Positions 1 through 64,000 of a DNA stretch of 64,000 nucleotides are shown piece by piece. The DNA lies in assembly GCA_965203055.1 (NCBI GenBank), contig OZ241863.1:576001-640000 (forward strand). The letters run 5' to 3'. The first letter of the stretch is position 1. Each line of letters starts with the position of its first letter. The position numbers and the translations under genes were made by a program. The stretch comes from Spirochaetia bacterium (GTDB taxonomy: Bacteria; Spirochaetota; Spirochaetia; SZUA-6; Bin103). The notes under the pieces were generated by a model. It searched no databases, was not told the origin of the DNA, and saw only the letters and a program-made list of their open reading frames with translations.

Positions 1-343
1 GCACCACGCAGTTGTCGGACTCGCCGTAGGTCGAGGTCACCCCGACCAGCTTGAGCGGCAGGCCGTTGGAGACCGCCACCACCCAGGGCACCAGCCCCTG
101 CGAGTAGGCGATGTCGACGTCGCCGGAGGCCATCGCCAGGCTCATCTCGTTGCCGTTGCCGAACGCGCGCCACTCGACCTCGACGCCGAGCGCCGCGTCA
201 TAGGTCTTCTGCGCCTGCGCGACCAGGTTGGGGGTCGGCCATTCCAGAAAGTAGGCCACCGTGACCCTGTCCTGCGCCGCCAGCGGCGCCGCCGCCAGCC
301 CAGCCAGGGCGATGGCGAGCGCCATTACTGTTATCCGATTCAC
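1..343 (-). CDS. ABC transporter substrate-binding protein, TauA/taurine-like (3' end runs off window)
   Basis: Manual translation MNRITVMALAIALAGLAAAPLAAQDRVTVAYFLEWPTPNLVAQ...F.NGNEMSLAMASGDVDIAYSQG; signal peptide; GGAGG SD before GTG at 343. Confidence 0.7.
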   Translation of the reverse strand, partial: MNRITVMALAIALAGLAAAPLAAQDRVTVAYFLEWPTPNLVAQAQKTYDAALGVEVEWRAFGNGNEMSLAMASGDVDIAYSQGLVPWVVAVSNGLPLKLVGVTSTYGESDNCVV

Positions 344-453
344 GTGAAGAGTCCTCCTGCCGGCCCGGAGAGGCCGCTCACCAAGTGTCCCGCAGCCGCC
401 CTATCCTGTCCAGCGGCGATCATCGGCGGCGGGTCAAGCCCCCTCCCTGGAGA

Positions 454-478
454 GGGCGCATTTCCAAATTGTAGGTAA
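454..478 (+). repeat. ISKra4-like terminal inverted repeat at the 3' end of the HNH element (copy 1)
   Basis: GGGCGCATTTCCAAATTGTAGGTAA, 22/25 identical to the IS left end at 47721. Confidence 0.8.
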
Positions 479-541
479 CGCAACAGGCCGCTTGGCGGCC
501 AAGCCCAAGTCCAGCGTAAGATGACGTTTCTCGGCGTTGAT

Positions 542-1315
542 TCACCGGTCTACGCCTTCGGCAGCGGGGCTGAACGGAACCGGCGCCTGACGATCCTCGC
601 CAGGGCGGCCGAATCCGGCGCCGGCGTGGCGGTAGCGGTGATGGGCGGCGCACAGCAGCCGGAGATTGTTCGGCTCGGCGGCGCCGCGGCGGCACTCATC
701 GTCGATCACCGCCTTGAGTTCCCAGCGCCCGCCGCCCAGGGGCCGCACCCGATCCGCCGGCGCCGCCAGTTCCGGGTCCACCTCGGCCAGCAACTGCATC
801 ACCTCCCGGCTGCTCTTGCCGGACGCCTGCTCCACCAGCTCCCGCCGCGCCTCCGAGTCCAGCACCGGCACCGGCTCCGGCACCGGCTTCCGCTCCGCCG
901 GCCGCGGCGGCCCCGAGCCGTTCTGCGACTGAGCGGCAGCCCCGAACCCGGCCCCGCCCGGCGTGCTACGCGCCGCCCGCTCCTTCCTGCGCTCCTGCCG
1001 GTCGAAGGCATGCTGCAACTGCGCGGCCGCGTTCAGCGTCATCGTGCCATTCTGCAGGCGCTCGCGCACGCCCTCGACGTCCGCGCAGAGGCGCATCGCC
1101 TTGATGCGCCGCCACGCTGCGGCGTCGCTGTAACCCAGCTCGCGCACCGCGTAATCGAACAGGCTCGAAAAGCCAAGGCGCAGATACAGGCGGCGCTTAT
1201 GAATCTCGCGCAGGTGGTCGATGACGACCACTTCGAGATGGTGTTCGGTGTATTCATGGAACGTGGCGCCGCTCCCGTCCCAAGCTGCCATGGCCGGCGG
1301 GCGGCGGTCCTTCAT
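542..1315 (-). pseudogene. HNH endonuclease-family gene, internally deleted (HNH core missing), chimeric 5' end
   Basis: N-terminal HLREIHKRRLYLRLGFSSLFDYAVRELGYS and C-terminal NLRLLCAAHH; alignment to the copy at 49294-50055 shows loss of the segment carrying C..C..LQIDH. Confidence 0.75.
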
Positions 1316-1371
1316 CGCCCTTGTGCAGGACCGCGATCCGTCGCGGCTCGGTGGAATCCGGTCGAGTAATC

Positions 1372-1737
1372 CTATCGTCCCGCAGCCGCCTCGACGTACT
1401 CTTTCACCAGCAAGAGATTCTCCATCGACCCTTCAAGCAGGAGCGTCATCGGGTTCTGCCCGTCTAATGCATCATGCGGCTCTCGCAGCCACTCATTCTC
1501 GACTTCTTCGTCTCGAAACAGCGCCGAAAGGGTCTTTCGGATGCGAAACAGATATGCGATCCGATCTTTGATGTCACGGCCGCGCAGCGTAACACGTCCG
1601 CTCAGCAAATCGTCCGCATAGGAACTATCGGATTCCTCCAGACCGAGCAACGGATTTGCATCTGTTTGACTGAGACGCCACGTGTGCAGAAGTATTCTCA
1701 CGAACACTATGGGACCGGTCAATCTTGGGTGTTCCAT
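1372..1737 (-). CDS. MbcA/ParS/Xre-family antitoxin
   Basis: C-terminal LF..E..EWLREPHDALDGQNPMTLL..G..ENLLLV..Y pattern. Confidence 0.8.
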   Translation of the reverse strand: MEHPRLTGPIVFVRILLHTWRLSQTDANPLLGLEESDSSYADDLLSGRVTLRGRDIKDRIAYLFRIRKTLSALFRDEEVENEWLREPHDALDGQNPMTLLLEGSMENLLLVKEYVEAAAGR

Positions 1738-1765
1738 ATCGCACTGCCCGTCCTTGGGGAACCGC

Positions 1766-2152
1766 CTACCAGATAAGTGAAACGGGATAGTGGGAGAAGG
1801 CCGAATCGTGGCTCACGATAGGGAGGTCCTCAACGAGCGCCTGGGCGATGAGCAACCGATCGAACGGGTCACGATGGTGCGTAGGCAGACCGGTAACCTC
1901 GCTGGCATGACGGTACGAGATATCCAATTGCTGAAAGCCGTACTCCGTAATCACATCTGCGAATTCCGGGTAGAGGGGACGCGAAATTACAAGCTTTCTC
2001 AGCCCTATCTTGATGGCCATCTCCCAGACGGAAGCAATGCTGTACATCGGTGTGTTGTCGTTATTCTCGATGGCTGCCTTGGCACGAGACGAAAGTTTCG
2101 CCGAGCCTTCGACGAACCATAGCAACGTACACGTATCGAGCAGAATCGTCAC
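1766..2152 (-). CDS. vapC: PIN-domain toxin, VapC family
   Basis: LLDT..LLW, S.ASVWEMAIK, HHRDPFDRLLIAQA, IVSHD motifs. Confidence 0.92.
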   Translation of the reverse strand: MTILLDTCTLLWFVEGSAKLSSRAKAAIENNDNTPMYSIASVWEMAIKIGLRKLVISRPLYPEFADVITEYGFQQLDISYRHASEVTGLPTHHRDPFDRLLIAQALVEDLPIVSHDSAFSHYPVSLIW

Positions 2153-2760
2153 TACTGATAGTCGGAGAAATCGTCCAGCGGTGCATCGAAATCCGGTGCA
2201 ATGTAGGTAAACGTGCCCTTAGCGAAACCGGCCCGGCGAGCACGGGTCGGCGCGATAGGTTGGAAATGTTTCACTCTGAGATTGCCATCCAGATGTGTGT
2301 CGCCCACGGTCGGGGCGACCGCTATCGCGGCCCTCCGCTGCTCTTCCCCGTCCAGTTCAGGTAGGTCCGAAAAGAACCGAGAAAAGTCGTCAGGGTCGAA
2401 GGGATCGACGGTCATCAGAGCTGCGAAGGAGGCCAGACTTCGGCGGCGGTCTTCAGTGTTATCAATGCGTCGAATGGCTGAACGGATAAGCCTGGAGGCC
2501 GTCAATACTTGTCGCCCTTGATCCTCGAGATTGCAGTCCTTCTCGTATTTGGATATGTCGCTTGACGGAACGTCAAACGTCCCGTGGCTCTCGACAAGAG
2601 CGGCGAGCTTGTCGACCGAACTCCTGGGGAGAGACAGGAACAGCGCGGCGTCTCTGCGAAATGAGGAATTGCCGACGACGCGGCCCAGCGCTTCGGTCAA
2701 CCGTTCAGCCATTGTTCGGTCCTCCGCCGACAACATACCATACCTGCCCGAAGCCGTCAC
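2152..2760 (-). CDS. Hypothetical protein with a VapB/DUF2281-like antitoxin C-terminal tail
   Basis: Ends RRAGFAKGTFTYIAPDFDAPLDDFSDYQ and its stop overlaps the vapC start; N-terminal part unrecognised. Confidence 0.5.
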   Translation of the reverse strand: MTASGRYGMLSAEDRTMAERLTEALGRVVGNSSFRRDAALFLSLPRSSVDKLAALVESHGTFDVPSSDISKYEKDCNLEDQGRQVLTASRLIRSAIRRIDNTEDRRRSLASFAALMTVDPFDPDDFSRFFSDLPELDGEEQRRAAIAVAPTVGDTHLDGNLRVKHFQPIAPTRARRAGFAKGTFTYIAPDFDAPLDDFSDYQ

Positions 2761-3815
2761 AGGCGGACTGCGGCGCCGGAGCGGGCGGCCTCCTGGGCGG
2801 CGAGGGCGAAGCGCAGAATCTCGCGCGCGTCGCGGCCTGACAGGCGCGGCTGCGCGCCCTGCCGGAGCGCCTCGATGCCGTGCCGCGCCGCGTGCACGAA
2901 GCTGGTCTCCCAGCCGGTCTCCAGCGCGCGGTAGTCGGTGGTCACGCCGCCGCGGTGGAGCTGCAGCGGGACTACCCGGCCCAGTTGCCCGTGGCCGCGG
3001 TTGATCCAGATCACGCCCTTGGTGCCGGTGATCTCGACGCGGTCGTCCTGGGCGTAGTGATCGGTGTCGACCGTCAGCTCCGGCGAGAACACGACCTCCA
3101 GGCTGCCGACCCGCTGGCCGGGAAAGCGGAACGACACCAGCGCCGGCGCGTCGAGGGCGTAGCCCTGCGTCTCGGTGCTGCCGATCCAGGCGTGCACCTC
3201 CTCGGCTTGGCCCATGAAGTGCCAGGCGAGGGCGAACTTGTGATGGCCGTCATCGAACACCAGCGGGCCGCCGCCGGCGCGGGCGGGGTCCAGCCGCCAG
3301 GCCAGCGCCGCGCCCGGCACCGTCCACCCCGACTCGGCGCGCCCGACGTGGCTCTTGAGCCGGATGGCGAGCGGCTCGCCGATCGCGCCCGCGTCCACCA
3401 GTTCCTTGGCGGCAGCCACCGGCGGGTAGAAGATGAAGTTCTCGTATACCCGGAACGGCACGCCGGCCTGCTCCGCGGCGTCGATCACCCGGTCGGCGTC
3501 GGCCAGCGTCAGCGCGATCGGCTTCTGCAGGAACACCGCCTTGCCGGCCGCGAACGCGGCCAGGGCGGCCTCGGCGTGCAGGTGGTGCGGCAGCAGGATT
3601 TCGACCAGATCGACCGCCTCCAGCGCCAGCAGTTCGCGGTAATCGGCGCAGATCGCCGGGCGGTCGAGCTTCCAGGCCGCGGCCCGCGCCGCGGCCAGCG
3701 CCGGGTCGCTGTCGCACAGCGCGACGATTTCGGTGCGCGGGTTGCGCAGGTACTCGAGCGCGTGCAGGTCGGAGATGCGGCCGGTGCCGATGAAGCCAAC
3801 TCGAATGGTGTCCAA
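2757..3815 (-). CDS. Gfo/Idh/MocA family oxidoreductase
   Basis: GFIGTGRI Rossmann motif, QKP, DDGHH. Confidence 0.9.
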   Translation of the reverse strand: MDTIRVGFIGTGRISDLHALEYLRNPRTEIVALCDSDPALAAARAAAWKLDRPAICADYRELLALEAVDLVEILLPHHLHAEAALAAFAAGKAVFLQKPIALTLADADRVIDAAEQAGVPFRVYENFIFYPPVAAAKELVDAGAIGEPLAIRLKSHVGRAESGWTVPGAALAWRLDPARAGGGPLVFDDGHHKFALAWHFMGQAEEVHAWIGSTETQGYALDAPALVSFRFPGQRVGSLEVVFSPELTVDTDHYAQDDRVEITGTKGVIWINRGHGQLGRVVPLQLHRGGVTTDYRALETGWETSFVHAARHGIEALRQGAQPRLSGRDAREILRFALAAQEAARSGAAVRL

Positions 3816-3926
3816 CTGCGGGCCTCCGCGGCGCAGGTCGGGCGCCGCTCGCCGGCGAGTCTATCACGGCGGGCGGCGCAGTCCCGGGCCGGACGACTGC
3901 GGGCATTGCGGGCGGGCGACTGCGCA

Positions 3927-3955
3927 TTGACAGGAACCGGCAATCCGCCCATAAC
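3927..3955 (+). promoter_or_regulatory. Putative sigma-70 promoter of the sugar ABC operon
   Basis: TTGACA-17 bp-CATAAC, followed by AGGAGG SD. Confidence 0.5.
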
Positions 3956-3976
3956 GTTGCGGCAGGAGGTAGCACG

Positions 3977-5272
3977 ATGCATTACATCGGGAAGCTGAGC
4001 CGGCCGGCGCTCACGGCGCTCGCAGCCGGACTCGCGTTGTTCCTCATCGCCGCCGCCGGATGGGCCGAGGGGATCGAGGAGTCGCAGGAGGTGACAATCA
4101 CCCACTACTTCGGCGGTGACCTCGGGCGTGAAGGCCTGGAGGAGATCTTCGGCGCCTTCAACGAGCAGACCGGGGTCACGGTGGTCGACAGTCCGATCGG
4201 TCACGAGGACTTCAAGACCGGCATCCTGGTACGCGCCGCGGGCGGCAACCTGCCCGACGTGTTCAGCTACTGGGCCGGGGCGCGCACCCAGTTCGTGGTC
4301 GACGCCGGCAACCTCGCCGCCATCGATGAGATGTGGGCCGCGCACGGCCTCGACGCGGCGGTGGCCAAGTCGGTGGCGGACGGCGCCACCATGTACAACG
4401 GCAGCCGCTACCTGGTGCCGTTCGGCTATCACTACGCCGGCATGTTCTACAACGCCAAGGTGATGGCGGAGGCCGGGATAACCGAGTTCCCCACCGACTG
4501 GGACGGGTTCCTCGCGCTGTGCGAGAACCTGAAGTCGCAGGGCATCACCCCGATCGCGCTCGGCTCCATGAATCGCTGGCCGGCGCAGTTCTGGTTCGAC
4601 TACCTGCTGCTGCGTACCGCCGGCCCCGAGTACCGCGCCAGCCTGATGGCCGGCGACGCCTCCTACACCGACGCCGAGGTGCGGCGGGTGATGCAGCTCT
4701 GGAAGGATCTCGTGGACGCCGGCTACTTCGCCGCCAACGCCAACGCCGACGACTGGACCGACGCCTCCGACAAGGTGACGCGCGGCGACGCGGCGATGAC
4801 GCTGATGGGCACCTGGATCACCGGCTATTGGAACGGCAACGGCTTGATGGCCGGCGACGACTACGACTTCTTCGAATTCCCGATGATCGACGCCGGGGTC
4901 CCGAACGCCGTGGTCGGGCCGGTGGACGGCTGGCTGATCTCCGCCAACTCCGAGAATCGCGGCAATGCCGAAGCCCTGGTGGCGTTTCTGGCCAGCGACC
5001 CCGCCTCGCAGGCGAAGTGGGCGCAGATCCAGGGCGCGCTGTCGCCCAACGTCAACGTGGACGAGAGCACCTACACCTCGGTGATGCTGCGCGCGCTGGC
5101 CGCGGTGGGCAACGCCGACACCTTCGCGTTCAACTACGACCTGGCCACCACCCCGCCGGCAGCCGAGTTCGGCCTGGACCTGTTCGCCCGGTTCATGGAC
5201 GACCCGGCCGGATATCCGGAGCACCTCGCCGACACCGAAGCGGGCGTCAGGGGCGTGTTCGACAGCCAGTAG
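3977..5272 (+). CDS. Carbohydrate ABC transporter substrate-binding protein
   Basis: Signal peptide, family-1 SBP features (LPDVF, FYN, GDAAM..MGTW). Confidence 0.9.
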   Translation: MHYIGKLSRPALTALAAGLALFLIAAAGWAEGIEESQEVTITHYFGGDLGREGLEEIFGAFNEQTGVTVVDSPIGHEDFKTGILVRAAGGNLPDVFSYWAGARTQFVVDAGNLAAIDEMWAAHGLDAAVAKSVADGATMYNGSRYLVPFGYHYAGMFYNAKVMAEAGITEFPTDWDGFLALCENLKSQGITPIALGSMNRWPAQFWFDYLLLRTAGPEYRASLMAGDASYTDAEVRRVMQLWKDLVDAGYFAANANADDWTDASDKVTRGDAAMTLMGTWITGYWNGNGLMAGDDYDFFEFPMIDAGVPNAVVGPVDGWLISANSENRGNAEALVAFLASDPASQAKWAQIQGALSPNVNVDESTYTSVMLRALAAVGNADTFAFNYDLATTPPAAEFGLDLFARFMDDPAGYPEHLADTEAGVRGVFDSQ

Positions 5273-5340
5273 GTTCACGGGGAGGGCCGGGGGCGCGTCA
5301 CCGCGCGTCGACCGCCGGTCCTCCTCCGGCTGGCCGGACG

Positions 5341-6222
5341 ATGAAACGACAGGAGATCTTCTGGCGGAGCGCGCTGCTGTTCCTGCCGGTGTCGGTGTTC
5401 GTCGTCTTCGTCGTCTGGCCGCTGCTCAACACCTTCTACTACAGCTTTACCGACTGGAACGGCTTCAACCCCGAGTTCCGCTTCGTGGGGCTGCGCAACT
5501 TCGCCGGCGTGGTGACCGACCGCCTGTTCACCAACGCCATTCTCAACACCTTGAGCTGGACGCTGCTGGCGATCGTCCTGCCCACGCTGGGCGGTTTGAC
5601 CCTGGCGTTGATGCTCGACGCGCGCGTGCCCGGCGGCAACGCGTTCAAGTCGATCTTCTATCTGCCGATCTGCCTGGCCGCGGTGGTGGTCGGGCAGATC
5701 TGGATCTGGATCTATCAACCCGATTGGGGGCTCCTCAACGCGGCCATCGCCGCCGCCTTCGGCGAACCGCCCGCCTTCGCCTGGCTGGCGGAGCCGCAGA
5801 CCGCGCTCTATTCCGTCATCGTCGCCTGGTCATGGCAACAGATGGGCCTGGCGATGGTGATCTTTCTCGCCGGCCTGACCTCGATTCCGCCCGACCTGCT
5901 GGAGGCCGCGGAGATCGAAGGGGCGAACCGCGGCCAGCGCATCCGCCGCGTGGTGCTGGGGCTGCTGCGGCCGGCGACGGTGGTGGCGGTGGCGTTGTCG
6001 GTGATCAACTCCCTGAAGGCGTTCGACATCCTGTTCATCATGACCGGCGGGGGGCCGTTCCACTCCTCCGACACGCTGGCCATGTACATGTACAGCGAGT
6101 CGTTCAAGAAGTACCGCATGGGCTACGGCAGCTCCATTTCGGTCATTCTCTTCCTCATGACGCTGAGCGTGATCGCGGTCTACTTCCGCCAGCTCAAGAA
6201 GCTGGACGAGCTGTATGACTGA
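5341..6222 (+). CDS. Sugar ABC transporter permease
   Basis: MKRQEIFW start; FVGLRNF; EAA.IEGA loop. Confidence 0.92.
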   Translation: MKRQEIFWRSALLFLPVSVFVVFVVWPLLNTFYYSFTDWNGFNPEFRFVGLRNFAGVVTDRLFTNAILNTLSWTLLAIVLPTLGGLTLALMLDARVPGGNAFKSIFYLPICLAAVVVGQIWIWIYQPDWGLLNAAIAAAFGEPPAFAWLAEPQTALYSVIVAWSWQQMGLAMVIFLAGLTSIPPDLLEAAEIEGANRGQRIRRVVLGLLRPATVVAVALSVINSLKAFDILFIMTGGGPFHSSDTLAMYMYSESFKKYRMGYGSSISVILFLMTLSVIAVYFRQLKKLDELYD

Positions 6223-7072
6223 GGTTGCCGCAGCCTCGGCGCGGCCCCGCTTGCGCGGCGGCAGCATCGCATTGTTCGCGGCGCTGGCGGCGTTGGCGGC
6301 GCTGTTTCTCACCCCTACCGCGGGCGTGGTGCTGAGCGCGTTGAAGAGCACCCGCGACATCGCGTTCGGCACCTTGTGGGCCTTTCCCCGGACGCTCGAT
6401 CTGTCCAACTTTGCGGTGGCGCTGGGCCATCCGTCGGTCGGCCGCTACTTCATCAACACCTTTCTGGTCACGGCGCCGGCCACGCTGGGGTCGATCACGC
6501 TGGGCATTCTGGGCGGCTACGTATTCGCCAAACTGCCGTTCCGCGGCAGCGAGCTGCTGTTCCTGGTGATCGTGTCGGGCATGTTCTTTCCGCCGCAGAT
6601 CGTCCTGGTTCCGCTGTTTCGCCTGTTCAACCGGCTCGGCCTGCTCGACACGCTGTGGCCGATGATCATCGTGCACATTGCGCTGGGCATCCCGATCTGC
6701 ACCCTGCTGCTGCGCAACTTCTTCGCCACCGTTCCCAACGCATTGCGCGAGGCGGCAATCGTCGAAGGCGCCGGGGAGGGGCAGGTGCTGGCCCGGGTGG
6801 CGCTGCCGCTCAGTCTGCCGGCGCTGGCGGTGCTGGCGACCCTGCAGTTCACCTGGATCTGGAACGACTTCCTGTGGCCGCTGATCTTCGTCAACAGCGA
6901 CGCCAAGCGCACCATCATGCTGGGGATCGTGTCGCTGCGCGGCCAGTACACGGTCGCGTGGGGAGTGCAGGGCGCGCTGTCGCTGCTGGCCAGCCTGCCG
7001 ACGCTGCTGGTGTTCCTCTTCTTTCAGCGCTTCTTCATCAAGGGGATGGCGATGGGGGCCATCAAGGGGTAG
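6215..7072 (+). CDS. Carbohydrate ABC transporter permease
   Basis: EAAIVEGA loop, WNDFLWPL, FFQRFFIKG. Confidence 0.92.
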   Translation: MTEVAAASARPRLRGGSIALFAALAALAALFLTPTAGVVLSALKSTRDIAFGTLWAFPRTLDLSNFAVALGHPSVGRYFINTFLVTAPATLGSITLGILGGYVFAKLPFRGSELLFLVIVSGMFFPPQIVLVPLFRLFNRLGLLDTLWPMIIVHIALGIPICTLLLRNFFATVPNALREAAIVEGAGEGQVLARVALPLSLPALAVLATLQFTWIWNDFLWPLIFVNSDAKRTIMLGIVSLRGQYTVAWGVQGALSLLASLPTLLVFLFFQRFFIKGMAMGAIKG

Positions 7073-7138
7073 CGGGGGAGCGGTTCGAGCGCCGCTGAAG
7101 TTGCCGGGCGGCGCTCGAACCGATAGGATCGGCGACAA

Positions 7139-8700
7139 ATGACCACCGTTCCCGACTACCCGCGCATTCCCTACGGCGAGGCCGACTTCATGCGCATCCG
7201 CCGTCACGGCTGGCTGTACGTCGACAAGACCCGCTTCCTGCGGCGCCTGGAGCAGGAGCGCTACGTCTTCCTGAGCCGCCCGCGCGGCTTCGGCAAGTCG
7301 CTGTGGGTGTCCCTGCTGGAGAGCTACTACGACCGCTACTGGGGCCACGAGTTCGACGCCGCGTTCGCCGGCACCGACATCGGGCGCAGCCCGACCGAAG
7401 AACGCAGCCGCTACGTCACGCTGCGCTTCGACTTCTCTTTGGTGGAGGGCAAGCTCGAAACCCCGGATCGGGAGTTCGAGAGCTACTGCCACGTCGAACT
7501 CCGGGGGACGTTGCGGCGGCATCCTGACCTGTTTCCCGCAGACGCGGCGCAACGCATCCTCGCGCCGCCGTCCATCGCCGAGAAGCTTACCGTGCTGTTC
7601 CGGTACGCCGGCGATCACGGCATCCCGCTGTACGTGCTGATCGACGAGTACGACAACTTCGCCAACGCCGCGCTGGCCTGCCGCGGCGCGGAAGCGTACA
7701 GCTCCTTCATCGACGGCGGCTTCTACCGCAACTTCTTCACTACCCTCAAGGGCGGCGCGGGCCACAGCGGCGGCGGTCTGGAGCGGCTGTTCATCACCGG
7801 CGTGTCGCCGGTCACCCTGGACGACGGCATCAGCGGCTTCAACATCGGCAGGAACATCAGCCTGCAACCGGACTTCAACGAGATGGTCGGCTTCACCGCG
7901 GCGGAAGTGCGGCATCTGGTCGAGAGGTACCGCGACCTGGGCGTCTTCAACCAGGACGCCGATACCGCGCTGGGCATCATGGGCGAGTGGTACGGCGGCT
8001 ACCGCTTCGCCGAAGAGGCCACCGCCGACCTCCACAACTCCACCATGGTGCTCCATTACCTGAAAGAATCGATTCCCAACCGGCCCGTGCCGGACGACCT
8101 GATCGACGCCAACGTGCGCATCGACTACGGCAAGCTGCGCCACCTGCTGGTGGTCGGCCGGCAGTTGAACGGCAACTTCGATCTGCTGCGGGAAGTCATC
8201 GGCGAGGAGCAGGTCGACACCCGCATCCGGCCCGGCTTCCCGCCGGAGCGGCTTGCCGAGCCGGAGAACTTTCTCTCGCTGCTGCACTTCTTCGGCCTGC
8301 TGAGCATCCGCGGCGCGCCGTACGGCATGCCTCGGCTGGCGATCCCCAACCAGACCGTGAAGCGGCTCATGTACGGCTTGCTGCGCGAGTGACCGACTAC
8401 TACGAGTTCCGCTCCGAGGCGGAGCTGGGCAAGGGGCACGCCGACGTCGCGTTGGAACCGCTGGTGGCCGCCTTCCCGCACCTGCGCTACGGGTACCTGA
8501 TCGAGCTCAAGTACCGCCGGCGGTCGGAGGCGATGGATCAAGCGGCGGTGGCGGCCGCGGCCGAGCAGGCGCACGCGCAGTTGGCGCGCTATCTGGGGGA
8601 CGAACGGCTGGCGCGGCAGTACCCGGGCGTGCGCTTCATCGGGCTGGCGCTGGTCTTCCACGGCTGGGAAATGGTCTTCTGCGACGCCGTGAACGAGTGA
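7139..8700 (+). pseudogene. AAA-ATPase-like + PD-(D/E)XK nuclease protein, broken by deletion/frameshift at ~8390
   Basis: YVDKT, RPRGFGKS, LIDEYD, FITGV in the first frame; nuclease tail SEAELGKGHADV..YLIELKY in another frame. Confidence 0.8.
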
Positions 8701-8707
8701 TCTTCTC

Positions 8708-9583
8708 GTGCGCGTGGTGCTGCAACAGGTCGATCTGGACACCTGCCTGACCGCGCTCCTGCTTGGCGCCGGCGCGGCTGCCGAGGTAACGGTGGCCCGC
8801 GACGGCGCGGCCCCGGCGGAACTGGCCGATCCGGCGGTGACGTGCATCGAGGCCGGCGGCTCGGGGCAGACGGAGCTCAACAACTTCGACCACCACGACG
8901 CCGCGGGTTCGTGGCCTCCCGCCTGCGTGCAGGCATCGCGCGCCGTCGGCGCGGCCGGCTCACCGGCGCTGGAGCGGCTCGTCGCCTACGTCGCCGAGGT
9001 GGACCTGGGCCGCGCCTCGGTCAGGGACTGGGAGATCGACGCGGACGGGAGCCTGTCGTTGGCGAGCGTCTTCTCCGGGATGCGGCTGACAGTTCGGGAC
9101 CCGCGCGAGCAGTTCTTCGCCGGCCTCGGCGTGCTGCGTACCGTACTGGAGGAGTCGATCGACCCGTTCGGTCCTATGCCGCCGCGTCCCGCATGGCAGG
9201 TCTACGCCGACGCCCACCGGCGGGAACGGGCGGCGCTCGCGGCGCTGCTGGACACCGCCGAGCGGTTCCCTACCGCCGGCGGCCGCACCGCCGGGTACCT
9301 GCGCACCGACCGCATCGGCGCGCTCCGGGCGCTCTACCGCTCCGGGTGCGACGTCGCCATCGCCTATGCGCCCGCGTTCCACCCGCCGGCCGGCGGCGCT
9401 CCGATCCGCAAGTTCACGATCGCCGGGCGCGACGGCCTGCGCGTCGACGGCTTGCTCGGCCCGCTGGCCGAGCGCGAGCCGGGCTGGGGCGGCCCCGCCC
9501 ACGGCACGATCATCGCCTCCCCGCGCCGCGGCACCGACCTCGACCCCGCCGAGATCAAACGCCTGGTGCGCGAGCACCTGTGA
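8708..9583 (+). CDS. DHH-like hypothetical protein, convergent on the end of the cas effector operon
   Basis: Motifs VDLDT, IEAGGSG..NNFDHH and C-terminal WGGP.HG.IIASPR. Confidence 0.55.
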   Translation: MRVVLQQVDLDTCLTALLLGAGAAAEVTVARDGAAPAELADPAVTCIEAGGSGQTELNNFDHHDAAGSWPPACVQASRAVGAAGSPALERLVAYVAEVDLGRASVRDWEIDADGSLSLASVFSGMRLTVRDPREQFFAGLGVLRTVLEESIDPFGPMPPRPAWQVYADAHRRERAALAALLDTAERFPTAGGRTAGYLRTDRIGALRALYRSGCDVAIAYAPAFHPPAGGAPIRKFTIAGRDGLRVDGLLGPLAEREPGWGGPAHGTIIASPRRGTDLDPAEIKRLVREHL

Positions 9584-9628
9584 GGCAGGATCGGTGTACC
9601 GCGGCGGTCAAGCGCACCGCGGGATGGT

Positions 9629-10747
9629 TTACGTGGTTGGTTTCAACCCGGTCCGTGATTCGTTCCTGAACCAGTCATAGGTTGGATAGTGAATGGGGTT
9701 TCGAGGGTCGTTTGCTGCGTAGATCAGCATGGCGCGCAGCTCCCGCATGGTCCGATCGACGCGTGTTCGAAATGGTTCGGTGCGGCGGAGAAGTTCCTGA
9801 TTCAAGGCTTCATCTTCCCGGACTTCCGTAAGGTCCGCAGATTCGCTTCCGCGATAGCGGGCGCTGGGATCGGTCCGTATCTTCAACTTCGTAATGCGCA
9901 GGTGAACGGAACCGGCGCCGTGTGGTTTGGCGCCTCCCAGTTTGTGGCGCAACGGGCCGCGCAGAGTCACGCCTGCTTGATCGCTGGCGCGGCCGACGGC
10001 TGCCGCACTCAGCTCGACGGTACTCTGTTCTTCGAGTACCAGACAGTAGACGAGCAGGTCGAGTTCCTCCTCCCGCAGGTTCTCGAAATCCACGGTGAAG
10101 CGAAAACGGGTGCCCGGCGGTGCGGGTGTTACCGTCGCCGTCTGTCTTATATTCGGGTGCGGCCGCGTGAGCCGGTCCGCCTCGACGCGGTGATGATAGA
10201 GCTTACGCCGGTTATTTCTCGGATAGAAAGACTGGTGGGACCGTTTGGGCTGACCGACGGTAACAGGGTAAGCCGGCCACTGGACTGGCGCGAATGGCTC
10301 GGCCAGTTCGGCGTCGCTGAAGCGAACCAGTCCGGCAAAGGCGTTGCTGCCATCCAGATAGCCGAACATCCTGGCGACGACGTCGAGGCTCGAGTCGCGT
10401 CGCGCCATAGCCAGTTGATGCTGCCGGTCGACGCTCGCCTCACGGAACGGTACGGCGGCATTGCCTATGATTTCAGCCAGGGATCGGATGGCGCCTTTGA
10501 GAGACGTGGCCGGGAGATATGGCTGAGGGCCGCCGCGCCGGCCGCCGGCCGCGTTGCGTACTATATGGCTTACGAACTGCCCCTTACCGTCGCCGACGAA
10601 CAACGGCGTCAACGCTTCGAGTTCGCACCAGACACGGCCGGCGAGGCCATCAAGATGATGGTGATAGTGCGGAACGTCGTGCTCCACAGCTCGATCGCTG
10701 ACGGTGACCCAACGGTACGGATTCCAGAACCGTTCGCGTTCAGGCAT
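9629..10747 (-). CDS. cas7: Type III-D terminal Cas7-family RAMP (TIGR03986-like)
   Basis: FWNPY, ELEALTPLFVG, LPATSLKGAIRS, RRKLYHH, KLGGAKPHGAG G-loop. Confidence 0.88.
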   Translation of the reverse strand: MPERERFWNPYRWVTVSDRAVEHDVPHYHHHLDGLAGRVWCELEALTPLFVGDGKGQFVSHIVRNAAGGRRGGPQPYLPATSLKGAIRSLAEIIGNAAVPFREASVDRQHQLAMARRDSSLDVVARMFGYLDGSNAFAGLVRFSDAELAEPFAPVQWPAYPVTVGQPKRSHQSFYPRNNRRKLYHHRVEADRLTRPHPNIRQTATVTPAPPGTRFRFTVDFENLREEELDLLVYCLVLEEQSTVELSAAAVGRASDQAGVTLRGPLRHKLGGAKPHGAGSVHLRITKLKIRTDPSARYRGSESADLTEVREDEALNQELLRRTEPFRTRVDRTMRELRAMLIYAANDPRNPIHYPTYDWFRNESRTGLKPTT

Positions 10748-11336
10748 CGGGACCTCCGTCCGCGGGCTCCAGGTCGCACAGGCGCAGGAAATGCGGCTCG
10801 CCTACGTCGTCGCGCCACTGCTCGATGACCACCTTGACGTGGCGGCTGCCGCCGGCAATCGGATAGCGGAAGCGATGTGGAATACGCAACTCGATCCATT
10901 CGCCGGGGCTGGCTTCGGTTTGCTGTCCCCACAGGTAGTAGCGCTCCCGCTTCGGCTGCAGCCTGTCCAGGATGTCGGAACAGTCCGCCAGTGCACCGTC
11001 CGTCCAATTGGCGTCGCCGAGAAAGACGGTGCGCCAGCAGGTTTCGCCAAGCGACGCAATGACGCGCCAGCGCAATTCGCCGTCGGGCGCGAACAGTCTC
11101 CCCGCCGTGGAGCGGGACAGGCAACCGCCCGTTCGTTCTGCGATCGGCTCGCGGCCGGCGCCGCACCAATGGAGATCGCGTTCGACGCCGCGCCACCAGT
11201 CGAACGCCCAGCCATCGGCCGCCTCCAGCCAGATGCGGCGCGAAGCCGTGCCGTTGGGCGGCGGATCGAGATTCGTAATGAGATCCAGAAATCCGTTGCG
11301 CGTCAGGTCAGCCGCTCTCAAGCAAGCCACGGTCAT
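10740..11336 (-). CDS. csx19: Type III-D Csx19
   Basis: Position between cas7 genes; GRLF..DGELRWR, YYLWG, WIELRIP..F.YP, final F.RL. Confidence 0.8.
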   Translation of the reverse strand: MTVACLRAADLTRNGFLDLITNLDPPPNGTASRRIWLEAADGWAFDWWRGVERDLHWCGAGREPIAERTGGCLSRSTAGRLFAPDGELRWRVIASLGETCWRTVFLGDANWTDGALADCSDILDRLQPKRERYYLWGQQTEASPGEWIELRIPHRFRYPIAGGSRHVKVVIEQWRDDVGEPHFLRLCDLEPADGGPDA

Positions 11337-12301
11337 GCTCCCGCCCGCTGTCGAGGTTGCCGGTTGGGCGCCTGCCCTCCAGGTCCTCCGTGCCAGCGCA
11401 GGAATGCTTCGAACGCCGGCGTCAGTGACTGCAATCGCACGGACCAGTCGTCCAGAACGTACTCCTGGCGCAGACCGCGCGGCGCCGCCGCCGGCAACGC
11501 AACCGGATCCGCCGGCGTCCAGTCGTGCAGGCGGTATGCCTCCCGCTCCCCGGTCGTCGCCAGTTGCCCGATGCCGGCCAACGACTGCGCGGGATGCAGA
11601 TAGGCCAGCCGGAAAGACGCCACTTTGGCGCGTACTCGCCCCATGCCTCGGCTGCGCCCCGATCCCACGGCGATCATCTCGTCCTTCAGATCGGCGAGCA
11701 GCAGGTTGAGCCCCGCCAGTTGCCAGAGCTCGAAGTTGGTCAGCCGAATGCGCGCCTCGAACTTGCCCCCGACCACCGCCTGCAGGTCGAACAACACGCC
11801 TTTCACGGTGCCTCCCGTGAAGCGGTCTATGCCCACGCCGTTGCGAGACTCGGGCGTTGGAGCGCAGCCCGGCAGCGGGTACGCATCGCCGATGCTGAAC
11901 CGGCCCGCGAACTTCAACGAACCGAACAGGCGGCACGCTGCGCACGAGTCGGCGTACCTGGCGGACGCAGGATCAGCTTCCTCGCCGCGGGAACGATACC
12001 CGCAGCCGTAAGACTCTTTCTCGTCATCGACCGGAATCGAGATGTCGTTTCGCTTCGGGTCGTAGTATGGCAGGCAGACGCTCCCCGGCTGCAGAGTGCG
12101 GGCGATGCGCTCGAAGTGACTGCGCAGGACGCCTTTGAGCGACGAACCCGGTAGATAATAGACGCTCTCGCCGTTCAGAAAGGTCACGACCGGCACCATG
12201 TCGGCGTCACCGAGCGTCGCGTAGCCGCTCTTGACCAGTACCGGATCCACGGGTTCGATCTCAATCGTCACGTCTGCTTGGCACAGCCACTTTCGCAGCA
12301 T
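11333..12301 (-). CDS. cas7: Cas7-family RAMP (Csm3-like)
   Basis: YLPGSSLKGVLRS, CAACRLFGS, RNGVGIDRFTG, GSGRSRGMG. Confidence 0.92.
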   Translation of the reverse strand: MLRKWLCQADVTIEIEPVDPVLVKSGYATLGDADMVPVVTFLNGESVYYLPGSSLKGVLRSHFERIARTLQPGSVCLPYYDPKRNDISIPVDDEKESYGCGYRSRGEEADPASARYADSCAACRLFGSLKFAGRFSIGDAYPLPGCAPTPESRNGVGIDRFTGGTVKGVLFDLQAVVGGKFEARIRLTNFELWQLAGLNLLLADLKDEMIAVGSGRSRGMGRVRAKVASFRLAYLHPAQSLAGIGQLATTGEREAYRLHDWTPADPVALPAAAPRGLRQEYVLDDWSVRLQSLTPAFEAFLRWHGGPGGQAPNRQPRQRAGA

Positions 12302-12302
12302 G

Positions 12303-13130
12303 TCACTCCTCCTCCGGCGCCAGTCGCAGGCGGCGCTGAATATGATCGCCAAAGAAGCCTTCCCAATCGCCCAGGTCACTTAGGCGGTCGTCCGACGTGG
12401 TCGACGTCAGAAACGTGACCCGCTGCTCCGGGTCACTCAGATCGACCCCCAGCAGCTTGATTTCTTCTTCCAGATGGAACCGCCCGAGGCCGCGGCTGGT
12501 AAAGCCGCCGATGCTGCTACCCGAGCGCCACTCAAACAGCGCGGCGCCGAGCAGGGCCAAGTCCCGGTCATGCGGATTGTCGAGATCGATGCGCAGCTTG
12601 AAGCGGCTGCCGGGAGGAACCACCTCGTAATCGTACTTGAGGCCATCGGCCGCGGTCTGGCTGTCGCGATCGATCACCACTCCGTCACGCACCTGCACCA
12701 CGTTGGCCCACTCCTTCAGCATGCCGTCGCTCACCCGCAGGCGGCCGGCCTGGACCGGCGACCCGAACAGCTTGCACACATCGCAAGTGTGATCGTCGAT
12801 CCACCGCAGCCGCCCTTCCAGATCCTGAGACGCCTTTCGATATTCGTCACGCGCCTTCTGGTAGTATTTGACGTCACTCGTACAGTTCACGCCGCTTGCC
12901 TGATGGTCCAGCAGACAGGCGCTCAGGCCCAAGGCGTGCGCCAGCGTCTCGCAGGTGCTCCGCAGCCTCCCCTTGAGCGAAGACCCGGGCAGGACGGGCT
13001 GGCCGGCAGGGTCCAACACGACGCCCAGGTCGCTGCTCTCTCCCTCTCTGCCCGATCCGATCCGCCACGCCGTCTCGAACACCAAGTAGGCGGTGACACT
13101 GATCTTACGGCGCAACGCGAAGTCTCTCAT
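12303..13130 (-). CDS. cas7: Cas7-family RAMP (Csx7/Csm3-like)
   Basis: RIGSG, LPGSSLKGRLRS, CDVCKLFGS, RDGVVIDR, IGGFTSRGLG. Confidence 0.92.
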   Translation of the reverse strand: MRDFALRRKISVTAYLVFETAWRIGSGREGESSDLGVVLDPAGQPVLPGSSLKGRLRSTCETLAHALGLSACLLDHQASGVNCTSDVKYYQKARDEYRKASQDLEGRLRWIDDHTCDVCKLFGSPVQAGRLRVSDGMLKEWANVVQVRDGVVIDRDSQTAADGLKYDYEVVPPGSRFKLRIDLDNPHDRDLALLGAALFEWRSGSSIGGFTSRGLGRFHLEEEIKLLGVDLSDPEQRVTFLTSTTSDDRLSDLGDWEGFFGDHIQRRLRLAPEEE

Positions 13131-13551
13131 ATTCCTCGACCCCCAACCGGTACAAGGCGTGCGTACAGAAGCGTTCGAAAAACGCCGGGATGTGAGTCTG
13201 TTCCCACGCCTCCCGCCGCTTGCGTTGGCGGCGCCTGGTCTCCGTACGAAGTTCAGGCGGTGCGTGCTTGTCCCCTTCCACACGGACGGACCACCCGTTA
13301 CGCGAATCGCAGAGTCTTTCCACTAGTTGCCAGAATTGGACTTCTGACTGCTTGTTCTTTCGTTCTGCCCGAGTACGCTGACGTTCGGCGAAGTTCTTGA
13401 CTTGCTCCGGTTGCTGACGAGCAATCTGCCGCAGACCGTAGATCTGCGCTGTTTTCACGGGGAACTTTCGGATCTCGCCAAGCAGCGTATCGAGTTGCTG
13501 ACGAGCCTGGTCGCGGTAAACAGTATCGGACAGCAGATCGACTATTGTCAT
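13105..13551 (-). CDS. Small helical subunit, Cas11/Csm2-like (second copy)
   Basis: 148 aa, helical, KTAQIYGLRQIA..VKNFAERQ, translationally coupled within the operon. Confidence 0.6.
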   Translation of the reverse strand: MTIVDLLSDTVYRDQARQQLDTLLGEIRKFPVKTAQIYGLRQIARQQPEQVKNFAERQRTRAERKNKQSEVQFWQLVERLCDSRNGWSVRVEGDKHAPPELRTETRRRQRKRREAWEQTHIPAFFERFCTHALYRLGVEEYERLRVAP

Positions 13552-13958
13552 GCGCCGGCCTCCATCCGCTGCAATGCGAGTCGGTACAGGTATTCGCCGA
13601 CGACAGCCTGTACCCAGCCGCGGGCAAGCCGGAGGCGCAAAGCCATTCGGTCATATTCGTCCCCCGTAAGGTCCTGACTGAGCTTGCGCAACCGCGCAAG
13701 CTGCTTCAGCACGTCGTTACCGAGCGCCATCCACTTCTTGTCTCCCTTGCCCATCTGGTTCTTGACGAAGTCCTCGATGTCGGCGAACCGGGTGGCGGAG
13801 CAGGCGATCTGCTGCAGGTTGCGTACCTGCGTGCTGATCTTCCCCTTGTCCGAGCCGAATTCGTCAAAGAATCGCCTGCCAAGAGAGGAGAACTTCTCGT
13901 GGTTCTCGTCAAGGTAGCAGTCAACCTTGCCGATCAGGTCGGCGTTCAAGACGTGCAC
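13548..13958 (-). CDS. cas11: Small subunit Cas11/Csm2-like
   Basis: STQVRNL..IA......IEDFVKNQMGK..W pattern; position after csx10. Confidence 0.72.
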   Translation of the reverse strand: MHVLNADLIGKVDCYLDENHEKFSSLGRRFFDEFGSDKGKISTQVRNLQQIACSATRFADIEDFVKNQMGKGDKKWMALGNDVLKQLARLRKLSQDLTGDEYDRMALRLRLARGWVQAVVGEYLYRLALQRMEAGA

Positions 13959-15184
13959 GGCTGCGCCTCCTGCATGGAAAATCGACGGTGGAACTCATCG
14001 GACACCGACACTACGCCGAAACCCTCGTTGCGCCGCAAGCCGATGCCGTCCTCGACCAGCGCCGCGAGCCGCGGGATAAACGCGTCGCGTTGGCTTGGCG
14101 CGCCCTCGAATCGATAGACGTAGGCCGCGCCGCGCGCGACCGCCCACTCGTCCTGACGCGGCAGACCGTGAGCCGCGTTCCAGCCGCGGAGGCGCTCGTG
14201 CCGGGTGACCGCGGCGATCCAGCGTACCGTACCGCCAGAATCGAGGAGCCGGACCGCCCGATTCCGTAGCGGGAACGCAGTCGAGACAGGGGACATGTGC
14301 GGCAGCCATCCAACCATGTCCGCCGGGTCCAGGGAATAACGCAGAAACCGATCCACCATCACGGCGCCGGTCGGAAGTGAAATCGCGAAGAAGAAGCCGT
14401 CCGCCAAGTTCGTAATGGATAGCTTCCGCAGAAAGTTGCTCAGGTCGGCGTTCCATCGAACCCACCGATCGGCCTGCGAGCGCAGGTTCTCCGGCGCCGC
14501 CGGCTCTCCGAGCGTCACGTGCACGTCTCCGTAGCCGCGCGTGCGGGCATGGCCGACGGAAATGCGGCCCGCTTCATCCTGCAGGAGCCGCCGCAACGTG
14601 TCGAGCGCGTCGTCATCAGCCCGGAGCCAACCATGGAGATCGGCATCGTTTCCGGAGGGCGCCAGCGCTTCCAGGGTGTAGAAGATGGAGTCCGCGGCGG
14701 TGCCGGTCCGGCGGTCGATGCCCACGTGAGAGGCGACCTGCAGAGTGCTCGCCTTCTTACAAACGCGGCCGGACTCGTCGCGCCAGAAACCATCCTCCGC
14801 CTTCAAGTCCGCATCGCACTGCGCGCACTGCTGCCAGGCTTCCGCGCCGCCGGCCATCCGGCCCGCCGAGTAGTGTTGCGCGACGCGGAACCAGAGCAGG
14901 TCCACCAGGGCATGCTCAAGCCGTTCGTGCTTGCAGGAAGCCGCGGTCAGCGGGAATACCTGCGGAGCGGGGTCCAGCGGTCCGAAGCGGCAGGCGGCAT
15001 CGTTAAGAAACACCCGTTCGAAGGTCTCGTCAGTCCGCCCATGGCGCTGCAGGTAGAGCGATGCGAAGGCCCCGCGCACGAGAGTGCCCGCCACCGACCG
15101 GGCACTCCCAGAGCGTTCGGACTGCCGATCGCGCCTGATCGCCAACGGGGCAAGCAACCGCGCGGTGACAGAGACGATTTTCAT
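13946..15184 (-). CDS. csx10: Csx10 (Cas5-family RAMP of type III-D)
   Basis: GTLVRGA, HVGIDRRTG, VGHARTRGYG, GWN...GLPR, GIGLRRNEGFG. Confidence 0.85.
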   Translation of the reverse strand: MKIVSVTARLLAPLAIRRDRQSERSGSARSVAGTLVRGAFASLYLQRHGRTDETFERVFLNDAACRFGPLDPAPQVFPLTAASCKHERLEHALVDLLWFRVAQHYSAGRMAGGAEAWQQCAQCDADLKAEDGFWRDESGRVCKKASTLQVASHVGIDRRTGTAADSIFYTLEALAPSGNDADLHGWLRADDDALDTLRRLLQDEAGRISVGHARTRGYGDVHVTLGEPAAPENLRSQADRWVRWNADLSNFLRKLSITNLADGFFFAISLPTGAVMVDRFLRYSLDPADMVGWLPHMSPVSTAFPLRNRAVRLLDSGGTVRWIAAVTRHERLRGWNAAHGLPRQDEWAVARGAAYVYRFEGAPSQRDAFIPRLAALVEDGIGLRRNEGFGVVSVSDEFHRRFSMQEAQPCTS

Positions 15185-15924
15185 GCCATGTCTCCGCGCA
15201 GCTCGTCGATCCACTTGGCCCATTCGCCTCTCCATCTCGCGAAGCTGGTGAGGGAATACTCCGGGGTCTCGGTGGCGCCGTTCCAACGCAGTGACTCGAT
15301 ACGTACCTCGCACCTACCCAAACCGGTGCTCTTGTCGCCGCCCAGAGTATCCAGCGACAGCAGCCCAGCCACCAGAAGCGCATACTCGTAAGGGAACTCA
15401 TCATCGTCTTCTTGCGTCAGAACACCGCCGGGATGCCGGGCGCGGATGGCGCCTTGCAATTCGACATCCGCTTCGACCAGTTCCGTGGTAAACAAGTGTC
15501 GTTCCATGACCGTACCGGTGACACGATCGATGGCGGTGCGCGCGGCCACGGCCGGCGTTCCCTTCTCCGCCTTGCTTGGCACGGCGTTGGTCATGAACAC
15601 GCACTCACCTTGGTAGCGGCTGCCGAACAGTCGGTCGATCAGCAGCTTGGACTTGGCCAGTGGCCGGAAATGTTCCACGAGGCTCCGGTCGCCTTCTCCG
15701 GCGCCTGCATGCGGATCGACCGCTTCGAGGCCGAGCGCCAAGGCAAGCCGCTCGCACTGATGCCGCAGCACGCCCTTGACTTGCGAGCCCGGCACGAAAG
15801 GCGCTCCCGCTCCGCCGAGTCGCTGCTGCAAACGATCCACTGCGGCCGACCCGTAGCCGCTGCCGACGTGCCAGCGTCCGTTCCATGCGATGCGGTAACC
15901 GATGTCCAAGCGCTGCGGTTTCAA
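15181..15924 (-). CDS. cas7: Cas7-family RAMP
   Basis: WHVGSG, VPGSQVKGVLR, LFGS, RTAIDRVTG, LGGDKSTGLG. Confidence 0.9.
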   Translation of the reverse strand: MKPQRLDIGYRIAWNGRWHVGSGYGSAAVDRLQQRLGGAGAPFVPGSQVKGVLRHQCERLALALGLEAVDPHAGAGEGDRSLVEHFRPLAKSKLLIDRLFGSRYQGECVFMTNAVPSKAEKGTPAVAARTAIDRVTGTVMERHLFTTELVEADVELQGAIRARHPGGVLTQEDDDEFPYEYALLVAGLLSLDTLGGDKSTGLGRCEVRIESLRWNGATETPEYSLTSFARWRGEWAKWIDELRGDMA

Positions 15925-17585
15925 CGTCCGCTCTCCTCCTGAGTATCCGGAAACAGATCATAGGCATCTACGATGTCGGCCACGCACAGCGACCGTCGGT
16001 TGCCGGACTGAAACCACGGAAAGCAGACCTCATGGCCGGCGGGCTGCAGACGTTTCACGGCGTTCCACAGGGCACGGCGTTGCGACGGTTCGGCGCCATG
16101 CCGGGCGCGGGCGAAGATTTCCCGGATGCGGCGTTCCGCATGCTGCTCCCGGGCGGTGAGGGCAGCGTCCAGGAGCTCGTGCAGCTTGCTGCGCGGAAAG
16201 CTGGCCCGGCGTAACTCCCGGACCGCGGCGCGCACCTCCTGCAACTTCAATCGCGTCAGTGGTCGCAGTGTTCTCGGCGCTTTGTCGGTGTGATAGGTAC
16301 CCCTTCTTACGTCCTGGAGATCGAGGCTGTTGGCTCCGGCTACGACGTGAAAATCGATGCGGGCGGTGTCACGCTTCCCGTTCATGGCGTTTGGGCTGCG
16401 CTTGGCATTCTGCAGCAAGGCCGTGGCCAGGTCCAAAGCCAGGTAGAACGGATACGTGCTCCGGACGATGGCAACGCCGCAGGAAATCGTGAAGCCGTTG
16501 TCGCCCCGGTGCTCCCGGAAGAAGCGCCGGGCGCCGTCATCCGGCACGGCTTCGATTTTTGCGCGAGTGAGCCGCTCGAACTCCGCGGTGACGTGGCATG
16601 CGAAGTCGAGGGCGCGGTCGGCCGGCAGGGCGACCAGCAGATCATCGCCGCCAAGCAGCAGGACGTCGGCCGGCAGCGGAGGCGGCTGGCGGCCCCGATC
16701 GATGGTGTCTCGGATACGCTTGACATCGGTGCTCATAACCGCATCGAGGCCGGAGAAACACGCCTCCCGGATGCTCTCGTCGACGACCTTGCTGAAGTGC
16801 CGGCACGTCTCCGAGCTGTCCAGCGCCTGCACGACCTTGCCCATCGCGTTCCCGTCGGCGTACACCACACCGACGTAGTTGCGCCATGACGACCGGTCGC
16901 CGATAGCCGTCATGTCCGCGCACCGCAGAGCATGCCATTCCTCCTGCGGAGGCCATGGGCCGGCGCTTGCCAGATGTTCCATCCACTTGGACCAGACCGC
17001 CCCGGCGCGCGATTCCCGCCCTTCGCACGCCTTCCGATGGCTCGCCTCGGACAACATGGCGGCCCCTTCCGCGCCATGGTCCGTGAAGCGCGCCGCCGGC
17101 AGATGCGAGGCGGACCGACACTCCATGATCGCGGGCAGGGTGGAGGCGCCGTAACGACCGCCGCCAAACCCCCGGCGGCAGCGCAACTGGAAGTGGGCCC
17201 GGTCCACCGCGCAGCGGTACCCGCCGTCCGGCAGTGGCGCGATGCCGTAGGCCGGCCGCACCTCGCCCCCGGTCCGGTCACGGACGTAGCGCACCATGCG
17301 CCGGCAGGCGGACTCCACCGTGTCGGCGTCGCACTGCCGCACGATGAACTGCGCCGAACCGCCATTGGCATAGATCGTCTCCAGGGCCGCGGTTTCGAGG
17401 TGCTCATCGAGCACCCGCTCCATTTCGTGTCGATTCAACCGATCCAGCCAGGCGCTGGCCCCGCGCACCTCATTCAATCGATCCGTGCCGAACACGTAAC
17501 TCTTGATCGACGGGACATCGATCTGAACCAGGAATGTCCCGGTCTTTCCGGGATCACCGGCTTGGTTCACGGCTTCTCTCGACAT
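15921..17585 (-). CDS. cas10: Cas10 (type III-D, no HD domain, intact cyclase Palm2)
   Basis: IDVPSIKSYVF, YANGG, YADGNAMG, LLLGGDDLL, TISCGVAI; about 555 aa with no N-terminal HD domain. Confidence 0.93.
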   Translation of the reverse strand: MSREAVNQAGDPGKTGTFLVQIDVPSIKSYVFGTDRLNEVRGASAWLDRLNRHEMERVLDEHLETAALETIYANGGSAQFIVRQCDADTVESACRRMVRYVRDRTGGEVRPAYGIAPLPDGGYRCAVDRAHFQLRCRRGFGGGRYGASTLPAIMECRSASHLPAARFTDHGAEGAAMLSEASHRKACEGRESRAGAVWSKWMEHLASAGPWPPQEEWHALRCADMTAIGDRSSWRNYVGVVYADGNAMGKVVQALDSSETCRHFSKVVDESIREACFSGLDAVMSTDVKRIRDTIDRGRQPPPLPADVLLLGGDDLLVALPADRALDFACHVTAEFERLTRAKIEAVPDDGARRFFREHRGDNGFTISCGVAIVRSTYPFYLALDLATALLQNAKRSPNAMNGKRDTARIDFHVVAGANSLDLQDVRRGTYHTDKAPRTLRPLTRLKLQEVRAAVRELRRASFPRSKLHELLDAALTAREQHAERRIREIFARARHGAEPSQRRALWNAVKRLQPAGHEVCFPWFQSGNRRSLCVADIVDAYDLFPDTQEESGR

Positions 17586-17669
17586 AGCATGGCAGTTCGA
17601 TCCAGCGACTCGATCATACCGCCACACTCCACAAGGTGCAACGCCGTCATCTGCGTGATCTTCCCTGCG

Positions 17670-18896
17670 TCAGTCAGCAAGGCAGATTCTGAAAGCATCG
17701 TCCAGGGCGTCCCGTAGCCGACCGGGATCATCGAGTATTCCGCGGGACCTCCGTTGCGGACGGGTCGTGTGCGCAAGGGAGTTGCGGATGTGTTGGAGAT
17801 TCAGGTGGGCGAGCTGCCGCTCGCCGGCGCAGTTGGTTGTCAGCTCTATCGTGGCCGCCTTTCGAAGTTCTTCATCATATCGATATTGGTCGACAGGCCT
17901 TCCGTTACTCTGATTCTGACACCACCGGTTGATGCAGGCTTCCCAGCCCAACATCGCCGCGCGCACGAAGTCGTGGCGGTTCAGGTATTGGTAAGCGAGC
18001 TCCCGCTGCCGTTGCCACGGCTGGCCTTGTTTCACCCACCGCAGCCGCTTCTCCAACTCCTCCTTGAACAGACCGGACGCTCCACCGAGCGGTGCGGCGC
18101 GCTCCGACAGATAGGACAGGAACGTGCGCACTCTGTTCTCGGCGGCAGGCACGTTGAGAATGCGTTCGTAGAACGACGCGTTCGTCAGGCACCTGGCCTT
18201 ATCATACGGCACGCCGTCTGCGACGAGCAGCGGTTCGAACATCCCCAGGTCCCCGGTCGCGTCATACCGTTCCAGCGCCGCCACCCAACGCCTGACGCGG
18301 ACCAGTCCATCCAGCTTGAGCACCGGCGTGATTCCTTCCCGCGTCATGTCCACAGCGCCGTACCACAGGTCCTTGACCTCGAGACTACGGACGCGCTCCA
18401 GCATGAAGGCCGACAGGAAACCCACCATGGCGAGATGGCGGAACCCGTGCGTAAGGTCGAAACTCACGGTGCCGTCCGGTACCACCTTCGGATCGGCGAT
18501 GGTGGCAAGGATGCCGTACTGCTCACCAAGAGACTCCCCGTACGGTATGAGACGCGGTAGTACGTCGCAACGAGTCCGCTCTTTCATGAGCGGCGTTACG
18601 CGGTCAAGGAGGTCCTGGTCGACGGCAGACTTGGGCTCGGCCTCCAGCAGCTCGATACGCGCTTCCTCGTACTCGTCGCCCTCCTGCGTCGCCACGTGCT
18701 CGACCAATGCGCCCCACTGACTGCCGCGCGTGCCAAGTATCACGATCGCATCCGGCTGCAGATGCTCTGCCAACGCCAGTCCGAAGAACTCGGTTTCCTT
18801 CGTGGTTCCGTCGGGAAACAGATAGTTGGCCTTGCGATATGGCGTTTCCTTTGTATCCCTGCCTCGCCCAAGGAACGTTACCACCGTGTGCTTCAT
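17670..18896 (-). CDS. csx1: Csx1-family CARF-HEPN ribonuclease (TM1812/TIGR02221-like)
   Basis: TFLG, Y.KANY.F, ILGT.GS.W, DLTHGFRH CARF motif, C-terminal HEPN RNSLAH; GGAGG SD. Confidence 0.9.
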   Translation of the reverse strand: MKHTVVTFLGRGRDTKETPYRKANYLFPDGTTKETEFFGLALAEHLQPDAIVILGTRGSQWGALVEHVATQEGDEYEEARIELLEAEPKSAVDQDLLDRVTPLMKERTRCDVLPRLIPYGESLGEQYGILATIADPKVVPDGTVSFDLTHGFRHLAMVGFLSAFMLERVRSLEVKDLWYGAVDMTREGITPVLKLDGLVRVRRWVAALERYDATGDLGMFEPLLVADGVPYDKARCLTNASFYERILNVPAAENRVRTFLSYLSERAAPLGGASGLFKEELEKRLRWVKQGQPWQRQRELAYQYLNRHDFVRAAMLGWEACINRWCQNQSNGRPVDQYRYDEELRKAATIELTTNCAGERQLAHLNLQHIRNSLAHTTRPQRRSRGILDDPGRLRDALDDAFRICLAD

Positions 18897-18962
18897 TGCG
18901 CCCTCCAATGTGGGTTTGAGTCCGTCCCGCCTGTTTGGACTTCGACGGTAGCACGATAATTC

Positions 18963-18982
18963 TAAGCAATTTCCGTGCCATC
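18963..18982 (-). promoter_or_regulatory. Sigma-54 (-24/-12) promoter P1 for the csx1-cas10 effector operon
   Basis: Minus strand GATGGCACGGAAATTGCTTA contains TGGCACG-N4-TTGCT exactly; about 70 bp upstream of the csx1 ATG. Confidence 0.88.
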
Positions 18983-19111
18983 GTCGAGAGTCTACCGGCG
19001 AAGCCTGCACAGAACAGCGGAGTCGCCACTCGGTAGGTCGCTTTCATGGCCGCGCGCTCGCCACCGCCGGATCAGCGTGCCCGACCTTTACCATAGGCCG
19101 ACTCGCCCTGG

Positions 19112-19160
19112 ATTGCAACGGGTGTCGCAATAAATCTTCCATTCATGTAACGTATGTTAC
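19112..19160. promoter_or_regulatory. Two inverted repeats, candidate activator/operator sites
   Basis: ATTGCAAC-GGGT-GTCGCAAT (19112-19131) and GTAAC-GTAT-GTTAC (19147-19160) in an AT-rich patch 130-180 bp upstream of P1. Confidence 0.45.
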
Positions 19161-19261
19161 GATCACGGCCAACCTGTTCCGGCCACTGAGCAATGGCACG
19201 GCTGCAGGCTCTTCATGCGGTGCCGCCGGCGTGGCTGCGGAATTGGGAAAGGAGGACGACG

Positions 19262-20761
19262 ATGCGTAGCATCCTGATCAGTTGGATCGGCAATACGGAC
19301 CTGAAAGCGTCGCAGGGAGGCGCGGAGGGTATCGGACCGGTGGCCAAGGCCGTGGAGGACGGTACGTACGACGACGCCTTTCTGCTCACCACGTATGGCG
19401 ACGAGGCGGAACGCTACCGAGAGTGGCTCGAAGGGCGCGCGAGCGGGATCAGTCTCCACCTGCTGCACGAGCGGCTCACCAGCCCCACGGCCTTCGGCGA
19501 GGTCTACCCAGCCGCGGTCCGCGCCTGCGAACGGGCGCGCGCGGCCGCCGGTCCGGGCGCCGCGCTCACGTTCCATCTGAGCCCCGGCACGCCGGCCATG
19601 TCCGCGGTGTGGATCATCCTGGCCAAGACGCGCTTCGAGGCAACGATCATCGAGTCGTCGAAAGAGCACGGCGTCCGGGAGGTCTCCGTCCCCTTCGACA
19701 TCTCGGCTGAGTTTCTCGCCGATCTACTGCGGCAGCCGGACCGGGATCTGGAACGTCTGAGCGCCGGGCTGCCGCCGCAGGCGCCCGCCTTCGACGAGAT
19801 CGTCCATCGCAGCCCGGAGATGCGGCGCGTCATTTTGCTCGCCCGGCGGGTCGCGCTGCACTCGGTGCCGGTTCTGATCGAGGGAGAGTCCGGCACGGGC
19901 AAGGAGCTGATGGCGCGGGCCATCCACCACTCGAGCCCACGACGGGAGGAACGGTTCATCTCGGTCAACTGCGGCGCAATACCTGAGAATCTGGTTGAGT
20001 CGGAGTTGTTCGGCCATGAGAAGGGCGCGTTCACCGGTGCCGTCAAGATGCGAAAGGGGCACTTCGAAGCCGCGAGTGGCGGAACGCTATTTTTGGATGA
20101 GATCGGGGAGCTGCCGCTTTCGGCGCAGACGAAGCTGTTGCGCGTCCTGCAGGAAGGGACGGTCCAGCGTGTCGGCAGCAGCGACACGCGTTCAGTAGAC
20201 GTGCGCGTCATCGCGGCGACCAACCGTACCCTGACGGAGGAGGTCGCACGCGGCCGGTTCCGCGAAGACCTCTTCTATCGTCTGGCGGTGGCGGTGCTCA
20301 AGCTGCCGCCGCTCCGCGAGCGCGGCGGCGACGTCGGGCCCATGACGGATCATCTTCTCGTCCAAATCAACCGCGAGTTGGCGAAAGCTCTTGGTTATCG
20401 GCGCAAAAGCCTTTCCGCTTCGGCAAGGAATCTTCTTACTCGGCACCCGTGGCCGGGCAACGTACGCGAGTTGCGCAACACGCTGATGCGCGCCGCGCTC
20501 TGGTCGGCGGGCGACATCATCACGGGGGACGACCTGCGCGGTGCGCTGCTATCGGCGCTCGGCGACCGCAAGCGGGACGTGTGGGACCGTCCCTTGGGCG
20601 GCGGTTTCAGCATCGAGGCGCTGTTGGCGGAGATCAGGCGCCATTATCTGAGCCGCGCGATGGAGAAGGCCGGCGACAACAAGACCAGGGCAGCCAAACT
20701 ACTGGGACTCCGCAGCCATCAGACGCTCAGCAACTGGCTGAAACAGCACGCGGCGGAATGA
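19262..20761 (+). CDS. RtcR-like sigma-54-dependent activator (CARF-like N-terminus, AAA+, Fis-HTH)
   Basis: N-terminal SWIGNTD..GP and FHLSPGTPAM; GESGTGKE, FGHEKGAFTGA, FLDEIG, RFREDLFYRL, WPGNVREL; NKTRAAKLLGL; AAGGAGG SD. Confidence 0.9.
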   Translation: MRSILISWIGNTDLKASQGGAEGIGPVAKAVEDGTYDDAFLLTTYGDEAERYREWLEGRASGISLHLLHERLTSPTAFGEVYPAAVRACERARAAAGPGAALTFHLSPGTPAMSAVWIILAKTRFEATIIESSKEHGVREVSVPFDISAEFLADLLRQPDRDLERLSAGLPPQAPAFDEIVHRSPEMRRVILLARRVALHSVPVLIEGESGTGKELMARAIHHSSPRREERFISVNCGAIPENLVESELFGHEKGAFTGAVKMRKGHFEAASGGTLFLDEIGELPLSAQTKLLRVLQEGTVQRVGSSDTRSVDVRVIAATNRTLTEEVARGRFREDLFYRLAVAVLKLPPLRERGGDVGPMTDHLLVQINRELAKALGYRRKSLSASARNLLTRHPWPGNVRELRNTLMRAALWSAGDIITGDDLRGALLSALGDRKRDVWDRPLGGGFSIEALLAEIRRHYLSRAMEKAGDNKTRAAKLLGLRSHQTLSNWLKQHAAE

Positions 20762-20779
20762 TGGCACGATTATTGCTTA
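20760..20779 (+). promoter_or_regulatory. Sigma-54 (-24/-12) promoter P2 for csb2C-cas1-cas2
   Basis: GATGGCACGATTATTGCTTA, consensus TGGCACG-N4-TTGCT; abuts the activator stop codon. Confidence 0.88.
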
Positions 20780-20833
20780 TCAGGTATTGAGGGCCGAGTT
20801 CGGAACGAGCCGTCAGCCCCGGAGGAAAGAATC

Positions 20834-20914
20834 ATGGCGCAGGACGTAGAGAAACTACTGACGACGACTAGCACCCACGCCAACCCGCCTCGCGGCCCGC
20901 GGAGACGCGCGTGA
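20834..20914 (+). CDS. 26-aa leader ORF or gene remnant (MAQDVEKLLTTTSTHANPPRGPRRRA)
   Basis: Strong GGAGG SD at 20821; its TGA overlaps the GTG of the next gene (GTGA). Confidence 0.45.
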   Translation: MAQDVEKLLTTTSTHANPPRGPRRRA

Positions 20915-21642
20915 CCGGCGGGCCGGCGCGCGCGGCGCGGATGCCGGATTGCGTGCGCTTTCGTCTCACCGGCGACCGGCTCCCGACTGCGCGCCTGGGG
21001 CATCAGGTCGCCGAACGCGCCCGCCGCGCCGCGCTCGGCCGGGCACGCATGATGTACGGACCGGACGGCATACCCGCGGCGCTGTCGGGCCACGGCGCCC
21101 AGGCCGGCGCGCCGGCCCTGGAGCACCGGCACGCCTTCTGGCTGCCGGAGGATGCCGACGGCGACGGGCGCATCGACCATCTCACCGTGCACGCCCGGGC
21201 GATGGACGGGACGGCGCTGGCGGCGCTGTTGGCCGCGGACATCGCCGTCCATGCACGACGCGAGCACTGGCGCGCAGCCTCGGACTGGATCGGCCGCCAT
21301 GACGAGCCGGACATCCCCACGGCCCTGCTGGAGGTCGCGGTCGAATGGGTCTCCGTCGCTCCCTACTACCGGCCGTGGCACGCGAAGCGCGGCTTCTCGC
21401 AGGACGACATGATCCGCCGCGAATGCGCCGCGCGCGGTCTGCCTCCGGTGACGGAGGTGGAGTTGATCGGCTCCGGCGCCGCCCCGCCGCGCTGGCGCTG
21501 GCGCGAAAGCGCGCCGAAGGGGAACGGCCGGGGCACGGCGTGGCGGCTGGTCTTCGCCGCGCCCGTGCGCGGGCCGCTGGCGTTCGGCTACGGCTGTCAC
21601 TTCGGCCTCGGCCTGTTCGCCCCGGAGTCGGGCGATGCGTGA
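20911..21642 (+). CDS. csb2: Cas6-like crRNA processing protein resembling the C-terminal half of type I-G Csb2
   Basis: LSGHG, H.HAFWLPED.DGDGRIDHL.V, W.S..PY, GPLAFGYGCHFGLGLF; only 243 aa. Confidence 0.8.
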   Translation: MTGGPARAARMPDCVRFRLTGDRLPTARLGHQVAERARRAALGRARMMYGPDGIPAALSGHGAQAGAPALEHRHAFWLPEDADGDGRIDHLTVHARAMDGTALAALLAADIAVHARREHWRAASDWIGRHDEPDIPTALLEVAVEWVSVAPYYRPWHAKRGFSQDDMIRRECAARGLPPVTEVELIGSGAAPPRWRWRESAPKGNGRGTAWRLVFAAPVRGPLAFGYGCHFGLGLFAPESGDA

Positions 21643-22678
21643 CGCCGACCGGCGCGACCGCGCCGCGGCCATCCGCCATCCGGTCTACGTCAACAACCAG
21701 GGCGCGCGCATCGGCCTGACCGGTCACACCCTCGAGGTGGCGATGCTGGACAAGCGCCGGCGCCGGCACCTGCGCCTGGACGAAATGTCCGAAATGACCG
21801 TCATGGGCAACATCCAGGTAACCACGCCTGCGCTGCAGGAACTGATGCGGCGCGGCATCCCGGTGTGCTGGACGACCTCCTCCGGCTGGTTCCTGGGCGC
21901 CACTTCCGGCTTCGGCCACGGCGATGGCGCGTTGCGCGCGGAACAGCACGCCGCCGCCGCCGACCCCGCGCGCCGCGTCGCCTTTGCCCGCACTTGGGTG
22001 GCCGCCAAGATCCGGAACTGCCGCACCCTCCTGCGCCGCAACGGGAGCGGCCGCGAGGCGAAGATCGCAGTGCGTCAACTGACGGAACTCGTGGAAAACG
22101 CGGAACGCACCGCCGATCTGGACAAGCTGCGCGGCTACGAGGGCGCCGCGGCCGCCGCCTACTTCAGGACCTTCCCGGCCATGCTGCGCGGGCGGGCGGC
22201 CTGGGCCGCCGAACGGTACCGGGGCCGCAACCGCCGGCCGCCGCGCGATCCGGTCAACGCCGCGCTCTCCTTCGCCTACGCCGTCCAGACCCGCTCCTGG
22301 AGCGTCGCCGTCACCGCCGCCGGACTCGATCTGTTCACCGGGTTCCTGCACGGCTTCCGGCATGGTCGTCCCGCGTTGGCGCTCGACCTGATGGAACCGG
22401 CGCGGCCGCGGATCGCGGATTCCGCGGTCCTGCGCATATTCAATTCGGGGATGCTGAAAGCCGGCTACATGGAACAGGAGGGCAACGCAGTCCTGCTCGG
22501 CGAGCAGGGCCGGCGCGTCCTGCTGGACGCACTGGAAGACCGGCTGGACGAGTCGAGCCTCCACGACCGCCTGGGGCGGGCCATCATCTACCGCGACCTG
22601 CCGTCCATCGAAGCCGCCCGCCTCGCGCGCGCTCTGCGCCGCAACGACGAGCCGCCGGCGCAGATGAGCTGGCGGTAG
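21635..22678 (+). CDS. cas1: Cas1 (type I-G-like, no Cas4 or RT fusion)
   Basis: PVYV..QGARIG, LRGYEG.AA..YF, RNRRPPRDPVNAALS, GFLH, PALALDLMEP.R. Confidence 0.95.
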   Translation: MRDADRRDRAAAIRHPVYVNNQGARIGLTGHTLEVAMLDKRRRRHLRLDEMSEMTVMGNIQVTTPALQELMRRGIPVCWTTSSGWFLGATSGFGHGDGALRAEQHAAAADPARRVAFARTWVAAKIRNCRTLLRRNGSGREAKIAVRQLTELVENAERTADLDKLRGYEGAAAAAYFRTFPAMLRGRAAWAAERYRGRNRRPPRDPVNAALSFAYAVQTRSWSVAVTAAGLDLFTGFLHGFRHGRPALALDLMEPARPRIADSAVLRIFNSGMLKAGYMEQEGNAVLLGEQGRRVLLDALEDRLDESSLHDRLGRAIIYRDLPSIEAARLARALRRNDEPPAQMSWR

Positions 22679-22693
22679 CAGCGGAGCGTCCTC

Positions 22694-22969
22694 ATGCCGC
22701 CTGCCGGAAGGGACTACCTGGTAGCCTACGACGTTTCGTCCCCCAAGCGGTGGCGCCGGGTCTACCGGCTGCTGCACGGTTACGGCGACTGGGTTCAGCT
22801 TTCCGTGTTCCGGTGCCGGCTGGACCCCCGACGCCGCCGCCGGATGGAGCAGGAGCTGCGCGCCGTGATGGAGACCGCCGAAGACCGGCTGCTCATCGCG
22901 CGGCTGGAGGAGGACGGACAAACGGCCGCCGACCGGGCGAAGTCGGATCGACGGGCATTGATCGTGTAA
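22694..22969 (+). CDS. cas2: Cas2
   Basis: YLVAYDV..PKRWRRV...L.GYG..VQLSVF.C. Confidence 0.95.
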   Translation: MPPAGRDYLVAYDVSSPKRWRRVYRLLHGYGDWVQLSVFRCRLDPRRRRRMEQELRAVMETAEDRLLIARLEEDGQTAADRAKSDRRALIV

Positions 22970-22981
22970 CCGCCGCGCGGC

Positions 22982-23609
22982 GTGCTATGCTGGCCGGCGT
23001 CTGGAGGCGTGGTCGAATGCCTCGGGTACTACTTCCGCAACCACCCCGACGTGTACGTGTCCGGCAGCCTGCTGATCTACTACGAGGAAGGGACGCGGGC
23101 GAGGGTGGCGCCGGACGTGTTCGTGGTGTTCGGCGCGGGCAAAGAAGAACGCTCGTCGTACCTGCTGTGGAAGGAGGCCAAGGCGCCCGACTTCGTGCTG
23201 GAGATCGCGTCGCCGGGGACGTGGCGGGACGATCAGACCTGGAAGCGGGAGTTGTACCGCCGGCTGGGGGTGGGTGAGTACTGGCAGTACGATCCGACGC
23301 GGAACTACCTGCAGCCGCCGCTGCAGGGGTTGGAGTTGGAGGTTCTACGATCCGCAGACCGGAGAGGAGCTGCGGAACTTGGCGGAGGCCGAAGACGGAC
23401 GCCGGGAGGCGGAGGCCCGCGTGGAGCAGGAAGCGGCCGCCCGCCGCCGGGAGGCAGCCGCCCGCCAGGCCGCAGAAGCCCGCGTCCATCAGGAGGCGGC
23501 CGCCCGCCAGGCCGCAGAGACCAGCGCCCACCAGGAAGCGGCTGCCCGCCAAGCGGCCGAAGCGCGTTTGGCCGAACTCGAGGCATTGTTACGCCGCCGA
23601 TCCGACTGA
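22982..23609 (+). pseudogene. Uma2-family endonuclease, 5'-truncated and frameshifted near 23340
   Basis: VAPDVFVV, PDFVLEIASP.T...D, KR.LY..LGV.EYW.YDP; coiled EAAARQAAE tail in another frame. Confidence 0.8.
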
Positions 23610-23639
23610 CGCTACCTACGTTTTTGGAAGTGCCCGCCC
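23606..23639 (+). repeat. Isolated, degenerate ISKra4 right end
   Basis: CTGACGCTACCTACGTTTTTGGAAGTGCCCGCCC versus CTGACGCTACCTACGTTTTGGAAGTGCGCCC at 49213-49243. Confidence 0.8.
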
Positions 23640-23897
23640 TGTGGTGTTGCCAAATAACCGGATGTGGCATAGGGTAGCCGTCAAGCAGGCGTCTTTGACA
23701 GAGCGACCGAGCCGGAGGGGTGTGCTGCTGATCCTTCCGGATTCCGCTCGCGTCGCACGAAAGCGTTGCCGCCAAGGGAGATATGGCAGATAATCCTGAG
23801 TGAACGTCCAGTTGAGGGGTCCGATTGCTCGTCATGGCTGCCTCCGCTCGCGGGACTTGAGATTTGTGCTTGCAGATCATGGGGTTGCGGGACGGCA
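23640..23897 (+). promoter_or_regulatory. Putative CRISPR leader
   Basis: Non-coding, lower-GC stretch between the cas2 region and the conserved end of the array. Confidence 0.6.
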
Positions 23898-25497
23898 GTC
23901 ACCAGCCGCGCGAAACGCGCGGCCCTATTGAAACACACGCTTGGCCTTGGTCAGGTTGACCCGGATGAATGATGTCACCAGCCGCGCGAAACGCGCGGCC
24001 CTATTGAAACCAGGCGGAACGCGATGCAATCGTCATCCCCGCGTGGAACGGTCACCAGCCGCGCGAAACGCGCGGCCCTATTGAAACTCATGGCGTCGGG
24101 GAGAGTGGCGTCCGCCCGCCAGGAAAGTCACCAGCCGCGCGAAACGCGCGGCCCTATTGAAACTTGATCGCCTTGTCGATTGCTTCTACGACATCATCCT
24201 GGTCACCAGCCGCGCGAAACGCGCGGCCCTATTGAAACCTCCTTGACCTGCTCATCCGTGATCAACCCCATGTTGTCACCAGCCGCGCGAAACGCGCGGC
24301 CCTATTGAAACTTTAGAGACAGAAAAAGAACCTGAATAAACTACATACCGTCACCAGCCGCGCGAAACGCGCGGCCCTATTGAAACACGAATCTTGTTCG
24401 CCTTATAGGCCCGCTGAGTGGAAGTCACCAGCCGCGCGAAACGCGCGGCCCTATTGAAACACTGCGAATGGGAGACGATGTCTTCATCGACCTGATCGGG
24501 TCACCAGCCGCGCGAAACGCGCGGCCCTATTGAAACGCTTCGGCGATCTTGCCGTTGCCGAGAAACGTCTTGGCGGTCACCAGCCGCGCGAAACGCGCGG
24601 CCCTATTGAAACTTGTACTCTGCAAGCTGATCTAAGATCTCTGTTCGACGTCACCAGCCGCGCGAAACGCGCGGCCCTATTGAAACCCGACAGGAACGTT
24701 CGTCTCATTGAACTTGGCCGCCGAGTCACCAGCCGCGCGAAACGCGCGGCCCTATTGAAACGTGGGGACGCCGATCCACACTATGGCGCGGCAGGCGCGG
24801 GTCACCAGCCGCGCGAAACGCGCGGCCCTATTGAAACCTCCTTGAACGCTTTCGGTATACGTATGGGCAATACGAGTCACCAGCCGCGCGAAACGCGCGG
24901 CCCTATTGAAACGGTATCGGAAGTTTCGCCGCCCCCGGTGGGAGGTCACCAGCCGCGCGAAACGCGCGGCTCTATTGAACTCCTTCGGCGCCGCAAGGAC
25001 TCCGAACGGATTCTTGAGGTCACCAGCCGCGCGAAACGCGCGGCCCTATTGAAACCTGGGCGCGGTCACGATCACGTGCTCGCCGCTATGCGGTCACCAG
25101 CCGCGCGAAACGCGCGGCTCTATTGAAACTCCTTCGGCGCCGCAAGGACTCCGAACGGATTCTTGAGGTCACCAGCCGTGCGAAACGCGCGGCCCTATTG
25201 AAACCTGGGCGCGGTCACGATCACGTGCTCGCCGCTATGCGGTCACCAGCCGCGCGAAACGCGCGGCTCTATTGAAACTCCTTCGGCGCCGCAAGGACTC
25301 CGAACGGATTCTTGAGGTCACTAGCCGCGCGAAACGCGCGGCCCTATTGAAACCTGGGCGCGGTCACGATCACGTGCTCGCCGTTATGCGGTCACCAGCC
25401 GCGCGAAACGCGCGGCTCTATTGAAACGCCGCCCGCGCCGCGCACACGCACGCCCACCCGGCCGCCTGTCACCAGCCGCGCGAAACGCGCGGCCCTA
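23898..25497 (+). CRISPR. CRISPR array, 22 repeats (last truncated to 30 bp) and 21 spacers of 32-40 bp
   Basis: 37-bp repeat GTCACCAGCCGCGCGAAACGCGCGGCCCTATTGAAAC with 8-bp hairpin GCCGCGCG-AAA-CGCGCGGC and ATTGAAAC handle; variants accumulate at the distal end. Confidence 0.99.
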
Positions 25498-26575
25498 CAG
25501 GCGTCGATGAGCGATAGAGGTAAAGATCGAGAATGTCGACTGGACATGGAATGTCAATCTCAAAATCTGGCCTGACAAATGATCAAGAAGCTCTGGAGGC
25601 AGGTAGAGATGTTGCAGTGTATGAGCGTTGAGATGATCCAAGAGATGGCAAAGCATCGCCGCCTTTTGGAGGTCTACCGACACATGGTTTCTCGACTACT
25701 ACGAGAAGGTTGGTCAGAGATGGTGGATCACATTCTTTGTCATCGTGGCAGCCTTCTTAATGGATTGTAGGAGGTTGCCAAGAATTGGACAAGATGACAC
25801 GCGAAGTATTAGCGAATGCGTATCCAATCCCGATGTCATTGCCAGTGTGAAGAGGCGGAGGAGGTGAGCGAGGCATTGTTTTATGCAAGGGAAGAGCCTA
25901 TCTACAAGAGTCTTCTTACCAAAGAGGATCTCAAGGAGCTCCGGAAACAGTATGCAAAGAATGTTGAGAGGTGCAAGAAGGAAGCAGAAAGGCCGGATGT
26001 GAAGGAGTTTTGGGGATGGGTAGCCTTGGGAATAATCTTCCTTGTGGCCTGCTACTTCTTGGCAGGGTGTTCAGAGCTCATGCCATACCAGGGTTGAGAC
26101 TGAAGTCTACAAGAGTGATGCACGCTGTGAATGCGTACTTCACTATGGCGCTACAGATGGTACCTTTGTAGGATGTGGGAGGGTTGTTCAGATCGAGACT
26201 ACAAGAGGGTCGGAGTATGGGAGTGAGGCGTATGGAGCAAGGGCGTTTGTGAGTAACGGATATGTTCGCATAGTAGGCAACACTCGAATAGTGTTATGGG
26301 TGAATACCTCTTGTTAGTCGAACCCCTTAGGAGTAGATGATGGAACGTAGAGTCAGGCTTGCGATAGACACTTTTGGGTATTGGCGATTGCCCTTCCGTC
26401 TATCGGTATATTGATTGCGGTCTTGGATTTTAACTTTGAGAATAACGGGCCTTTCGGAGGGGTAGACCTTAAGGGGGATGTCTGTTAGCTCAGGAGGATT
26501 TCCTGGGCCAATCGACGTACCCTAAGACTTGTAGGAAAGACGTTGGTCTGCGTGAATAGGAATCAGAAATATACT
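25498..26575 (+). other. Low-GC foreign segment with short co-oriented ORFs (phage/plasmid-like)
   Basis: Abrupt compositional change; small + strand ORFs at 25579, 25816 and 26042. Confidence 0.6.
25816..26097 (+). CDS. Small hypothetical membrane protein
   Basis: 93 aa with a C-terminal hydrophobic segment (FWGWVALGIIFLVACYFLAGC). Confidence 0.4.
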   Translation: MRIQSRCHCQCEEAEEVSEALFYAREEPIYKSLLTKEDLKELRKQYAKNVERCKKEAERPDVKEFWGWVALGIIFLVACYFLAGCSELMPYQG

Positions 26576-26588
26576 ACGAGTCGCGCGG

Positions 26589-27628
26589 GTGCGCGATCTG
26601 CCAATCCTGGACCAGTCCACCATCCTGGTGCTGGCGCGGCGCCGCTTGGCCTGCCCACAGTGCGGTCCGAAACTCGAACACCTGAACTGGCTGGCTCCCT
26701 ATGCCCGGGTCACCAACCGGCTGGCCGAGAGCGTAGCGCAGATGTGCGCAGTGCTGCCGATCAAACACGTAGCGCAGCACTACGAGCTGCGCTGGGACGC
26801 GGTGAAGGAACTGGATAAGGCGTACTTGCAGCGCACCCTCGGACCGGTGCAGTTGCAGGGAGTCACCCAACTGGTGATGGACGAATTCGCGCTGCGCCGC
26901 GGGCATCGCTACGCCACAGTCATCGTCGATGCCCTCACCAAGCGCGTGCTGTGGGTTGGTAAAGGTCGGCGCCGGGAAGACATACGGCCATTCTTCCAAC
27001 TCTTGGGCAGGGCCGGCTGTGAAGCTATCGAGGCGGTGGCGATGGATATGAACGGCGCCTACGAGCCGGAGGTGCGCCAGAACTGTCCGCAGGCCAGGAT
27101 CGTGTACGACTTGTTCCACGTCGTGGCCAAGTACGGGCGCGAGGTGATCGACCGGGTGCGCGTGGACGAAGCCAACCGGCTGCGAGCTGACCGGCCAGCG
27201 CGAGCGGTGGTGAAAGGGTCACGGTGGCTGCTGCTGCGCAATCGGCAGAACATCCGCAAGCGCGAGGATCGGGTCAAGCTGCGGGAACTGCTGCAAGCCA
27301 ACGAGTCGATCGCTACGGTCTACCTCCTGCGCGACGATCTGAAGCATCTGTGGGAGTATCGCCGTGCGGGGAATGCGCAACGGTTCTGGGAGCAATGGTA
27401 CGAGCGGGCGCAGGCCAGCGGCATCGCGCCGCTGATCAAGTTTGCGACGGCGATGAAGAAGCGACTGCACGGGATCCTGGCGCACTGCCGGTGGCCGCTG
27501 CACACCAGTCTGATCGAAGGCATGAATAACAAGATCAAGGTGATCAAACGAATGGCCTATGGGCTCCGCGACAACGACTACTTCTTCCTCAAGATCAGGG
27601 CCTCTTTCCCGGAGATGCCGGATGAACC
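26589..27628 (+). mobile_element. ISL3-family transposase, 5'-truncated; right end ...GGATGAACC
   Basis: VRDLP, C..CG, MDEFA...GHRYAT, VAMDM, DLFHV, EGMNNKIKVIKRMAYG; N-terminus and left IR absent; apparent 1-bp loss makes the ORF read past the usual stop. Confidence 0.88.
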
Positions 27629-27758
27629 TCTTTTTCTCGTCCGGCCCAATCCTACCCACAACCCGCAGCAACGTTCAACCAGAGCATCGAGCGAGCGTCC
27701 CGGACGGAGCCGCGCCGCGCTTGACGCCGGTGCGGTTCCGGTACATTCTGATTCACGG

Positions 27759-28936
27759 ATGAAAGCAACAGGATTCACCCTGGCCGCCGTGCTGATGGCC
27801 GCCGGAGCCTGGGGCAACGAGCCCCCCCCCCCCCCCCGGATTGGCGCAGCATAGATCACATGGTACAGATCGACGTGATAATGAGCCCCGCAGACTGGCA
27901 TGCCTTGCGCTCGCAGAATCGAATCTTGAAAGATACCGATTGGTCCTGCGAACCGTTCGCAAGCCCGTTCACTTGGTTCACGACGGAGAGCGTAACGATT
28001 GACGGCCGGCCCTACGAACGGGCGCTCATTCGCAAGAAAGGTTTATTAGGTTCGTTGTCCAATACCAAGCCCTCGTTGAAGCTACGATTGGACAAGCACG
28101 TTGAGCAAGATCACTTCGGCACTACCCGGTTGACGCTCAACAACAGCAAACAGGATCAATCCATGGTCAACACGTGCTTGGCCTACGAAGTGTTTCGACG
28201 CGCCGGAATCCCTACCCCGTTATGCAACCTTGCCAGCGTGACCGTCAACGGTGAAGACATGGGTACCTACATCAACGTAGAAGACATGAAGACCGACTAC
28301 TTTGATCGAGCCTGGAACGGGCGCGGCAATCTGTACGAAGGTACGAAAAGCGATTTTCTGCCGGAGCTTACCGGCACCTTCGAGAAGAAGACCGAGAACC
28401 CCGGCTTGGGCTACATCGAGAAGATCACGGAGAGCATCGAGCGCAACGACGTCGCCGCGCTGGCGCGGCTGATCGACGTTGATAGGTTCCTTATGTTCTG
28501 GACGCTTGAATCACTTATCAACATCGAAGACGGATACACCCAAGGCATCAATAACTACTACTTTCACGAAAGCGCCGCCGGGTTGGTATTCATCCCCTGG
28601 GGACCCGACGACACGATGAGGGAACCCAAGGCAAGCGTAATGTGGCTACGCGGCGCCGTCAACCGCGCCCTGTTTCTGAACTACCAAGAGGAATACAAAG
28701 CCCGGATGCTGAGCCTGCTGGATACCGTATGGAACGAGATAGAGATGCTGCAGTACGCTACCCGCCTGGCGCATATCGCAGGCTGGAACCGCGATACCCT
28801 ACGGGTATTTCGGTTCATCACAAATCGCCGGGAGTACGTAGAAGCACGACTTAAGCGAGACCGCTTCTTGAACTACTACCTTGCCAACAAGAGATACGAA
28901 GGAGACTGCGCGGCCGCGCTTGGGGCCGGGCCGTGA
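27759..28936 (+). CDS. CotH kinase-family secreted protein, frameshifted at a C16 tract
   Basis: IRKKG, KPSLKL, LTLNN..QD, GNLYEG, NNYY, FIPW..D; signal peptide MKATGFTLAAVLMAAGAWG is out of frame across C16 at 27822-27837. Confidence 0.8.
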
Positions 28937-30823
28937 AAACCGAGAGCCGGCCGGGCCGGGCCGCGCTTGCCGCCGGCGCGCTTCCGGGTCGGTGCGCATC
29001 ATCGGGCCGCGCCCTGGGCCGGTGCGCACCATCGGCCCGCGCGGCGGCCGTGATCGACGTGCAGAGCCGCTGGCGCGCGGGCTCGGATTGCCGTAGAGGC
29101 GTTCGACGGTATGCTCCATAGCTTGGCGAGATGCGGATTGGTGGATGAGCCGTTCGATTTCCTGCATTGCTTCCGGTGAGGGGAGCGGTAATGCTTCCAG
29201 TTCGTATGCCGATACGGCTACGCTGCCGTTGATGCAGCGGAACAGTTGATCGACGACGGCGCTGTTCAGCAGGGCGGCCACGGCGGCCGGAGATACCCGC
29301 GGAGCGCCGTCGATTGGCCGGATCATGTTGAGGTGATTCTCGACCACGACGGCTTCGTGCTCAGCGATGAAGGATGCCGGCAGCTCCGCGGCGATCAGCC
29401 GCCGGCCCTGTTCCTTGGCGGTGGTCCTCTGCAGCAGCACGCACGGATAGTTCGTCACCACCCAGAGATTCTCTTCATTCGGCTCGAAGTATGGTTGGTG
29501 ATTCTTTCGTTGCGCGCGGAACTGGAACACGCCATCGGAGCGCACCGACTCCGCCCACAGCAACGGATAGCGCCCCTTGCCCGGTCCGTCGCGCAGGTTC
29601 CGCTTGTGTCGGTTCCAGACCAGAGGACCGGTGCTGACCCGGTAGCCGTAGTCAGCCAGCCGATACGGCAGTCGATCGGTTCGGCTCACCAAGCCGCGTT
29701 GCGCGGCGGCGCGCGGGATGATCCACGGTCGATCTGGGCATTCCGGCAGGCGGAACCATCCGGCCGCACACGTTCTGATTGAGCCGTCCGGTTCCGGTGA
29801 GATGAAGTGAACCGATCCTCGGCCGGCATGGCCGCCGCGTCGATACGCCGCCAGCATCGTCTCCTGCAGGACGCCGGCAAATACGCTCTTGCGTTCCGCG
29901 ACGAAGGCGATGCTCACCGGCGGCGCCTCGCGGCCGAGCAAAGCGCGCAGCGCCTTGAAGTACTCGCCGGCCAGGAAGCTGGTGGGCGTGACGTAGGCGA
30001 TCACCCCGCCGGTGCGGGCGAAGCGCACGGCCAGGTCGGTGAACAGACCGTACAGGTTCGCGTGACCGAACAGGCCGCGGCGGTACTTCGCGCGCAATTC
30101 CGCCGACAACGCCGCCCGGCCGTAGGGCGGATTGCCGACCACGAGATCGAACGGGTCGCCCTCCGGCGTCTGTTCCAGACTGTGACAGACGTGCACCACT
30201 TGCGGGAGGTGAGTCCCCGCAGCCCGGCAGAGATCGTCGAGCGTGACGTCCAGGAACACCTGCGCCATCCAGGCGGCGAACGGGTCTATCTCGAAGCCGC
30301 GCAGCCGCCGGACGATGTTTCTCAGCGCCGCCGCCGCGCCGGTATCCTGCAGATGCTCCGCCATGCGCCGCGCGACCGGTGACAGGAACGCGCCGCCGCC
30401 GCACGCGGGATCGAGCACGCGCGCGCGTCGCCAGTCGACGCCGGCCTCCGTTGCCATGTCGAGCAACCGTTCGCACAGCGCCGGCGGCGTATAGTAGGCG
30501 CCGAGCTTCGCGCGCAACTTCCCGGGCATGACGCCGGTGTAGAGCAGGCCAATGGCGTAGCCCGCCTGCGTCACGTCCAGTTCCGCCGCGCATCTCCCGA
30601 TGGCCGCCGCCAGTTCACTTTCGGTCTCCGGCAGCGAAGCGACTCCGGCGCCGGCCGGGAGTTCGCGGAGCGGCCAGGCAGGCGCCGATCGCGCATGCAG
30701 TTCGCGCCAGTAGGCGGTGAGCGCAACGAATACCATCGACCGCGCGAATCCCAACCGCTCATCCGCGCGGGCGCACTCCGCCAGAGCGCGGGCTTCTCGG
30801 AGCGCTTGCCGCACTACTCGCAT
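28799..30823 (-). CDS. N6-adenine DNA methyltransferase (BsuBI/PstI/Eco57I-like), orphan
   Basis: GAYYTP, VLDPACGGGAF, VVGNPPY, STGP.VWNR, VVENHLN; low-complexity C-terminal tail may be read-through. Confidence 0.88.
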   Translation of the reverse strand: MRVVRQALREARALAECARADERLGFARSMVFVALTAYWRELHARSAPAWPLRELPAGAGVASLPETESELAAAIGRCAAELDVTQAGYAIGLLYTGVMPGKLRAKLGAYYTPPALCERLLDMATEAGVDWRRARVLDPACGGGAFLSPVARRMAEHLQDTGAAAALRNIVRRLRGFEIDPFAAWMAQVFLDVTLDDLCRAAGTHLPQVVHVCHSLEQTPEGDPFDLVVGNPPYGRAALSAELRAKYRRGLFGHANLYGLFTDLAVRFARTGGVIAYVTPTSFLAGEYFKALRALLGREAPPVSIAFVAERKSVFAGVLQETMLAAYRRGGHAGRGSVHFISPEPDGSIRTCAAGWFRLPECPDRPWIIPRAAAQRGLVSRTDRLPYRLADYGYRVSTGPLVWNRHKRNLRDGPGKGRYPLLWAESVRSDGVFQFRAQRKNHQPYFEPNEENLWVVTNYPCVLLQRTTAKEQGRRLIAAELPASFIAEHEAVVVENHLNMIRPIDGAPRVSPAAVAALLNSAVVDQLFRCINGSVAVSAYELEALPLPSPEAMQEIERLIHQSASRQAMEHTVERLYGNPSPRASGSARRSRPPRGPMVRTGPGRGPMMRTDPEARRRQARPGPAGSRFSRPGPKRGRAVSFVSLVGKVVVQEAVSLKSCFYVLPAICDEPKYP

Positions 30824-30906
30824 TTCCCCGATTTGCCTCCGCACTCCATGCCGGTCACAACAACAAAATACGATTTTTCTGGGACGGAGCGTCTTCGACG
30901 ACCAGT

Positions 30907-30947
30907 GCGCCGCCATCGCAAGCGCCGCCGACGCCGCGCCGTTGTAG
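30907..30947 (+). repeat. ~40-bp direct repeat, left copy flanking rpn
   Basis: GCGCCGCCATCGCAAGCGCCGCCGACGCCGCGCCGTTGTAG. Confidence 0.85.
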
Positions 30948-31034
30948 GGGTATAGAATGGCGCCGCCACTGCACCAGCCGGCTAATCTGTTCCCCGGCCG
31001 CGTCCGGCACGGCGCCGCCATCGACGGAGACTCC

Positions 31035-32057
31035 ATGAACGACGAATCGTACAAGCGCCTGCTCGACCACCGGCGCACCGTCAAGGACCTGATCCTCGGC
31101 TTCATCGCCCGCCTGCGCCCGGCCGGTTGGGCCGACTCGCTCATCTTCGACTCGCTGCGCGAAGGTCCGGCCGAGTACGTCACCGACGACCTGCGGCGGC
31201 GCCTCAGCGACGTCGTCTGGTCGATCGACCGCCGCGCCGCCGACGGCAGCGTGCGGACCATTCAGGTGCTGATCGAGCATCAGTCGTCGGTGGACCACTC
31301 GATGCCGCTGCGGTTCCTGAACTACGGCAGCCTGATGTACCAGCGGAAGTACCGCGACCGCCGATGGCGCAAGGGCGATACCGTCGACCAGGTGCTGCAC
31401 GTGGTGCTGTACAACGGCGCCACCCGGTGGGACGCGCCGCGGTCGCTGGCGGAAATGGTGCCGGGGAGTGCGGAACACGACGGCCCCGCGCAGCTTGCGC
31501 TGAGCTATGACGTGGTTGATCTGGTAGCGGCGGAAGCGGATGACCTGCCGCGCCCGAACCTGATAACCTGGATGGCGGAAGTGGAGCGCAGCCGGCGCGC
31601 CGGGGAGCTGGCGGAGCGGGTGCGGGAGTTGGGACAGTGGCTCGCGGCGGAGGACGAGCCGGAGCTGACGAAGAGTTTCGACCTGTGGCTGGGAGCCTTG
31701 GGTGAAAAGTGGGGCGTGGAGTTACCGTCGATTCGCGACTACAAGGAGACAAGCGCAATGCTGTTAGAGAGGATCGATCGCTGGGGAGCTGAGCTCCGCC
31801 AGGAAGGCCGGTTGCAAGGCCGGCAAGAGGGCCGGCAGGAAGGCCAACGGGAAGGCGAGTTGAAAGGCCGGCAGGAAGGCCGGCAGGAAGGCGAGTTGAA
31901 GGGCCGCCGGGAGGGGCGGCTGGAGACCATCGACGGGCTCCTGCGGGCCGGCATCGGGTGGCCGGTGATCCACTCCGCCACCGGTATCGACGAGTCCACC
32001 TACCGTACCCTCAAGCGCGACGCCAACGGCACGGAGCAGGCCGCGCCCCGCCAATAA
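31035..32057 (+). CDS. Rpn family recombination-promoting nuclease / putative transposase (PD-(D/E)XK)
   Basis: D..YKRL, RR.SDVVW, LIEHQS..D..MPLR, VVLYNG...W, C-terminal EGRQEG repeats. Confidence 0.9.
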   Translation: MNDESYKRLLDHRRTVKDLILGFIARLRPAGWADSLIFDSLREGPAEYVTDDLRRRLSDVVWSIDRRAADGSVRTIQVLIEHQSSVDHSMPLRFLNYGSLMYQRKYRDRRWRKGDTVDQVLHVVLYNGATRWDAPRSLAEMVPGSAEHDGPAQLALSYDVVDLVAAEADDLPRPNLITWMAEVERSRRAGELAERVRELGQWLAAEDEPELTKSFDLWLGALGEKWGVELPSIRDYKETSAMLLERIDRWGAELRQEGRLQGRQEGRQEGQREGELKGRQEGRQEGELKGRREGRLETIDGLLRAGIGWPVIHSATGIDESTYRTLKRDANGTEQAAPRQ

Positions 32058-32066
32058 TTCCCCGCC

Positions 32067-32106
32067 GCGCCGCCATGCAAGCGCCGCCGACGCCGCGCCG
32101 TGGTAG
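32067..32106 (+). repeat. ~40-bp direct repeat, right copy flanking rpn
   Basis: GCGCCGCCATGCAAGCGCCGCCGACGCCGCGCCGTGGTAG (1 indel and 1 mismatch versus the left copy). Confidence 0.85.
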
Positions 32107-32199
32107 CAGTCAGAGAAGTGGAACGTGGAGTTGCCGTCGATCCGCATGATCCGCCTGCCGGGGCCGTTGCTTCCGGCGCGCCGCCTTGGTAGGTTCCCC

Positions 32200-32997
32200 T
32201 TGAACGTGAGCACTATCGGTTTCATCGGGGGCGGCAACATGGGACTCGCGCTGGCGCGGTGCCTGCAAGGCGCCGGCTTGGCCGAGCGGATCGCCGTGTA
32301 CGACACGCGCGCCGAACGCGGGGCGCTGTTCAGCCGCGAGCTGACCGGCGTGACGGTGGCCGCCGACGCCGGCGAGGTGTGCCGCGCCGCCGACGCCTCC
32401 TTTCTGGCGGTCAAGCCGCAGGACGTCACCGCGGCCACCGCCGCGCTTGGCGGCAGCGGCGGCCTGATCATCTCCATCGTCGCCGGCGTATCGTTGGCGC
32501 GGCTGGCGGCGCGCCTGCCGCGCGCGCGGCTGGTGCGGGTCATGCCCAACACCCCGTGTCTGGTGGGAGCGATGGCGGCGGGATTCGCGCTGGGCGCGGG
32601 CGCCGGCGCCCGCGACCGGGCGCTGGTGGGCCGCCTGCTGGCGGCGGCCGGAGCGGCCTGCGAAGTGCCGGAAGAACACCTGGACGCGGTGACCGGCCTC
32701 AGCGGCTCGGGACCTGCCTACTTCGCGCGCCTCATCGAATGGCTCAGCGCCGCCGGCGTGCGCCAGGGGCTGGCGCCGGAGGTCGCCGCGGCGCTCACCG
32801 TGCAGACCGCGCTCGGCACCGCCCTGCTCATGCGGCAACGCGCCATGGCGCCCGGCGACTTGGTGGACATGGTCAGCTCGCCCGGCGGAACCACCGTCGC
32901 CGGGCGCCGCGAGCTGGAGTCGGGAGCGGTGCGCGCGGCCCTGGAGCGCACCGTGGCCGCGGCCACCGCCCGCAGCCGGGAACTGGGGAGCGCCTGA
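32200..32997 (+). CDS. proC: Pyrroline-5-carboxylate reductase
   Basis: IGFIGGGNMG, AVKPQ, RVMPNTP, TGLSGSGPAY, SPGGTT. Confidence 0.95.
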   Translation: MNVSTIGFIGGGNMGLALARCLQGAGLAERIAVYDTRAERGALFSRELTGVTVAADAGEVCRAADASFLAVKPQDVTAATAALGGSGGLIISIVAGVSLARLAARLPRARLVRVMPNTPCLVGAMAAGFALGAGAGARDRALVGRLLAAAGAACEVPEEHLDAVTGLSGSGPAYFARLIEWLSAAGVRQGLAPEVAAALTVQTALGTALLMRQRAMAPGDLVDMVSSPGGTTVAGRRELESGAVRAALERTVAAATARSRELGSA

Positions 32998-33000
32998 GAC

Positions 33001-34311
33001 ATGGCCCCTGCGGCACCTGATTCCTCGGCCGCCGCGGTGCGGGAGATGGCCCTGGCGGCGCGCGCCGCCGGCTACCGCCTGGCCGCCGCCTCGAGCTCGG
33101 CCAAGGACGCCGCCCTGGAGCGGATCGCCGCCAACCTGGAGGCGCGGCGCGGCGCCATCCTGGCCGCCAACCGGGCCGATCTGGACCAGGCCGCCGCGGG
33201 CGGCGTGGCGCCGCCGCTGATCGAGCGCCTCGGCCTGGAGAAGAAGTTCGCCGGCGTGGTGGAGGGAGTGCGCCAACTGCGCGCGCTGCCCGACCCGGTG
33301 GGCGCGGTGCAGTGGCGCCGCCGGTTGGACGACGACTTCGAGTTGACCCGGGTCGCGGTGCCGATCGGGGTGCTGGGGGTGGTGTTCGAGTCGCGCCCCG
33401 ACGCGCTGGTGCAGATCGCGGCGCTGTGCCTGAAGTCCGGCAACGCCGCCATCCTCAAGGGGGGCTCGGAGGCGAGCCGGACCAACGCCGCGCTGTTCGC
33501 CGCCATCGCCGCCGCGTTGGACGCCGATCCGGCATTGGCGGGCGCGCTGCACCTGGCGGCCACGCGCGCCGAGATCCAGTCTCTGCTGGCGTTGGACGAG
33601 CTGGTGGACCTGATCATCCCGCGCGGCAGCAACGAGTTGGTGCGGAACATCAAGGACGCCACCCGCATCCCGGTGTTGGGCCACGCCGACGGGATCTGCC
33701 ACGTGTACGTGGACGCCGCCGCCGACCTGGCCATGGCGGCGCGCATCACCCTCGATGCCAAGACCCAATACCCGGCGGTGTGCAACGCCGTCGAAACGCT
33801 GCTGGTGCACGCCGCGGTGGCCGAACGCTTCCTGCCCGCCGCGGCCGCGGAGCTGCGCGCCGCCGGGGTGGAGTTGCGCGGCGACGCCGCGGCCTGCGCG
33901 CTGATCGACGCCGCCCCGGCCGGGGAGGCCGATTGGGACGCCGAGTACCTGGACCTGGTGCTGGCGATCAAGGTGGTGGAGAGCCGCGCCGCGGCGATCG
34001 AGTTCATCAACGCCCACGGCAGCCACCACACCGATGCGATCGTTACCGGCGACGCCGCGGCCGCCGGCGAGTTCCTGGCGCGGGTCGATTCCGCCACCGT
34101 GTTGTGGAACGCCTCGACGCGCTTCGCCGACGGCTTCCGCTTCGGCATGGGGGCGGAGGTCGGCATCTCCACCAACCGCATTCACGCGCGCGGGCCGGTG
34201 GGTCTCGACGGGTTGGTGACCTACAAGTATCAGGTGCGCGGCAGCGGCCAGGTGGTGGCCGACTACGAGAGCGGCGCGCGCCGGTATCGCTTCGCGGAGC
34301 TCCCGCCGTGA
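33001..34311 (+). CDS. proA: Glutamate-5-semialdehyde dehydrogenase
   Basis: [46 protein letters not shown]. Confidence 0.96.
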
Positions 34312-35147
34312 CGCGCCTGATCAAGATCGGCAGCGGCCTCATCGGACCCTCCGGGCGTCTGGATCACGTGTTCCTGGTAACCAAGTGCGCGGAAATCGCG
34401 GCGCTGATGGATGCCGGCGACCGCATTGTGCTGGTCAGCTCCGGGGCGGTCGCGGCCGGCATGGAGGTGACCGGGTTCGCGCAGCGCCCGGCGGAGGCCC
34501 TGGAGTTGCAGCTCCTGGCCGGCATCGGGCAGACCCGGTTGATGAAGTACTACCGCGACTACCTCGGCTACTACGACCGCCAGACGGCGCAGTTGCTCCT
34601 GACTCACTACAGCTTCGCCACGCCGCGCGAGGAGCGCACCGTGACCGAGCTGCTGCTGGCGTATCTGCAGCGCGGGATCGTGCCGATCATCAACGAGAAC
34701 GACATGGTGAACAAGGAGGAGCTGGAGCACCGCGGCCGCTTTACCGACAACGATATTCTGGCCGCCCTGGTGGCCGAGCGCCTGCACGTCGATCAGGCGC
34801 TGCTGCTCACCGACGTGGCCGGGCTGATGCATCGCCGGGAGGGCGCGGACGGCGCCGCGGCGGACACGCTGGTGCGCACCGTGCCGGCGGTGACCGAGGA
34901 GATCAAGGCGCTGGCCTGGGGCACGCGGTCGGCGGTCGGGCTGGGCGGCATGTTTTCCAAGGTGGTGGCCGCCGAACGGATGACGGCCTGCGGCATCGAG
35001 GTGATCGTCGGCAACGGCCGCCTGCCGCTCGACCGGCTGCTCCATGATCCCGCGCAGCGCACCCTGTTCCTCGCGCAGCGGGCGATCGAACCGCCTGCGG
35101 CGCCGGCAGCTTCCGCGCCCGCCGGCCAGGCCGCCGCCGCGGGCTAG
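34308..35147 (+). CDS. proB: Glutamate 5-kinase (no PUA domain)
   Basis: [33 protein letters not shown]. Confidence 0.92.
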
Positions 35148-36427
35148 CGCGCGGCGGCGGCCAGCGCCTCCGCCAGGGCCGCGCACTCGGCGCGGGTGTG
35201 GGCGGTGGCGAGGAACCCCACCTCGTAACCGGAGGGCGGCAGGTAGAGTCCGCGCTCCAGGAAGCCGGCGTAGGCGCGGTTGAAGCGCTCGATCGCCGGC
35301 TCGGCAATCTGATGCGCCGCCCGCGGCGGGCCGGAGGAAGCGTAGTAGGGCCACAGCATCGATCCGCGGCGGATGAGCTGCAGCCCCGGCGCGGCCGCCG
35401 CCCGCACCGCCTGCTCCACGGCCGCGCCGAGCGCTTCCAGCTCGGCGTAGCGCTGCGGATCGGCCAGCGCCTGCAGGGTAGCGCTGCCGGCCGCCACCGA
35501 CAGCGGGTTGCCGCTCAGGGTGCCGGCCTGGTACACCGGCCCGGCCGGCGCCAGCAGCTCCAGCAGTCGGGCGCTGCCGGCCACGGCGCCGATCGGCAGG
35601 CCGCCGCCGATGATCTTGCCGAGGGTGATCAGGTCGGGCTGCAGCCGCGCGGCCGCCGCCGAGGCCCCGTAGCGCAAGCGGAAGCCGGTGATCACCTCGT
35701 CCGCAATGAGCAGCGCGCCCGCGCGGCGGGTCACCGCGGCGACGTGGTCGAGAAATTCGGCGCGCTGCGGCAGCAGCCCATTGTTGGCCGGCACCGGCTC
35801 CAGGATGGTGGCGGCGATTTCGCTGCCGCGGGCGGCGAAGGCGGCGCTCGCCGATTCCTCGTCATCCAACCGCGCCACCAGCGTGGCCGCGGCGGTGGCC
35901 GCCGGCACTCCTGCGGAGCTGGCCAGCCCGGTGGTGGCCAGCCCGGATCCGGCCTTGACCAGCAGGCTGTCGTGATGGCCGTGGTAGCCGCCTTCGAACT
36001 TGAGGATCAGCGGCCGGCCGGTGGCGCCGCGGGCAATGCGCAGGGCGGTCATCACCGCCTCGGTACCGGAACTCACCAGGCGCACCCGCTCGGCGCCGGG
36101 ATAACCGTTCAGAATCAGCTCCGCCAGCTCCGCCTCCGCGGCGTGGCAGGCGCCGAAGGAGAGCCCGCGCGCGGCCGCCTCCCGCACCGCGCGCACTACC
36201 TCCGGGTGGGCGTGGCCGAGGATCAGCGGCCCCCAGGACTGGCAGAAGTCGACGTAATCGTGGCCGTCCGCGTCCCGCATCCGGCTGCCGCTGCCGCGCG
36301 CGAAGAACACCGGCGTGCCTCCCACCGCCCCGAACGCCCGCACCGGGCTGTTGACGCCGCCCGGCAACCGCTCCACGGCCCGCGCGTAGAGGCGCGCCGA
36401 TTCCGGCCGCTGCCTTGTCCCGCTCAT
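35144..36427 (-). CDS. hemL: Glutamate-1-semialdehyde 2,1-aminomutase
   Basis: PGGVNSPVRAF, SWGPLILGH, SGTEA, GKIIGGGLP, YQAGTLSGNP. Confidence 0.96.
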   Translation of the reverse strand: MSGTRQRPESARLYARAVERLPGGVNSPVRAFGAVGGTPVFFARGSGSRMRDADGHDYVDFCQSWGPLILGHAHPEVVRAVREAAARGLSFGACHAAEAELAELILNGYPGAERVRLVSSGTEAVMTALRIARGATGRPLILKFEGGYHGHHDSLLVKAGSGLATTGLASSAGVPAATAAATLVARLDDEESASAAFAARGSEIAATILEPVPANNGLLPQRAEFLDHVAAVTRRAGALLIADEVITGFRLRYGASAAAARLQPDLITLGKIIGGGLPIGAVAGSARLLELLAPAGPVYQAGTLSGNPLSVAAGSATLQALADPQRYAELEALGAAVEQAVRAAAAPGLQLIRRGSMLWPYYASSGPPRAAHQIAEPAIERFNRAYAGFLERGLYLPPSGYEVGFLATAHTRAECAALAEALAAAAR

Positions 36428-37608
36428 GTTCCCGTCAACCTCCAAAGGCGCCAGCGCGCATCCCGACTGGTGCGCTCGACCCCCGGCGGCGCCCCGCCGC
36501 CGGCCCACGCCGCCACCGCCCGCAGACAATCCGCCGCCGAACCGCGCAGCCGATAGCTCCGCCAGGCGCCGGCGCCGGCGGCAGGGTCCGCGCCGCCCGC
36601 GGCGGCGAAGCCGTAATCCAGTATCCAGCCCTGATCCTCCGCCGGCCTGGCGTACGCGCCGCAGGCGGCGGCGCAGCCGCCGCCGAGCGCCTGCAGCAGG
36701 GAGCGTTCCAGGGTAACCGCGGCGCGGGTGGCGGCGTGGTCGACCGCCGCCAGCCGCGCCGCGGCCGCGCTCGCCGGGCGCGCCTGCACTGCCACCGCCC
36801 CCTGCCCCGGGGCCGGCGCCCAGCGCTCCGGCGGAAGCGCCACCAGGCGCAGGCCGGCGACCGCCGCGCGCAGGCGCTGCAGCCCGGCCGCGGCCAGCAG
36901 CAGCGCCGCCACGCCGCCTTCGCGGCAGCGCCGCAGGCGGGTCGGAACGTTGCCGCGCAGCGCGGTCGGGCGCGCTTGCGGCGCGTAGTGGCGCAGCAGC
37001 GCGGCGCGGCGCGGCGAGCTGGTGCCCACCGCGGCGCCGGGCCGCAGCCCGAGCGGCGCCGCCGGCGCGAACCAGCGCGGCGCGATTACCAGCACGTCGT
37101 GCGCCGCGGCGCGCGGCAGGATGGCGGCCAGACACAGCTCCGGGGGCTGCTCCAGGGGCAGGTCCTTGAGCGAGTGGACCGCCGCCTGCGCCGCGCCGTC
37201 CCGCACCGCGGCCGCGACTTCCGCGGTGAACAGCCCCGGACTGGTACGGGCGAGGGCGGCCAGAGACGCGGCGCCGCCGCCCGCGCCCGCCGCGCCCGGC
37301 GCCGCGCTGCGGTCGCCGCGCGTGGTCACCGGCATGATGCGCCACGCAGCGCCCCCTTCCGCGGCGCTCAGCGCCGCCTGCACCAGGCGCGCCTGCGCCA
37401 GCGCCAGGGCGCTGCCGCGGGTGGCGAGCACCAGCCCGGGCGGCGCGCCGCCCGCCGCTGCCGTGCCGGCCGGCGCCGCGCGGACCGCCGCCCCGCGGCC
37501 CCCGGCGCCGGCCGCCGCCGCCGGCCGGCCCGCGCCGTTGCCGCCGTCCGCGCCGTTGGCCGAGCGCGCGGCGCCCGGCGCGCGCTCAGGCCGGGAAGTG
37601 GCGGCCAA
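36424..37608 (-). CDS. hemC: Hydroxymethylbilane synthase
   Basis: ATRGS.LALAQ, VHSLKDLP, GTSSPRR, LRGNV.TRL, PAPGQG, LGGGC; start uncertain. Confidence 0.9.
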   Translation of the reverse strand: MAATSRPERAPGAARSANGADGGNGAGRPAAAAGAGGRGAAVRAAPAGTAAAGGAPPGLVLATRGSALALAQARLVQAALSAAEGGAAWRIMPVTTRGDRSAAPGAAGAGGGAASLAALARTSPGLFTAEVAAAVRDGAAQAAVHSLKDLPLEQPPELCLAAILPRAAAHDVLVIAPRWFAPAAPLGLRPGAAVGTSSPRRAALLRHYAPQARPTALRGNVPTRLRRCREGGVAALLLAAAGLQRLRAAVAGLRLVALPPERWAPAPGQGAVAVQARPASAAAARLAAVDHAATRAAVTLERSLLQALGGGCAAACGAYARPAEDQGWILDYGFAAAGGADPAAGAGAWRSYRLRGSAADCLRAVAAWAGGGAPPGVERTSRDARWRLWRLTGT

Positions 37609-37609
37609 G

Positions 37610-38761
37610 TCAGGCGTCCGCCCGGTCCACTGCCGGCGCCTGCTTCAGGACCCGCCGGTAGAGGGCCTCGAAGCGGGGCACCACCAGTTCGCAGCCAAAG
37701 CTCTTCGCCTGCTCGCGGCCGGCCTCGCCGCACCGCCGGTGGAGCTGTTCATCGGTGAGCAGCTCGACGGCGCGCGCCGCCATGGCGTCCACGTCGCCCG
37801 GCGGCAGCAGGTACCCGGCGCGGCCGTCCGGCACCACCTCCGGCAGGCCGCCGGTGCGGCTGGCGACGACCGGCACCCGACTGGCCATCGCTTCCAGCGC
37901 CACCAGGCCGAAGCTCTCCGCAGCGCTCGGCAGCAACAGCAGGTCGGTGGTCTGCAGGAACGGGGCCACGTCGTCCACCACCCCGACCGTCGTGACGTCG
38001 TCCGCTACCTCCAGGCGGCGCGCCAGCGCCAGCGCGCGGCTCAGATCGGGGCCGTCGCCCACCAGCACCAGCCGCGCATCCACCCGCCGGCGGATGCGGG
38101 CGAACACCTCGATGACGTCCGCGGCGCGCTTGACCGGCCGGAAGTTGGAGATGTGCAGCACCTGCTTCGGGGCCGCGGCCTGGCTCCGGTCCGGCCCCCC
38201 GTCGGGCCGCCCGCGCGCGGAGCCGTAGTGCCCGAGTTCCACGCAGTTCGGGATTACCTCGATGGGACGGGTGACCTGGAAGGTGTCCGCGGTTTCGCGC
38301 CGCAGATACTCCGACACGGTGGTCACCGCGTCCGACTGCTCGATGGCAAAGCGGGTCACCGGGTGGAAGTAGGGCGCCGCCCCCACCAGCGAGGTGTCGG
38401 TGCCGTGCAGGGTGGTCACCACCTTCAGGTTCAGCTCCGGCGCCATCTGCCGCGCCAGAATCGCCGCCGGCGAAAACGGAATGGCGTAGTGCACGTGCAG
38501 GATCCGCAGGGCGTTGGCGGCGGCTACCTCCACCATCTTGGCGGCCAGCGCGAGCGTGTAGGGAAATTGCTTGAGCAACGGATATTCCCCGGCCTGCACT
38601 TCGTGAAAGGTGACGCGCGGCGGCAGCTCCACCAGGCGCAACGGCGCGGCGTAGCTGATGAAGGAGATGGTGTGCCCGCGCAGCGCGAGCTGCTTGCCCA
38701 GTTCGGTCGCGAATACCCCGCTGCCGCCGTGCGTGGGGTAGCAGGTAATGCCTAGTCGCAC
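37610..38761 (-). CDS. bshA: N-acetyl-alpha-D-glucosaminyl L-malate synthase
   Basis: GITCYPT.GGSG..ATELG, HVHYAIP, TTLHGTD, HISNFRPVKR, ESFGLVALEA. Confidence 0.93.
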   Translation of the reverse strand: MRLGITCYPTHGGSGVFATELGKQLALRGHTISFISYAAPLRLVELPPRVTFHEVQAGEYPLLKQFPYTLALAAKMVEVAAANALRILHVHYAIPFSPAAILARQMAPELNLKVVTTLHGTDTSLVGAAPYFHPVTRFAIEQSDAVTTVSEYLRRETADTFQVTRPIEVIPNCVELGHYGSARGRPDGGPDRSQAAAPKQVLHISNFRPVKRAADVIEVFARIRRRVDARLVLVGDGPDLSRALALARRLEVADDVTTVGVVDDVAPFLQTTDLLLLPSAAESFGLVALEAMASRVPVVASRTGGLPEVVPDGRAGYLLPPGDVDAMAARAVELLTDEQLHRRCGEAGREQAKSFGCELVVPRFEALYRRVLKQAPAVDRADA

Positions 38762-40311
38762 GCGCCGTCCACGTCATACACCAGCAGCTCGTGGTCCGTC
38801 TCCAGCGGATCGCAGGCGGCCAGCAGCGCGCCCGGCAACTGCGGTCCGTAGCGGCTCACGAAGTGCGCCGCCGGCAGCACCCGCTCCTGCGGCCGGGCGC
38901 GCGGCCACACCTCGTCGCGCAGCCGCTGCAGCGCGCGCCGCGCCGCGCCGCGGCGGCTCATCAGCGCGCGCGCGGTGCGTTCCTCCAGGCGCTCCGCGGC
39001 GCGTTCCGCGTGGCCCAGGCTGCGCCGCCAGGTATGCGCCAGATTGGGGTCGGCGGCGGTGACGTGCGCTTCCAGCGGCTGCCACAACTCGCTCAGGCGG
39101 CGCCGCAGCGCGGCGAAGCGGGCGCGCTCGGTGGCCGGCACCGCGGCGTTGAAGGCCGCCCGCACCGAGAACTCGGGACCCACGATCTGCTCCGGCAGCA
39201 GGTCGAAGTGGGCGAGCACGGAGACGGCGCCGGCCGGGGCGATGGTGTAGCTGCGGCGCGCGGCGATGAGGGGTTGCGGCACCTCGAACAACCGATAGAC
39301 GCCCTGCAGCATGGCGTGGTAGGCCACTTCCCCCGGTCCCAGGACGGTGGCCACCGAGGGCAGCGCCAGGTCCGCCAGCACCGGCCGCAGCGCCGCGTCG
39401 GTGGACAGCTTCGCCTCCGGGGCGGGCGCCGCGCCCGGCTCCAGGCGGACGCGGCGCCCGCCCGCGGCGTGAAACAGGGTGCCCGCGCGCGCCGGATCGA
39501 GCGGCGCCGGGTAGCCGTCGGCCGCCAGCGCCGCGGCGGCCTGCTCCAGGGCGCGCCGCACCTGCCCCGCGGCCGCGGCCGCACGGGCGTAGAAGTCCGG
39601 GAACAACGGCCGCAACAGGCGCGGCTCCAGGATGACGAGGCCGTGCTCCCCGAACAGCCGCGCCAGCGCCGCGGCCAGCGAGTGGGCGAAGCCGCCGCCG
39701 CGCGGCGCGAACAACTCGCGGGCGTAGGCCGCGAACTTGCCGTCGCCCTGGCGTTCGAAGAACCGCTCCGCCGCCTGCCGCACTTCCGGCGTGACCGGCA
39801 GCTCCTCGATCGAGCGGCCTTCACCCTCCCAATCGAACCGCGCGCGCCCCACGCTGCCGTCGGCCGCGAGGTAGTGAGCGTGGTTGATCTCACCCAGGTC
39901 GTGATCCTCGGAGGCCAGCCAGAACACCGGTACGCACCGCCGTCCCAGCTCCTCCTGGCAGCGGTTCGCCAGGCGAATCGCGCTGGCGATCTTGTACAAG
40001 GTATAGCCAGGCCCGCCCATGAAGCCGGCCTGCTGGCCGGTATGCACGCAGCAGGTGCCGGCGTCGGCCAGCGCGGCGGCGCCGGCGACCGCCGCCTCCG
40101 GCGCCCCGAGCGTCCGGTTGTAGCGCGCCAGCGCCGCGGCGAGATCGGGCTGCGCCGCGCCGGCGGCATCGCGCGCGCGCAACGCGCCCGCGGCGTCGCC
40201 GCCGGCGTGGGTGAAGTAGCGGTCCACACGCCCCGCCAGGTAGTCGAGGTAGAAGCGGCTGCCCCCGTACACCTGGGTCATGGGGACGCGATGAGACTCG
40301 ATCAGTCGCAA
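38752..40311 (-). CDS. bshC: Bacillithiol biosynthesis cysteine-adding enzyme
   Basis: TGQQ.G..GGP.YTLYK, PVFWLASEDHD, LRP, GPGEVAY, PQERV. Confidence 0.92.
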   Translation of the reverse strand: MRLIESHRVPMTQVYGGSRFYLDYLAGRVDRYFTHAGGDAAGALRARDAAGAAQPDLAAALARYNRTLGAPEAAVAGAAALADAGTCCVHTGQQAGFMGGPGYTLYKIASAIRLANRCQEELGRRCVPVFWLASEDHDLGEINHAHYLAADGSVGRARFDWEGEGRSIEELPVTPEVRQAAERFFERQGDGKFAAYARELFAPRGGGFAHSLAAALARLFGEHGLVILEPRLLRPLFPDFYARAAAAAGQVRRALEQAAAALAADGYPAPLDPARAGTLFHAAGGRRVRLEPGAAPAPEAKLSTDAALRPVLADLALPSVATVLGPGEVAYHAMLQGVYRLFEVPQPLIAARRSYTIAPAGAVSVLAHFDLLPEQIVGPEFSVRAAFNAAVPATERARFAALRRRLSELWQPLEAHVTAADPNLAHTWRRSLGHAERAAERLEERTARALMSRRGAARRALQRLRDEVWPRARPQERVLPAAHFVSRYGPQLPGALLAACDPLETDHELLVYDVDGACD

Positions 40312-40374
40312 GCCGGCCTCCTCAGCCCCGGACGCCGCGGCCCCGGACCCCGCGGCGGCCGCGCGCTGCCGCGG

Positions 40375-40638
40375 TCAGGCGGGCAGGCGCGAATGGGTCC
40401 CGTCGCAGAATGGGTCTTTGTCAGTCTGCTTGCACTGACACAGCGCGTAGTTGCGCCGCTCCTCAACGGTGAACTGCAACGGCTCGAACTGGCTGCCCTG
40501 GTGGGAACCGTCGCAGAACGGCTGATTCCGGCTCTGGCCGCACCGGCACCACCAGTAGCTGCCCGGCTCCAGATTCAATACCGCCGGCATCCGTTCGGCA
40601 ATCTGCCCCTTGGCCTGGTTGTCGGTCATCTCGTGCAT
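40375..40638 (-). CDS. CDGSH iron-sulfur domain protein
   Basis: WCRCG.S..QPFCDGSH and LCQCK.T...PFCDGTH. Confidence 0.92.
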   Translation of the reverse strand: MHEMTDNQAKGQIAERMPAVLNLEPGSYWWCRCGQSRNQPFCDGSHQGSQFEPLQFTVEERRNYALCQCKQTDKDPFCDGTHSRLPA

Positions 40639-40880
40639 CTCGTGAGCGCTCCTGCGCAAACTGTACCGAAGAACGAAGCCGCCCTGCAACGCGGGTGTCC
40701 CGCCCGCCCCCGCCCGCCCGGCTCCGCTGGTCCGCTCGCCGCTGACGCCGCTTCCCGCAAACCGGTTGACTCTGCGGCTCGAATAGTGGCAGTTATTATG
40801 ACGAATCCTCACCAACCCCGACTGCCGGCGGTGCGCTGCGTTCCCGGTCGCGCGCACCGGCTGCGGCGGCTGGAGTCTGC

Positions 40881-42041
40881 ATGCTCATATTTGCACCACA
40901 GGAAACCGACCCCAACGAGCCGCGCGCCGCCGTCACCCCGGAGACCGCCGCCCGCCTGGTCAAGCTGGGCGCCGCGGTGGCGGTCGAGAGCGGCATCGGC
41001 GCCGGCGCCAACTACTCCGACGCCGCCTACGAGAAGGCCGGCGCCGCGCTGCGCGGCGACCGCGCCGCGGCGTTGCGCGAAGCTGACGTGGTACTGCGCG
41101 TGCGCCGGCCTCCGGCCGCGGAGGTCGCGCTGCTCAAGCAGGGGGCGGTCCACGTCAGCTTCCTCGACCCCTTCAACGAGACCGCGCTGGTCGACGCGCT
41201 GGCGCAGCAGGGGGTGAGCGCCGTCAGCATGGAGCTGGTGCCGCGTTCCACCCGCGCCCAGAAGCTGGACGCCCTCAGCTCGCAGCACAGCATCGCCGGC
41301 TATGCCATGGTGTTGATGGCCGCGGACCGGCTCAAGACCATCCTGCCGATGATGGTGACGCCGTCGGGCACGCTGCAGCCGGCGCGGGTGTTCGTGATCG
41401 GCGCCGGGGTCGCGGGCCTGCAGGCGATCGCCACCGCCAAGCGGCTCGGCGCGCGGGTCGAAGCGTTCGACACCCGGCCCGACGTGGCCGAGCAGGTGGA
41501 GTCGCTCGGCGCCCGGTTCGTCAAGGTCGATCTCGGGGAGACCGGCCAGACCGAGCAGGGCTACGCCAAGGCGCTCACCCCGGAGCAGCTCGACAAGCAG
41601 CGCGCGGCGATGGCCGACCGCTGCGCCCAATCCGACATCGTCATCACCACCGCGCAGCTCTTCGGACGCAAGGCGCCGGTGGTCGTCACCGGCGACATGG
41701 TGGGGCGCATGAAGCCGGGCAGCATCATCGTCGACTACGCGGTGGAGTCGGGCGGCAACGTGGAGGGTTCGCAAGCCGGCGAGGACGTCGACGCCGGCGG
41801 AGTGCTGATCATCGGCTACCGCAACGTTCCGGGGCGGCTGGCCACCTCCGCCAGCCAGATGTACGCCAACAATCTGTACAACTTCGTCGACGAGTTCTGG
41901 GATCAGGACAGCAAGTCGTTCACCCTGAACCGCGCCGACGAGATCATCTCCGGCAGCCTGGTGACCCACGGCGGCGAGCTGGTCAACGAGATGGTCAAGA
42001 GCATTACCGGCAAGCAGCCGCAAACCGCCAACAGCGGTTGA
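40881..42041 (+). CDS. pntAA: NAD(P) transhydrogenase subunit alpha, part 1
   Basis: RAQKLDALSS, GAGVAGLQAIATAKRLGA, GGNV. Confidence 0.95.
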   Translation: MLIFAPQETDPNEPRAAVTPETAARLVKLGAAVAVESGIGAGANYSDAAYEKAGAALRGDRAAALREADVVLRVRRPPAAEVALLKQGAVHVSFLDPFNETALVDALAQQGVSAVSMELVPRSTRAQKLDALSSQHSIAGYAMVLMAADRLKTILPMMVTPSGTLQPARVFVIGAGVAGLQAIATAKRLGARVEAFDTRPDVAEQVESLGARFVKVDLGETGQTEQGYAKALTPEQLDKQRAAMADRCAQSDIVITTAQLFGRKAPVVVTGDMVGRMKPGSIIVDYAVESGGNVEGSQAGEDVDAGGVLIIGYRNVPGRLATSASQMYANNLYNFVDEFWDQDSKSFTLNRADEIISGSLVTHGGELVNEMVKSITGKQPQTANSG

Positions 42042-42052
42042 CCGAGGGGTTC

Positions 42053-42372
42053 ATGGAAGCGCTACAGCAGTTCGAGTTTCTGTTCTTCATCTTCATCCTG
42101 GCCATGTTTCTCGGCCTGGAGTTGATCACCAAGGTGCCGTCCCAGTTGCACACGCCGCTCATGTCCGGCTCCAACGCCATCTCCGGCATTTCGCTGGTCG
42201 GCGCGCTGATCACCCTGGAGGCGCGCGGCGTGGACAGCACCCTCACTACCATCCTGGGGGCCTGCGCCGTCGGCTTCGCCACCATCAACGTGGTGGGCGG
42301 ATACCTGGTCACGGACCGCATGCTGGAGATGTTCAAGACGCGGCCGGCGGCGGGCAAGAAGGGAGGCGGCGC

Positions 42373-42376
<4 letters not shown>
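42053..42376 (+). CDS. pntAB: NAD(P) transhydrogenase subunit alpha, part 2
   Basis: LHTPLMSGSNAISG, NVVGGY.VTDRML.MF. Confidence 0.95.
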
Positions 42377-43806
<1,430 letters not shown>

Positions 43807-43834
43807 CCCCGCGCGCCGGCGGCCCCGTGCCACC

Positions 43835-45157
43835 ATGAAGGTCAGCGTAGAGAATCTCGGCGTCCTCAAGAAAGCCGAGTTCGAGGTCGGCGACTTCACC
43901 CTGATCTGCGGTGACAACAACACCGGCAAGACCTACGCCACCTACGCGCTGTACGGATTCCTGTCCGGTTGGCGGCGGTGGCTGTCGGTCGAGATTCCCC
44001 GGCCAACCATCGACGCGCTCCTCAAGAAAGGAATAACGCGTATTGACGTCCGGCCCTTCGTGAAGCAGGCGAACGCTATCCTCAAGGACGGATGTGATTA
44101 CTATAAGAAGTACCTGTCCAACGTGCTCGGCGCGAAAGCGGATCGCTTCAAGGAGACGAGTTTCCGAATATCGGTCGATGATCAAGTATTGCACCCCGTA
44201 GTCAAGGGCGCGTTCGAGAGGAAGAAGAAGGGATCGGAAGGCAACACGATCTTCTCTCTCTCGAAAGAGGCGGGAGACTCCAGCTTGATAGTGTCACTGA
44301 ACAACCCGCAGGATTGGCCTTCCGGTTTGGTTCAAGAGAAGATTTCAGACTCGATGATCGAACTGCTCTTTGCCGATGTTCTTCCTCGACCATTCATGGT
44401 AAGCGCGGAGCGTACCGGAGGCATTGTATTCGATGATGAACTGGATTATCAACCGTACGATATAGCCCTTCATGCTCCGTACCATCCGGCGCCGGTTCAA
44501 GACAACGTAAACTTCATACGACGAGTTACAAGCGCTGTCAAGAGTGATAGCTTTCTTGCTATCGACCACAAAGACATTCTCGACGAATTTGCCGACATCA
44601 TCGGCGGCTGCTTCGGCGTCGACAGTAACGGCATCATCTACTTCGAACCCGCCGGCCGGCGAGTGCGGTTGACCATGGACGAAAGCTCGGGCACGGTGCG
44701 TTCCCTGCTGCTCCTTGGCCTCTACCTGCATCACGAGGCGCGACCGGGCGATCTGTTGATGGTTGACGAGCCCGAGCTGAGCCTGCATCCGAAGAATCAG
44801 CGGCGTATCGCGCGGCTGTTCGCCCGGCTGGTAAACCTGGGTCTGCGCGTGTTCCTGACCACCCACAGCGACTACATTGTCAAGGAGTGGAATACGCTGA
44901 TCATGCTGAATCATGGCATGCAATATCTGGAAAAACTCGCCAAGGAGGAGAGGTACCGCGCTGACGAGCTTCTGGTACCCGATCAGATCAGGGTATACAT
45001 GGCAAAGCAGGCGGCCGTCGAAGGCGGCGGTCCGGACTACCTGCTGGAGCCTGCTTCGATAGACCCTGAACTTGGAATCGAAGCAAAGACCTTCGACGAC
45101 ACCATCAATGAAATGAACCGGATTCAAGACGCTATCGTGTGGGGTCACGATGGATGA
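43835..45157 (+). CDS. ABC/AAA_15-type ATPase (defence-associated class)
   Basis: GDNNTGKT Walker A, AERTG, SSG signature, VDEPELSLHP, TTHSD. Confidence 0.85.
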   Translation: MKVSVENLGVLKKAEFEVGDFTLICGDNNTGKTYATYALYGFLSGWRRWLSVEIPRPTIDALLKKGITRIDVRPFVKQANAILKDGCDYYKKYLSNVLGAKADRFKETSFRISVDDQVLHPVVKGAFERKKKGSEGNTIFSLSKEAGDSSLIVSLNNPQDWPSGLVQEKISDSMIELLFADVLPRPFMVSAERTGGIVFDDELDYQPYDIALHAPYHPAPVQDNVNFIRRVTSAVKSDSFLAIDHKDILDEFADIIGGCFGVDSNGIIYFEPAGRRVRLTMDESSGTVRSLLLLGLYLHHEARPGDLLMVDEPELSLHPKNQRRIARLFARLVNLGLRVFLTTHSDYIVKEWNTLIMLNHGMQYLEKLAKEERYRADELLVPDQIRVYMAKQAAVEGGGPDYLLEPASIDPELGIEAKTFDDTINEMNRIQDAIVWGHDG

Positions 45158-45710
45158 CTTCGATATACTACGAGAGCTGTTTCGAGAGGAGGCGTTGGCA
45201 TCCGCTGAAGGGAACAGGATCACTCTGGAAGAACGGAGTAATCAGTCATCATATACACTGGATATCACCGGTATTCCGGACGACACTATAGCGTTCAAGG
45301 CGGATATGTTTCCGGATTATAGACATATCTTCAAGAACTCCAGACATGAATGTAGGCGCGCCGACTATGTGATCGTTGCCCGCGACCAAGATAGAGATGA
45401 TGGAAGATGGATAGTCTATGTTGAGATGAAGCGCGGAAGGGGAGTGCTTCACGATATCGAGCTTCAGCTGCGAGGGACCAGGTGCGTGGTAGCATATTGT
45501 CGCGCAATCGGTCAGGAGTTTTGGGGAGAACGGCGATTCCTGCAACACTACACCGAGCGTTTTGTCCGCGTATATGACATCAGGTTAGCCAAACGCAAGA
45601 CGCGTGAATCGCGGTCGGGTGTTCACGACGACCCAACGCGCATTCTGAGTATTCCTGCCCCCAAGGGTCTGCTTCAATTCGATAAGCTGCTCGGCGCTGC
45701 GCACCGATAG
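45150..45710 (+). CDS. Putative PD-(D/E)XK-like nuclease partner of the ATPase
   Basis: Overlaps the ATPase stop; RRADYVIV...YVEMK...QL pattern. Confidence 0.55.
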   Translation: MDDFDILRELFREEALASAEGNRITLEERSNQSSYTLDITGIPDDTIAFKADMFPDYRHIFKNSRHECRRADYVIVARDQDRDDGRWIVYVEMKRGRGVLHDIELQLRGTRCVVAYCRAIGQEFWGERRFLQHYTERFVRVYDIRLAKRKTRESRSGVHDDPTRILSIPAPKGLLQFDKLLGAAHR

Positions 45711-45785
45711 CGGGTCTGGTCTGACCAGGGCCGGTAAGGGCCGGTCAGCGCGGATTGACGGCGGCGGCCGGGTGCGTTACAAACG

Positions 45786-46673
45786 GTGGGCATGCAGGTA
45801 GTGACGGATCGTGAGGCGCAGACCTTTCGGGAACGGGGCTGGCTGGCCCTGCCGGGGATGCTCGGCAGCGGCGAGCTGGCGGCGATGCGCTCCGACATGG
45901 AGCGGATTACCCGCGCCGCGCGTCCCGGCGCGGAGGATTTCTTGTTCGGAGCGGGCCACCTGGACGGCTCCGAGGTGCTGCGCCGCATCCAGTACGTAGT
46001 CGACAAGTCGGCGGCGGCGCGCGCCATGCTGGGCCACCCCGGCGTGCTGGCCGCGGTGGAGGCGATCGCGGGACCCGATCTGTTCCCCACGCAGGACGCC
46101 ATGGTGCTGAAGATGCCGGGGCAGGGCATCGCCGTCCCCTGGCATCGGGACCGCTCCAGCACTGACGACTACCCCTCCGAACCGCCGGTGTTCATCGCCG
46201 ACTTCTACCTCGACGCCGCCGACCGGGACACCTGCATCTGGGTGATGCCGGGCAGCCACCGCTGGTCGGACGCGCGCACCCGGGACGAGATCGCGCGCCT
46301 GAACCGTGACGGCTTCTCGACCGAGGGCGCGGAGCCGGTGCTGCTGAACGCCGGCGACGTGCTGTTGCACAACGTGCGGCTGCTGCACGGCTCGCCGCCC
46401 AACGCGTCGCCCAAGCTGCGCCGGGTGGTGTACTACACCTTCCACACCGTGCGCGTCGAATGGGTACACGGCCCGCACACCCGCGAATACATCGCCGCCA
46501 AGCAAAAGGTGCTGCGCGCCTGCATCCGCCAGCGCCGGCGGATGCCCTATGCCGCCGGCGAAACCGCGTTCGAGTACCGCCCGCCGGCGGAACAGGACAA
46601 GGGCCGCCTCGCGGCCGGCGAAGAACCGGCTACCTTCCGCTACCCCGCCGACGCCTATCAATTGGCCGGCTGA
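45786..46673 (+). CDS. Phytanoyl-CoA dioxygenase family protein
   Basis: K.PG, PWHRD, PGSH, GDVLLH...LHGS..N.S...RR. Confidence 0.9.
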   Translation: MGMQVVTDREAQTFRERGWLALPGMLGSGELAAMRSDMERITRAARPGAEDFLFGAGHLDGSEVLRRIQYVVDKSAAARAMLGHPGVLAAVEAIAGPDLFPTQDAMVLKMPGQGIAVPWHRDRSSTDDYPSEPPVFIADFYLDAADRDTCIWVMPGSHRWSDARTRDEIARLNRDGFSTEGAEPVLLNAGDVLLHNVRLLHGSPPNASPKLRRVVYYTFHTVRVEWVHGPHTREYIAAKQKVLRACIRQRRRMPYAAGETAFEYRPPAEQDKGRLAAGEEPATFRYPADAYQLAG

Positions 46674-46791
46674 CCCGGCGCGGTCCGGCCCCGCGCCCTC
46701 GCGCAGCTCCCGCGCAACGGCTTTCATTTGCCAGGGGGACTGCGCGAGTCCTATATTCGTTGACCAGGGAGGTGATCCAACCGTGCTGCGA

Positions 46792-47583
46792 ATGAAAGGA
46801 AGATTGCTGTTCACGCTGGCAGTCGGCGTCATGCTGGCCATGGCCGCGGCTGCCCACGCCAAGCCGGGGTCCGGTGACGAACGCTCCGACTCCGGGTTTG
46901 GCGGCGGGCCGTTCTGGCCGTTGCGCTACATGCCCGCCGTTGCCGACCTGAACGGCTACTTCAAGGATCTCGGCTCATACCAGGCCATGAGCGAGTTCTT
47001 CATCCCGCTCCTGAACGGCGGCGGCGGCACCGTCCGCTACAGCGTGAACGGGAATTGGCAGTTCGGCATGGAGTGGGCGGGATTCGGCCAGGAGGTCGGC
47101 GGCTTCGCCAAGCACCGGACCGACGGACCGCGGGACACCGTCGACACGGACGGCGACGGCTACGACGACTACCGCAGCTACGCCGGGTACCGCCAGTTCT
47201 ACTGGGCCGGCATCGCGCAGTACAAGTGGGCGCTGGCGCCGAGCCTCTATCTGCAGACCGGGGTCAAGACCGGGCTTGGCTCGGAGACGCTGAACTACGG
47301 CATGAACCGGCGCGAGGTGCTCACGGACGTGATCGGCATCACCTCGGGCGCCAACTCATGGACCCGCACCACCCTGCTCGGCAGCTTCTACGCCGGCCTC
47401 CAGGTCGCCCTGGACGGCGACCGCAACGTCTTCAAGCTGGGCCTGGAGGCGGGGGTGGACGGGCATTACGCCCTGACCGAATGGCAGGCCGCGACCGGCG
47501 TCCACAAGGCAGTGCCGGCGCCGCCGGCAACCATCCAACCGCACAACTTCTGGGTCACGATCGGCCCCCAGTTCCACTACTAG
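46792..47583 (+). CDS. Secreted/outer-membrane beta-rich hypothetical protein
   Basis: Signal peptide ending AAAHA; alternating beta pattern; aromatic C-terminus (QFHY). Confidence 0.6.
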   Translation: MKGRLLFTLAVGVMLAMAAAAHAKPGSGDERSDSGFGGGPFWPLRYMPAVADLNGYFKDLGSYQAMSEFFIPLLNGGGGTVRYSVNGNWQFGMEWAGFGQEVGGFAKHRTDGPRDTVDTDGDGYDDYRSYAGYRQFYWAGIAQYKWALAPSLYLQTGVKTGLGSETLNYGMNRREVLTDVIGITSGANSWTRTTLLGSFYAGLQVALDGDRNVFKLGLEAGVDGHYALTEWQAATGVHKAVPAPPATIQPHNFWVTIGPQFHY

Positions 47584-47720
47584 CGCGCCGCCACCCGCCG
47601 GAGCCCGCCGGCGGGGCGCACTTCGACGCCGGCGACAGTCTCGGCAGTAGCATCTGACGGAACGTCCAGCCGCTTGGAAATGTGCAGCCGAGTCACGCCC
47701 GCAGGTGGCATCTTCCGGGC

Positions 47721-49243
47721 GGGCGCACTTCCAATTTGTAGGTAGGCCCAAATAGAGAAGCCCTCCCAGCGACAGGTGATGTAACATCAGGCCGTCACTG
47801 GGAGGGCAACATATGTGTGATTCATTGGTAACCGAGATTCTCAACTACTGCAAGGCCACCTGTGGTCTCGAACTGGGCCGCGCTAGCGGTCCCCACGACC
47901 TGTTGCGGGCAGAACTGAGTCTCCTCAAGTGCTTGGTGCGCCTGTGCCGCGCCGCCATGGTGGAGTGGTTCAAGGAACTGGGCCGCGATTACCGCGGCGC
48001 CACGGTCCAGCGCAACGGGGTGTCGTATCGGTTTGTCGGCCACCGCTCCAAGACCCTGCACGGACTGTTCGGGACGGTACCCTACGAACGGGCCTACTAC
48101 GCCAGCGGTAGCGGCCAGGGCTGGGCGCCGTTGGATGAGCGGCTCGGCATCAAGCGCGGCCATACGCCGGGCTGCCAGTACTTTCTGAGTCAGTTCGTAG
48201 CGCGCCAGGCGCACGCAGAGAGTCTGCGGCAGTTTCACGAGGTGTTCCGCGCCGACGGCGGGGAGCTGGTGTCGGAGAAGAAGGCGTTCACGATGGTGCA
48301 GGAGGTAACGGAGGGGTTGGAACGGCAGCGCCAGCAGGAGGTGGACAACTACCAGCAGACTGCGGCGGGGCCGGAGCTGCACGAGCCGATTGGCGGGACG
48401 GTGGCGGTATGCATCGACGCGGGGAAGGTGCCGGTGCGCGGCAAGGAGCGGGTAGATGATGCCGGGAAGAAGCGCTACGAGCGGGAGTACCGGGACGCCA
48501 AGGTGGCGGTGGTGGCGGCGGTGGAGTGGGACGCTGAGGAGCAGGAGGCGCAGTGCAGCAGCAAGCCGAGCTACGTGGCGGCGAGCGAGCATGCCGACCA
48601 GTTCTTCCCGCGCATCGAAGTGGAGCTGAAACGGCGCTGCGGCGAGGGGGCGGCGCGGCAACTGGTAGTGCTGGCCGACGGGGCGGGATGGATTTGGGAT
48701 CGGGCGGAGACCTGGGCGGCAGGGGGGCTGCGGGTGTGGTACATCCTGGATTTCTGGCACGCCTGCGAGCATCTCGCGGAGGCGAGTCGGAGCGTCTACG
48801 GGGAGAGGAGCAAGCAGGCAGAGGAATGCTTTCGGAGGTGGCGGACGATGCTGCGCGGCAGTCGGGCGGGGGAAGTGATAGAGGAGCTGGAGGAGTTGCG
48901 CGACGGCGGGGGGTTGAGTGCCCGGCAGCGGCACGAGGTGCAGGGGGAGATCAACTACTTGAAGAGCAACCAGGGACGGATGGACTACCGGCGGTACCGG
49001 CGGGAGGGGCTGCCGATCGGCAGTGGGGCGGTGGAGAGTACGTGCAAGAACATGGTGGGGGCGCGGCTGAAGGGGAGCGGGATGATCTGGTCGTTGGGAG
49101 GGGCGCAGGGGATGCTGCAGCTCTGCACCTCGGTGAAGAGCGGGCGGTTCAAAAGGGACTACGCGAGCCTGCTGTCCGCCTCGGTGCCGCAGGAGGCCCA
49201 GCCACAGGCCGCCTGACGCTACCTACGTTTTGGAAGTGCGCCC
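47721..49243 (+). mobile_element. Complete ISKra4-family insertion sequence
   Basis: 25-bp IRs GGGCGCACTTCCAA(TTT/AAC)GTAGGTAG (22/25); 8-bp target duplication TTCCGGGC at 47713-47720 and 49244-49251. Confidence 0.92.
47813..49216 (+). CDS. ISKra4-family DDE transposase
   Basis: PLDERLG, ADGA.WIW, LDFWHA.EHL, Y...N..RMDY, PIGSGAVES.CK, RLK.SGM.W. Confidence 0.92.
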   Translation: MCDSLVTEILNYCKATCGLELGRASGPHDLLRAELSLLKCLVRLCRAAMVEWFKELGRDYRGATVQRNGVSYRFVGHRSKTLHGLFGTVPYERAYYASGSGQGWAPLDERLGIKRGHTPGCQYFLSQFVARQAHAESLRQFHEVFRADGGELVSEKKAFTMVQEVTEGLERQRQQEVDNYQQTAAGPELHEPIGGTVAVCIDAGKVPVRGKERVDDAGKKRYEREYRDAKVAVVAAVEWDAEEQEAQCSSKPSYVAASEHADQFFPRIEVELKRRCGEGAARQLVVLADGAGWIWDRAETWAAGGLRVWYILDFWHACEHLAEASRSVYGERSKQAEECFRRWRTMLRGSRAGEVIEELEELRDGGGLSARQRHEVQGEINYLKSNQGRMDYRRYRREGLPIGSGAVESTCKNMVGARLKGSGMIWSLGGAQGMLQLCTSVKSGRFKRDYASLLSASVPQEAQPQAA

Positions 49244-49259
49244 TTCCGGGCCGAATAAC

Positions 49260-49288
49260 TTGACTCAAGTAGTTTCCATGAGTATACT
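49260..49288 (+). promoter_or_regulatory. Near-consensus sigma-70 promoter overlapped by palindromes
   Basis: TTGACT-17 bp-TATACT; ACTTGA-C-TCAAGT palindrome over the -35 box. Confidence 0.65.
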
Positions 49289-49293
49289 TATGT

Positions 49294-50055
49294 CGCCGGC
49301 GGATCGGGTGCGGCCCCTGGGCGGCGGGCGCTGGGAACTCAAGGCGGTGATCGACGATGAGTGCCGGCGCGGCTTGGAGCGGCTCCCAGGGCCTCCTGTC
49401 CTACGTCGATCCGCACCTGACGATGGGGCAGCTCATGGGGCGGCTGGTGCGGGAAGGGCTCGACCGCCACGACCCGGCCCGGCCGCCGCGCGGGCGGCGC
49501 GCCGCGCCGGCCAAAGGAGCCGAGCAGACTTCGGCGCCGAAGACGCAGGCGGCCTCGGCTCGCGGCGCGGACAGCGCCGCTCCTTCGGCGGCGAAGGTAT
49601 CGGCTCAGGCTCAGGCGGCGGCGCAGCCGGGAGACGAAGCCGCTGACCGCCCGGACACTTCGGCAGCGAAGCCGGCGGGCGACGCCACTTCGGCGGCGAA
49701 GACGCGGCGCCTCGGCCGGCCGGCTGCGGCGTGCGCGCAGCCGGCGGCGCCGCCGCGGACCCGGACTTCGGCAGCGAAGACAGGCGGCGTAACCCGCCGC
49801 GCCATCCCGGCGGCGGTCAAGCGCGAGGTGTGGCGGCGCGACCGGGGCCGCTGCCGCTACGTGGACGGCACCAGCGGGCGCCGCTGCGGCTCGCAACACC
49901 TGCTGCAGATCGATCACGTCGTGCCGTATGCCCGCGGCGGCGGCGCCGAGCCGAACAATCTCCGCCTGCTGTGCGTCGCCCATCACCGCTACCGCCACGC
50001 CGGCGCCCGATTCGGGCGCCCCGGTGAGGATCGTGAGGCGCCGGTAGACCGGTGA
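49294..50055 (+). pseudogene. HNH endonuclease gene, 5'-truncated and frameshifted (~49385); HNH core intact
   Basis: RAIPAAVKREVWRRD.GRC.Y...GRRC...LQIDHVVP.A.GG...NLRLLC..HH; shares sequence with 542-775. Confidence 0.8.
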
Positions 50056-50121
50056 TCAAGATCGCCCAGAAAACATCATCTTACACTGCGACTTGGGCTT
50101 GGCCGCCAAGCGGTCCGACGT

Positions 50122-50146
50122 TTACCTGCAATTTGGAAATGCGCCC
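50122..50146 (-). repeat. ISKra4-like terminal inverted repeat at the 3' end of HNH element copy 2
   Basis: Reverse complement GGGCGCATTTCCAAATTGCAGGTAA. Confidence 0.8.
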
Positions 50147-50200
50147 CCGCGCGGAGGACTTTGACATGAGTGGCGCGCGGGGGTAGGTTCGGGACTTGCC

Positions 50201-51316
50201 ATGCCCAATGAGTCCAATAAGTATCGCCTGATTCAGGTGGGGACCGGCGGCCGCGGGGTGCCGTGGTGCTCCCGTTTCCTGCCGCCGCACGTCGCCTCCG
50301 GCCGGATCGAGGTAGTGGCCGCGGTGGACGTGAACCCGGAGGTTCACGGCAACGCGCAAACTCACCTCGGCCTTCCGCCCGAAAAGTGCTACACCGACCT
50401 GCAGCGCGCCTGCGCCGAGAACCCGGCGGACATCTGCACGGTGGTGACCCCGCCGGCGTTCCACGAATCGGTGGTGGACGCGGCGCTGGCCCACGGCATG
50501 CACGTCATCTCCGAGAAGCCGATTGCCGATACCCTGGAGGCGGCGCTGCGGATCGCCGCCAAGGTGGAGCGCGCCGGCAAGAAGATGGGCGTGACCATGA
50601 GCCATCGCTTCGATCAGGACAAGACCACCCTGCGCCGCGAGTTGCGATCCGGCCGCCCCGGCCGGATCGACTACCTGGTGTGCCGCTTCACCTGCGGCCT
50701 GCGCAACTTCGGCGACTGGGGCGCCCGCTTCCGGCACACCATGGACGAGACGCTGATGATCGAAGGATCGGTGCATCACCTCGACATCATCGCCGATCTG
50801 GCCGGCGCCAAGTGCGATACCCTCTACGCGCAGACCTGGAATCCGCCGTGGGGCGAGTACGCGAGCGGATCGCAGGGGCACGTGATGATGACCTTCGAGA
50901 ACGGCGTGCGCGCCATCTACGAGGGAGCCAAGACCAATGCCTGCGGATTCAACGGCTGGGCTCAGGAGTATATCCGCGCGGAGTGCGAACGCGAGACGCT
51001 GATCATGGATCACCGCCGGGTCGAACGGTTTCTGTATGCTCCGAAGTACTACGCCCGGGAAGGACAGGGGGAAGAGGTGCCGCTGCTGCGGCAGCGCTAC
51101 TGGACCGATGCCTGGCTGCTGGAGCAGTTTCTGGATTGGCTCGACGGCGGCCCGCCGATGGCGACCAACGTCGCAGCCAATCTCCAGTCGGTGGCGTTGA
51201 TCTTCTCCGCCATCGAGAGCAGCCGTACCGGCCGCCCGGTGAGGGTGCAGGAGTTCCTGCAGGCCGCCCGCGAGCGCGCGCAACCGTCACCCGCCGCGAG
51301 CGCCGCCGGCAGTTAG
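50201..51316 (+). CDS. Gfo/Idh/MocA family oxidoreductase
   Basis: VG.GG.G, TPP..H, SEKP, HHLD. Confidence 0.9.
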   Translation: MPNESNKYRLIQVGTGGRGVPWCSRFLPPHVASGRIEVVAAVDVNPEVHGNAQTHLGLPPEKCYTDLQRACAENPADICTVVTPPAFHESVVDAALAHGMHVISEKPIADTLEAALRIAAKVERAGKKMGVTMSHRFDQDKTTLRRELRSGRPGRIDYLVCRFTCGLRNFGDWGARFRHTMDETLMIEGSVHHLDIIADLAGAKCDTLYAQTWNPPWGEYASGSQGHVMMTFENGVRAIYEGAKTNACGFNGWAQEYIRAECERETLIMDHRRVERFLYAPKYYAREGQGEEVPLLRQRYWTDAWLLEQFLDWLDGGPPMATNVAANLQSVALIFSAIESSRTGRPVRVQEFLQAARERAQPSPAASAAGS

Positions 51317-51336
51317 TCCGGGTCAGGCGGGGCAGG

Positions 51337-53406
51337 TCACTCCTTCATAACCACGGTAAAGCGTAGGTTTGGGCCCGTAGTGTCTCTGAGGCGAACGGTC
51401 TCCGTCAGGCGCCCCCAGTGCAGGTAGAGGTTGGAGTGGGCCGCCAGTCGGCGGAGTACCGCAAGTGACCTGAGCGGAAGGATGTTTGGCTGCTTCTGAT
51501 AGTTGAACAGGTTGATCGAACCCAGGCGAAACTCTGACCCGCCGGCCTGCGAGGTGCGCCAAGCGCCGCTGTTGTAGCGCCAGCGATCGGGGGCGCCGGT
51601 GTCGTCCGACAGCAGGTTGGCTATCGCCCAGTCGACCAGCACGTCGCCGAACGACCGGCCCGCGCCGCGCGCTGCCAGCGCCGCTTCGATTGCCGCGACG
51701 CCGGATTCGCCGTTGCGCACGATGTCGCCAAAAAGCGCGGCGCCGCCGTGGATCCGCGCCAGGTACGCTCCCAGCGCGTAGTTGATGGAGTAGTTCCGCA
51801 GTTCGCGGCGCCAGGCCGTCACCTGAATGTAATTGTACAGATTGTACAGCGGCAGCCGGCCGGCGGTTATTCCGGGAACGCCGGCCGTGGGATCGTCATG
51901 CGCCACCCCGCGCGGGCCATCATACACGCGCAGCTTGCCGGCCAGCAGGTCCTCAGCCACCTCGGAGCTCATCTCGTTCAGCCAAGTCTCGGCAACGGCA
52001 CCCTGCAGTATCCGCTTCTGGTAGAAGTGAATCATGTGTTGAAACTCGTGTACGAGAGCCGCGAGCGCCATGCTCGGGCGCCGGTCGGTTACCTCCCAGC
52101 TCGCCCCGGAGGGAGATGCCAAGTACACGGCGTCGACGTAGAACATCAACCTCTCATTGGAAGTCCGATGTCTCAGTTGGACGTGTTGAGGATCGTGCAG
52201 GTAGTTGTCCTTGGCAAAGAAGAATCCTAACGTTCGGTCGGCGTCGCCGGATGTAGGTAGGCCGTCGTTATCGATGTCGTACAGCAGGATGTGGATCAGG
52301 CCGGCCTGCTCCGCGGAAAGAAGAAGATTCGGGAAAGAGTGCGGGCCCCACGGGGCGCCGAATATGGCCGTCACCCAGTCGTAGACGTCATTGTCGCTGC
52401 CCGGACGCAGGAACGTCCGCGCTACCGTGTCGACCTGGGTCTGGGTGACGCAGGGCGGCCGGGAGCACCGGCCCCAGTTCGCGTCGGCCACCCAGACCGC
52501 CAGCGTCACCGCGCCGTCGGAGACCACCCTGCGGGCGGTGGCTGCAATTTCAGTGACGGTCCCGAAATCGTCATAATTCAGGAAGGTGAACGCCGCGCCC
52601 TCGTTGACCGTCGCGGCCTGGTTCTGCCGGAGCCGGTCCGACCGCGAGGTCCGCGCCAACCCGGCGCCGCGCAGCAGCGGCGGGTTGGCGTTGAACTCCA
52701 CGACCCAGGGACGGTCCCGCCGGATCGGATACGCGGCCGGATCCAGCCCCCCCCCCCCTTCACGGCGCACCGCGGCGGCCGACCGCGGCAGCGGTTCAAA
52801 CGCTCCATGGATCTGCAGATTCCTGGTTGTCGTGAGCTGACAAGGACTGCTGTCGACGCAGGTGGCGATCAGGTATACGTTGGCCGGCGCGGTATCGACT
52901 CGGATTTCGTACTCGATCGTCGTGTTGGCGCGTGGGTCGAGTATGAACACCTGATTTCCGCTTCCCGGATAGCAGAGCACGGTCGTTTCGCACACCTCGA
53001 TGGTGAAGGTCAACGTATCGGCGTCGCCGGCGGAACGGTTGGCGTCCGCGTCCTCTACCCGGTAGGTCATGCGGTACTCGCCGGCCCGACTCGGCGTTCC
53101 CGCAAGCGTGCGCCGGCTGCCGTCGAACGTAAGCCCCGGCACCGCGGGCTCCAGGCCATAGCTCAAGGCCCCGTTGCCGCCGCTTGCGGCGGGCAGCACC
53201 AGCGGTTCGCTCTCCCGACTCTCGTTGTAGGCTCGAACAGCGACGCTCCTGGCGCTGAAGCGCGGCGGCGAGTCGGCAGGCGCGGCGGCGCCGCCAGCGC
53301 CGCCGGTACCTGAAACGGCTTGTTGGCAGCCGGCCAGCAGGAGGGCGCCTGCGGCGGCGGCAACGGCAATCGGCGCCAATCGGCGCCGCATGTTCGCGGA
53401 GTTCAT
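51337..53406 (-). CDS. Lipoprotein metallopeptidase (M30/hyicolysin-like) with an Ig-like domain
   Basis: Lipobox LLAGC; LP.A.GGNG.L.Y...PGLTFD..R.L.GTP Ig repeat; HEFQH and WLNEM.S..AED. Confidence 0.8.
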   Translation of the reverse strand: MNSANMRRRLAPIAVAAAAGALLLAGCQQAVSGTGGAGGAAAPADSPPRFSARSVAVRAYNESRESEPLVLPAASGGNGALSYGLEPAVPGLTFDGSRRTLAGTPSRAGEYRMTYRVEDADANRSAGDADTLTFTIEVCETTVLCYPGSGNQVFILDPRANTTIEYEIRVDTAPANVYLIATCVDSSPCQLTTTRNLQIHGAFEPLPRSAAAVRREGGGGLDPAAYPIRRDRPWVVEFNANPPLLRGAGLARTSRSDRLRQNQAATVNEGAAFTFLNYDDFGTVTEIAATARRVVSDGAVTLAVWVADANWGRCSRPPCVTQTQVDTVARTFLRPGSDNDVYDWVTAIFGAPWGPHSFPNLLLSAEQAGLIHILLYDIDNDGLPTSGDADRTLGFFFAKDNYLHDPQHVQLRHRTSNERLMFYVDAVYLASPSGASWEVTDRRPSMALAALVHEFQHMIHFYQKRILQGAVAETWLNEMSSEVAEDLLAGKLRVYDGPRGVAHDDPTAGVPGITAGRLPLYNLYNYIQVTAWRRELRNYSINYALGAYLARIHGGAALFGDIVRNGESGVAAIEAALAARGAGRSFGDVLVDWAIANLLSDDTGAPDRWRYNSGAWRTSQAGGSEFRLGSINLFNYQKQPNILPLRSLAVLRRLAAHSNLYLHWGRLTETVRLRDTTGPNLRFTVVMKE

Positions 53407-53479
53407 TGGCCGCCATCTTACTATACCGGGCGAAGGTGCGTACGGCGCCCGCGCGCCCCGCGCCGCGGCGGCGCCCCGG

Positions 53480-53779
53480 CTAGCGCGGCGGGCGCGGCCC
53501 CGGCCGGGGTTGCGCCTTGCGCTTGGCGCGGCGGTTCCGGAGCGCCGCGCGCACGCAGGCGGTCAGGCCGATGCCCAGCCAGGTCAGATTCAACGCCGCC
53601 GCGGGGAAGGCGCGGTAGTAGAAGGTGTTGGCCAACAGACCGCCCGCGCCGATCACGTTCAGCGTCTGGTAGAGGCGCGAGGTGCCGCCAAGTCTGCCGG
53701 TGGACACCAGCCAATAGGCGGAGATCAGAGCGGCCATGCCGATCCATCCCGCCGCGTCGAGGAGCAGCCGTGGTTCCAT
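53480..53779 (-). CDS. Small membrane protein (CBU_0592-like)
   Basis: GWIG...LI.AY, YQ.LN.IG, P...LN..W. Confidence 0.75.
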   Translation of the reverse strand: MEPRLLLDAAGWIGMAALISAYWLVSTGRLGGTSRLYQTLNVIGAGGLLANTFYYRAFPAAALNLTWLGIGLTACVRAALRNRRAKRKAQPRPGPRPPR

Positions 53780-53925
53780 ACGGCCGCAGTCAGACGCAAA
53801 ACGCGCGCGGAATCCACCATCCCGCAGCGCCCGCCCGCCGCCGGCGGCGCGCCGCCGCCCGCCGCATGCGCGCCGCGGCCGCGCGCTTGACACCGCCCCC
53901 CGGGCTGTGCGAAGATGAGCAACGT

Positions 53926-54987
53926 ATGTTTACTTCAAGAAATATGGCCTCGGGCCATAGGTTCGCTCCGAGCGGAGCGTTACTCGGCCTCCTGGCCGCC
54001 TCGCTGCTGGCGGCCCAGGTAGCGGTTGCCGAACCTTCCAGAGAAGCTGCCGACTGCAACGGAATCGGTCGGGAGCTCGTGTTCGCCGGTCTCGACTGGC
54101 AAAGCGCCCAGCTCCACAATCAGATTGCAGGAACGATTCTGCAGGCCGGTTTCGGCTGCGACTATACCGACATACCGGGATCGACCATCCCCATGGTTCA
54201 GGGTCTGGTCCGCGGCGACATCGACATCAACATGGAGATCTGGTTCAACACCGCGCCGGAGCTGTATCACGAAGCAGCGGACGCCGGCGACGTGATCGAT
54301 CTCGGGTTGACCATGTATGCGGCGGAGTATGCGTTCCTGGTCCCGCGCTACGTGATCGAAGGCGACGCCGAGCGCGGCATCGAGCCGATGGCCCCGGACT
54401 TGAAGTCGGTTGCGGACCTGCCGCGCTACGCGCAGTTGTTCCAGGATCCCGAGCAGCCTGACATGGGCCGCTTCTACAACTGCATCATCGGCTGGCAGTG
54501 CGAGCTGATCAACAATGACAAGCTGGCGACCTACGGACTCGACGAGCACTTCACCAACTTCCGCCCCGGTACCAGCACGGCGTTGTCGAGTGCGCTGGCC
54601 GGCGCCTACGGCAAGGGCGAAGCGTGGCTCGGTTACTACTGGGGCCCGACCTGGGTGCTCGGCAAGTACGACATGGTGGTGCTGGAAGAGCCGGCCTACT
54701 CGGACGAGTGCTGGGTGGAAGGCGACCGCGGCTGTTCGTGGCCGCCGTCGATCGTGAACGTCTCGGTGAGCAAGGCGTTCGCCGACAGCGCCTCGCCGGA
54801 GATGGTCGAGTTCCTGCGCGCCTACGAGATGGATCAGATTCTGGTCAGCCAGCTCCTGGCGTACATGAGGGACAACGACGCCGAGGCCGCCGACGCCGCC
54901 CGGTACTTCCTGGAGACCATGCCGGAAGTGTGGACCCCGTGGGTGTCCGACGGCGTTGCGGGCCTCGTCAGGGCGGCGCTCAACTAA
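53926..54987 (+). CDS. proX: Glycine betaine/proline ABC substrate-binding protein
   Basis: DWQSA, GDIDI.MEIW, FQDPE.P..GRF..C..GW.C, YYW.PT. Confidence 0.88.
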   Translation: MFTSRNMASGHRFAPSGALLGLLAASLLAAQVAVAEPSREAADCNGIGRELVFAGLDWQSAQLHNQIAGTILQAGFGCDYTDIPGSTIPMVQGLVRGDIDINMEIWFNTAPELYHEAADAGDVIDLGLTMYAAEYAFLVPRYVIEGDAERGIEPMAPDLKSVADLPRYAQLFQDPEQPDMGRFYNCIIGWQCELINNDKLATYGLDEHFTNFRPGTSTALSSALAGAYGKGEAWLGYYWGPTWVLGKYDMVVLEEPAYSDECWVEGDRGCSWPPSIVNVSVSKAFADSASPEMVEFLRAYEMDQILVSQLLAYMRDNDAEAADAARYFLETMPEVWTPWVSDGVAGLVRAALN

Positions 54988-55026
54988 AGGCTGAGATCCT
55001 GCCGGCCGATAAGATAACGACAACTC

Positions 55027-55052
55027 GGGGGGCGCCGCCGGCCGCCCCCTTC
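55027..55052 (+). terminator. GC-rich hairpin between proX and proW (terminator or mRNA stabiliser)
   Basis: GGGGGGCG...CGCCCCCT stem followed by a short T tract. Confidence 0.4.
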
Positions 55053-55122
55053 TTGCGGGGAGCGGCACCGGGCGCGCCGCGGCCGGCGCTGCTCCTGCCC
55101 GCTCGATAATCGGAGATCGCTG

Positions 55123-56034
55123 TTGGGAGATTGGATTCGGGAATGCGCCGGTAGCTTCGACCGGATAATCACCAGGTTTCCCGAAGGCTGCCAGATTCCG
55201 ATCCGGGAGTGGACCAATGGCGCTCTGGAGTTCCTGCTGGCGCGCCTTGGACCGATTCTGGACGCCGTCAGCGACCGGATGCTGCTGGTGCTGCGGTACG
55301 TCGAACAGTCGCTGCTGTGGCTGCCGTGGTGGCTGGTGATCGGCGCCATCGGCGTGGTGGTCTGGCACGCGGCGCGGCACCGGTGGCTGACCATCGGCCT
55401 GATCGCCTGCCTCATCTTCATCGGCATGATGGAGCTGTGGGACGACACCATGCGCTCGCTCGCGATCATGCTGATCGCGATTACGATCACGGTCGCCGCC
55501 GGCATCCCGGTCGGCATCCTCATGGCCACCACCCGCTGGGTGCGCGGGGTGGTCAGCCCGATCCTCGACGTCATGCAGACCATGCCTTCGTTCGTCTACC
55601 TGATCCCCGTGATCTTCTTCTTCGGCCTGGGCAACGTGGCGGCGATCTTCGCCATCTTCATCTACGCCGTGCCGCCGATGATTCGGCTCACCAACCTCGG
55701 CATCCGCCTGGTGGATCAGTCCACCGTCGAGGCCGCGGACGCGTTCGGGGCGACCGGCCGGCAGATTCTGTGGGGCATTCGCATTCCGCTGGCCATGCCG
55801 ACCATCATGGCCGGCGTCAACCAGGCGATCATGATGGCCCTGGCGATGGTCGTGATTGCGTCGATGATCGGCGCCCGCGGCCTCGGCGCGCAGGTGCTGC
55901 GCGGGGTGAACAACGGTGACGTCGGCATGGGACTGGAAGCGGGCATCGCAATCGTGGTGTTGGCCATGATCCTCGACCGGGTGACCGCGGCCTACGGCGC
56001 CCGTCTCGACCCGACCCAGGCACCGGAGACCTGA
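55123..56034 (+). CDS. proW: Glycine betaine/proline ABC permease
   Basis: PILDVMQTMP.FVYLIP, IRLTNLGIR, EAA.AFG, MVVIASMIGA.GLG. Confidence 0.93.
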   Translation: MGDWIRECAGSFDRIITRFPEGCQIPIREWTNGALEFLLARLGPILDAVSDRMLLVLRYVEQSLLWLPWWLVIGAIGVVVWHAARHRWLTIGLIACLIFIGMMELWDDTMRSLAIMLIAITITVAAGIPVGILMATTRWVRGVVSPILDVMQTMPSFVYLIPVIFFFGLGNVAAIFAIFIYAVPPMIRLTNLGIRLVDQSTVEAADAFGATGRQILWGIRIPLAMPTIMAGVNQAIMMALAMVVIASMIGARGLGAQVLRGVNNGDVGMGLEAGIAIVVLAMILDRVTAAYGARLDPTQAPET

Positions 56035-56038
56035 CGCG

Positions 56039-57292
56039 ATGCGCAACCATGAGACGGACGATGGCGGCAACGGCGCGGGCGCCGCGCGCAGCAATATCGA
56101 AGTAAAGAACCTGTACAAGATCTTCGGGCAGCGCCCGCAGGAGGTCCTGCCGCAGATCGAGGCGGGTACGGGAAAGGACGAGATCCTGGCCAGCACCGGC
56201 CACACCGTCGGGCTGAGCGACGTGAGCCTGCGCATCGAGCAGGCGGAGACGTTCGTGGTAATGGGCCTGTCGGGCAGCGGCAAGTCGACCTTCGTGCGCT
56301 GCGTGAACCGGTTGATCGAACCCACCGCCGGCCAGGTGCTGGTCGGCGGCGTGAATATCGTCGATCTCGGCGCGGCGGAGCTGAAGGCGTTGCGGCGCAC
56401 CCGGATGAGCATGGTGTTCCAGCGCTTCGGGCTGCTCCCGCACCGCAGCGTGGTGCAGAACGTCGCCTACGGCCTGCGCGTCCAGGGAGTGTCCAAGGAG
56501 GAACGGCTGGAGCGCGCCGGCCGCTGGATCGAGGTGGTCGGGCTGCAGGGCTACGAGCGGATGCGCCCGAGCCAGCTCTCGGGCGGCATGCAGCAGCGCG
56601 TCGGGCTGGCGCGGGCGCTGTGCACCGATCCCGACATCCTGCTGATGGACGAGGCGTTCAGCGCCCTCGATCCGCTGATCCGGCGCGACATGCAGGACGA
56701 GCTGATTCGCCTGCAGGGCGAGCTCAACAAGACCATCGTCTTCATCACCCACGACCTGGACGAGGCCCTCCGGCTGGGCGACCGCATCGCCATCCTGAAG
56801 GATGGCGTGGTGGTGCAGATCGGCACCCCGGTCGAGATCATCACCCAACCCGCCGATGCCTACGTGCAGGAGTTCGTCCGCGACGTCAACCGCGCGCGGG
56901 TGCTGCGCGCCGGCGAAGTGATGGAAGAGGTGGAGCCGCTGCCGCTCGACAGCGCCCCGGACAGCGCCCGCACGGCGTTGCGGAGCGCCCGCCGCAAGAT
57001 CGGCTTCGTGACCGACCGCAACCGGCGCTACCGCGGCCTGGTGCGCGTCGAAGACCTGCCGGCGGCGGTCGAACGCGGCGACCGCGACCTGGGCGGCAGC
57101 GTGCGCCGCGACGCGCCCACGGTGCGGGCGACGCAATCCCTCGATGAACTGCTGGGCGTGGCGGCCGACAACAACCTGCCGATCGCGGTGCTCGGCGACC
57201 AGGACCGCTTTCTGGGGAGCCTGACCCGCCAGACGACGCTGGCGGCGCTCGCCGGCGACCGCGCCGACAAGGAACCCGCGGCCGCCGACTGA
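56039..57292 (+). CDS. proV: Glycine betaine/proline ABC ATP-binding protein
   Basis: GLSGSGKS, LSGGMQQRVGLARAL, MDEAFSALDPLIR, CBS tail. Confidence 0.95.
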   Translation: MRNHETDDGGNGAGAARSNIEVKNLYKIFGQRPQEVLPQIEAGTGKDEILASTGHTVGLSDVSLRIEQAETFVVMGLSGSGKSTFVRCVNRLIEPTAGQVLVGGVNIVDLGAAELKALRRTRMSMVFQRFGLLPHRSVVQNVAYGLRVQGVSKEERLERAGRWIEVVGLQGYERMRPSQLSGGMQQRVGLARALCTDPDILLMDEAFSALDPLIRRDMQDELIRLQGELNKTIVFITHDLDEALRLGDRIAILKDGVVVQIGTPVEIITQPADAYVQEFVRDVNRARVLRAGEVMEEVEPLPLDSAPDSARTALRSARRKIGFVTDRNRRYRGLVRVEDLPAAVERGDRDLGGSVRRDAPTVRATQSLDELLGVAADNNLPIAVLGDQDRFLGSLTRQTTLAALAGDRADKEPAAAD

Positions 57293-57339
57293 CGCCCCGT
57301 TGCGCGCCCGCCGCGTTGCCGGCGCCCCCCGGCGGGAAA

Positions 57340-58719
57340 TCAGCTCAGCGGCTTGAGGTCCCCCAGCATGGTGGGGATCAGTTCGGCGACGGTGGGGTGG
57401 ACGTGCACCGCGCGCCGCAGCACGCGGTAGGAAGCGCCGGCGTACATCACGTCGAGGATCGAGTGGATCACCTCGTCGCCGCCCACGCCGAGGATCGCGG
57501 CGCCGAGGATGCGCTCCGTCTCCGCGTCCACCAGCACCTTCATGAAACCCTGCGTCTCGCCCTTCTCCACCGCGCGCCCGACGCGGCTCATCGGGCGCGC
57601 GGCGACCAGGGCCGGGCGCCCCGTAGCGCGTACCTGCGGCTCGGTCATGCCGGCGCGCCCGAGCGGCGGGTCAATGTACAAGGCATAGCAGTCGATGCGG
57701 TCGGTCACCCGCCGCGACTCGGCGCGCAGCAGGTTGCCGGCGGCGATCTCATAGTCGTGGTAGGCGGTGTGGGTAAAGGCGCCGCGCCCGTTGCACTCGC
57801 CGAGCGCCCACACCCCCGGCGCGCCGGTCCGCAGGGTGTCGTCCACCCGGACGTGGCCGCGGGAATCGACCTCGATGGCGGTCGTCTCCAGCCCCAGGTC
57901 GTCGGTGTTGGGGCGCCGCCCGACCGCCAGCAGCAGGTGCGAGCCGACCACCTCCGGCGCCGCGCCGCGGCACGCCAGGGAGGCCGCCACCGCGTCCCCG
58001 CGGCGCTCGAAGCCGAGGCACTCCGCCTCCAGCCGGAGCCGGAGCCCCTCGCCCTCCAGGATCGCCGCCACCGCGGCCGACACTTCCGGCGACTCGCGCT
58101 TGATCAGCCGCTCGCCGCGGTCGATCAGCGTCACCTCGCTGCCGAAGCGGCGGAACATCTGGGCGAACTCCAGTCCGATATAGCCGCCGCCGACGATCAC
58201 CAGATGCTCCGGCAGGGCGGCGAGCTCCATGATCGTGGAGTTGGTCAGGTAGTCCACCTCCGCCAGGCCCGGAAACGGCGGCACGAAGGCGCGCGCGCCG
58301 ACGTTGATGAAGATCCGTTCCGCCTCCAACACCTCGCCGTCCACCTGCACCCGATGGTCGCCGGCGAACCGCCCGTGGCCCTGGTACACGGTGCAGTTGG
58401 CCAGCGACCGCAGCCACCGTTCCACGCCGGCCGCTGAGCGCCGCACGATCGCGTCCTTGCGCGCCTTCACCCGCCCCATGTCCACCTCGACGCCGCCGGA
58501 GATCACCACCCCGAATTCGGCGGCGCGGCGCGCGACGTGGGCGGCGCGGGCGCTGGCCACCAGCGCCTTGGTGGGGATGCAGCCGACGTTCACGCAGGTG
58601 CCGCCGAAGCGGTGGCGCTCGATGACCGCGGTGCGCAGGCCGGCGGCGGACAGGTCCGCGGCAAGACTGGGTCCGGCCTGCCCGGTGCCGATGATGATCG
58701 CGTCGTATGAGTGCGCCAT
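57340..58719 (-). CDS. Pyridine nucleotide-disulfide oxidoreductase (FAD-dependent)
   Basis: IIGTGQAG, GGTCVNVGCIPTK, GGGYIGLE, HPT; no MerA C-terminal CC pair. Confidence 0.88.
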   Translation of the reverse strand: MAHSYDAIIIGTGQAGPSLAADLSAAGLRTAVIERHRFGGTCVNVGCIPTKALVASARAAHVARRAAEFGVVISGGVEVDMGRVKARKDAIVRRSAAGVERWLRSLANCTVYQGHGRFAGDHRVQVDGEVLEAERIFINVGARAFVPPFPGLAEVDYLTNSTIMELAALPEHLVIVGGGYIGLEFAQMFRRFGSEVTLIDRGERLIKRESPEVSAAVAAILEGEGLRLRLEAECLGFERRGDAVAASLACRGAAPEVVGSHLLLAVGRRPNTDDLGLETTAIEVDSRGHVRVDDTLRTGAPGVWALGECNGRGAFTHTAYHDYEIAAGNLLRAESRRVTDRIDCYALYIDPPLGRAGMTEPQVRATGRPALVAARPMSRVGRAVEKGETQGFMKVLVDAETERILGAAILGVGGDEVIHSILDVMYAGASYRVLRRAVHVHPTVAELIPTMLGDLKPLS

Positions 58720-59126
58720 CAGGCCTCCTGCGCGCTCACGGGCGCCGGTTTGACGCGGGCGTGGGGCACGTTGGGACTGGCCGGATCGACCGTGAGCTGC
58801 CGGCGGCCGGGGTTCACGACCAGATCCATGTCCTCCATGGGAACCGCCCCCAACAACACCTCGTCGCCCAACACCAGCGCCCCGACGTAGCAGAACCGCT
58901 TGCCGAACGCAACCTTCACCGGGCCGACGTAGGGCACGGTCGCCGCGCTCCCGTCGGCCACCGACACCTCGCGCACCGATTCCGTTTGCAGGTCGAGCTG
59001 GTGGGCGACGTGCTCCGGGATGCACAGCATCAGTGCGCCCGTGTCGACCAGCGCGGTCACCCGCACCGGTGCGAAGTCGGTGCGCCGCGGATTGCTCAGC
59101 TCCAGTTCGGCAAATACGTGACCCAT
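58719..59126 (-). CDS. Clan AA aspartic protease (AF_0612-like)
   Basis: ALVDTGA, ADG, LLGAVPME.MDL. Confidence 0.88.
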   Translation of the reverse strand: MGHVFAELELSNPRRTDFAPVRVTALVDTGALMLCIPEHVAHQLDLQTESVREVSVADGSAATVPYVGPVKVAFGKRFCYVGALVLGDEVLLGAVPMEDMDLVVNPGRRQLTVDPASPNVPHARVKPAPVSAQEA

Positions 59127-59144
59127 GAACCCTCCCGGCGCAGG

Positions 59145-60128
59145 TCAGCAGATTGCGCCGCGCTTGGCGCGGATGCCGTGGCCCGGCGGGTCGACGCCGA
59201 CCCAGCGTTCATCGGCCGGCTCGTCAGCGCGCTGGTAGCGGCTGTCGGACGACAGGCGGATGCGGTCGGTCCGGTTGTCGGAGCTTGCGTGCATCAGATA
59301 CATGTTGAAGATCAGCACGTCGCCCATGCGGTATTCGGCAGTCAGCCAGCGGCCGCCCCATTCCCCCTGCACGGCCATGGCGTCGGCGGAATAGGCGCCG
59401 GAGGAGTTCCAGCGGATGCGGCTCCTTTCCGCGGCGGTCAAGTCGCGGCCCGCCCGGCGGGCCTGCGCCACCACCGGCTCGGCTTCCCCGCCATTGGTTC
59501 CATTGGTGCAGTACCGGTCGACGTCGCCGGCGCCGTAGGTGTTCTTGAGGCGGTCCTGCCGGTGGCTGCCTTCCAGCACCATGAGACCGCCCATCTCGAA
59601 GGGGATGTCGTCGAACGGCGTCCACGAGGTGAACAGGCGCTTGGTGCCGCGCCCCATGAAGACGATGTCGCAGTGGGGATCGGTGGTCTGGCCGCCTCCG
59701 GGCGGCTTGGCGCGCATCCAGGTGAAGTCGAAGTGGCGCACCGGACCGCCGAGGAAGAATTGGTGGAACTGCAGCATGGGGCCGGCGTAGAGCACCTGGT
59801 CGAGCGGCTCGTTGGCCCGGGACAGGGCGCGGGCGAGGTCGCCGGTGGCGCTGGCGTCGATTGCGGGCGCGGGCGCGGCGGCGCCTTCCTCGGAATCGCG
59901 GCCGGGGGCCAACAGGCGGAGGGCGGCCAGCCGGCGCAGCAGCTCCCGGCGGGCCGCGAGCACCGCCTGGCGGCCGAGCAGGCCGCGCAGGAAGAGGTAC
60001 CCGTCCCGGTCCATGCGGCGGCGCAGCTCGGCGCGGTCGCGCAAGGCGTCGTTGGCCGGCTGCAGCAGGCCCAGGTGGTCGAGGGCCTGGGAGTGATGGG
60101 TCAGCGGGGGAATGGTCGTCGGTTCCAC
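59145..60128 (-). CDS. Phytanoyl-CoA dioxygenase family protein
   Basis: DGYLFLRG, HCD.VFMGRG, LEGSH, GDVLIF...H.S.DN...RLSSD.RYQ. Confidence 0.88.
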   Translation of the reverse strand: MEPTTIPPLTHHSQALDHLGLLQPANDALRDRAELRRRMDRDGYLFLRGLLGRQAVLAARRELLRRLAALRLLAPGRDSEEGAAAPAPAIDASATGDLARALSRANEPLDQVLYAGPMLQFHQFFLGGPVRHFDFTWMRAKPPGGGQTTDPHCDIVFMGRGTKRLFTSWTPFDDIPFEMGGLMVLEGSHRQDRLKNTYGAGDVDRYCTNGTNGGEAEPVVAQARRAGRDLTAAERSRIRWNSSGAYSADAMAVQGEWGGRWLTAEYRMGDVLIFNMYLMHASSDNRTDRIRLSSDSRYQRADEPADERWVGVDPPGHGIRAKRGAIC

Positions 60129-60147
60129 TGCAAGTACCGCGGAGGCG

Positions 60148-61314
60148 CTACTGGCCGGCCGGCGCGAGCTCGCCGATCGAGGATTCCATTCGGGCGCGCT
60201 CGCCGGTGCGGGCGGACACCTGCTCCTCGCTCAGCACCGCGGGATGGGCGCCAGGCGGCAGCGGCGTCCGGTACTGGTAGGCGGGGTCGGCGCGGCGCCG
60301 CTTCTCCACCTCGATCATCTCCCGCCAGCTCTGCCACAGACCGCGCAGCTCCGGCATGTCGGGGGCGATTTCGCGCGCCAGCTTCTTGAGGCGGTAGCAG
60401 GGTACGCCGGCGAACATGTGATGCTCGGTGTGCCAGTTCATGCGCCAGTAGAGAAACGAAGTGAACGGGTCGAGCCGGTTGGACCGCACGCACATGCGGA
60501 AGTCGGGCACGCCGTCCATCAACCCGACGTGCATCGGGGTGCCCACCAGCCCGGCCAGCCAGTTGCCGCAGAACAGAAAGCCGGTGAACACGATCGATAT
60601 CCACCAGGCGCCGGTGGCCGCCGACAGCAGCAGCAGCCCGCCGTGGAACAGGATCGTCAGCCGGGCGAAGCGCACCGCCTTGCGCTCCACCTCGGGGGCC
60701 AGCTCGAACAGCGCTTCGGTCCACTCGCTGGTGCGGATGCTGGTCAGGTCGCGCCGGTACCGGGGAATGGCCATGCGCACGGCGGCGCCGATGATCTGGA
60801 TCATTCCCTGGACGTTGAAGGTGAGCCGCTGCGCGACTTGCAGCGGCTTCAGCGGCAGATCGATCGGCAGCACCACCTCGCGGTCACCCTCCGGATAGAG
60901 CGTGTAGCGATGGTGGTAGGTATGGCTCATCGCGTATTCGTGGTAGCTCCACCAGGTGAGCAGCGACATCGGTACCAGGAAGAAGCGGTTGAGCCACTTG
61001 GTCTTGAACACGGTGCCGTGGCCGAGCTCGTGGGTGGCGAGCCCGCGCAGGAACGTGCCCACCGTGCCCTGGCACCAGAGCGCGAGCGCGAACGGCAGCC
61101 ACATGCCCTGGATGAAGAACCAGGCGGTGGCCGCGCCGCAGGCGGCCCACAGGCCCAGGTGGCCAAGGGTCTGGAAGGCGCCCTGCAGATCGCTGCGCCG
61201 CATGAGTTGGCGCAGCTTCGCGGGCTCGATCGGGCAGCGGTACCACTTGACCCGCAGGTCTCGGCGCACCCGCTCCAGCGGGGGGAACTCGCGCGCCGGC
61301 GCTTTCTGCAGCAT
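60148..61314 (-). CDS. Fatty acid desaturase-family protein
   Basis: Three His boxes HELGH, HTYHH, HTEHH. Confidence 0.9.
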   Translation of the reverse strand: MLQKAPAREFPPLERVRRDLRVKWYRCPIEPAKLRQLMRRSDLQGAFQTLGHLGLWAACGAATAWFFIQGMWLPFALALWCQGTVGTFLRGLATHELGHGTVFKTKWLNRFFLVPMSLLTWWSYHEYAMSHTYHHRYTLYPEGDREVVLPIDLPLKPLQVAQRLTFNVQGMIQIIGAAVRMAIPRYRRDLTSIRTSEWTEALFELAPEVERKAVRFARLTILFHGGLLLLSAATGAWWISIVFTGFLFCGNWLAGLVGTPMHVGLMDGVPDFRMCVRSNRLDPFTSFLYWRMNWHTEHHMFAGVPCYRLKKLAREIAPDMPELRGLWQSWREMIEVEKRRRADPAYQYRTPLPPGAHPAVLSEEQVSARTGERARMESSIGELAPAGQ

Positions 61315-61372
61315 TACGCGGCCGGATACTAGTGCACCCGCCGCCGCCGCGCAAGTGAACCGGGCAGTGCAG

Positions 61373-62230
61373 TCAGCCGCGGTCGGCGGTGATGAACGCG
61401 CTGCGGCCTTCGTGGCGCTCGCGGAGTTGTTGCCGGGTGCCGCGCGCCGCCGTGATGCCGCCGTCGACCATCAGGTTGACGCCGGTGACGTGCACGCTCT
61501 CGTCGCTCGCCAGATACACCGCGGCGTGGGCAATGTCGTCCGACTGTCCGGCGCGGCCCTGCGGCATGTTCCGCTCGAACCAGTGGGTGAGGCGGGCGCT
61601 GCGCGCCGCGTTCTCCTGCTCCGTAAGGCCGGTCTGGCCGCCCCAGAAGATCGGCGTGATGATTCCGCCCGGCGAGATGCAGTTGACCCGCACGCGATGC
61701 TCGGCCAGCTCGGTCGCCCACACCTTGGTCACGTGAATCACGCCCGCCTTGCAGGCCGAGTATTCGGCGCTCGAGCCGTCGGTGGTCACGCCGGCCGTGC
61801 TGCCGTTGTTGATGATGCTGCCGCTGCGCTGCCGCTTCATGATCGGCGCGGCGTGCTTGACGCCGAGAAAGCAGGAGCCGAGCAGCACCAGCGCGTCACG
61901 CTGGAACAGGTCGAAGTCGATGTCGTCCACCTCGCGGTAGGGATGGCCGCTGCCGGCGTTGTTGAACAGCACGTCGAGCCGCCCCCAGCGCTCGACCGTG
62001 CCCTGCACCATCGCCCGCACGTCGGCTTCCACGGTTACGTCGGTGCGGATGAATTGGGCGCTGTCGCCGAGGCGCCGCGCCAACTCCCGGCCCGCCTCCT
62101 CGTTGCGCGCGGCGATCGTCACCCGCGCGCCCTCGGCCACGTAGCGCTCGACCGTCGCCGCGCCCATGCCGCTGTTGCCGCCGGTAACGATCGCCACCTT
62201 GCCTGCCAATCGGCCTGTGTCGGTTCCCAT
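61373..62230 (-). CDS. SDR family oxidoreductase
   Basis: TGGNSGMG, NNAG, YSACK. Confidence 0.92.
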   Translation of the reverse strand: MGTDTGRLAGKVAIVTGGNSGMGAATVERYVAEGARVTIAARNEEAGRELARRLGDSAQFIRTDVTVEADVRAMVQGTVERWGRLDVLFNNAGSGHPYREVDDIDFDLFQRDALVLLGSCFLGVKHAAPIMKRQRSGSIINNGSTAGVTTDGSSAEYSACKAGVIHVTKVWATELAEHRVRVNCISPGGIITPIFWGGQTGLTEQENAARSARLTHWFERNMPQGRAGQSDDIAHAAVYLASDESVHVTGVNLMVDGGITAARGTRQQLRERHEGRSAFITADRG

Positions 62231-62398
62231 ACCCGCCAGTGTAGCGCGCGGCGCGGCAACGCGCCAGAGCGGCCGCGACCGGCCGCGACCGCCCGCGGCG
62301 GGCGGTTGACACGGCCCGCCATTGTCCGGTATCTGTGGCCGTCAATTGATGCGAGCCGCTCGGTGCTCGCTCAACAAGTAAAGAGGGAGGATCCCCGA

Positions 62399-64000
62399 AT
62401 GATGATGAGTATTCGTTTGTTGATCGCCGCGTCGCTGCTGGCGGCGCCGGCGCTGCTGTTCGCCGGCGGCGAAGAGGAGGAGGGCGGCGGCGCCGCCGAG
62501 GGCGCCGCGGCGATGGCATCCACCGGCAAGTACAGCGAAGCGCCGGAACTGGCCGCCCGCGTGGCCGCCGGCGAGTTGCCGCCGGTCGAAGAGCGCCTGC
62601 CGCTGGAACCGCGCGTCCTGAGCGCGGAGCGCAACGACATCCCGCCCGAGGACCTGAACTTCGAGGTCGGCAAGTATGGCGGCATCCTGCGTTCGGTGCA
62701 GCCCGACCCGTCCTGGAATCCCGACATCTTCGTGATGAACGACGAGTCGCTGCTGGCCGCCCCCGGGATCCTGGCCGACGGCATCGGCGGCAACGTGGCC
62801 TCCAGCTTCGAGGTCTCCCCCGACGGGCGCGTCTTTACGCTTACGCTGCGCGAAGGGATCAAGTGGTCGGACGGCGTGCCGGTGACCACCGAGGACGTGC
62901 GCTTCACCTACGAGGACTTCCTGCTCAACGACCAGCTTACCAAGGTGTTCCCGCGCTGGATGCGCTCGGCGAGCAAGTCGGACGGTGAACCGCTGAAGAT
63001 CGAAATCATCGACGACTACACCTTCCGCATCAGCTTCGCGGAGCGCTACGACGGCTTTCCGGCCTATCTGTCGATCGTGCAGTGGAAGGGCTACACCGAG
63101 TTCGTGAAGCCGGCCCACTACCTCAAGCAGTGGCACGCCGACTACACGCCGCTGGCGGACCTCGAGGACGAGATTGCCGAGGAGGGCCTGGGCAAGGGCG
63201 AGTGGGGGGCGCTGTTCAACAACCGCGACGCCCGCAACTGGGACCTGACCCGCCCCAAGGCGCTCGGCTTCCCGGTGCTCAACCCGTGGATGCTGGTGGA
63301 CCAGAGCCCGACCACCTCGGTGTACGAGCGCAACCCCTACTACTTCAAGGTCGACAGCATCGGCCAGCAGCTCCCCTACATCAACGGGCTGCGCTCGCAG
63401 GTGGTGGCGGACGTGGAGATGTCCAACCTGAAGGTGCTCGCCGGTGAGGTGGACTTCCTGCGCGAGGACGCCACCCTCGACAAGCTCGACCTGTACAAGG
63501 AGAACGAGGACCGCGCCGGTTACGAGATCGTGCTGCTCGACATGCACGTCAGCCCGACCGACCCGCGGCTGAACCTGACCTACGACGATCCGGTATGGCG
63601 CCAGGTAGTGGGCGACGTGCGCTTCCGCACCGCGCTCAGCCACGCCATCAACCGCGACGAGATCATCGACGCGATCTACTTCGGCTTCGCGACGCCCTCC
63701 ACCTTCGTGCCCACGGCGTACGATCCGGCATTGGCCAACCGCCTGCTCGACGAGGTGGGCCTGGACCGGCGCGACGCTCAGGGCTTCCGGCTGGGTCCGG
63801 ACGGCAAGACCTTCGAGATTCCGTTCGAGATTGCCATGCACGCCACCGACATGGTGCCGGTGACCGAAATGATCGCCGAGTACTGGAAGGACGTGGGGCT
63901 CAAGACCACGATGAAGACCATCGAGCCCGGGCTGCAGCGCACGCGGCGCAATGCCAACGAGCTGCAGGCCGACATCGGGTGGCACCACGGTCCCGAGCTG
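62399..64000 (+). CDS. ABC transporter substrate-binding protein, family 5 (runs off window)
   Basis: Manual translation MMMSIRLL...LFAGGEEE...GELPPVEERLP..GKYGG..LR.G.KWSDG.P.T.EDV..ERNPYY.KVD..GQQLPYI. Confidence 0.9.
   Translation, partial: MMMSIRLLIAASLLAAPALLFAGGEEEEGGGAAEGAAAMASTGKYSEAPELAARVAAGELPPVEERLPLEPRVLSAERNDIPPEDLNFEVGKYGGILRSVQPDPSWNPDIFVMNDESLLAAPGILADGIGGNVASSFEVSPDGRVFTLTLREGIKWSDGVPVTTEDVRFTYEDFLLNDQLTKVFPRWMRSASKSDGEPLKIEIIDDYTFRISFAERYDGFPAYLSIVQWKGYTEFVKPAHYLKQWHADYTPLADLEDEIAEEGLGKGEWGALFNNRDARNWDLTRPKALGFPVLNPWMLVDQSPTTSVYERNPYYFKVDSIGQQLPYINGLRSQVVADVEMSNLKVLAGEVDFLREDATLDKLDLYKENEDRAGYEIVLLDMHVSPTDPRLNLTYDDPVWRQVVGDVRFRTALSHAINRDEIIDAIYFGFATPSTFVPTAYDPALANRLLDEVGLDRRDAQGFRLGPDGKTFEIPFEIAMHATDMVPVTEMIAEYWKDVGLKTTMKTIEPGLQRTRRNANELQADIGWHHGPEL

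Follow-up and report, generated by a model that had tools for sequence, protein, structure and literature searches.

The question raised by this locus, which lies in 64,000 nucleotides of a Spirochaetia bacterium (GCA_965203055.1 OZ241863.1:576001-640000; hereafter the window), is how a type III-D CRISPR-Cas system and its spacer acquisition genes come to be transcribed. How infected cells turn on type III systems and spacer acquisition is not yet settled; the available sections of a survey of type III loci left transcription regulators for later work (PMC11229360). Our analysis suggests that the locus is probably induced via an alarm signal through a borrowed sigma-54 activator. We lean towards reading the PspF2-type regulator, its sigma-54 promoters and its likely binding sites as a general defence cassette that the type III-D locus has co-opted. 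The regulator type and the idea of feedback are already published; new in this analysis are candidate enhancers (intergenic for one promoter, P1, and intragenic for the other, P2) and a decayed self-promoter of the regulator, all predicted from sequence. Our literature search found no publication on sigma-54/PspF2 wiring of CRISPR genes. The PspF2 name reportedly comes from Makarova et al. 2020, which may already list CRISPR-linked members.

A type III-D locus with a regulator gene between its operons

The genes and the array are as follows.

8708..9583, plus strand: orphan DHH/MYG1-like gene with an NNFDHHD motif, in convergent orientation to the III-D operon
9629..10747, minus strand: cas7, TIGR03986-like RAMP (profile matches)
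10740..11336, minus strand: csx19, III-D signature (TIGR03984 E 4e-6, below cut-off; PADLOC Csx19)
11333..12379, minus strand: cas7, Csx7-like (profile matches)
12303..13283, minus strand: cas7, Csx7 (TIGR02581 above cut-off)
13548..13958, minus strand: cas11, Csm2-like III-D small subunit (PADLOC E 9e-7)
13946..15313, minus strand: csx10, the III-D Cas5 (TIGR02674 E 3e-41)
15181..15924, minus strand: cas7 (profile matches including PADLOC)
15921..17627, minus strand: cas10, GGDD palm motif at 326 (PADLOC Cas10 E 6e-65)
17670..18896, minus strand: csx1, CARF2-HEPN RNase, motifs DLTHG and RNSLAH (PADLOC CARF2--CARF_HEPN E 2e-123)
19262..20761, plus strand: PspF2-type CARF-AAA+-HTH sigma-54 activator, 499 aa (PADLOC RtcR_PspF2 E 6e-194)
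20834..20914, plus strand: 26-codon ORF behind a GGAGG site, its stop overlapping the cas6 start (GTGA)
20911..21642, plus strand: cas6-like, C-terminal half of type I-G Csb2 (TIGR02165 E 4e-18; PADLOC Cas56g E 2.5e-43)
21635..22678, plus strand: cas1, Cas1g-like without the Cas4 part (profile matches)
22694..22969, plus strand: cas2 (profile matches)
23766..23794, plus strand: sigma-70-like site in the array leader (9/12)
23898..25504, plus strand: CRISPR array of 22 repeats, 37 bp long and ending in ATTGAAAC, the last degenerate (repeat detection)

The initial annotation had assigned this locus to type III-D, which holds: cas10 with GGDD, csx10, csx19, cas11 and several cas7 genes are all present, together with csx1. 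Csx10 and csx19 score under the NCBIfam cut-offs, yet these profiles are their best matches. No HD pair was found within the first 120 residues of Cas10, and a sequence search for solved structures returned no relative of the window's Csx1. The cas6, cas1 and cas2 genes belong to type I-G-like families, and the 26-codon ORF ahead of them is probably a remnant. A scan of 22900-23950 gave no sigma-54 box of at least 6/9, and the array is probably transcribed from a sigma-70 promoter of its own.

The DHH-like gene, possibly an accessory phosphoesterase, had no match in Pfam, NCBIfam or PADLOC and no relative in a search of viral sequences; the atlas offers a lead in one cluster, 17% of which carries MYG1_exonuc. 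Two relatives (G011 and G015) have homologs at their CRISPR loci, and G898 has a distant one at its own.

The regulator belongs to the PspF2 type

As the initial annotation had placed it, the regulator gene sits between the effector operon and the processing and adaptation operon, with csx1 and cas6 as neighbours and no rtc genes adjoining. Its AAA+ domain has the Walker A, GAFTGA, Walker B and arginine-finger elements of a bacterial enhancer-binding protein (GESGTGKE at 208, GAFTGA at 255, FLDEIG at 277 and RFREDLFYR at 332; PF00158 E 2e-72) and gave Foldseek matches to NtrC1/ZraR-type structures. The C-terminus matches HTH_8 weakly (E 8e-4; 19.5 bits where the cut-off is 22), and three helices are modelled at 451-496. 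The N-terminal model (pLDDT 84) bears out the predicted CARF fold, as the first 22 rows of the fold comparison are CARF or CRISPR-associated proteins. Among solved structures it most resembles cA6-binding Csm6 proteins (Z 17.7 and 16.2), with E. italicus Csm6 closest (6TUG; Foldseek E 1.3e-7; Z 17.7, rmsd 2.1 over 139 residues).

The description of this protein as an RtcR-like activator stands for its CARF fold and intact AAA+ motifs, with a probable HTH, but it is a PspF2 protein and not RtcR proper. The full-length profile scores are 644 bits for PspF2 versus 244 for PspF1 and 186 for RtcR; the N-terminus matches the PspF2 profile at E 4e-41 and the RtcR profile not at all at E 0.1; and the NCBIfam RtcR score of 342.7 bits falls below the cut-off of 650, with no rtcBA nearby.

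Exact sigma-54 boxes face both cas operons

18965..18980, minus strand: P1, sigma-54 -24/-12 box facing csx1-cas10 (exact TGGCAC-N5-TTGC at 18966-18980)
18987-18959, minus strand: weak sigma-70-like site overlapping P1 (9/12)
19194..19209, plus strand: sigma-54 box pointing into the regulator, decayed (-24 element intact, CAGG at -12)
20762..20777, plus strand: P2, sigma-54 box facing cas6-cas1-cas2 (exact TGGCAC-N5-TTGC at 20762-20776)

Both boxes reported in the initial annotation are present, exact and pointing into their operons, and the P1 and P2 20-mers are indeed identical at 17/20 positions. The picture of twin divergent promoters needs adjustment: the boxes are opposed, but they lie 1.78 kb apart and flank the regulator, which neither transcribes. 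P2 begins at the first base past the regulator stop codon.

The window holds two exact TGGCAC-N5-TTGC matches versus 0.09 expected, a count reached in 0/100 shuffles. Tolerating one mismatch still gave only two, fewer than the 4.97 expected, which leaves the exact pattern as the informative one. Across the whole 4.56-Mb genome the exact pattern occurs nine times, and six sites agree with all nine scored consensus positions, P1 and P2 being two of these. The host does encode rpoN (G000:C1:111074-111565, E 7e-50, open frame of 472 aa). In two sequencing runs, strains carry a different stretch at 18896-19090; the intergenic sequence is present in DNA contigs from other runs.

The third box (19194-19209), absent from the initial annotation, points into the regulator. 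Its counterpart is intact in G010, G011 and G015, where it faces the regulator, and in G012, where it faces cas6. Since the box here has no -12 element, direct self-activation of the regulator seems to have been lost at this locus, judging from these alignments, with the own box intact in three relatives.

Candidate enhancers lie between and within genes

19127..19160: tandem palindromes RYAAS-N4-STTRY, candidate enhancer for P1 (copies 19127-19140 and 19147-19160)
20411..20437: rare-codon island within the regulator gene, candidate enhancer for P2 (core GCAAGGAATCTT)

The intergenic palindromes lie about 150-180 bp upstream of P1. They are common to 5/5 aligned intergenic regions and occur in 33/71 regions upstream of regulators versus 10.6 +/- 2.7 in shuffles, a comparison in which about 13 of the loci tested also supplied the pattern and related loci do not count as independent. 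When paired palindromes were sought across the genome, eight pairs came up, none at this locus, the pattern used being too strict for the first site here, and no regulon can be named from that scan. The intragenic candidate lies about 340 bp upstream of P2; its core is found in 31/34 loci with a box at the regulator's stop codon versus 4/44 without one, and the rare-codon peak there reaches 2.57 against a mean of 0.97 (sd 0.26). Its position within conserved protein sequence counts against the enhancer reading.

Conservation and context across relatives

Among 93 related regulator loci, 49 lie beside restriction-modification-like genes and four beside cas genes. A stop-codon box (at least 8/9, no more than 25 bp from the stop, facing downstream) is present in 31/81 full-length relatives and faces back in 0/81. 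In the host's bacterial family, the expectation of conserved boxes was borne out for cas6-cas1-cas2, which follows a sigma-54 box in 5/5 loci, and only partly for the interference operon, boxed in 3/5 and box-less in the other two. The boxes are kept at 8-9/9 across five rearranged loci while their flanks diverge, and the regulator is intact in all four family loci where it adjoins cas genes. A homologous III-D operon in G008, a genome without any PspF2 regulator, also has no box. Both boxes persist in G012, where no regulator adjoins them; they must depend on a different activator or on a distant paralog.

A quick tree groups the family's CRISPR-linked members in a single clade (SH-aLRT 100), with methyltransferase-linked paralogs as its sister group. 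A PspF2 gene also adjoins a III-D locus in a second lineage (G898), whose relatives gave no further CRISPR-linked case (2/41 genomes with a match). No Cas10 palm match was found in 6/12 family genomes carrying a PspF2 gene, and four genomes that are 94-95% complete have an intact cassette and no such match.

Three candidates were set aside: 7/9 boxes before cas10 and cas2 of G898, which are about as frequent as chance predicts (the host genome has 474 sites of this quality); a 7/9 site within the G015 copy of the DHH-like gene, which is also seen in the coding sequence of homologs; and an array near locus L246, where no cas gene lies between array and regulator. As to wider searches, a metagenome scan with the full-length alignment caught generic AAA motifs, mostly of unrelated activators, and only L068 and L112 were used from it; a viral scan with the same kind of alignment gave generic AAA matches beyond its top eight rows, and the N-terminus returned the same eight contigs. 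A search of representatives gave 316 clusters at E 1e-30, without context.

Taken together, the conservation of the boxes in homologous loci, their absence in the regulator-less genome and the paired palindrome support sigma-54 control of the csx1-cas10 operon and of cas6-cas1-cas2 by the PspF2 regulator, so far as sequence comparison can tell, and the adjacent regulator very likely drives both P1 and P2. The positive-feedback circuit proposed in the initial annotation gains sequence support for joint control of the two operons but not for a CRISPR-specific circuit: most often the cassette precedes restriction-modification-like operons, and some genomes carry it while lacking a detectable Cas10.

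Which signal may open the promoters

In the mechanism that we propose, a mobile cassette of PspF2 activator, stop-codon sigma-54 box and palindromes would have been recruited by a CRISPR locus in the host's bacterial family. By analogy with known enhancer-binding proteins, P1 and P2 would stay closed until a ligand meets the CARF domain; the AAA+ domain would then oligomerise, opening P1 (csx1-cas10 and the III-D effector) from the intergenic palindromes and P2 (cas6-cas1-cas2) from the intragenic site. The ligand would be one common to the non-CRISPR relatives, a product of infection or RNA damage such as RNA or a short oligoadenylate with a 2',3'-cyclic phosphate end; we regard such a shared RNA-end-type signal as evenly poised between right and wrong. 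Csx1, Cas7 and Cas6 generate RNA ends with 2',3'-cyclic phosphate. Induction would then amplify itself indirectly, and feedback via HEPN-made RNA ends is plausible by analogy. For RtcR, both binding of cyclic-phosphate tRNA halves and oligomerisation are described (PMC7790460), but its ligand is not simply transferable, given that the nearest folds are cA6-binding Csm6 proteins and the N-terminus has no RtcR-profile match.

A bolder reading makes the CRISPR-linked PspF2 proteins direct receptors of Cas10-made cyclic oligoadenylate (cOA) or its linear cyclic-phosphate breakdown products. Type III signalling would then reach transcription through sigma-54, by a route that arose more than once through recruitment of a restriction-modification regulator and that couples interference to spacer acquisition via enhancers, one of them inside the activator gene; we think this reading rather unlikely. 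Its narrower form, in which the CRISPR-linked regulators were retuned to bind cOA directly, so that target recognition induces interference, processing and adaptation genes, we judge unlikely. The Csm6-like fold of the sensor, the G898 lineage and the CARF RNase encoded at G898 and at each of the four family loci where the regulator is adjacent are in its favour. The pocket gives mixed signs. Asn10, Thr11 and Thr114 of E. italicus Csm6, needed for cA6 sensing or turnover (PMC7101355), align with N11, T12 and T110 of the regulator, and the Thr39 position is Thr in the four CRISPR-clade proteins and Asp/Asn in the family's methyltransferase-linked paralogs. Against this, the Asn/Thr pair varies within the CRISPR clade (N/H/H/F and T/A/A/T), T110 never varies across the 36 aligned members, whether or not they are CRISPR-linked, and Gln116 is Ala here, leaving N10, T11, T39 and T114 of the cA6-contact residues matched and Q116 unmatched. 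A cA6-type pocket would also be a poor match for Csx1, a cA4 effector, mixed cOA use being reported as very rare among type III loci in the available text of the survey (PMC11229360). Moreover, without basal expression a P1 that is fully closed could supply no Cas10 for the loop to begin. For the family as a whole, cOA cannot be the ligand, since the cassette is found mostly at restriction-modification-like operons (4/93 loci near cas) and also where no Cas10 is detectable in the genome.

We consider it quite improbable that the regulator drives P1 and P2 while sensing another nucleotide or a partner protein, in the way that RtcA/RtcB reportedly bind the CARF domain of RtcR. RtcAB binding to that domain (PMC9650030, from its available sections), the suggestion of phage-specific nucleotides as ligands (PMC4012209, likewise) and the lack of an RNase among the annotated neighbours at most family loci fit this; no partner gene is conserved beside the regulator across contexts, though, and the pocket motifs of oligonucleotide-binding CARFs are retained. 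That the cassette merely landed here, with the boxes as relics or serving another activator and the cas genes running from sigma-70 promoters, could draw on the sigma-70-like sites overlapping P1 and in the array leader (four found versus 2.2 by chance), on G012, on the two box-less interference operons and on the strains differing upstream of csx1, but is highly implausible given boxes that persist while flanks diverge, the regulator-less genome that is also box-less and a regulator intact in 4/4 adjacent cases.

On the reading that we favour, a co-opted general defence cassette answering a shared alarm signal, the locus is a compact testable unit, with named promoters, candidate enhancers, natural variants (self-activating, regulator-less and box-less) and an assayable sensor. 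An enhancer inside coding sequence would be an unusual design. Because the PspF2 cassette heads many restriction-modification operons in several phyla, its ligand would explain an alarm switch common to innate and adaptive defence.

Comparison with known systems

The regulator is a member of the RtcR_PspF2 family (PADLOC PDLC01995; E 6e-194), described by Makarova et al. 2014 (PMC4012209). In the available sections of that work, known members lie beside restriction-modification systems, whereas the targets here would be cas operons; the RtcR-like family is listed among those not typically near cas genes, and these sections give no promoters or binding sites for it. RtcR of the rtcBA RNA-repair operon has the same CARF-AAA+-HTH layout and sigma-54 mechanism, with ligand-gated oligomerisation as the working model in the portions at hand (PMC7790460, PMC9650030); the window's regulator differs in scoring below the NCBIfam RtcR cut-off (343 versus 650 bits), in its N-terminus and in having no rtc neighbours. 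For the RtcR-like regulators of CoCoNuT systems, the same feedback of HEPN-made cyclic-phosphate RNA ends on the regulator has been proposed, but those superoperons, as far as the available text describes them, have a type IV restriction context with no CRISPR, and the feedback is a hypothesis only (PMC11090510). Csa3, as excerpted accounts present it, is likewise a CARF transcription factor, a cA4-binding CARF-wHTH protein controlling cas adaptation or interference genes, but it is archaeal and has neither an AAA+ domain nor sigma-54 (PMC8844856, PMC10013973). In CalpL-CalpT-CalpS and DdvA-DdvS, also at type III loci, an alternative sigma factor ties defence signals to transcription; according to the sections available, these act by anti-sigma release of ECF sigma factors, whereas an enhancer ATPase would act on sigma-54 here (PMC11229360, PMC11506125).

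Divergent sigma-54 boxes in a type III-D locus

Two exact, divergent sigma-54 boxes had been proposed by the initial annotation on either side of a regulator gene (19262-20761, plus strand), and both were recovered.

18966-18980, minus strand: P1, exact TGGCAC-N5-TTGC match, facing csx1 (start 18896)
20762-20776, plus strand: P2, exact TGGCAC-N5-TTGC match, its first base directly after the regulator TGA

The window contains only these two exact matches (0.09 expected; none of 100 shuffles reached two), and still only two with one mismatch permitted (4.97 expected). The claimed 17/20 identity of the two 20-mers was obtained again. On a nine-position score derived from the sigma-54 consensus, P1 and P2 both scored 9/9; across the 4.56-Mb host genome, 6 sites reached that score, 25 scored 8/9 and 474 scored 7/9. 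The host also carries an intact rpoN, without which the proposal would have failed. A contig from a separate study matches 18810-19261 without difference, indicating that the region is no assembly artefact; strains with an alternative sequence replacing 18896-19090 are visible in two sequencing runs. A further box (19194-19209) faces the regulator, and since its -12 element has decayed, direct self-activation seems lost in the window, yet is intact in three relatives.

The minus-strand operon is a type III-D set, comprising in order csx1 (CARF2-HEPN), cas10 (GGDD), cas7, csx10, cas11, cas7, cas7, csx19 and cas7. On the plus strand, P2 is followed by a 26-codon ORF, cas6 (a stand-alone Cas6 resembling the C-terminal half of type I-G Csb2), cas1, cas2, a gene of the Uma2 family and an array of 22 repeats. 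The leader of the array contains a sigma-70-like site but lacks a sigma-54 box, making it probable that crRNAs are supplied independently of P2. The Uma2-family gene (22982-23609), between cas2 and the leader, is apparently split over two frames, and this gap is shorter in relatives. At the distal array end (24978-25441) the same two spacers are present in three copies that are 96-100% identical, which points to duplication within the array. An ISL3 transposase gene (26589-27854) lies just past the array, with another on the matching side in the family genome G011, and long inverted repeats, one of 114 nt at 92% and one of 80 nt at 99%, occur at two sites about 49 kb apart (579-762 and 49294-50045).

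An unannotated DHH/MYG1-like gene (8708-9583, plus strand; counterparts at L042:18804-19679 and L060:1656-2534) accompanies three CRISPR loci of the host family, and a distant MYG1-type gene (L319:8472-9317) is found at the CRISPR locus of G898, a genome outside the family. Its product may be an uncharacterised nuclease that serves as an off-switch by acting on the second messenger or on RNA ends.

The regulator and its defence cassette

The regulator had been called RtcR-like. Its AAA+ motifs are indeed complete, but it is a PspF2 rather than an RtcR: PADLOC gave 644 bits to RtcR_PspF2 against 186 to RtcR, and it scores below the NCBIfam RtcR cut-off. The suggested CARF fold was borne out by a model of residues 1-180 (pLDDT 84), whose best structural match was E. 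italicus Csm6 (Foldseek E 1.3e-7; Z 17.7, rmsd 2.1 across 139 residues), followed by other CARF proteins; these matches included no RtcR structure, so the search does not rank RtcR against Csm6.

Genome, plasmid, viral and metagenome searches gave 93 related loci, examined over as much as 10 kb of flanking sequence in both directions (9 had less than 10 kb, two pairs were near copies, and some were PspF1-like or more distant). The sigma-54 wiring of the proposed circuit is well supported, but a CRISPR-specific origin is not: tblastn found restriction-modification, methyltransferase or BrxL matches near 49/93 loci, cas genes near four, and an array without cas genes near one, and Pfam and record annotation of the nearest neighbours was consistent with these contexts. 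Among the 81 full-length regulators (12 partial loci left out), 53 had a box of at least 8/9 on some flank; in 31 such a box faced downstream and lay no more than 25 bp from the stop codon, and in none did a downstream box face back. This placement argues that P2 is a constant component of a defence cassette (regulator, stop-codon box and palindromes) and no CRISPR invention.

In a quick midpoint-rooted tree of 71 proteins, the window regulator grouped with three family members from CRISPR loci (SH-aLRT 100), and the sister group of this clade consisted of the family's methyltransferase-linked paralogs; the G898 regulator fell outside the clade as a separate case. At ten family loci (L045-L054) the cassette lies ahead of a giant N6-methyltransferase-like gene 3' of the regulator, followed in most by an AAA-type NTPase gene; the regulators at L047 and L053 are broken. 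At L005, L008, L012 and L268 a divergent sigma-54 box 5' of the regulator faces an ARPP-1 domain gene, another recurring cargo of the cassette.

CRISPR loci of relatives

The expected conservation of the boxes in homologous loci was complete ahead of cas6-cas1-cas2 (5/5 family CRISPR loci) but only partial ahead of the interference operon (3/5). G010 has the same III-D operon, with one box facing csx1 and another facing regulator-cas6-cas1-cas2; its stop-codon box is absent. In G012 the window-type operons stand back to back, with sigma-54 boxes for cas6 and csx1 (L232:9873-10262; one of the two at 9/9, one at 8/9) and no regulator between; the genome's sole PspF2 lies about 970 kb off at a methyltransferase locus, so that this genome offers a natural experiment on trans action. 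Boxes lie both 5' and 3' of the regulator in G011, whose III-B operon has none facing it, and in G015, with a different III-D type and no box of at least 8/9 ahead of its interference genes. Between upstream box and regulator, G011 has a small DUF1232 membrane-protein gene (L042:9993-10289) and G015 a decayed copy (L043:10000-10260). The III-B locus of G011 also encodes an effector of the CARF7-RelE (Cami1-like) type whose tail is a coiled coil (L042:17259-18767).

G008 (97% complete, one contig) carries a homologous III-D operon at 54-79% identity, with no PspF2 match in the genome and no box ahead of csx1; likewise, boxes were absent ahead of the cas operons of three III-B loci lacking an adjacent regulator. 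In G898, chosen from the phylum to which an Acidobacteria record belongs, a PspF2 gene (E 1e-155) and a III-D operon are arranged tail to tail; at its far end the CRISPR locus carries a small ORF and the MYG1-like gene, with a 9/9 box ahead of them. It is a weaker case because the boxes ahead of cas2 and cas10 score 7/9, near chance level, and the divergent box points towards genes unrelated to CRISPR. In the G898 adaptation operon, cas2 and cas1 are separated by a PrimPol (CAPP-like) gene (L319:2207-4132).

Candidate enhancers

Tandem palindromes are common to five family intergenic regions, the window copy (19127-19160) being 150-180 bp away from P1. With at most one mismatch allowed, a RYAAS-N4-STTRY pattern occurred in the 200 bp upstream of 33 of 71 regulators, often at -43 to -53, against 10.6 +/- 2.7 in 200 shuffles, an excess overstated because the pattern was derived from about 13 of the loci tested. 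Within the gene, rare codons form a single peak at codons 377-391 in 12 family genes (2.57 against a mean of 0.97, sd 0.26; 0.78-1.28 at this position in three other host activators). The core of this stretch is similar to the half-site of the intergenic palindromes, and it occurs at 31/34 loci with a stop-codon box against 4/44 without. Restricting the count to proteins with 48% identity or more, a cut-off set post hoc, gives 31/34 against 4/15. In G010, which lacks a stop-codon box, the core is degraded. We infer that the regulator may bind both the intergenic palindromes and the intragenic core.

Candidate ligands

The chance that the ligand is an RNA-end-type signal shared with non-CRISPR relatives seems to us about even. 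Direct sensing of cOA seems less likely, even though the nearest folds of the sensor bind cA6 and EiCsm6 Asn10, Thr11, Thr39 and Thr114 align with N11, T12, T44 and T110, T44 being common to all four CRISPR-clade members: N11/T12 vary within that clade, the EiCsm6 Gln116 position is Ala, and Csx1 suggests cA4 instead (PMC11229360). Moreover, a Cas10 palm match was absent from 6/12 family genomes carrying the gene, including four (94-95% complete, 1-4 contigs) in which the cassette is intact, although misses are possible as the profile gave one true Cas10 only 1e-7. This counts against cOA as the family ligand, as do the CARF pocket motifs that CRISPR-linked and other members have in common. 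Products of Csx1, Cas7, Cas6 and degraded cOA carry cyclic phosphate ends, so the two readings partly converge. cA6 turnover products end in cyclic phosphate (PMC7101355).

Relation to known systems

Our full-text search, which covered few subscription papers, listed no publication in which a CARF-bearing sigma-54 activator drives cas genes. Judged by sequence comparison, the regulatory layout is real and well conserved, and it is well supported that a known defence activator, itself uncharacterised, was co-opted for sigma-54 control of type III CRISPR genes, most firmly for processing and adaptation genes. The regulator class, the prediction that it acts through sigma-54 at restriction loci (PMC4012209) and the HEPN feedback idea (PMC11090510) were already published, alongside related work (PMC7790460, PMC10013973, PMC12191111, PMC9650030, PMC8844856, PMC11506125).

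Follow-up and report, generated by a model that had tools for sequence, protein, structure and literature searches.

In E. coli and Salmonella, the rtcBA RNA-repair operon is regulated by RtcR, a protein of CARF–AAA+–HTH architecture that is encoded divergently from this sigma-54 target operon. Sigma-54 promoters are normally off until an activator of this type fires. PspF, the sigma-54 activator of the psp operon, is also divergent from its target, though it lacks a CARF domain and answers to the protein PspA instead; its binding sites overlap its own promoter. In archaeal CRISPR loci, the CARF-wHTH protein Csa3 binds cA4, and a passage of PMC8699464 treats it as a precedent for cas expression controlled by cyclic oligoadenylate (cOA). 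In its relevant passages, Makarova (2014) describes PspF as a close homologue without a sensor domain, reports regulators of the RtcR_PspF2 family beside restriction–modification (R-M) systems and counts RtcR-like proteins among the CARF groups that as a rule do not lie near cas genes; in those of Bell (2024), RtcR_PspF2 regulators head CoCoNuT/type I R-M superoperons. These passages put forward the same ligand, RNA ending in a 2′,3′-cyclic phosphate (RNA>p), and the same HEPN RNase feedback idea as are considered here, and they do not report −24/−12 boxes; the text of Bell (2024) contains 'promoter' once and 'RpoN' not at all.

The RtcR_PspF2 family is so far known from computer cataloguing. 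In the 64-kb stretch of DNA analysed here (the window), a member has the effector operon of a type III CRISPR-Cas system on one side and the processing/adaptation operon on the other. It shares with the defence-island regulators its protein family and the predicted sigma-54 activation of adjacent defence genes, whereas its targets are the two flanking CRISPR-Cas operons. Such wiring, with a promoter at the regulator's stop codon, was not found in the searchable literature, although the family and its predicted role were, as the original prediction had noted of CARF-AAA regulators, already in print in passages of Makarova (2014) and Bell (2024). Like Csa3, the regulator would be a CARF sensor acting on CRISPR gene transcription; Csa3 differs in having no AAA+ motor, not using sigma-54 and belonging to another CARF family. 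We suggest, with a probability of roughly 0.55, that the regulator, its signal likely being RNA>p, opens the sigma-54 promoters of both CRISPR operons.

A CARF–AAA+–HTH regulator of the RtcR_PspF2 family

The regulator gene (19262..20761, plus strand) is an ORF of 499 aa that the PADLOC model RtcR_PspF2 (PDLC01995; CARF_AAA_HTH) matches end to end (E 5e-194, residues 3–497 against 2–479 of 481). This model scored 643.9 bits, compared to 186 bits for the PADLOC model RtcR, and the NCBIfam RtcR model reached 342.8 bits, short of its cutoff of 650. RtcR_PspF2 was also the best PADLOC model for all 16 related regulators tested, whereas E. coli RtcR was assigned to the separate RtcR model. A CARF domain (aa 1 to about 145) is followed by a sigma-54 AAA+ domain with GAFTGA, Walker A GESGTGKE and Walker B LFLDEIGE (Pfam Sigma54_activat, 1.8e-72; AAA_lid_14, 3.4e-18) and a C-terminal Fis-type HTH, whose HTH_8 match (7.8e-4, 19.6 bits) is under the Pfam cutoff of 22. 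The regulator with GAFTGA and Walker motifs between two operons was found as originally described; judged from profiles and a structural model, it is an RtcR-like CARF–AAA+–HTH sigma-54 activator of the catalogued family.

The CARF character of the N-terminus was borne out by an AF2 model (pLDDT 84.9) with the topology b1-a-b2-a-b3-a-b4-a-b5-b6 hairpin. Foldseek against the PDB returned 56 matches at E ≤ 0.001, and among the matches listed all were CARF proteins, including Csm6 with a cA6 analogue (6tug; E 3.1e-7, TMq 0.65). The N-terminus aligned with residues 1–190 of E. coli RtcR in hhalign (probability 95.8%, E 7.7e-9; aligned residues 68–137 only), and a BLASTP alignment of 376 columns, which starts in the CARF domain and extends into the AAA+ domain, showed 33% identity. 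These alignments indicate that the N-terminus is related to the RtcR CARF domain, and the two proteins are related over their CARF and AAA+ domains. Nevertheless, the CARF domains are 22% identical, the Pfam RtcR domain did not match the N-terminus, and the family motifs W-I-G-[HN]-[TA]-D-L-[KR]-A and HLSPGTPAM differ from FVGTVLDYA and HITTGTHVA of RtcR. The window's first CARF loop, WIGNTDLKA, is a family-wide variant with nothing special to the window, and HLSPGTPAM is identical in 118 of 120 listed homologues. This motif contains no K or R after strand 4, a lack taken in a passage of Makarova (2014) as a sign that the ligand differs from the one bound by canonical CARFs.

The CRISPR-Cas operons

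The effector operon comprises 10 genes on the minus strand. The first is csx1 (17670..18896; CARF and HEPN, RNSLAH), with matches to NCBIfam TIGR02221 (2.9e-43, over cutoff), a DxTHG motif model (2.8e-7) and PADLOC CARF2--CARF_HEPN (1.5e-123). It is followed by a short cas10 (15921..17627) that lacks an HD domain, retains GGDD (LLLGGDDLLV) and may start at the ATG at 17585 (Pfam Cas10-Cmr2_palm2, 9.2e-14; PADLOC Cas10, 5.6e-65), and by a Csm3/Cmr4-like RAMP cas7 (15181..15924; Pfam RAMPs, 3.8e-16; PADLOC Csm3, 1.1e-17). The Cas5 of type III-D, csx10 (13946..15184, start at 15184), matched PADLOC Cas5_IIId (8.7e-42) and, under the cutoff of 177.3, NCBIfam TIGR02674 (3.3e-41, 141.8 bits). A weak match to PADLOC Csm2 'CAS-III-D; effector_SS' (9.2e-7) suggests a Csm2-like type III-D small subunit (13548..13958), and next to it an ORF of 148 aa (13105..13551), with a GGAGG ribosome-binding site (RBS) and overlapping both adjacent genes, had no match in Pfam, NCBIfam or PADLOC. 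Two csx7-type cas7 genes matched NCBIfam TIGR02581, one over cutoff (12303..13130; 1.6e-37) and one just under the cutoff of 108.05 (11333..12301; 2.8e-29, 102.3 bits). The operon continues with a csx19-like gene (10740..11336), weakly matched by NCBIfam TIGR03984 (1.5e-5, under cutoff) and PADLOC Csx19 (3.1e-6), and ends with a type III RAMP like NCBIfam TIGR03986 (9629..10747; 8.3e-44, 150.9 bits, under the cutoff of 161.35). Csx10/Cas5_IIId, Csx19, several Cas7 proteins, Csx1 and a GGDD Cas10 without HD support a type III-D-like assignment, in agreement with the type III-D call made before.

On the plus strand, a stand-alone cas6-like gene (20911..21642) corresponds to the C-terminal half of Csb2 (Cas5/Cas6), a type I-G protein, matching NCBIfam TIGR02165 over cutoff (4.2e-18, profile positions 252–492 of 492) and PADLOC Cas56g (2.5e-43). 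Type I-G-like cas1 (21635..22678; Pfam Cas_Cas1, 2.3e-79; PADLOC Cas1g, 7.4e-91) and cas2 (22694..22969; Pfam CRISPR_Cas2, 5.6e-18) follow, and the CRISPR array at 23898..25504 consists of 22 copies of a 37-nt repeat (GTCACC...ATTGAAAC).

Sigma-54 boxes facing both operons

Each operon is faced by an exact −24/−12 sigma-54 box. P1 (TGGCACGGAAATTGC; 18966..18980, minus strand) lies within the type III-D cassette, 19 bp from its edge, and faces csx1, whose ATG at 18896 stands behind a GGAGG RBS. P2 (TGGCACGATTATTGC; 20762..20776, plus strand) begins at the base directly after the regulator's TGA stop codon and faces the cas6-like gene, cas1, cas2 and the array, which has the same orientation. 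These are the only exact matches to TGGCACG-N4-TTGC in 64 kb (shuffle mean 0.03; 0 of 100 shuffles reached 2), confirming the predicted boxes. With one mismatch allowed there are still 2 sites, which is chance level (shuffle mean 2.20; 63 of 100 reached 2), so the signal lies in exactness and placement rather than in count. The 20-nt elements at 18963–18982 and 20760–20779 are complementary at 17 of 20 positions, as had been counted, but this likeness says little alone because about 12 of the 20 are set by the consensus.

The view that such promoters are silent without the activator proved too strong here. A sigma-70-like site, TCGACG-17-TAGAAT (18987..18959), overlaps P1, and no terminator-like site was found between the regulator gene and P2; both operons may thus be leaky. 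The DNA upstream of P2 is regulator coding sequence, in which no enhancer site for P2 was found, and the window contains no rpoN gene. The regulator itself probably has its own, weak promoter.

Related loci and cassette replacement

The comparison covered 18 related loci (302,908 bp), of which 17 retain the regulator's 3′ end; 15 genome loci were retrieved with peptide patterns of the window's own regulator, such as WIGNTDLK, and form a biased sample. Their N-terminal domains are 30–59% identical to that of the window's regulator, except for one close relative, L001, at 88%. Twelve of the 17, from five phyla, had a sigma-54 box between −19 and +7 nt of the regulator's stop codon. Boxes scoring at least 11/12 were at regulator ends in 12 of 12 cases, and those scoring at least 10 in 17 of 34; the boxes are thus conserved in homologous loci. 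A divergent box 120–140 nt upstream of the regulator occurred in 4 of 18. Only one locus in 18 was CRISPR-linked, in 17 no cas10 lay closer than about 10 kb, and type I R-M genes adjoined the regulator in eight. Other neighbours included ARPP-1/DUF2130, VWA-PP2C-kinase, an SbcCD-like pair, RmuC and BrnT/BrnA, and no partner gene beside the regulator was conserved across the 18. Among the closest relatives, which are 75–99% identical, the neighbourhood comparison covers L001 only, so the window's regulator may belong to a subclade that is dedicated to CRISPR loci and has a ligand of its own.

L001 carries the window's CRISPR repeat, with 2 mismatches, 3′ of its cas2. A blastn block aligns window 18999–19088 with L001 9305–9394, and at this right-hand junction the window retains what is left of the opening codons of a cmr1-like gene (MKATYRVATPLFCAG...; 18999..19047, minus strand), which in L001 is Cmr1. 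A type III-D cassette that carries a promoter of its own has taken the place of the type III-B cassette present in L001. The effector operon of L001, which is of type III-B, has no sigma-54 box scoring at least 10/12, and the family thus does not always control the effector.

Proposed activation of the locus

In the reading that we prefer, the CARF domain would, as in RtcR, keep the regulator's ATPase off when no ligand is present. Upon infection or RNA damage it would bind a signal common to many hosts, as the range of neighbours in the 18 loci suggests, our best guess being RNA>p. The ligand-bound regulator would then oligomerise and open two promoters, with P1 driving csx1, cas10 and the type III-D effector genes, and P2, abutting the stop codon, driving the cas6-like gene, cas1, cas2 and probably the array. 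The locus is probably turned on when the cell senses infection. RNases of the Csx1 HEPN and CARF_RelE families leave cyclic-phosphate ends, and each of the two CRISPR-linked loci encodes such a CARF RNase (Csx1 HEPN in the window, CARF_RelE in L001). The Csx1 HEPN RNase of the locus, when activated by cOA, would itself be one source of these ends. The original prediction, partly supported overall, had offered both cOA and RNA ends made by Csx1 as signals; the latter fit better, and a passage of Bell (2024) has published the same idea for this family beside CoCoNuT systems.

Direct binding of cOA made by the Cas10 GGDD, with a few basal complexes on target setting off a sigma-54-driven burst of interference, crRNA processing and adaptation, seems distinctly unlikely to us. 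The top structural matches, such as Csm6, are indeed cOA-binding CARF domains, GGDD is kept in the Cas10 of both the window and L001, and these two closest known members both lie inside type III loci, the only neighbourhoods on record for the closest clade. However, the same family with the same CARF motifs stands beside non-CRISPR systems in 17 of 18 loci, which argues against a Cas10–cOA–regulator feedback. The near-invariant HLSPGTPAM loop and the family-wide WIGNTDLKA also speak against it, and in the window and L001 a dedicated receptor for cOA is already present, Csx1 in the one and CARF_RelE in the other. The L001 effector operon, moreover, is without a box, and tightly closed sigma-54 promoters would leave little Cas10 complex to begin the loop.

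A signal other than RNA>p and cOA, such as another nucleotide-derived alarm, a phage product or a protein partner of the CARF domain, is possible though unlikely. The divergence of the CARF motifs from those of RtcR and the missing Pfam RtcR match would fit it, as would two published points: direct binding of both RtcA and RtcB to the CARF domain of RtcR is described by Kotta-Loizou (2022, PMC9650030), and a passage of Makarova (2014) also names a phage-specific nucleotide as a possible ligand. Yet the 18 loci share no partner gene of the regulator, and neither rtcA nor rtcB was found in the window. Very improbable is a regulator that acts elsewhere, with both boxes functionless and the operons on ordinary promoters or read-through. 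The sigma-70-like site, the lack of a terminator-like site and the chance-level count of one-mismatch boxes agree with this, but two exact, correctly oriented boxes against 0.03 expected, and the recurrence of the stop-codon placement and of strong boxes at regulator ends, do not.

The regulator's binding site may be a GTAA-N6-TTAC palindrome (19147..19160), which lies upstream of both P1 (by 167 bp) and the regulator's start codon (by 115 bp), a candidate proposed from its sequence and position. It is the one exact copy in the window, and of seven exact copies in 366,908 bp, four (those of the window, L008, L011 and L012) are no more than 300 bp upstream of the start of a regulator gene.

The regulator protein

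The regulator, a 499-aa protein encoded at 19262–20761 on the plus strand, was matched from end to end by the PADLOC model RtcR_PspF2--CARF_AAA_HTH (PDLC01995; E = 5e-194, 643.9 bits; regulator residues 3–497 against profile positions 2–479 of 481), and the sister models RtcR_PspF1 and RtcR gave 243.7 bits and 186 bits (2.2e-55), respectively. Pfam identified its sigma-54 AAA+ domain (PF00158, 1.8e-72) together with the AAA+ lid, and the GAFTGA loop, Walker A and Walker B are readable in the translation, GAFTGA being present in 110 of the 120 best-listed homologues. The C-terminal Fis-type helix–turn–helix (HTH) scored under the Pfam cutoff (HTH_8, 7.8e-4, 19.6 bits against 22), with the PADLOC profile reaching residue 497. 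With residues 1–178 alone, Pfam gave no meaningful match at E ≤ 10, its RtcR N-terminal domain included, and the best match of an N-terminal-domain profile to PDB sequences had an E-value of only 0.8. The AlphaFold2 model of these residues (16 sequences; pLDDT 84.9, pTM 0.78) has strands at 3–8, 38–43, 64–69, 101–105, 127–133 and 137–140 in a Rossmann-like beta-alpha arrangement whose last element is a beta5–beta6 hairpin. Foldseek returned 56 PDB matches to it at E ≤ 0.001, and all those listed are CARF proteins (Csm6, ring nucleases, Cami1, Card1, Can2, Cad1, Cam1 and Cdn1). The N-terminal-domain profile aligned with residues 74–143 of Escherichia coli RtcR (probability 95.8%), and BLASTP aligned the regulator with E. 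coli RtcR at 33% identity, without interruption across the junction of the CARF and AAA+ domains. The CARF fold, the RtcR alignments and the family match thus show that the original prediction was right in calling the protein a CARF-domain sigma-54 activator.

The equivalog score of NCBIfam RtcR was not reached (NF038308; 342.8 bits against a cutoff of 650), and neither rtcA nor rtcB was found among the window ORFs scanned; the regulator is therefore a member of a catalogued sister family of RtcR and not RtcR itself. E. coli RtcR adjoins its own rtcB/rtcA operon, whereas the regulator has none, and Csa3, a cOA-responsive transcription factor that binds cA4, has a CARF domain fused straight to a winged HTH, in contrast to the CARF–AAA+–HTH architecture seen here. 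The PADLOC model names presumably stem from the CARF classification of Makarova et al. (2020). Among the best 120 homologues, the first CARF loop reads W-I-G-[HN]-[TA]-D-L-[KR]-A, and the second reads HLSPGTPAM in 118. In the Protein Atlas, the clusters closest to the regulator include the Pfam RtcR domain; their scores were at most 0.85, and they were treated as leads only. The longest contig is 7,467 bp in both the regulator cluster P0025 and the cas6-like cluster P0122, the sole trace of co-location and a lead at the level of coincidence.

Sigma-54 promoters and the type III-D-like locus

P1 (TGGCACGGAAATTGC, 18980..18966, minus strand), which points into the effector operon, and P2 (TGGCACGATTATTGC, 20762..20776, plus strand), which points into the cas6-like/cas1/cas2 genes and the array, both match TGGCACG-N4-TTGC exactly; the two exact divergent boxes that had been predicted are thus present, as the sole exact matches in the 64 kb. 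A mean of 0.03 exact boxes was expected, and none of 100 dinucleotide-preserving shuffles gave two. Allowing one mismatch added no site in the window, and the shuffles gave a mean of 2.20, with at least two in 63 of 100, so that this count is at chance level and the weight of the boxes lies in their exactness, orientation and placement. Both have a GG-to-GC spacing of exactly ten bases and are oriented towards a gene: the csx1 ATG lies 70 nt past the end of the P1 box, and P2, which begins on the base right after the TGA stop codon of the regulator gene, is followed by a small ORF (20835) and then the cas6-like gene (20911). The predicted likeness of the 20-nt elements around P1 and P2 (17/20) is real, though about 12 of those 20 positions are fixed by the consensus. 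A sigma-70-like match (TCGACG-17-TAGAAT, 9/12; 18959–18987, minus strand) overlaps P1 and could supply basal expression of the effector operon, and no terminator-like site was found between the regulator gene and P2; the switch may thus be leaky. No rpoN was found among the ORFs scanned in the 64 kb.

The effector operon comprises ten genes on the minus strand, from 18896 to 9629, packed tightly or overlapping and mostly preceded by GGAGG-type ribosome-binding sites. In order, these are csx1 with CARF and HEPN domains (TIGR02221 above cutoff; PADLOC CARF2--CARF_HEPN 1.5e-123), a short cas10 with GGDD and without an HD domain, a Csm3-like cas7, csx10 (the Cas5 of type III-D; NCBIfam 141.8 bits against a cutoff of 177.3), a Csm2-like small subunit, an ORF without a known family, two csx7-type cas7 genes, a csx19-like gene (NCBIfam 24.7 bits against a cutoff of 35) and, last, a TIGR03986-like RAMP gene. 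The type III-D gene set of Cas10, Csx10, Csx19 and several Cas7 genes is present, in agreement with the predicted type; because several NCBIfam scores, such as those of Csx10 and Csx19, are below the curated cutoffs, we label the system a divergent, type III-D-like variant. Candidate parts for signalling by cyclic oligoadenylate (cOA), the expected Cas10 product, are recognizable by sequence in the GGDD motif of Cas10 and in Csx1 with its CARF and HEPN domains.

The P2 operon, on the plus strand, comprises a stand-alone cas6-like gene equivalent to the C-terminal half of Csb2 (type I-G), then cas1 (type I-G-like) and cas2. Downstream of it is a CRISPR array with 22 copies of a 37-nt repeat, oriented as P2 is. 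The array end distal to the promoter (24904–25441) consists of three tandem 149-nt units (two spacers plus repeats) that are 96–100% alike, with point changes in some repeats. Between cas2 and the array, an ORF at 22982–23677 carries a Uma2-family endonuclease domain (Pfam 5.6e-17, aa 18–110), followed by G/P-rich direct repeats (23393–23550), and an ISL3-family transposase gene (26589–27854) lies approximately 1.1 kb past the array end. Third-position GC is approximately 0.73–0.82 in the CRISPR-Cas genes (9600–23000), below the value of approximately 0.9 in the housekeeping-type genes on either side, which fits an acquired island.

Comparison with the closest relative

The closest related locus, L001, is on the chromosome of a Spirochaetia MAG (OZ241907.1). 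Using blastn, window positions 8389–9583, 18999–19088, 19125–19184, 19216–20831 and 20887–22981 were aligned with L001 positions 3–1197 (97%), 9305–9394 (83%), 9525–9582 (82%), 9957–11574 (89%) and 11766–13855 (95%), respectively. The L001 array lies downstream of these blocks, and its repeat is two mismatches from that of the window; it starts approximately 320 nt past cas2, and L001 had no blastn match to window 22982–23639. The interval separating the first two blocks holds, in the window (9584–18998), the type III-D cassette with csx1 and P1 and, in L001 (1198–9304), a CARF_RelE gene and type III-B genes, namely cmr1, cas10/cmr2 with GGDD intact, cmr3, cmr4, cmr5 and cmr6. Otherwise the two loci are syntenic at 83–97% identity in the flanks, the regulator, cas6-like/cas1/cas2 and the array, and a type III-B cassette has been exchanged for a type III-D cassette. 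The first codons of a cmr1-like gene are retained in the window (19047–18999). A 291-aa ORF without a known family (8708–9583) shares 99% identity with the corresponding L001 ORF and is therefore taken as the left anchor of the swap.

The incoming cassette includes P1, 19 bp from its edge, and no box scoring at least 10/12 was found in the L001 Cmr operon. L001 has an exact sigma-54 box at 9623, ahead of a 98-aa DUF1232 ORF and then the regulator gene, which suggests autoregulation; the window retains only the last codons of this ORF. As a remnant of such an autoregulatory promoter, TGGCACGG at 19193–19200 was set aside, having no −12 element and being out of register with the L001 box, and it remains uncertain.

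On the right-hand side of the junction, the DNA conserved between the window and L001 is now situated approximately 20–200 bp upstream of P1 and contains the sole GTAA-N6-TTAC palindrome in the window (19147–19160). Exact copies are enriched shortly upstream of regulator genes, where four of the seven in 366,908 bp lie; two of these four are from the close relatives L011 and L012. The palindrome at 19147–19160 is taken as a candidate binding site of the regulator. A search for an enhancer common to P1 and P2 gave only short matches (shared 11-mers and palindromes, 30–320 nt upstream of each), those upstream of P2 falling in conserved coding sequence. By eye, TTGT-N5-8-ACAA palindromes were seen 20–45 nt before the regulator start in L002, L007, L009, L010, L011 and L014, overlapping what resembles a sigma-70 promoter (TTGTAA/TAnAAT) for the regulator gene, and these may be operators.

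Related loci

A single search of species-representative genomes, with the N-terminal domain as the query, yielded 15 loci, and three of the five records from a plasmid search were examined, giving 18 related loci in all. The genome loci were picked by exact peptide patterns of the window regulator, mainly WIGNTDLK, and the ‘invariant’ first CARF loop in the alignment is therefore partly built in. Apart from L001, the N-terminal domains were 30–59% identical to that of the window regulator, and RtcR_PspF2 was the best PADLOC match for all 16 regulators tested.

GG-N10-GC sites were scored against 12 fixed consensus positions on both strands of 302,908 bp. All 12 sites scoring at least 11, and 17 of the 34 scoring at least 10, were at regulator gene ends. 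Twelve of the 17 loci retaining the 3′ end of the gene have a co-directional box between −19 and +7 nt relative to the stop codon (L001–L004, L008, L011–L014 and L017–L019, but not L006, L007, L009, L010 and L015), compared to an expected background, based on the 17 non-flank sites, of approximately 0.0008 boxes per 27-nt interval. The −24/−12 boxes are thus conserved in homologous loci, and the stop-codon placement of P2 is, by these frequencies, a hallmark of the RtcR_PspF2 family; no statement of such a promoter was found in the literature searched. A divergent box lies 120–140 nt ahead of the regulator gene in L005, L006, L008 and L012. A tree of 18 regulators, from which L005 (truncated) and L006 (frameshifted) were left out, was an unresolved star in which only the grouping of L011 with L012 was supported and E. 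coli RtcR had a very long branch; the tree says nothing on the order of events.

Neighbouring genes were analysed with Pfam for 85 of 145 ORFs (at least 85 aa, within approximately 7 kb of the regulators), the 60 farthest being omitted, and from the plasmid annotations. Type I restriction-modification genes follow the regulator in eight of the 18 loci (L002, L004, L008, L010, L012, L014, L018 and L019), ARPP-1 precedes it in L003, L010 and L012, together with DUF2130 in L003 and L012, and VWA-PP2C(-kinase) sets occur in L013, L015 and L017. Further neighbours in other loci are an SbcCD-like pair, RmuC, SIR2 with a helicase, TPR-CHAT and BrnT/BrnA, the last a toxin–antitoxin pair directly 3′ of the regulator in L009 (2364–2880). 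Among the 18 loci, cas genes with an array were found in L001 only. These neighbourhoods agree with two earlier studies. Makarova et al. (2014; PMC4012209) describe RtcR-like CARF-NtrC-HTH proteins as ‘often associated with restriction-modification’ and predict sigma-54 activation upon sensing of RNA ending in a 2′,3′-cyclic phosphate (RNA>p) or of a phage nucleotide; Bell et al. (2024; PMC11090510) place RtcR homologues at the head of CoCoNuT, type I restriction-modification and Druantia superoperons, note their pairing with BrnT/BrnA and propose RNA>p sensing with HEPN feedback.

Mechanism and signal

The best-supported reading of the locus is a stand-by switch. The regulator would be present at a low level with its CARF domain holding the ATPase off; Hughes (2020) describes RtcR as constitutive once the CARF domain is deleted. 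An infection or RNA-damage signal would free the regulator, upon which P1 and P2 would fire, and Csx1 activated by cOA may add RNA>p in this locus, providing indirect feedback.

Because of the homology to RtcR, RNA>p is the leading candidate for the signal. The original prediction also allowed for direct sensing of cOA by the CARF domain of the regulator, and the CARF fold is indeed closest to cOA receptors, while both nearest members, those of the window and L001, lie within type III loci. However, the neighbouring systems across the family vary widely, which points to a signal independent of Cas10, and we consider a direct cOA input improbable; the earlier interpretation is supported in part. 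Equally doubtful is the proposal that the regulators of the window and its nearest relatives belong to a subclade of RtcR_PspF2 dedicated to CRISPR, in which the CARF domain would read what the type III system itself produces, either cOA from Cas10 or cyclic-phosphate RNA ends made by the RNase that cOA activates. Were it true, one target recognition would lead to a sigma-54-driven burst of effector, Cas6, Cas1–Cas2 and crRNA, the regulator would be a transcriptional amplifier linking interference with spacer uptake, and effector cassettes with their own −24/−12 promoter (III-B exchanged for III-D) could be placed under a single, constant switch.

Both the regulator family and the logic predicted for it were described before. 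To these, the present analysis adds the cassette swap, the family-wide stop-codon promoter and the predicted coupling to both operons of this type III locus; in the literature searched, we found no experimental study or report of a CARF/RtcR activator wired to type III CRISPR, nor, in the same literature, a bench test of any RtcR_PspF2 regulator. The link between infection and type III CRISPR-Cas expression is poorly understood, and the locus offers a compact test bed, with one regulator, two exact sigma-54 promoters, a GGDD Cas10 and a HEPN RNase, for deciding whether cOA or RNA>p is the signal. The stop-codon sigma-54 promoter, found across five phyla, makes a twelve-year-old bioinformatic prediction directly testable and suggests that a single type of alarm sensor keeps many defence islands (type I restriction-modification, VWA-PP2C-kinase and CRISPR) on stand-by. 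The swap, next to which the regulator, the adaptation module and the array stayed the same, illustrates the exchange of effector modules.

Other genes in the window

Rfam and tRNA scans of the window gave no matches. A two-gene candidate defence system, PDC-M47A/B, lies at 43835–45710 (PADLOC 1.4e-158 and 3.8e-52), its first gene encoding an AAA_15/AAA_21 ATPase related to PD-T4-4_A. A large type II DNA methyltransferase gene (28799–31261; PADLOC MTase_II 7.8e-238) is adjoined by ORFs of 691 and 363 aa that have no family match, and a PIN-domain toxin gene lies beside an Xre/MbcA/ParS-type antitoxin gene at 1372–2152.
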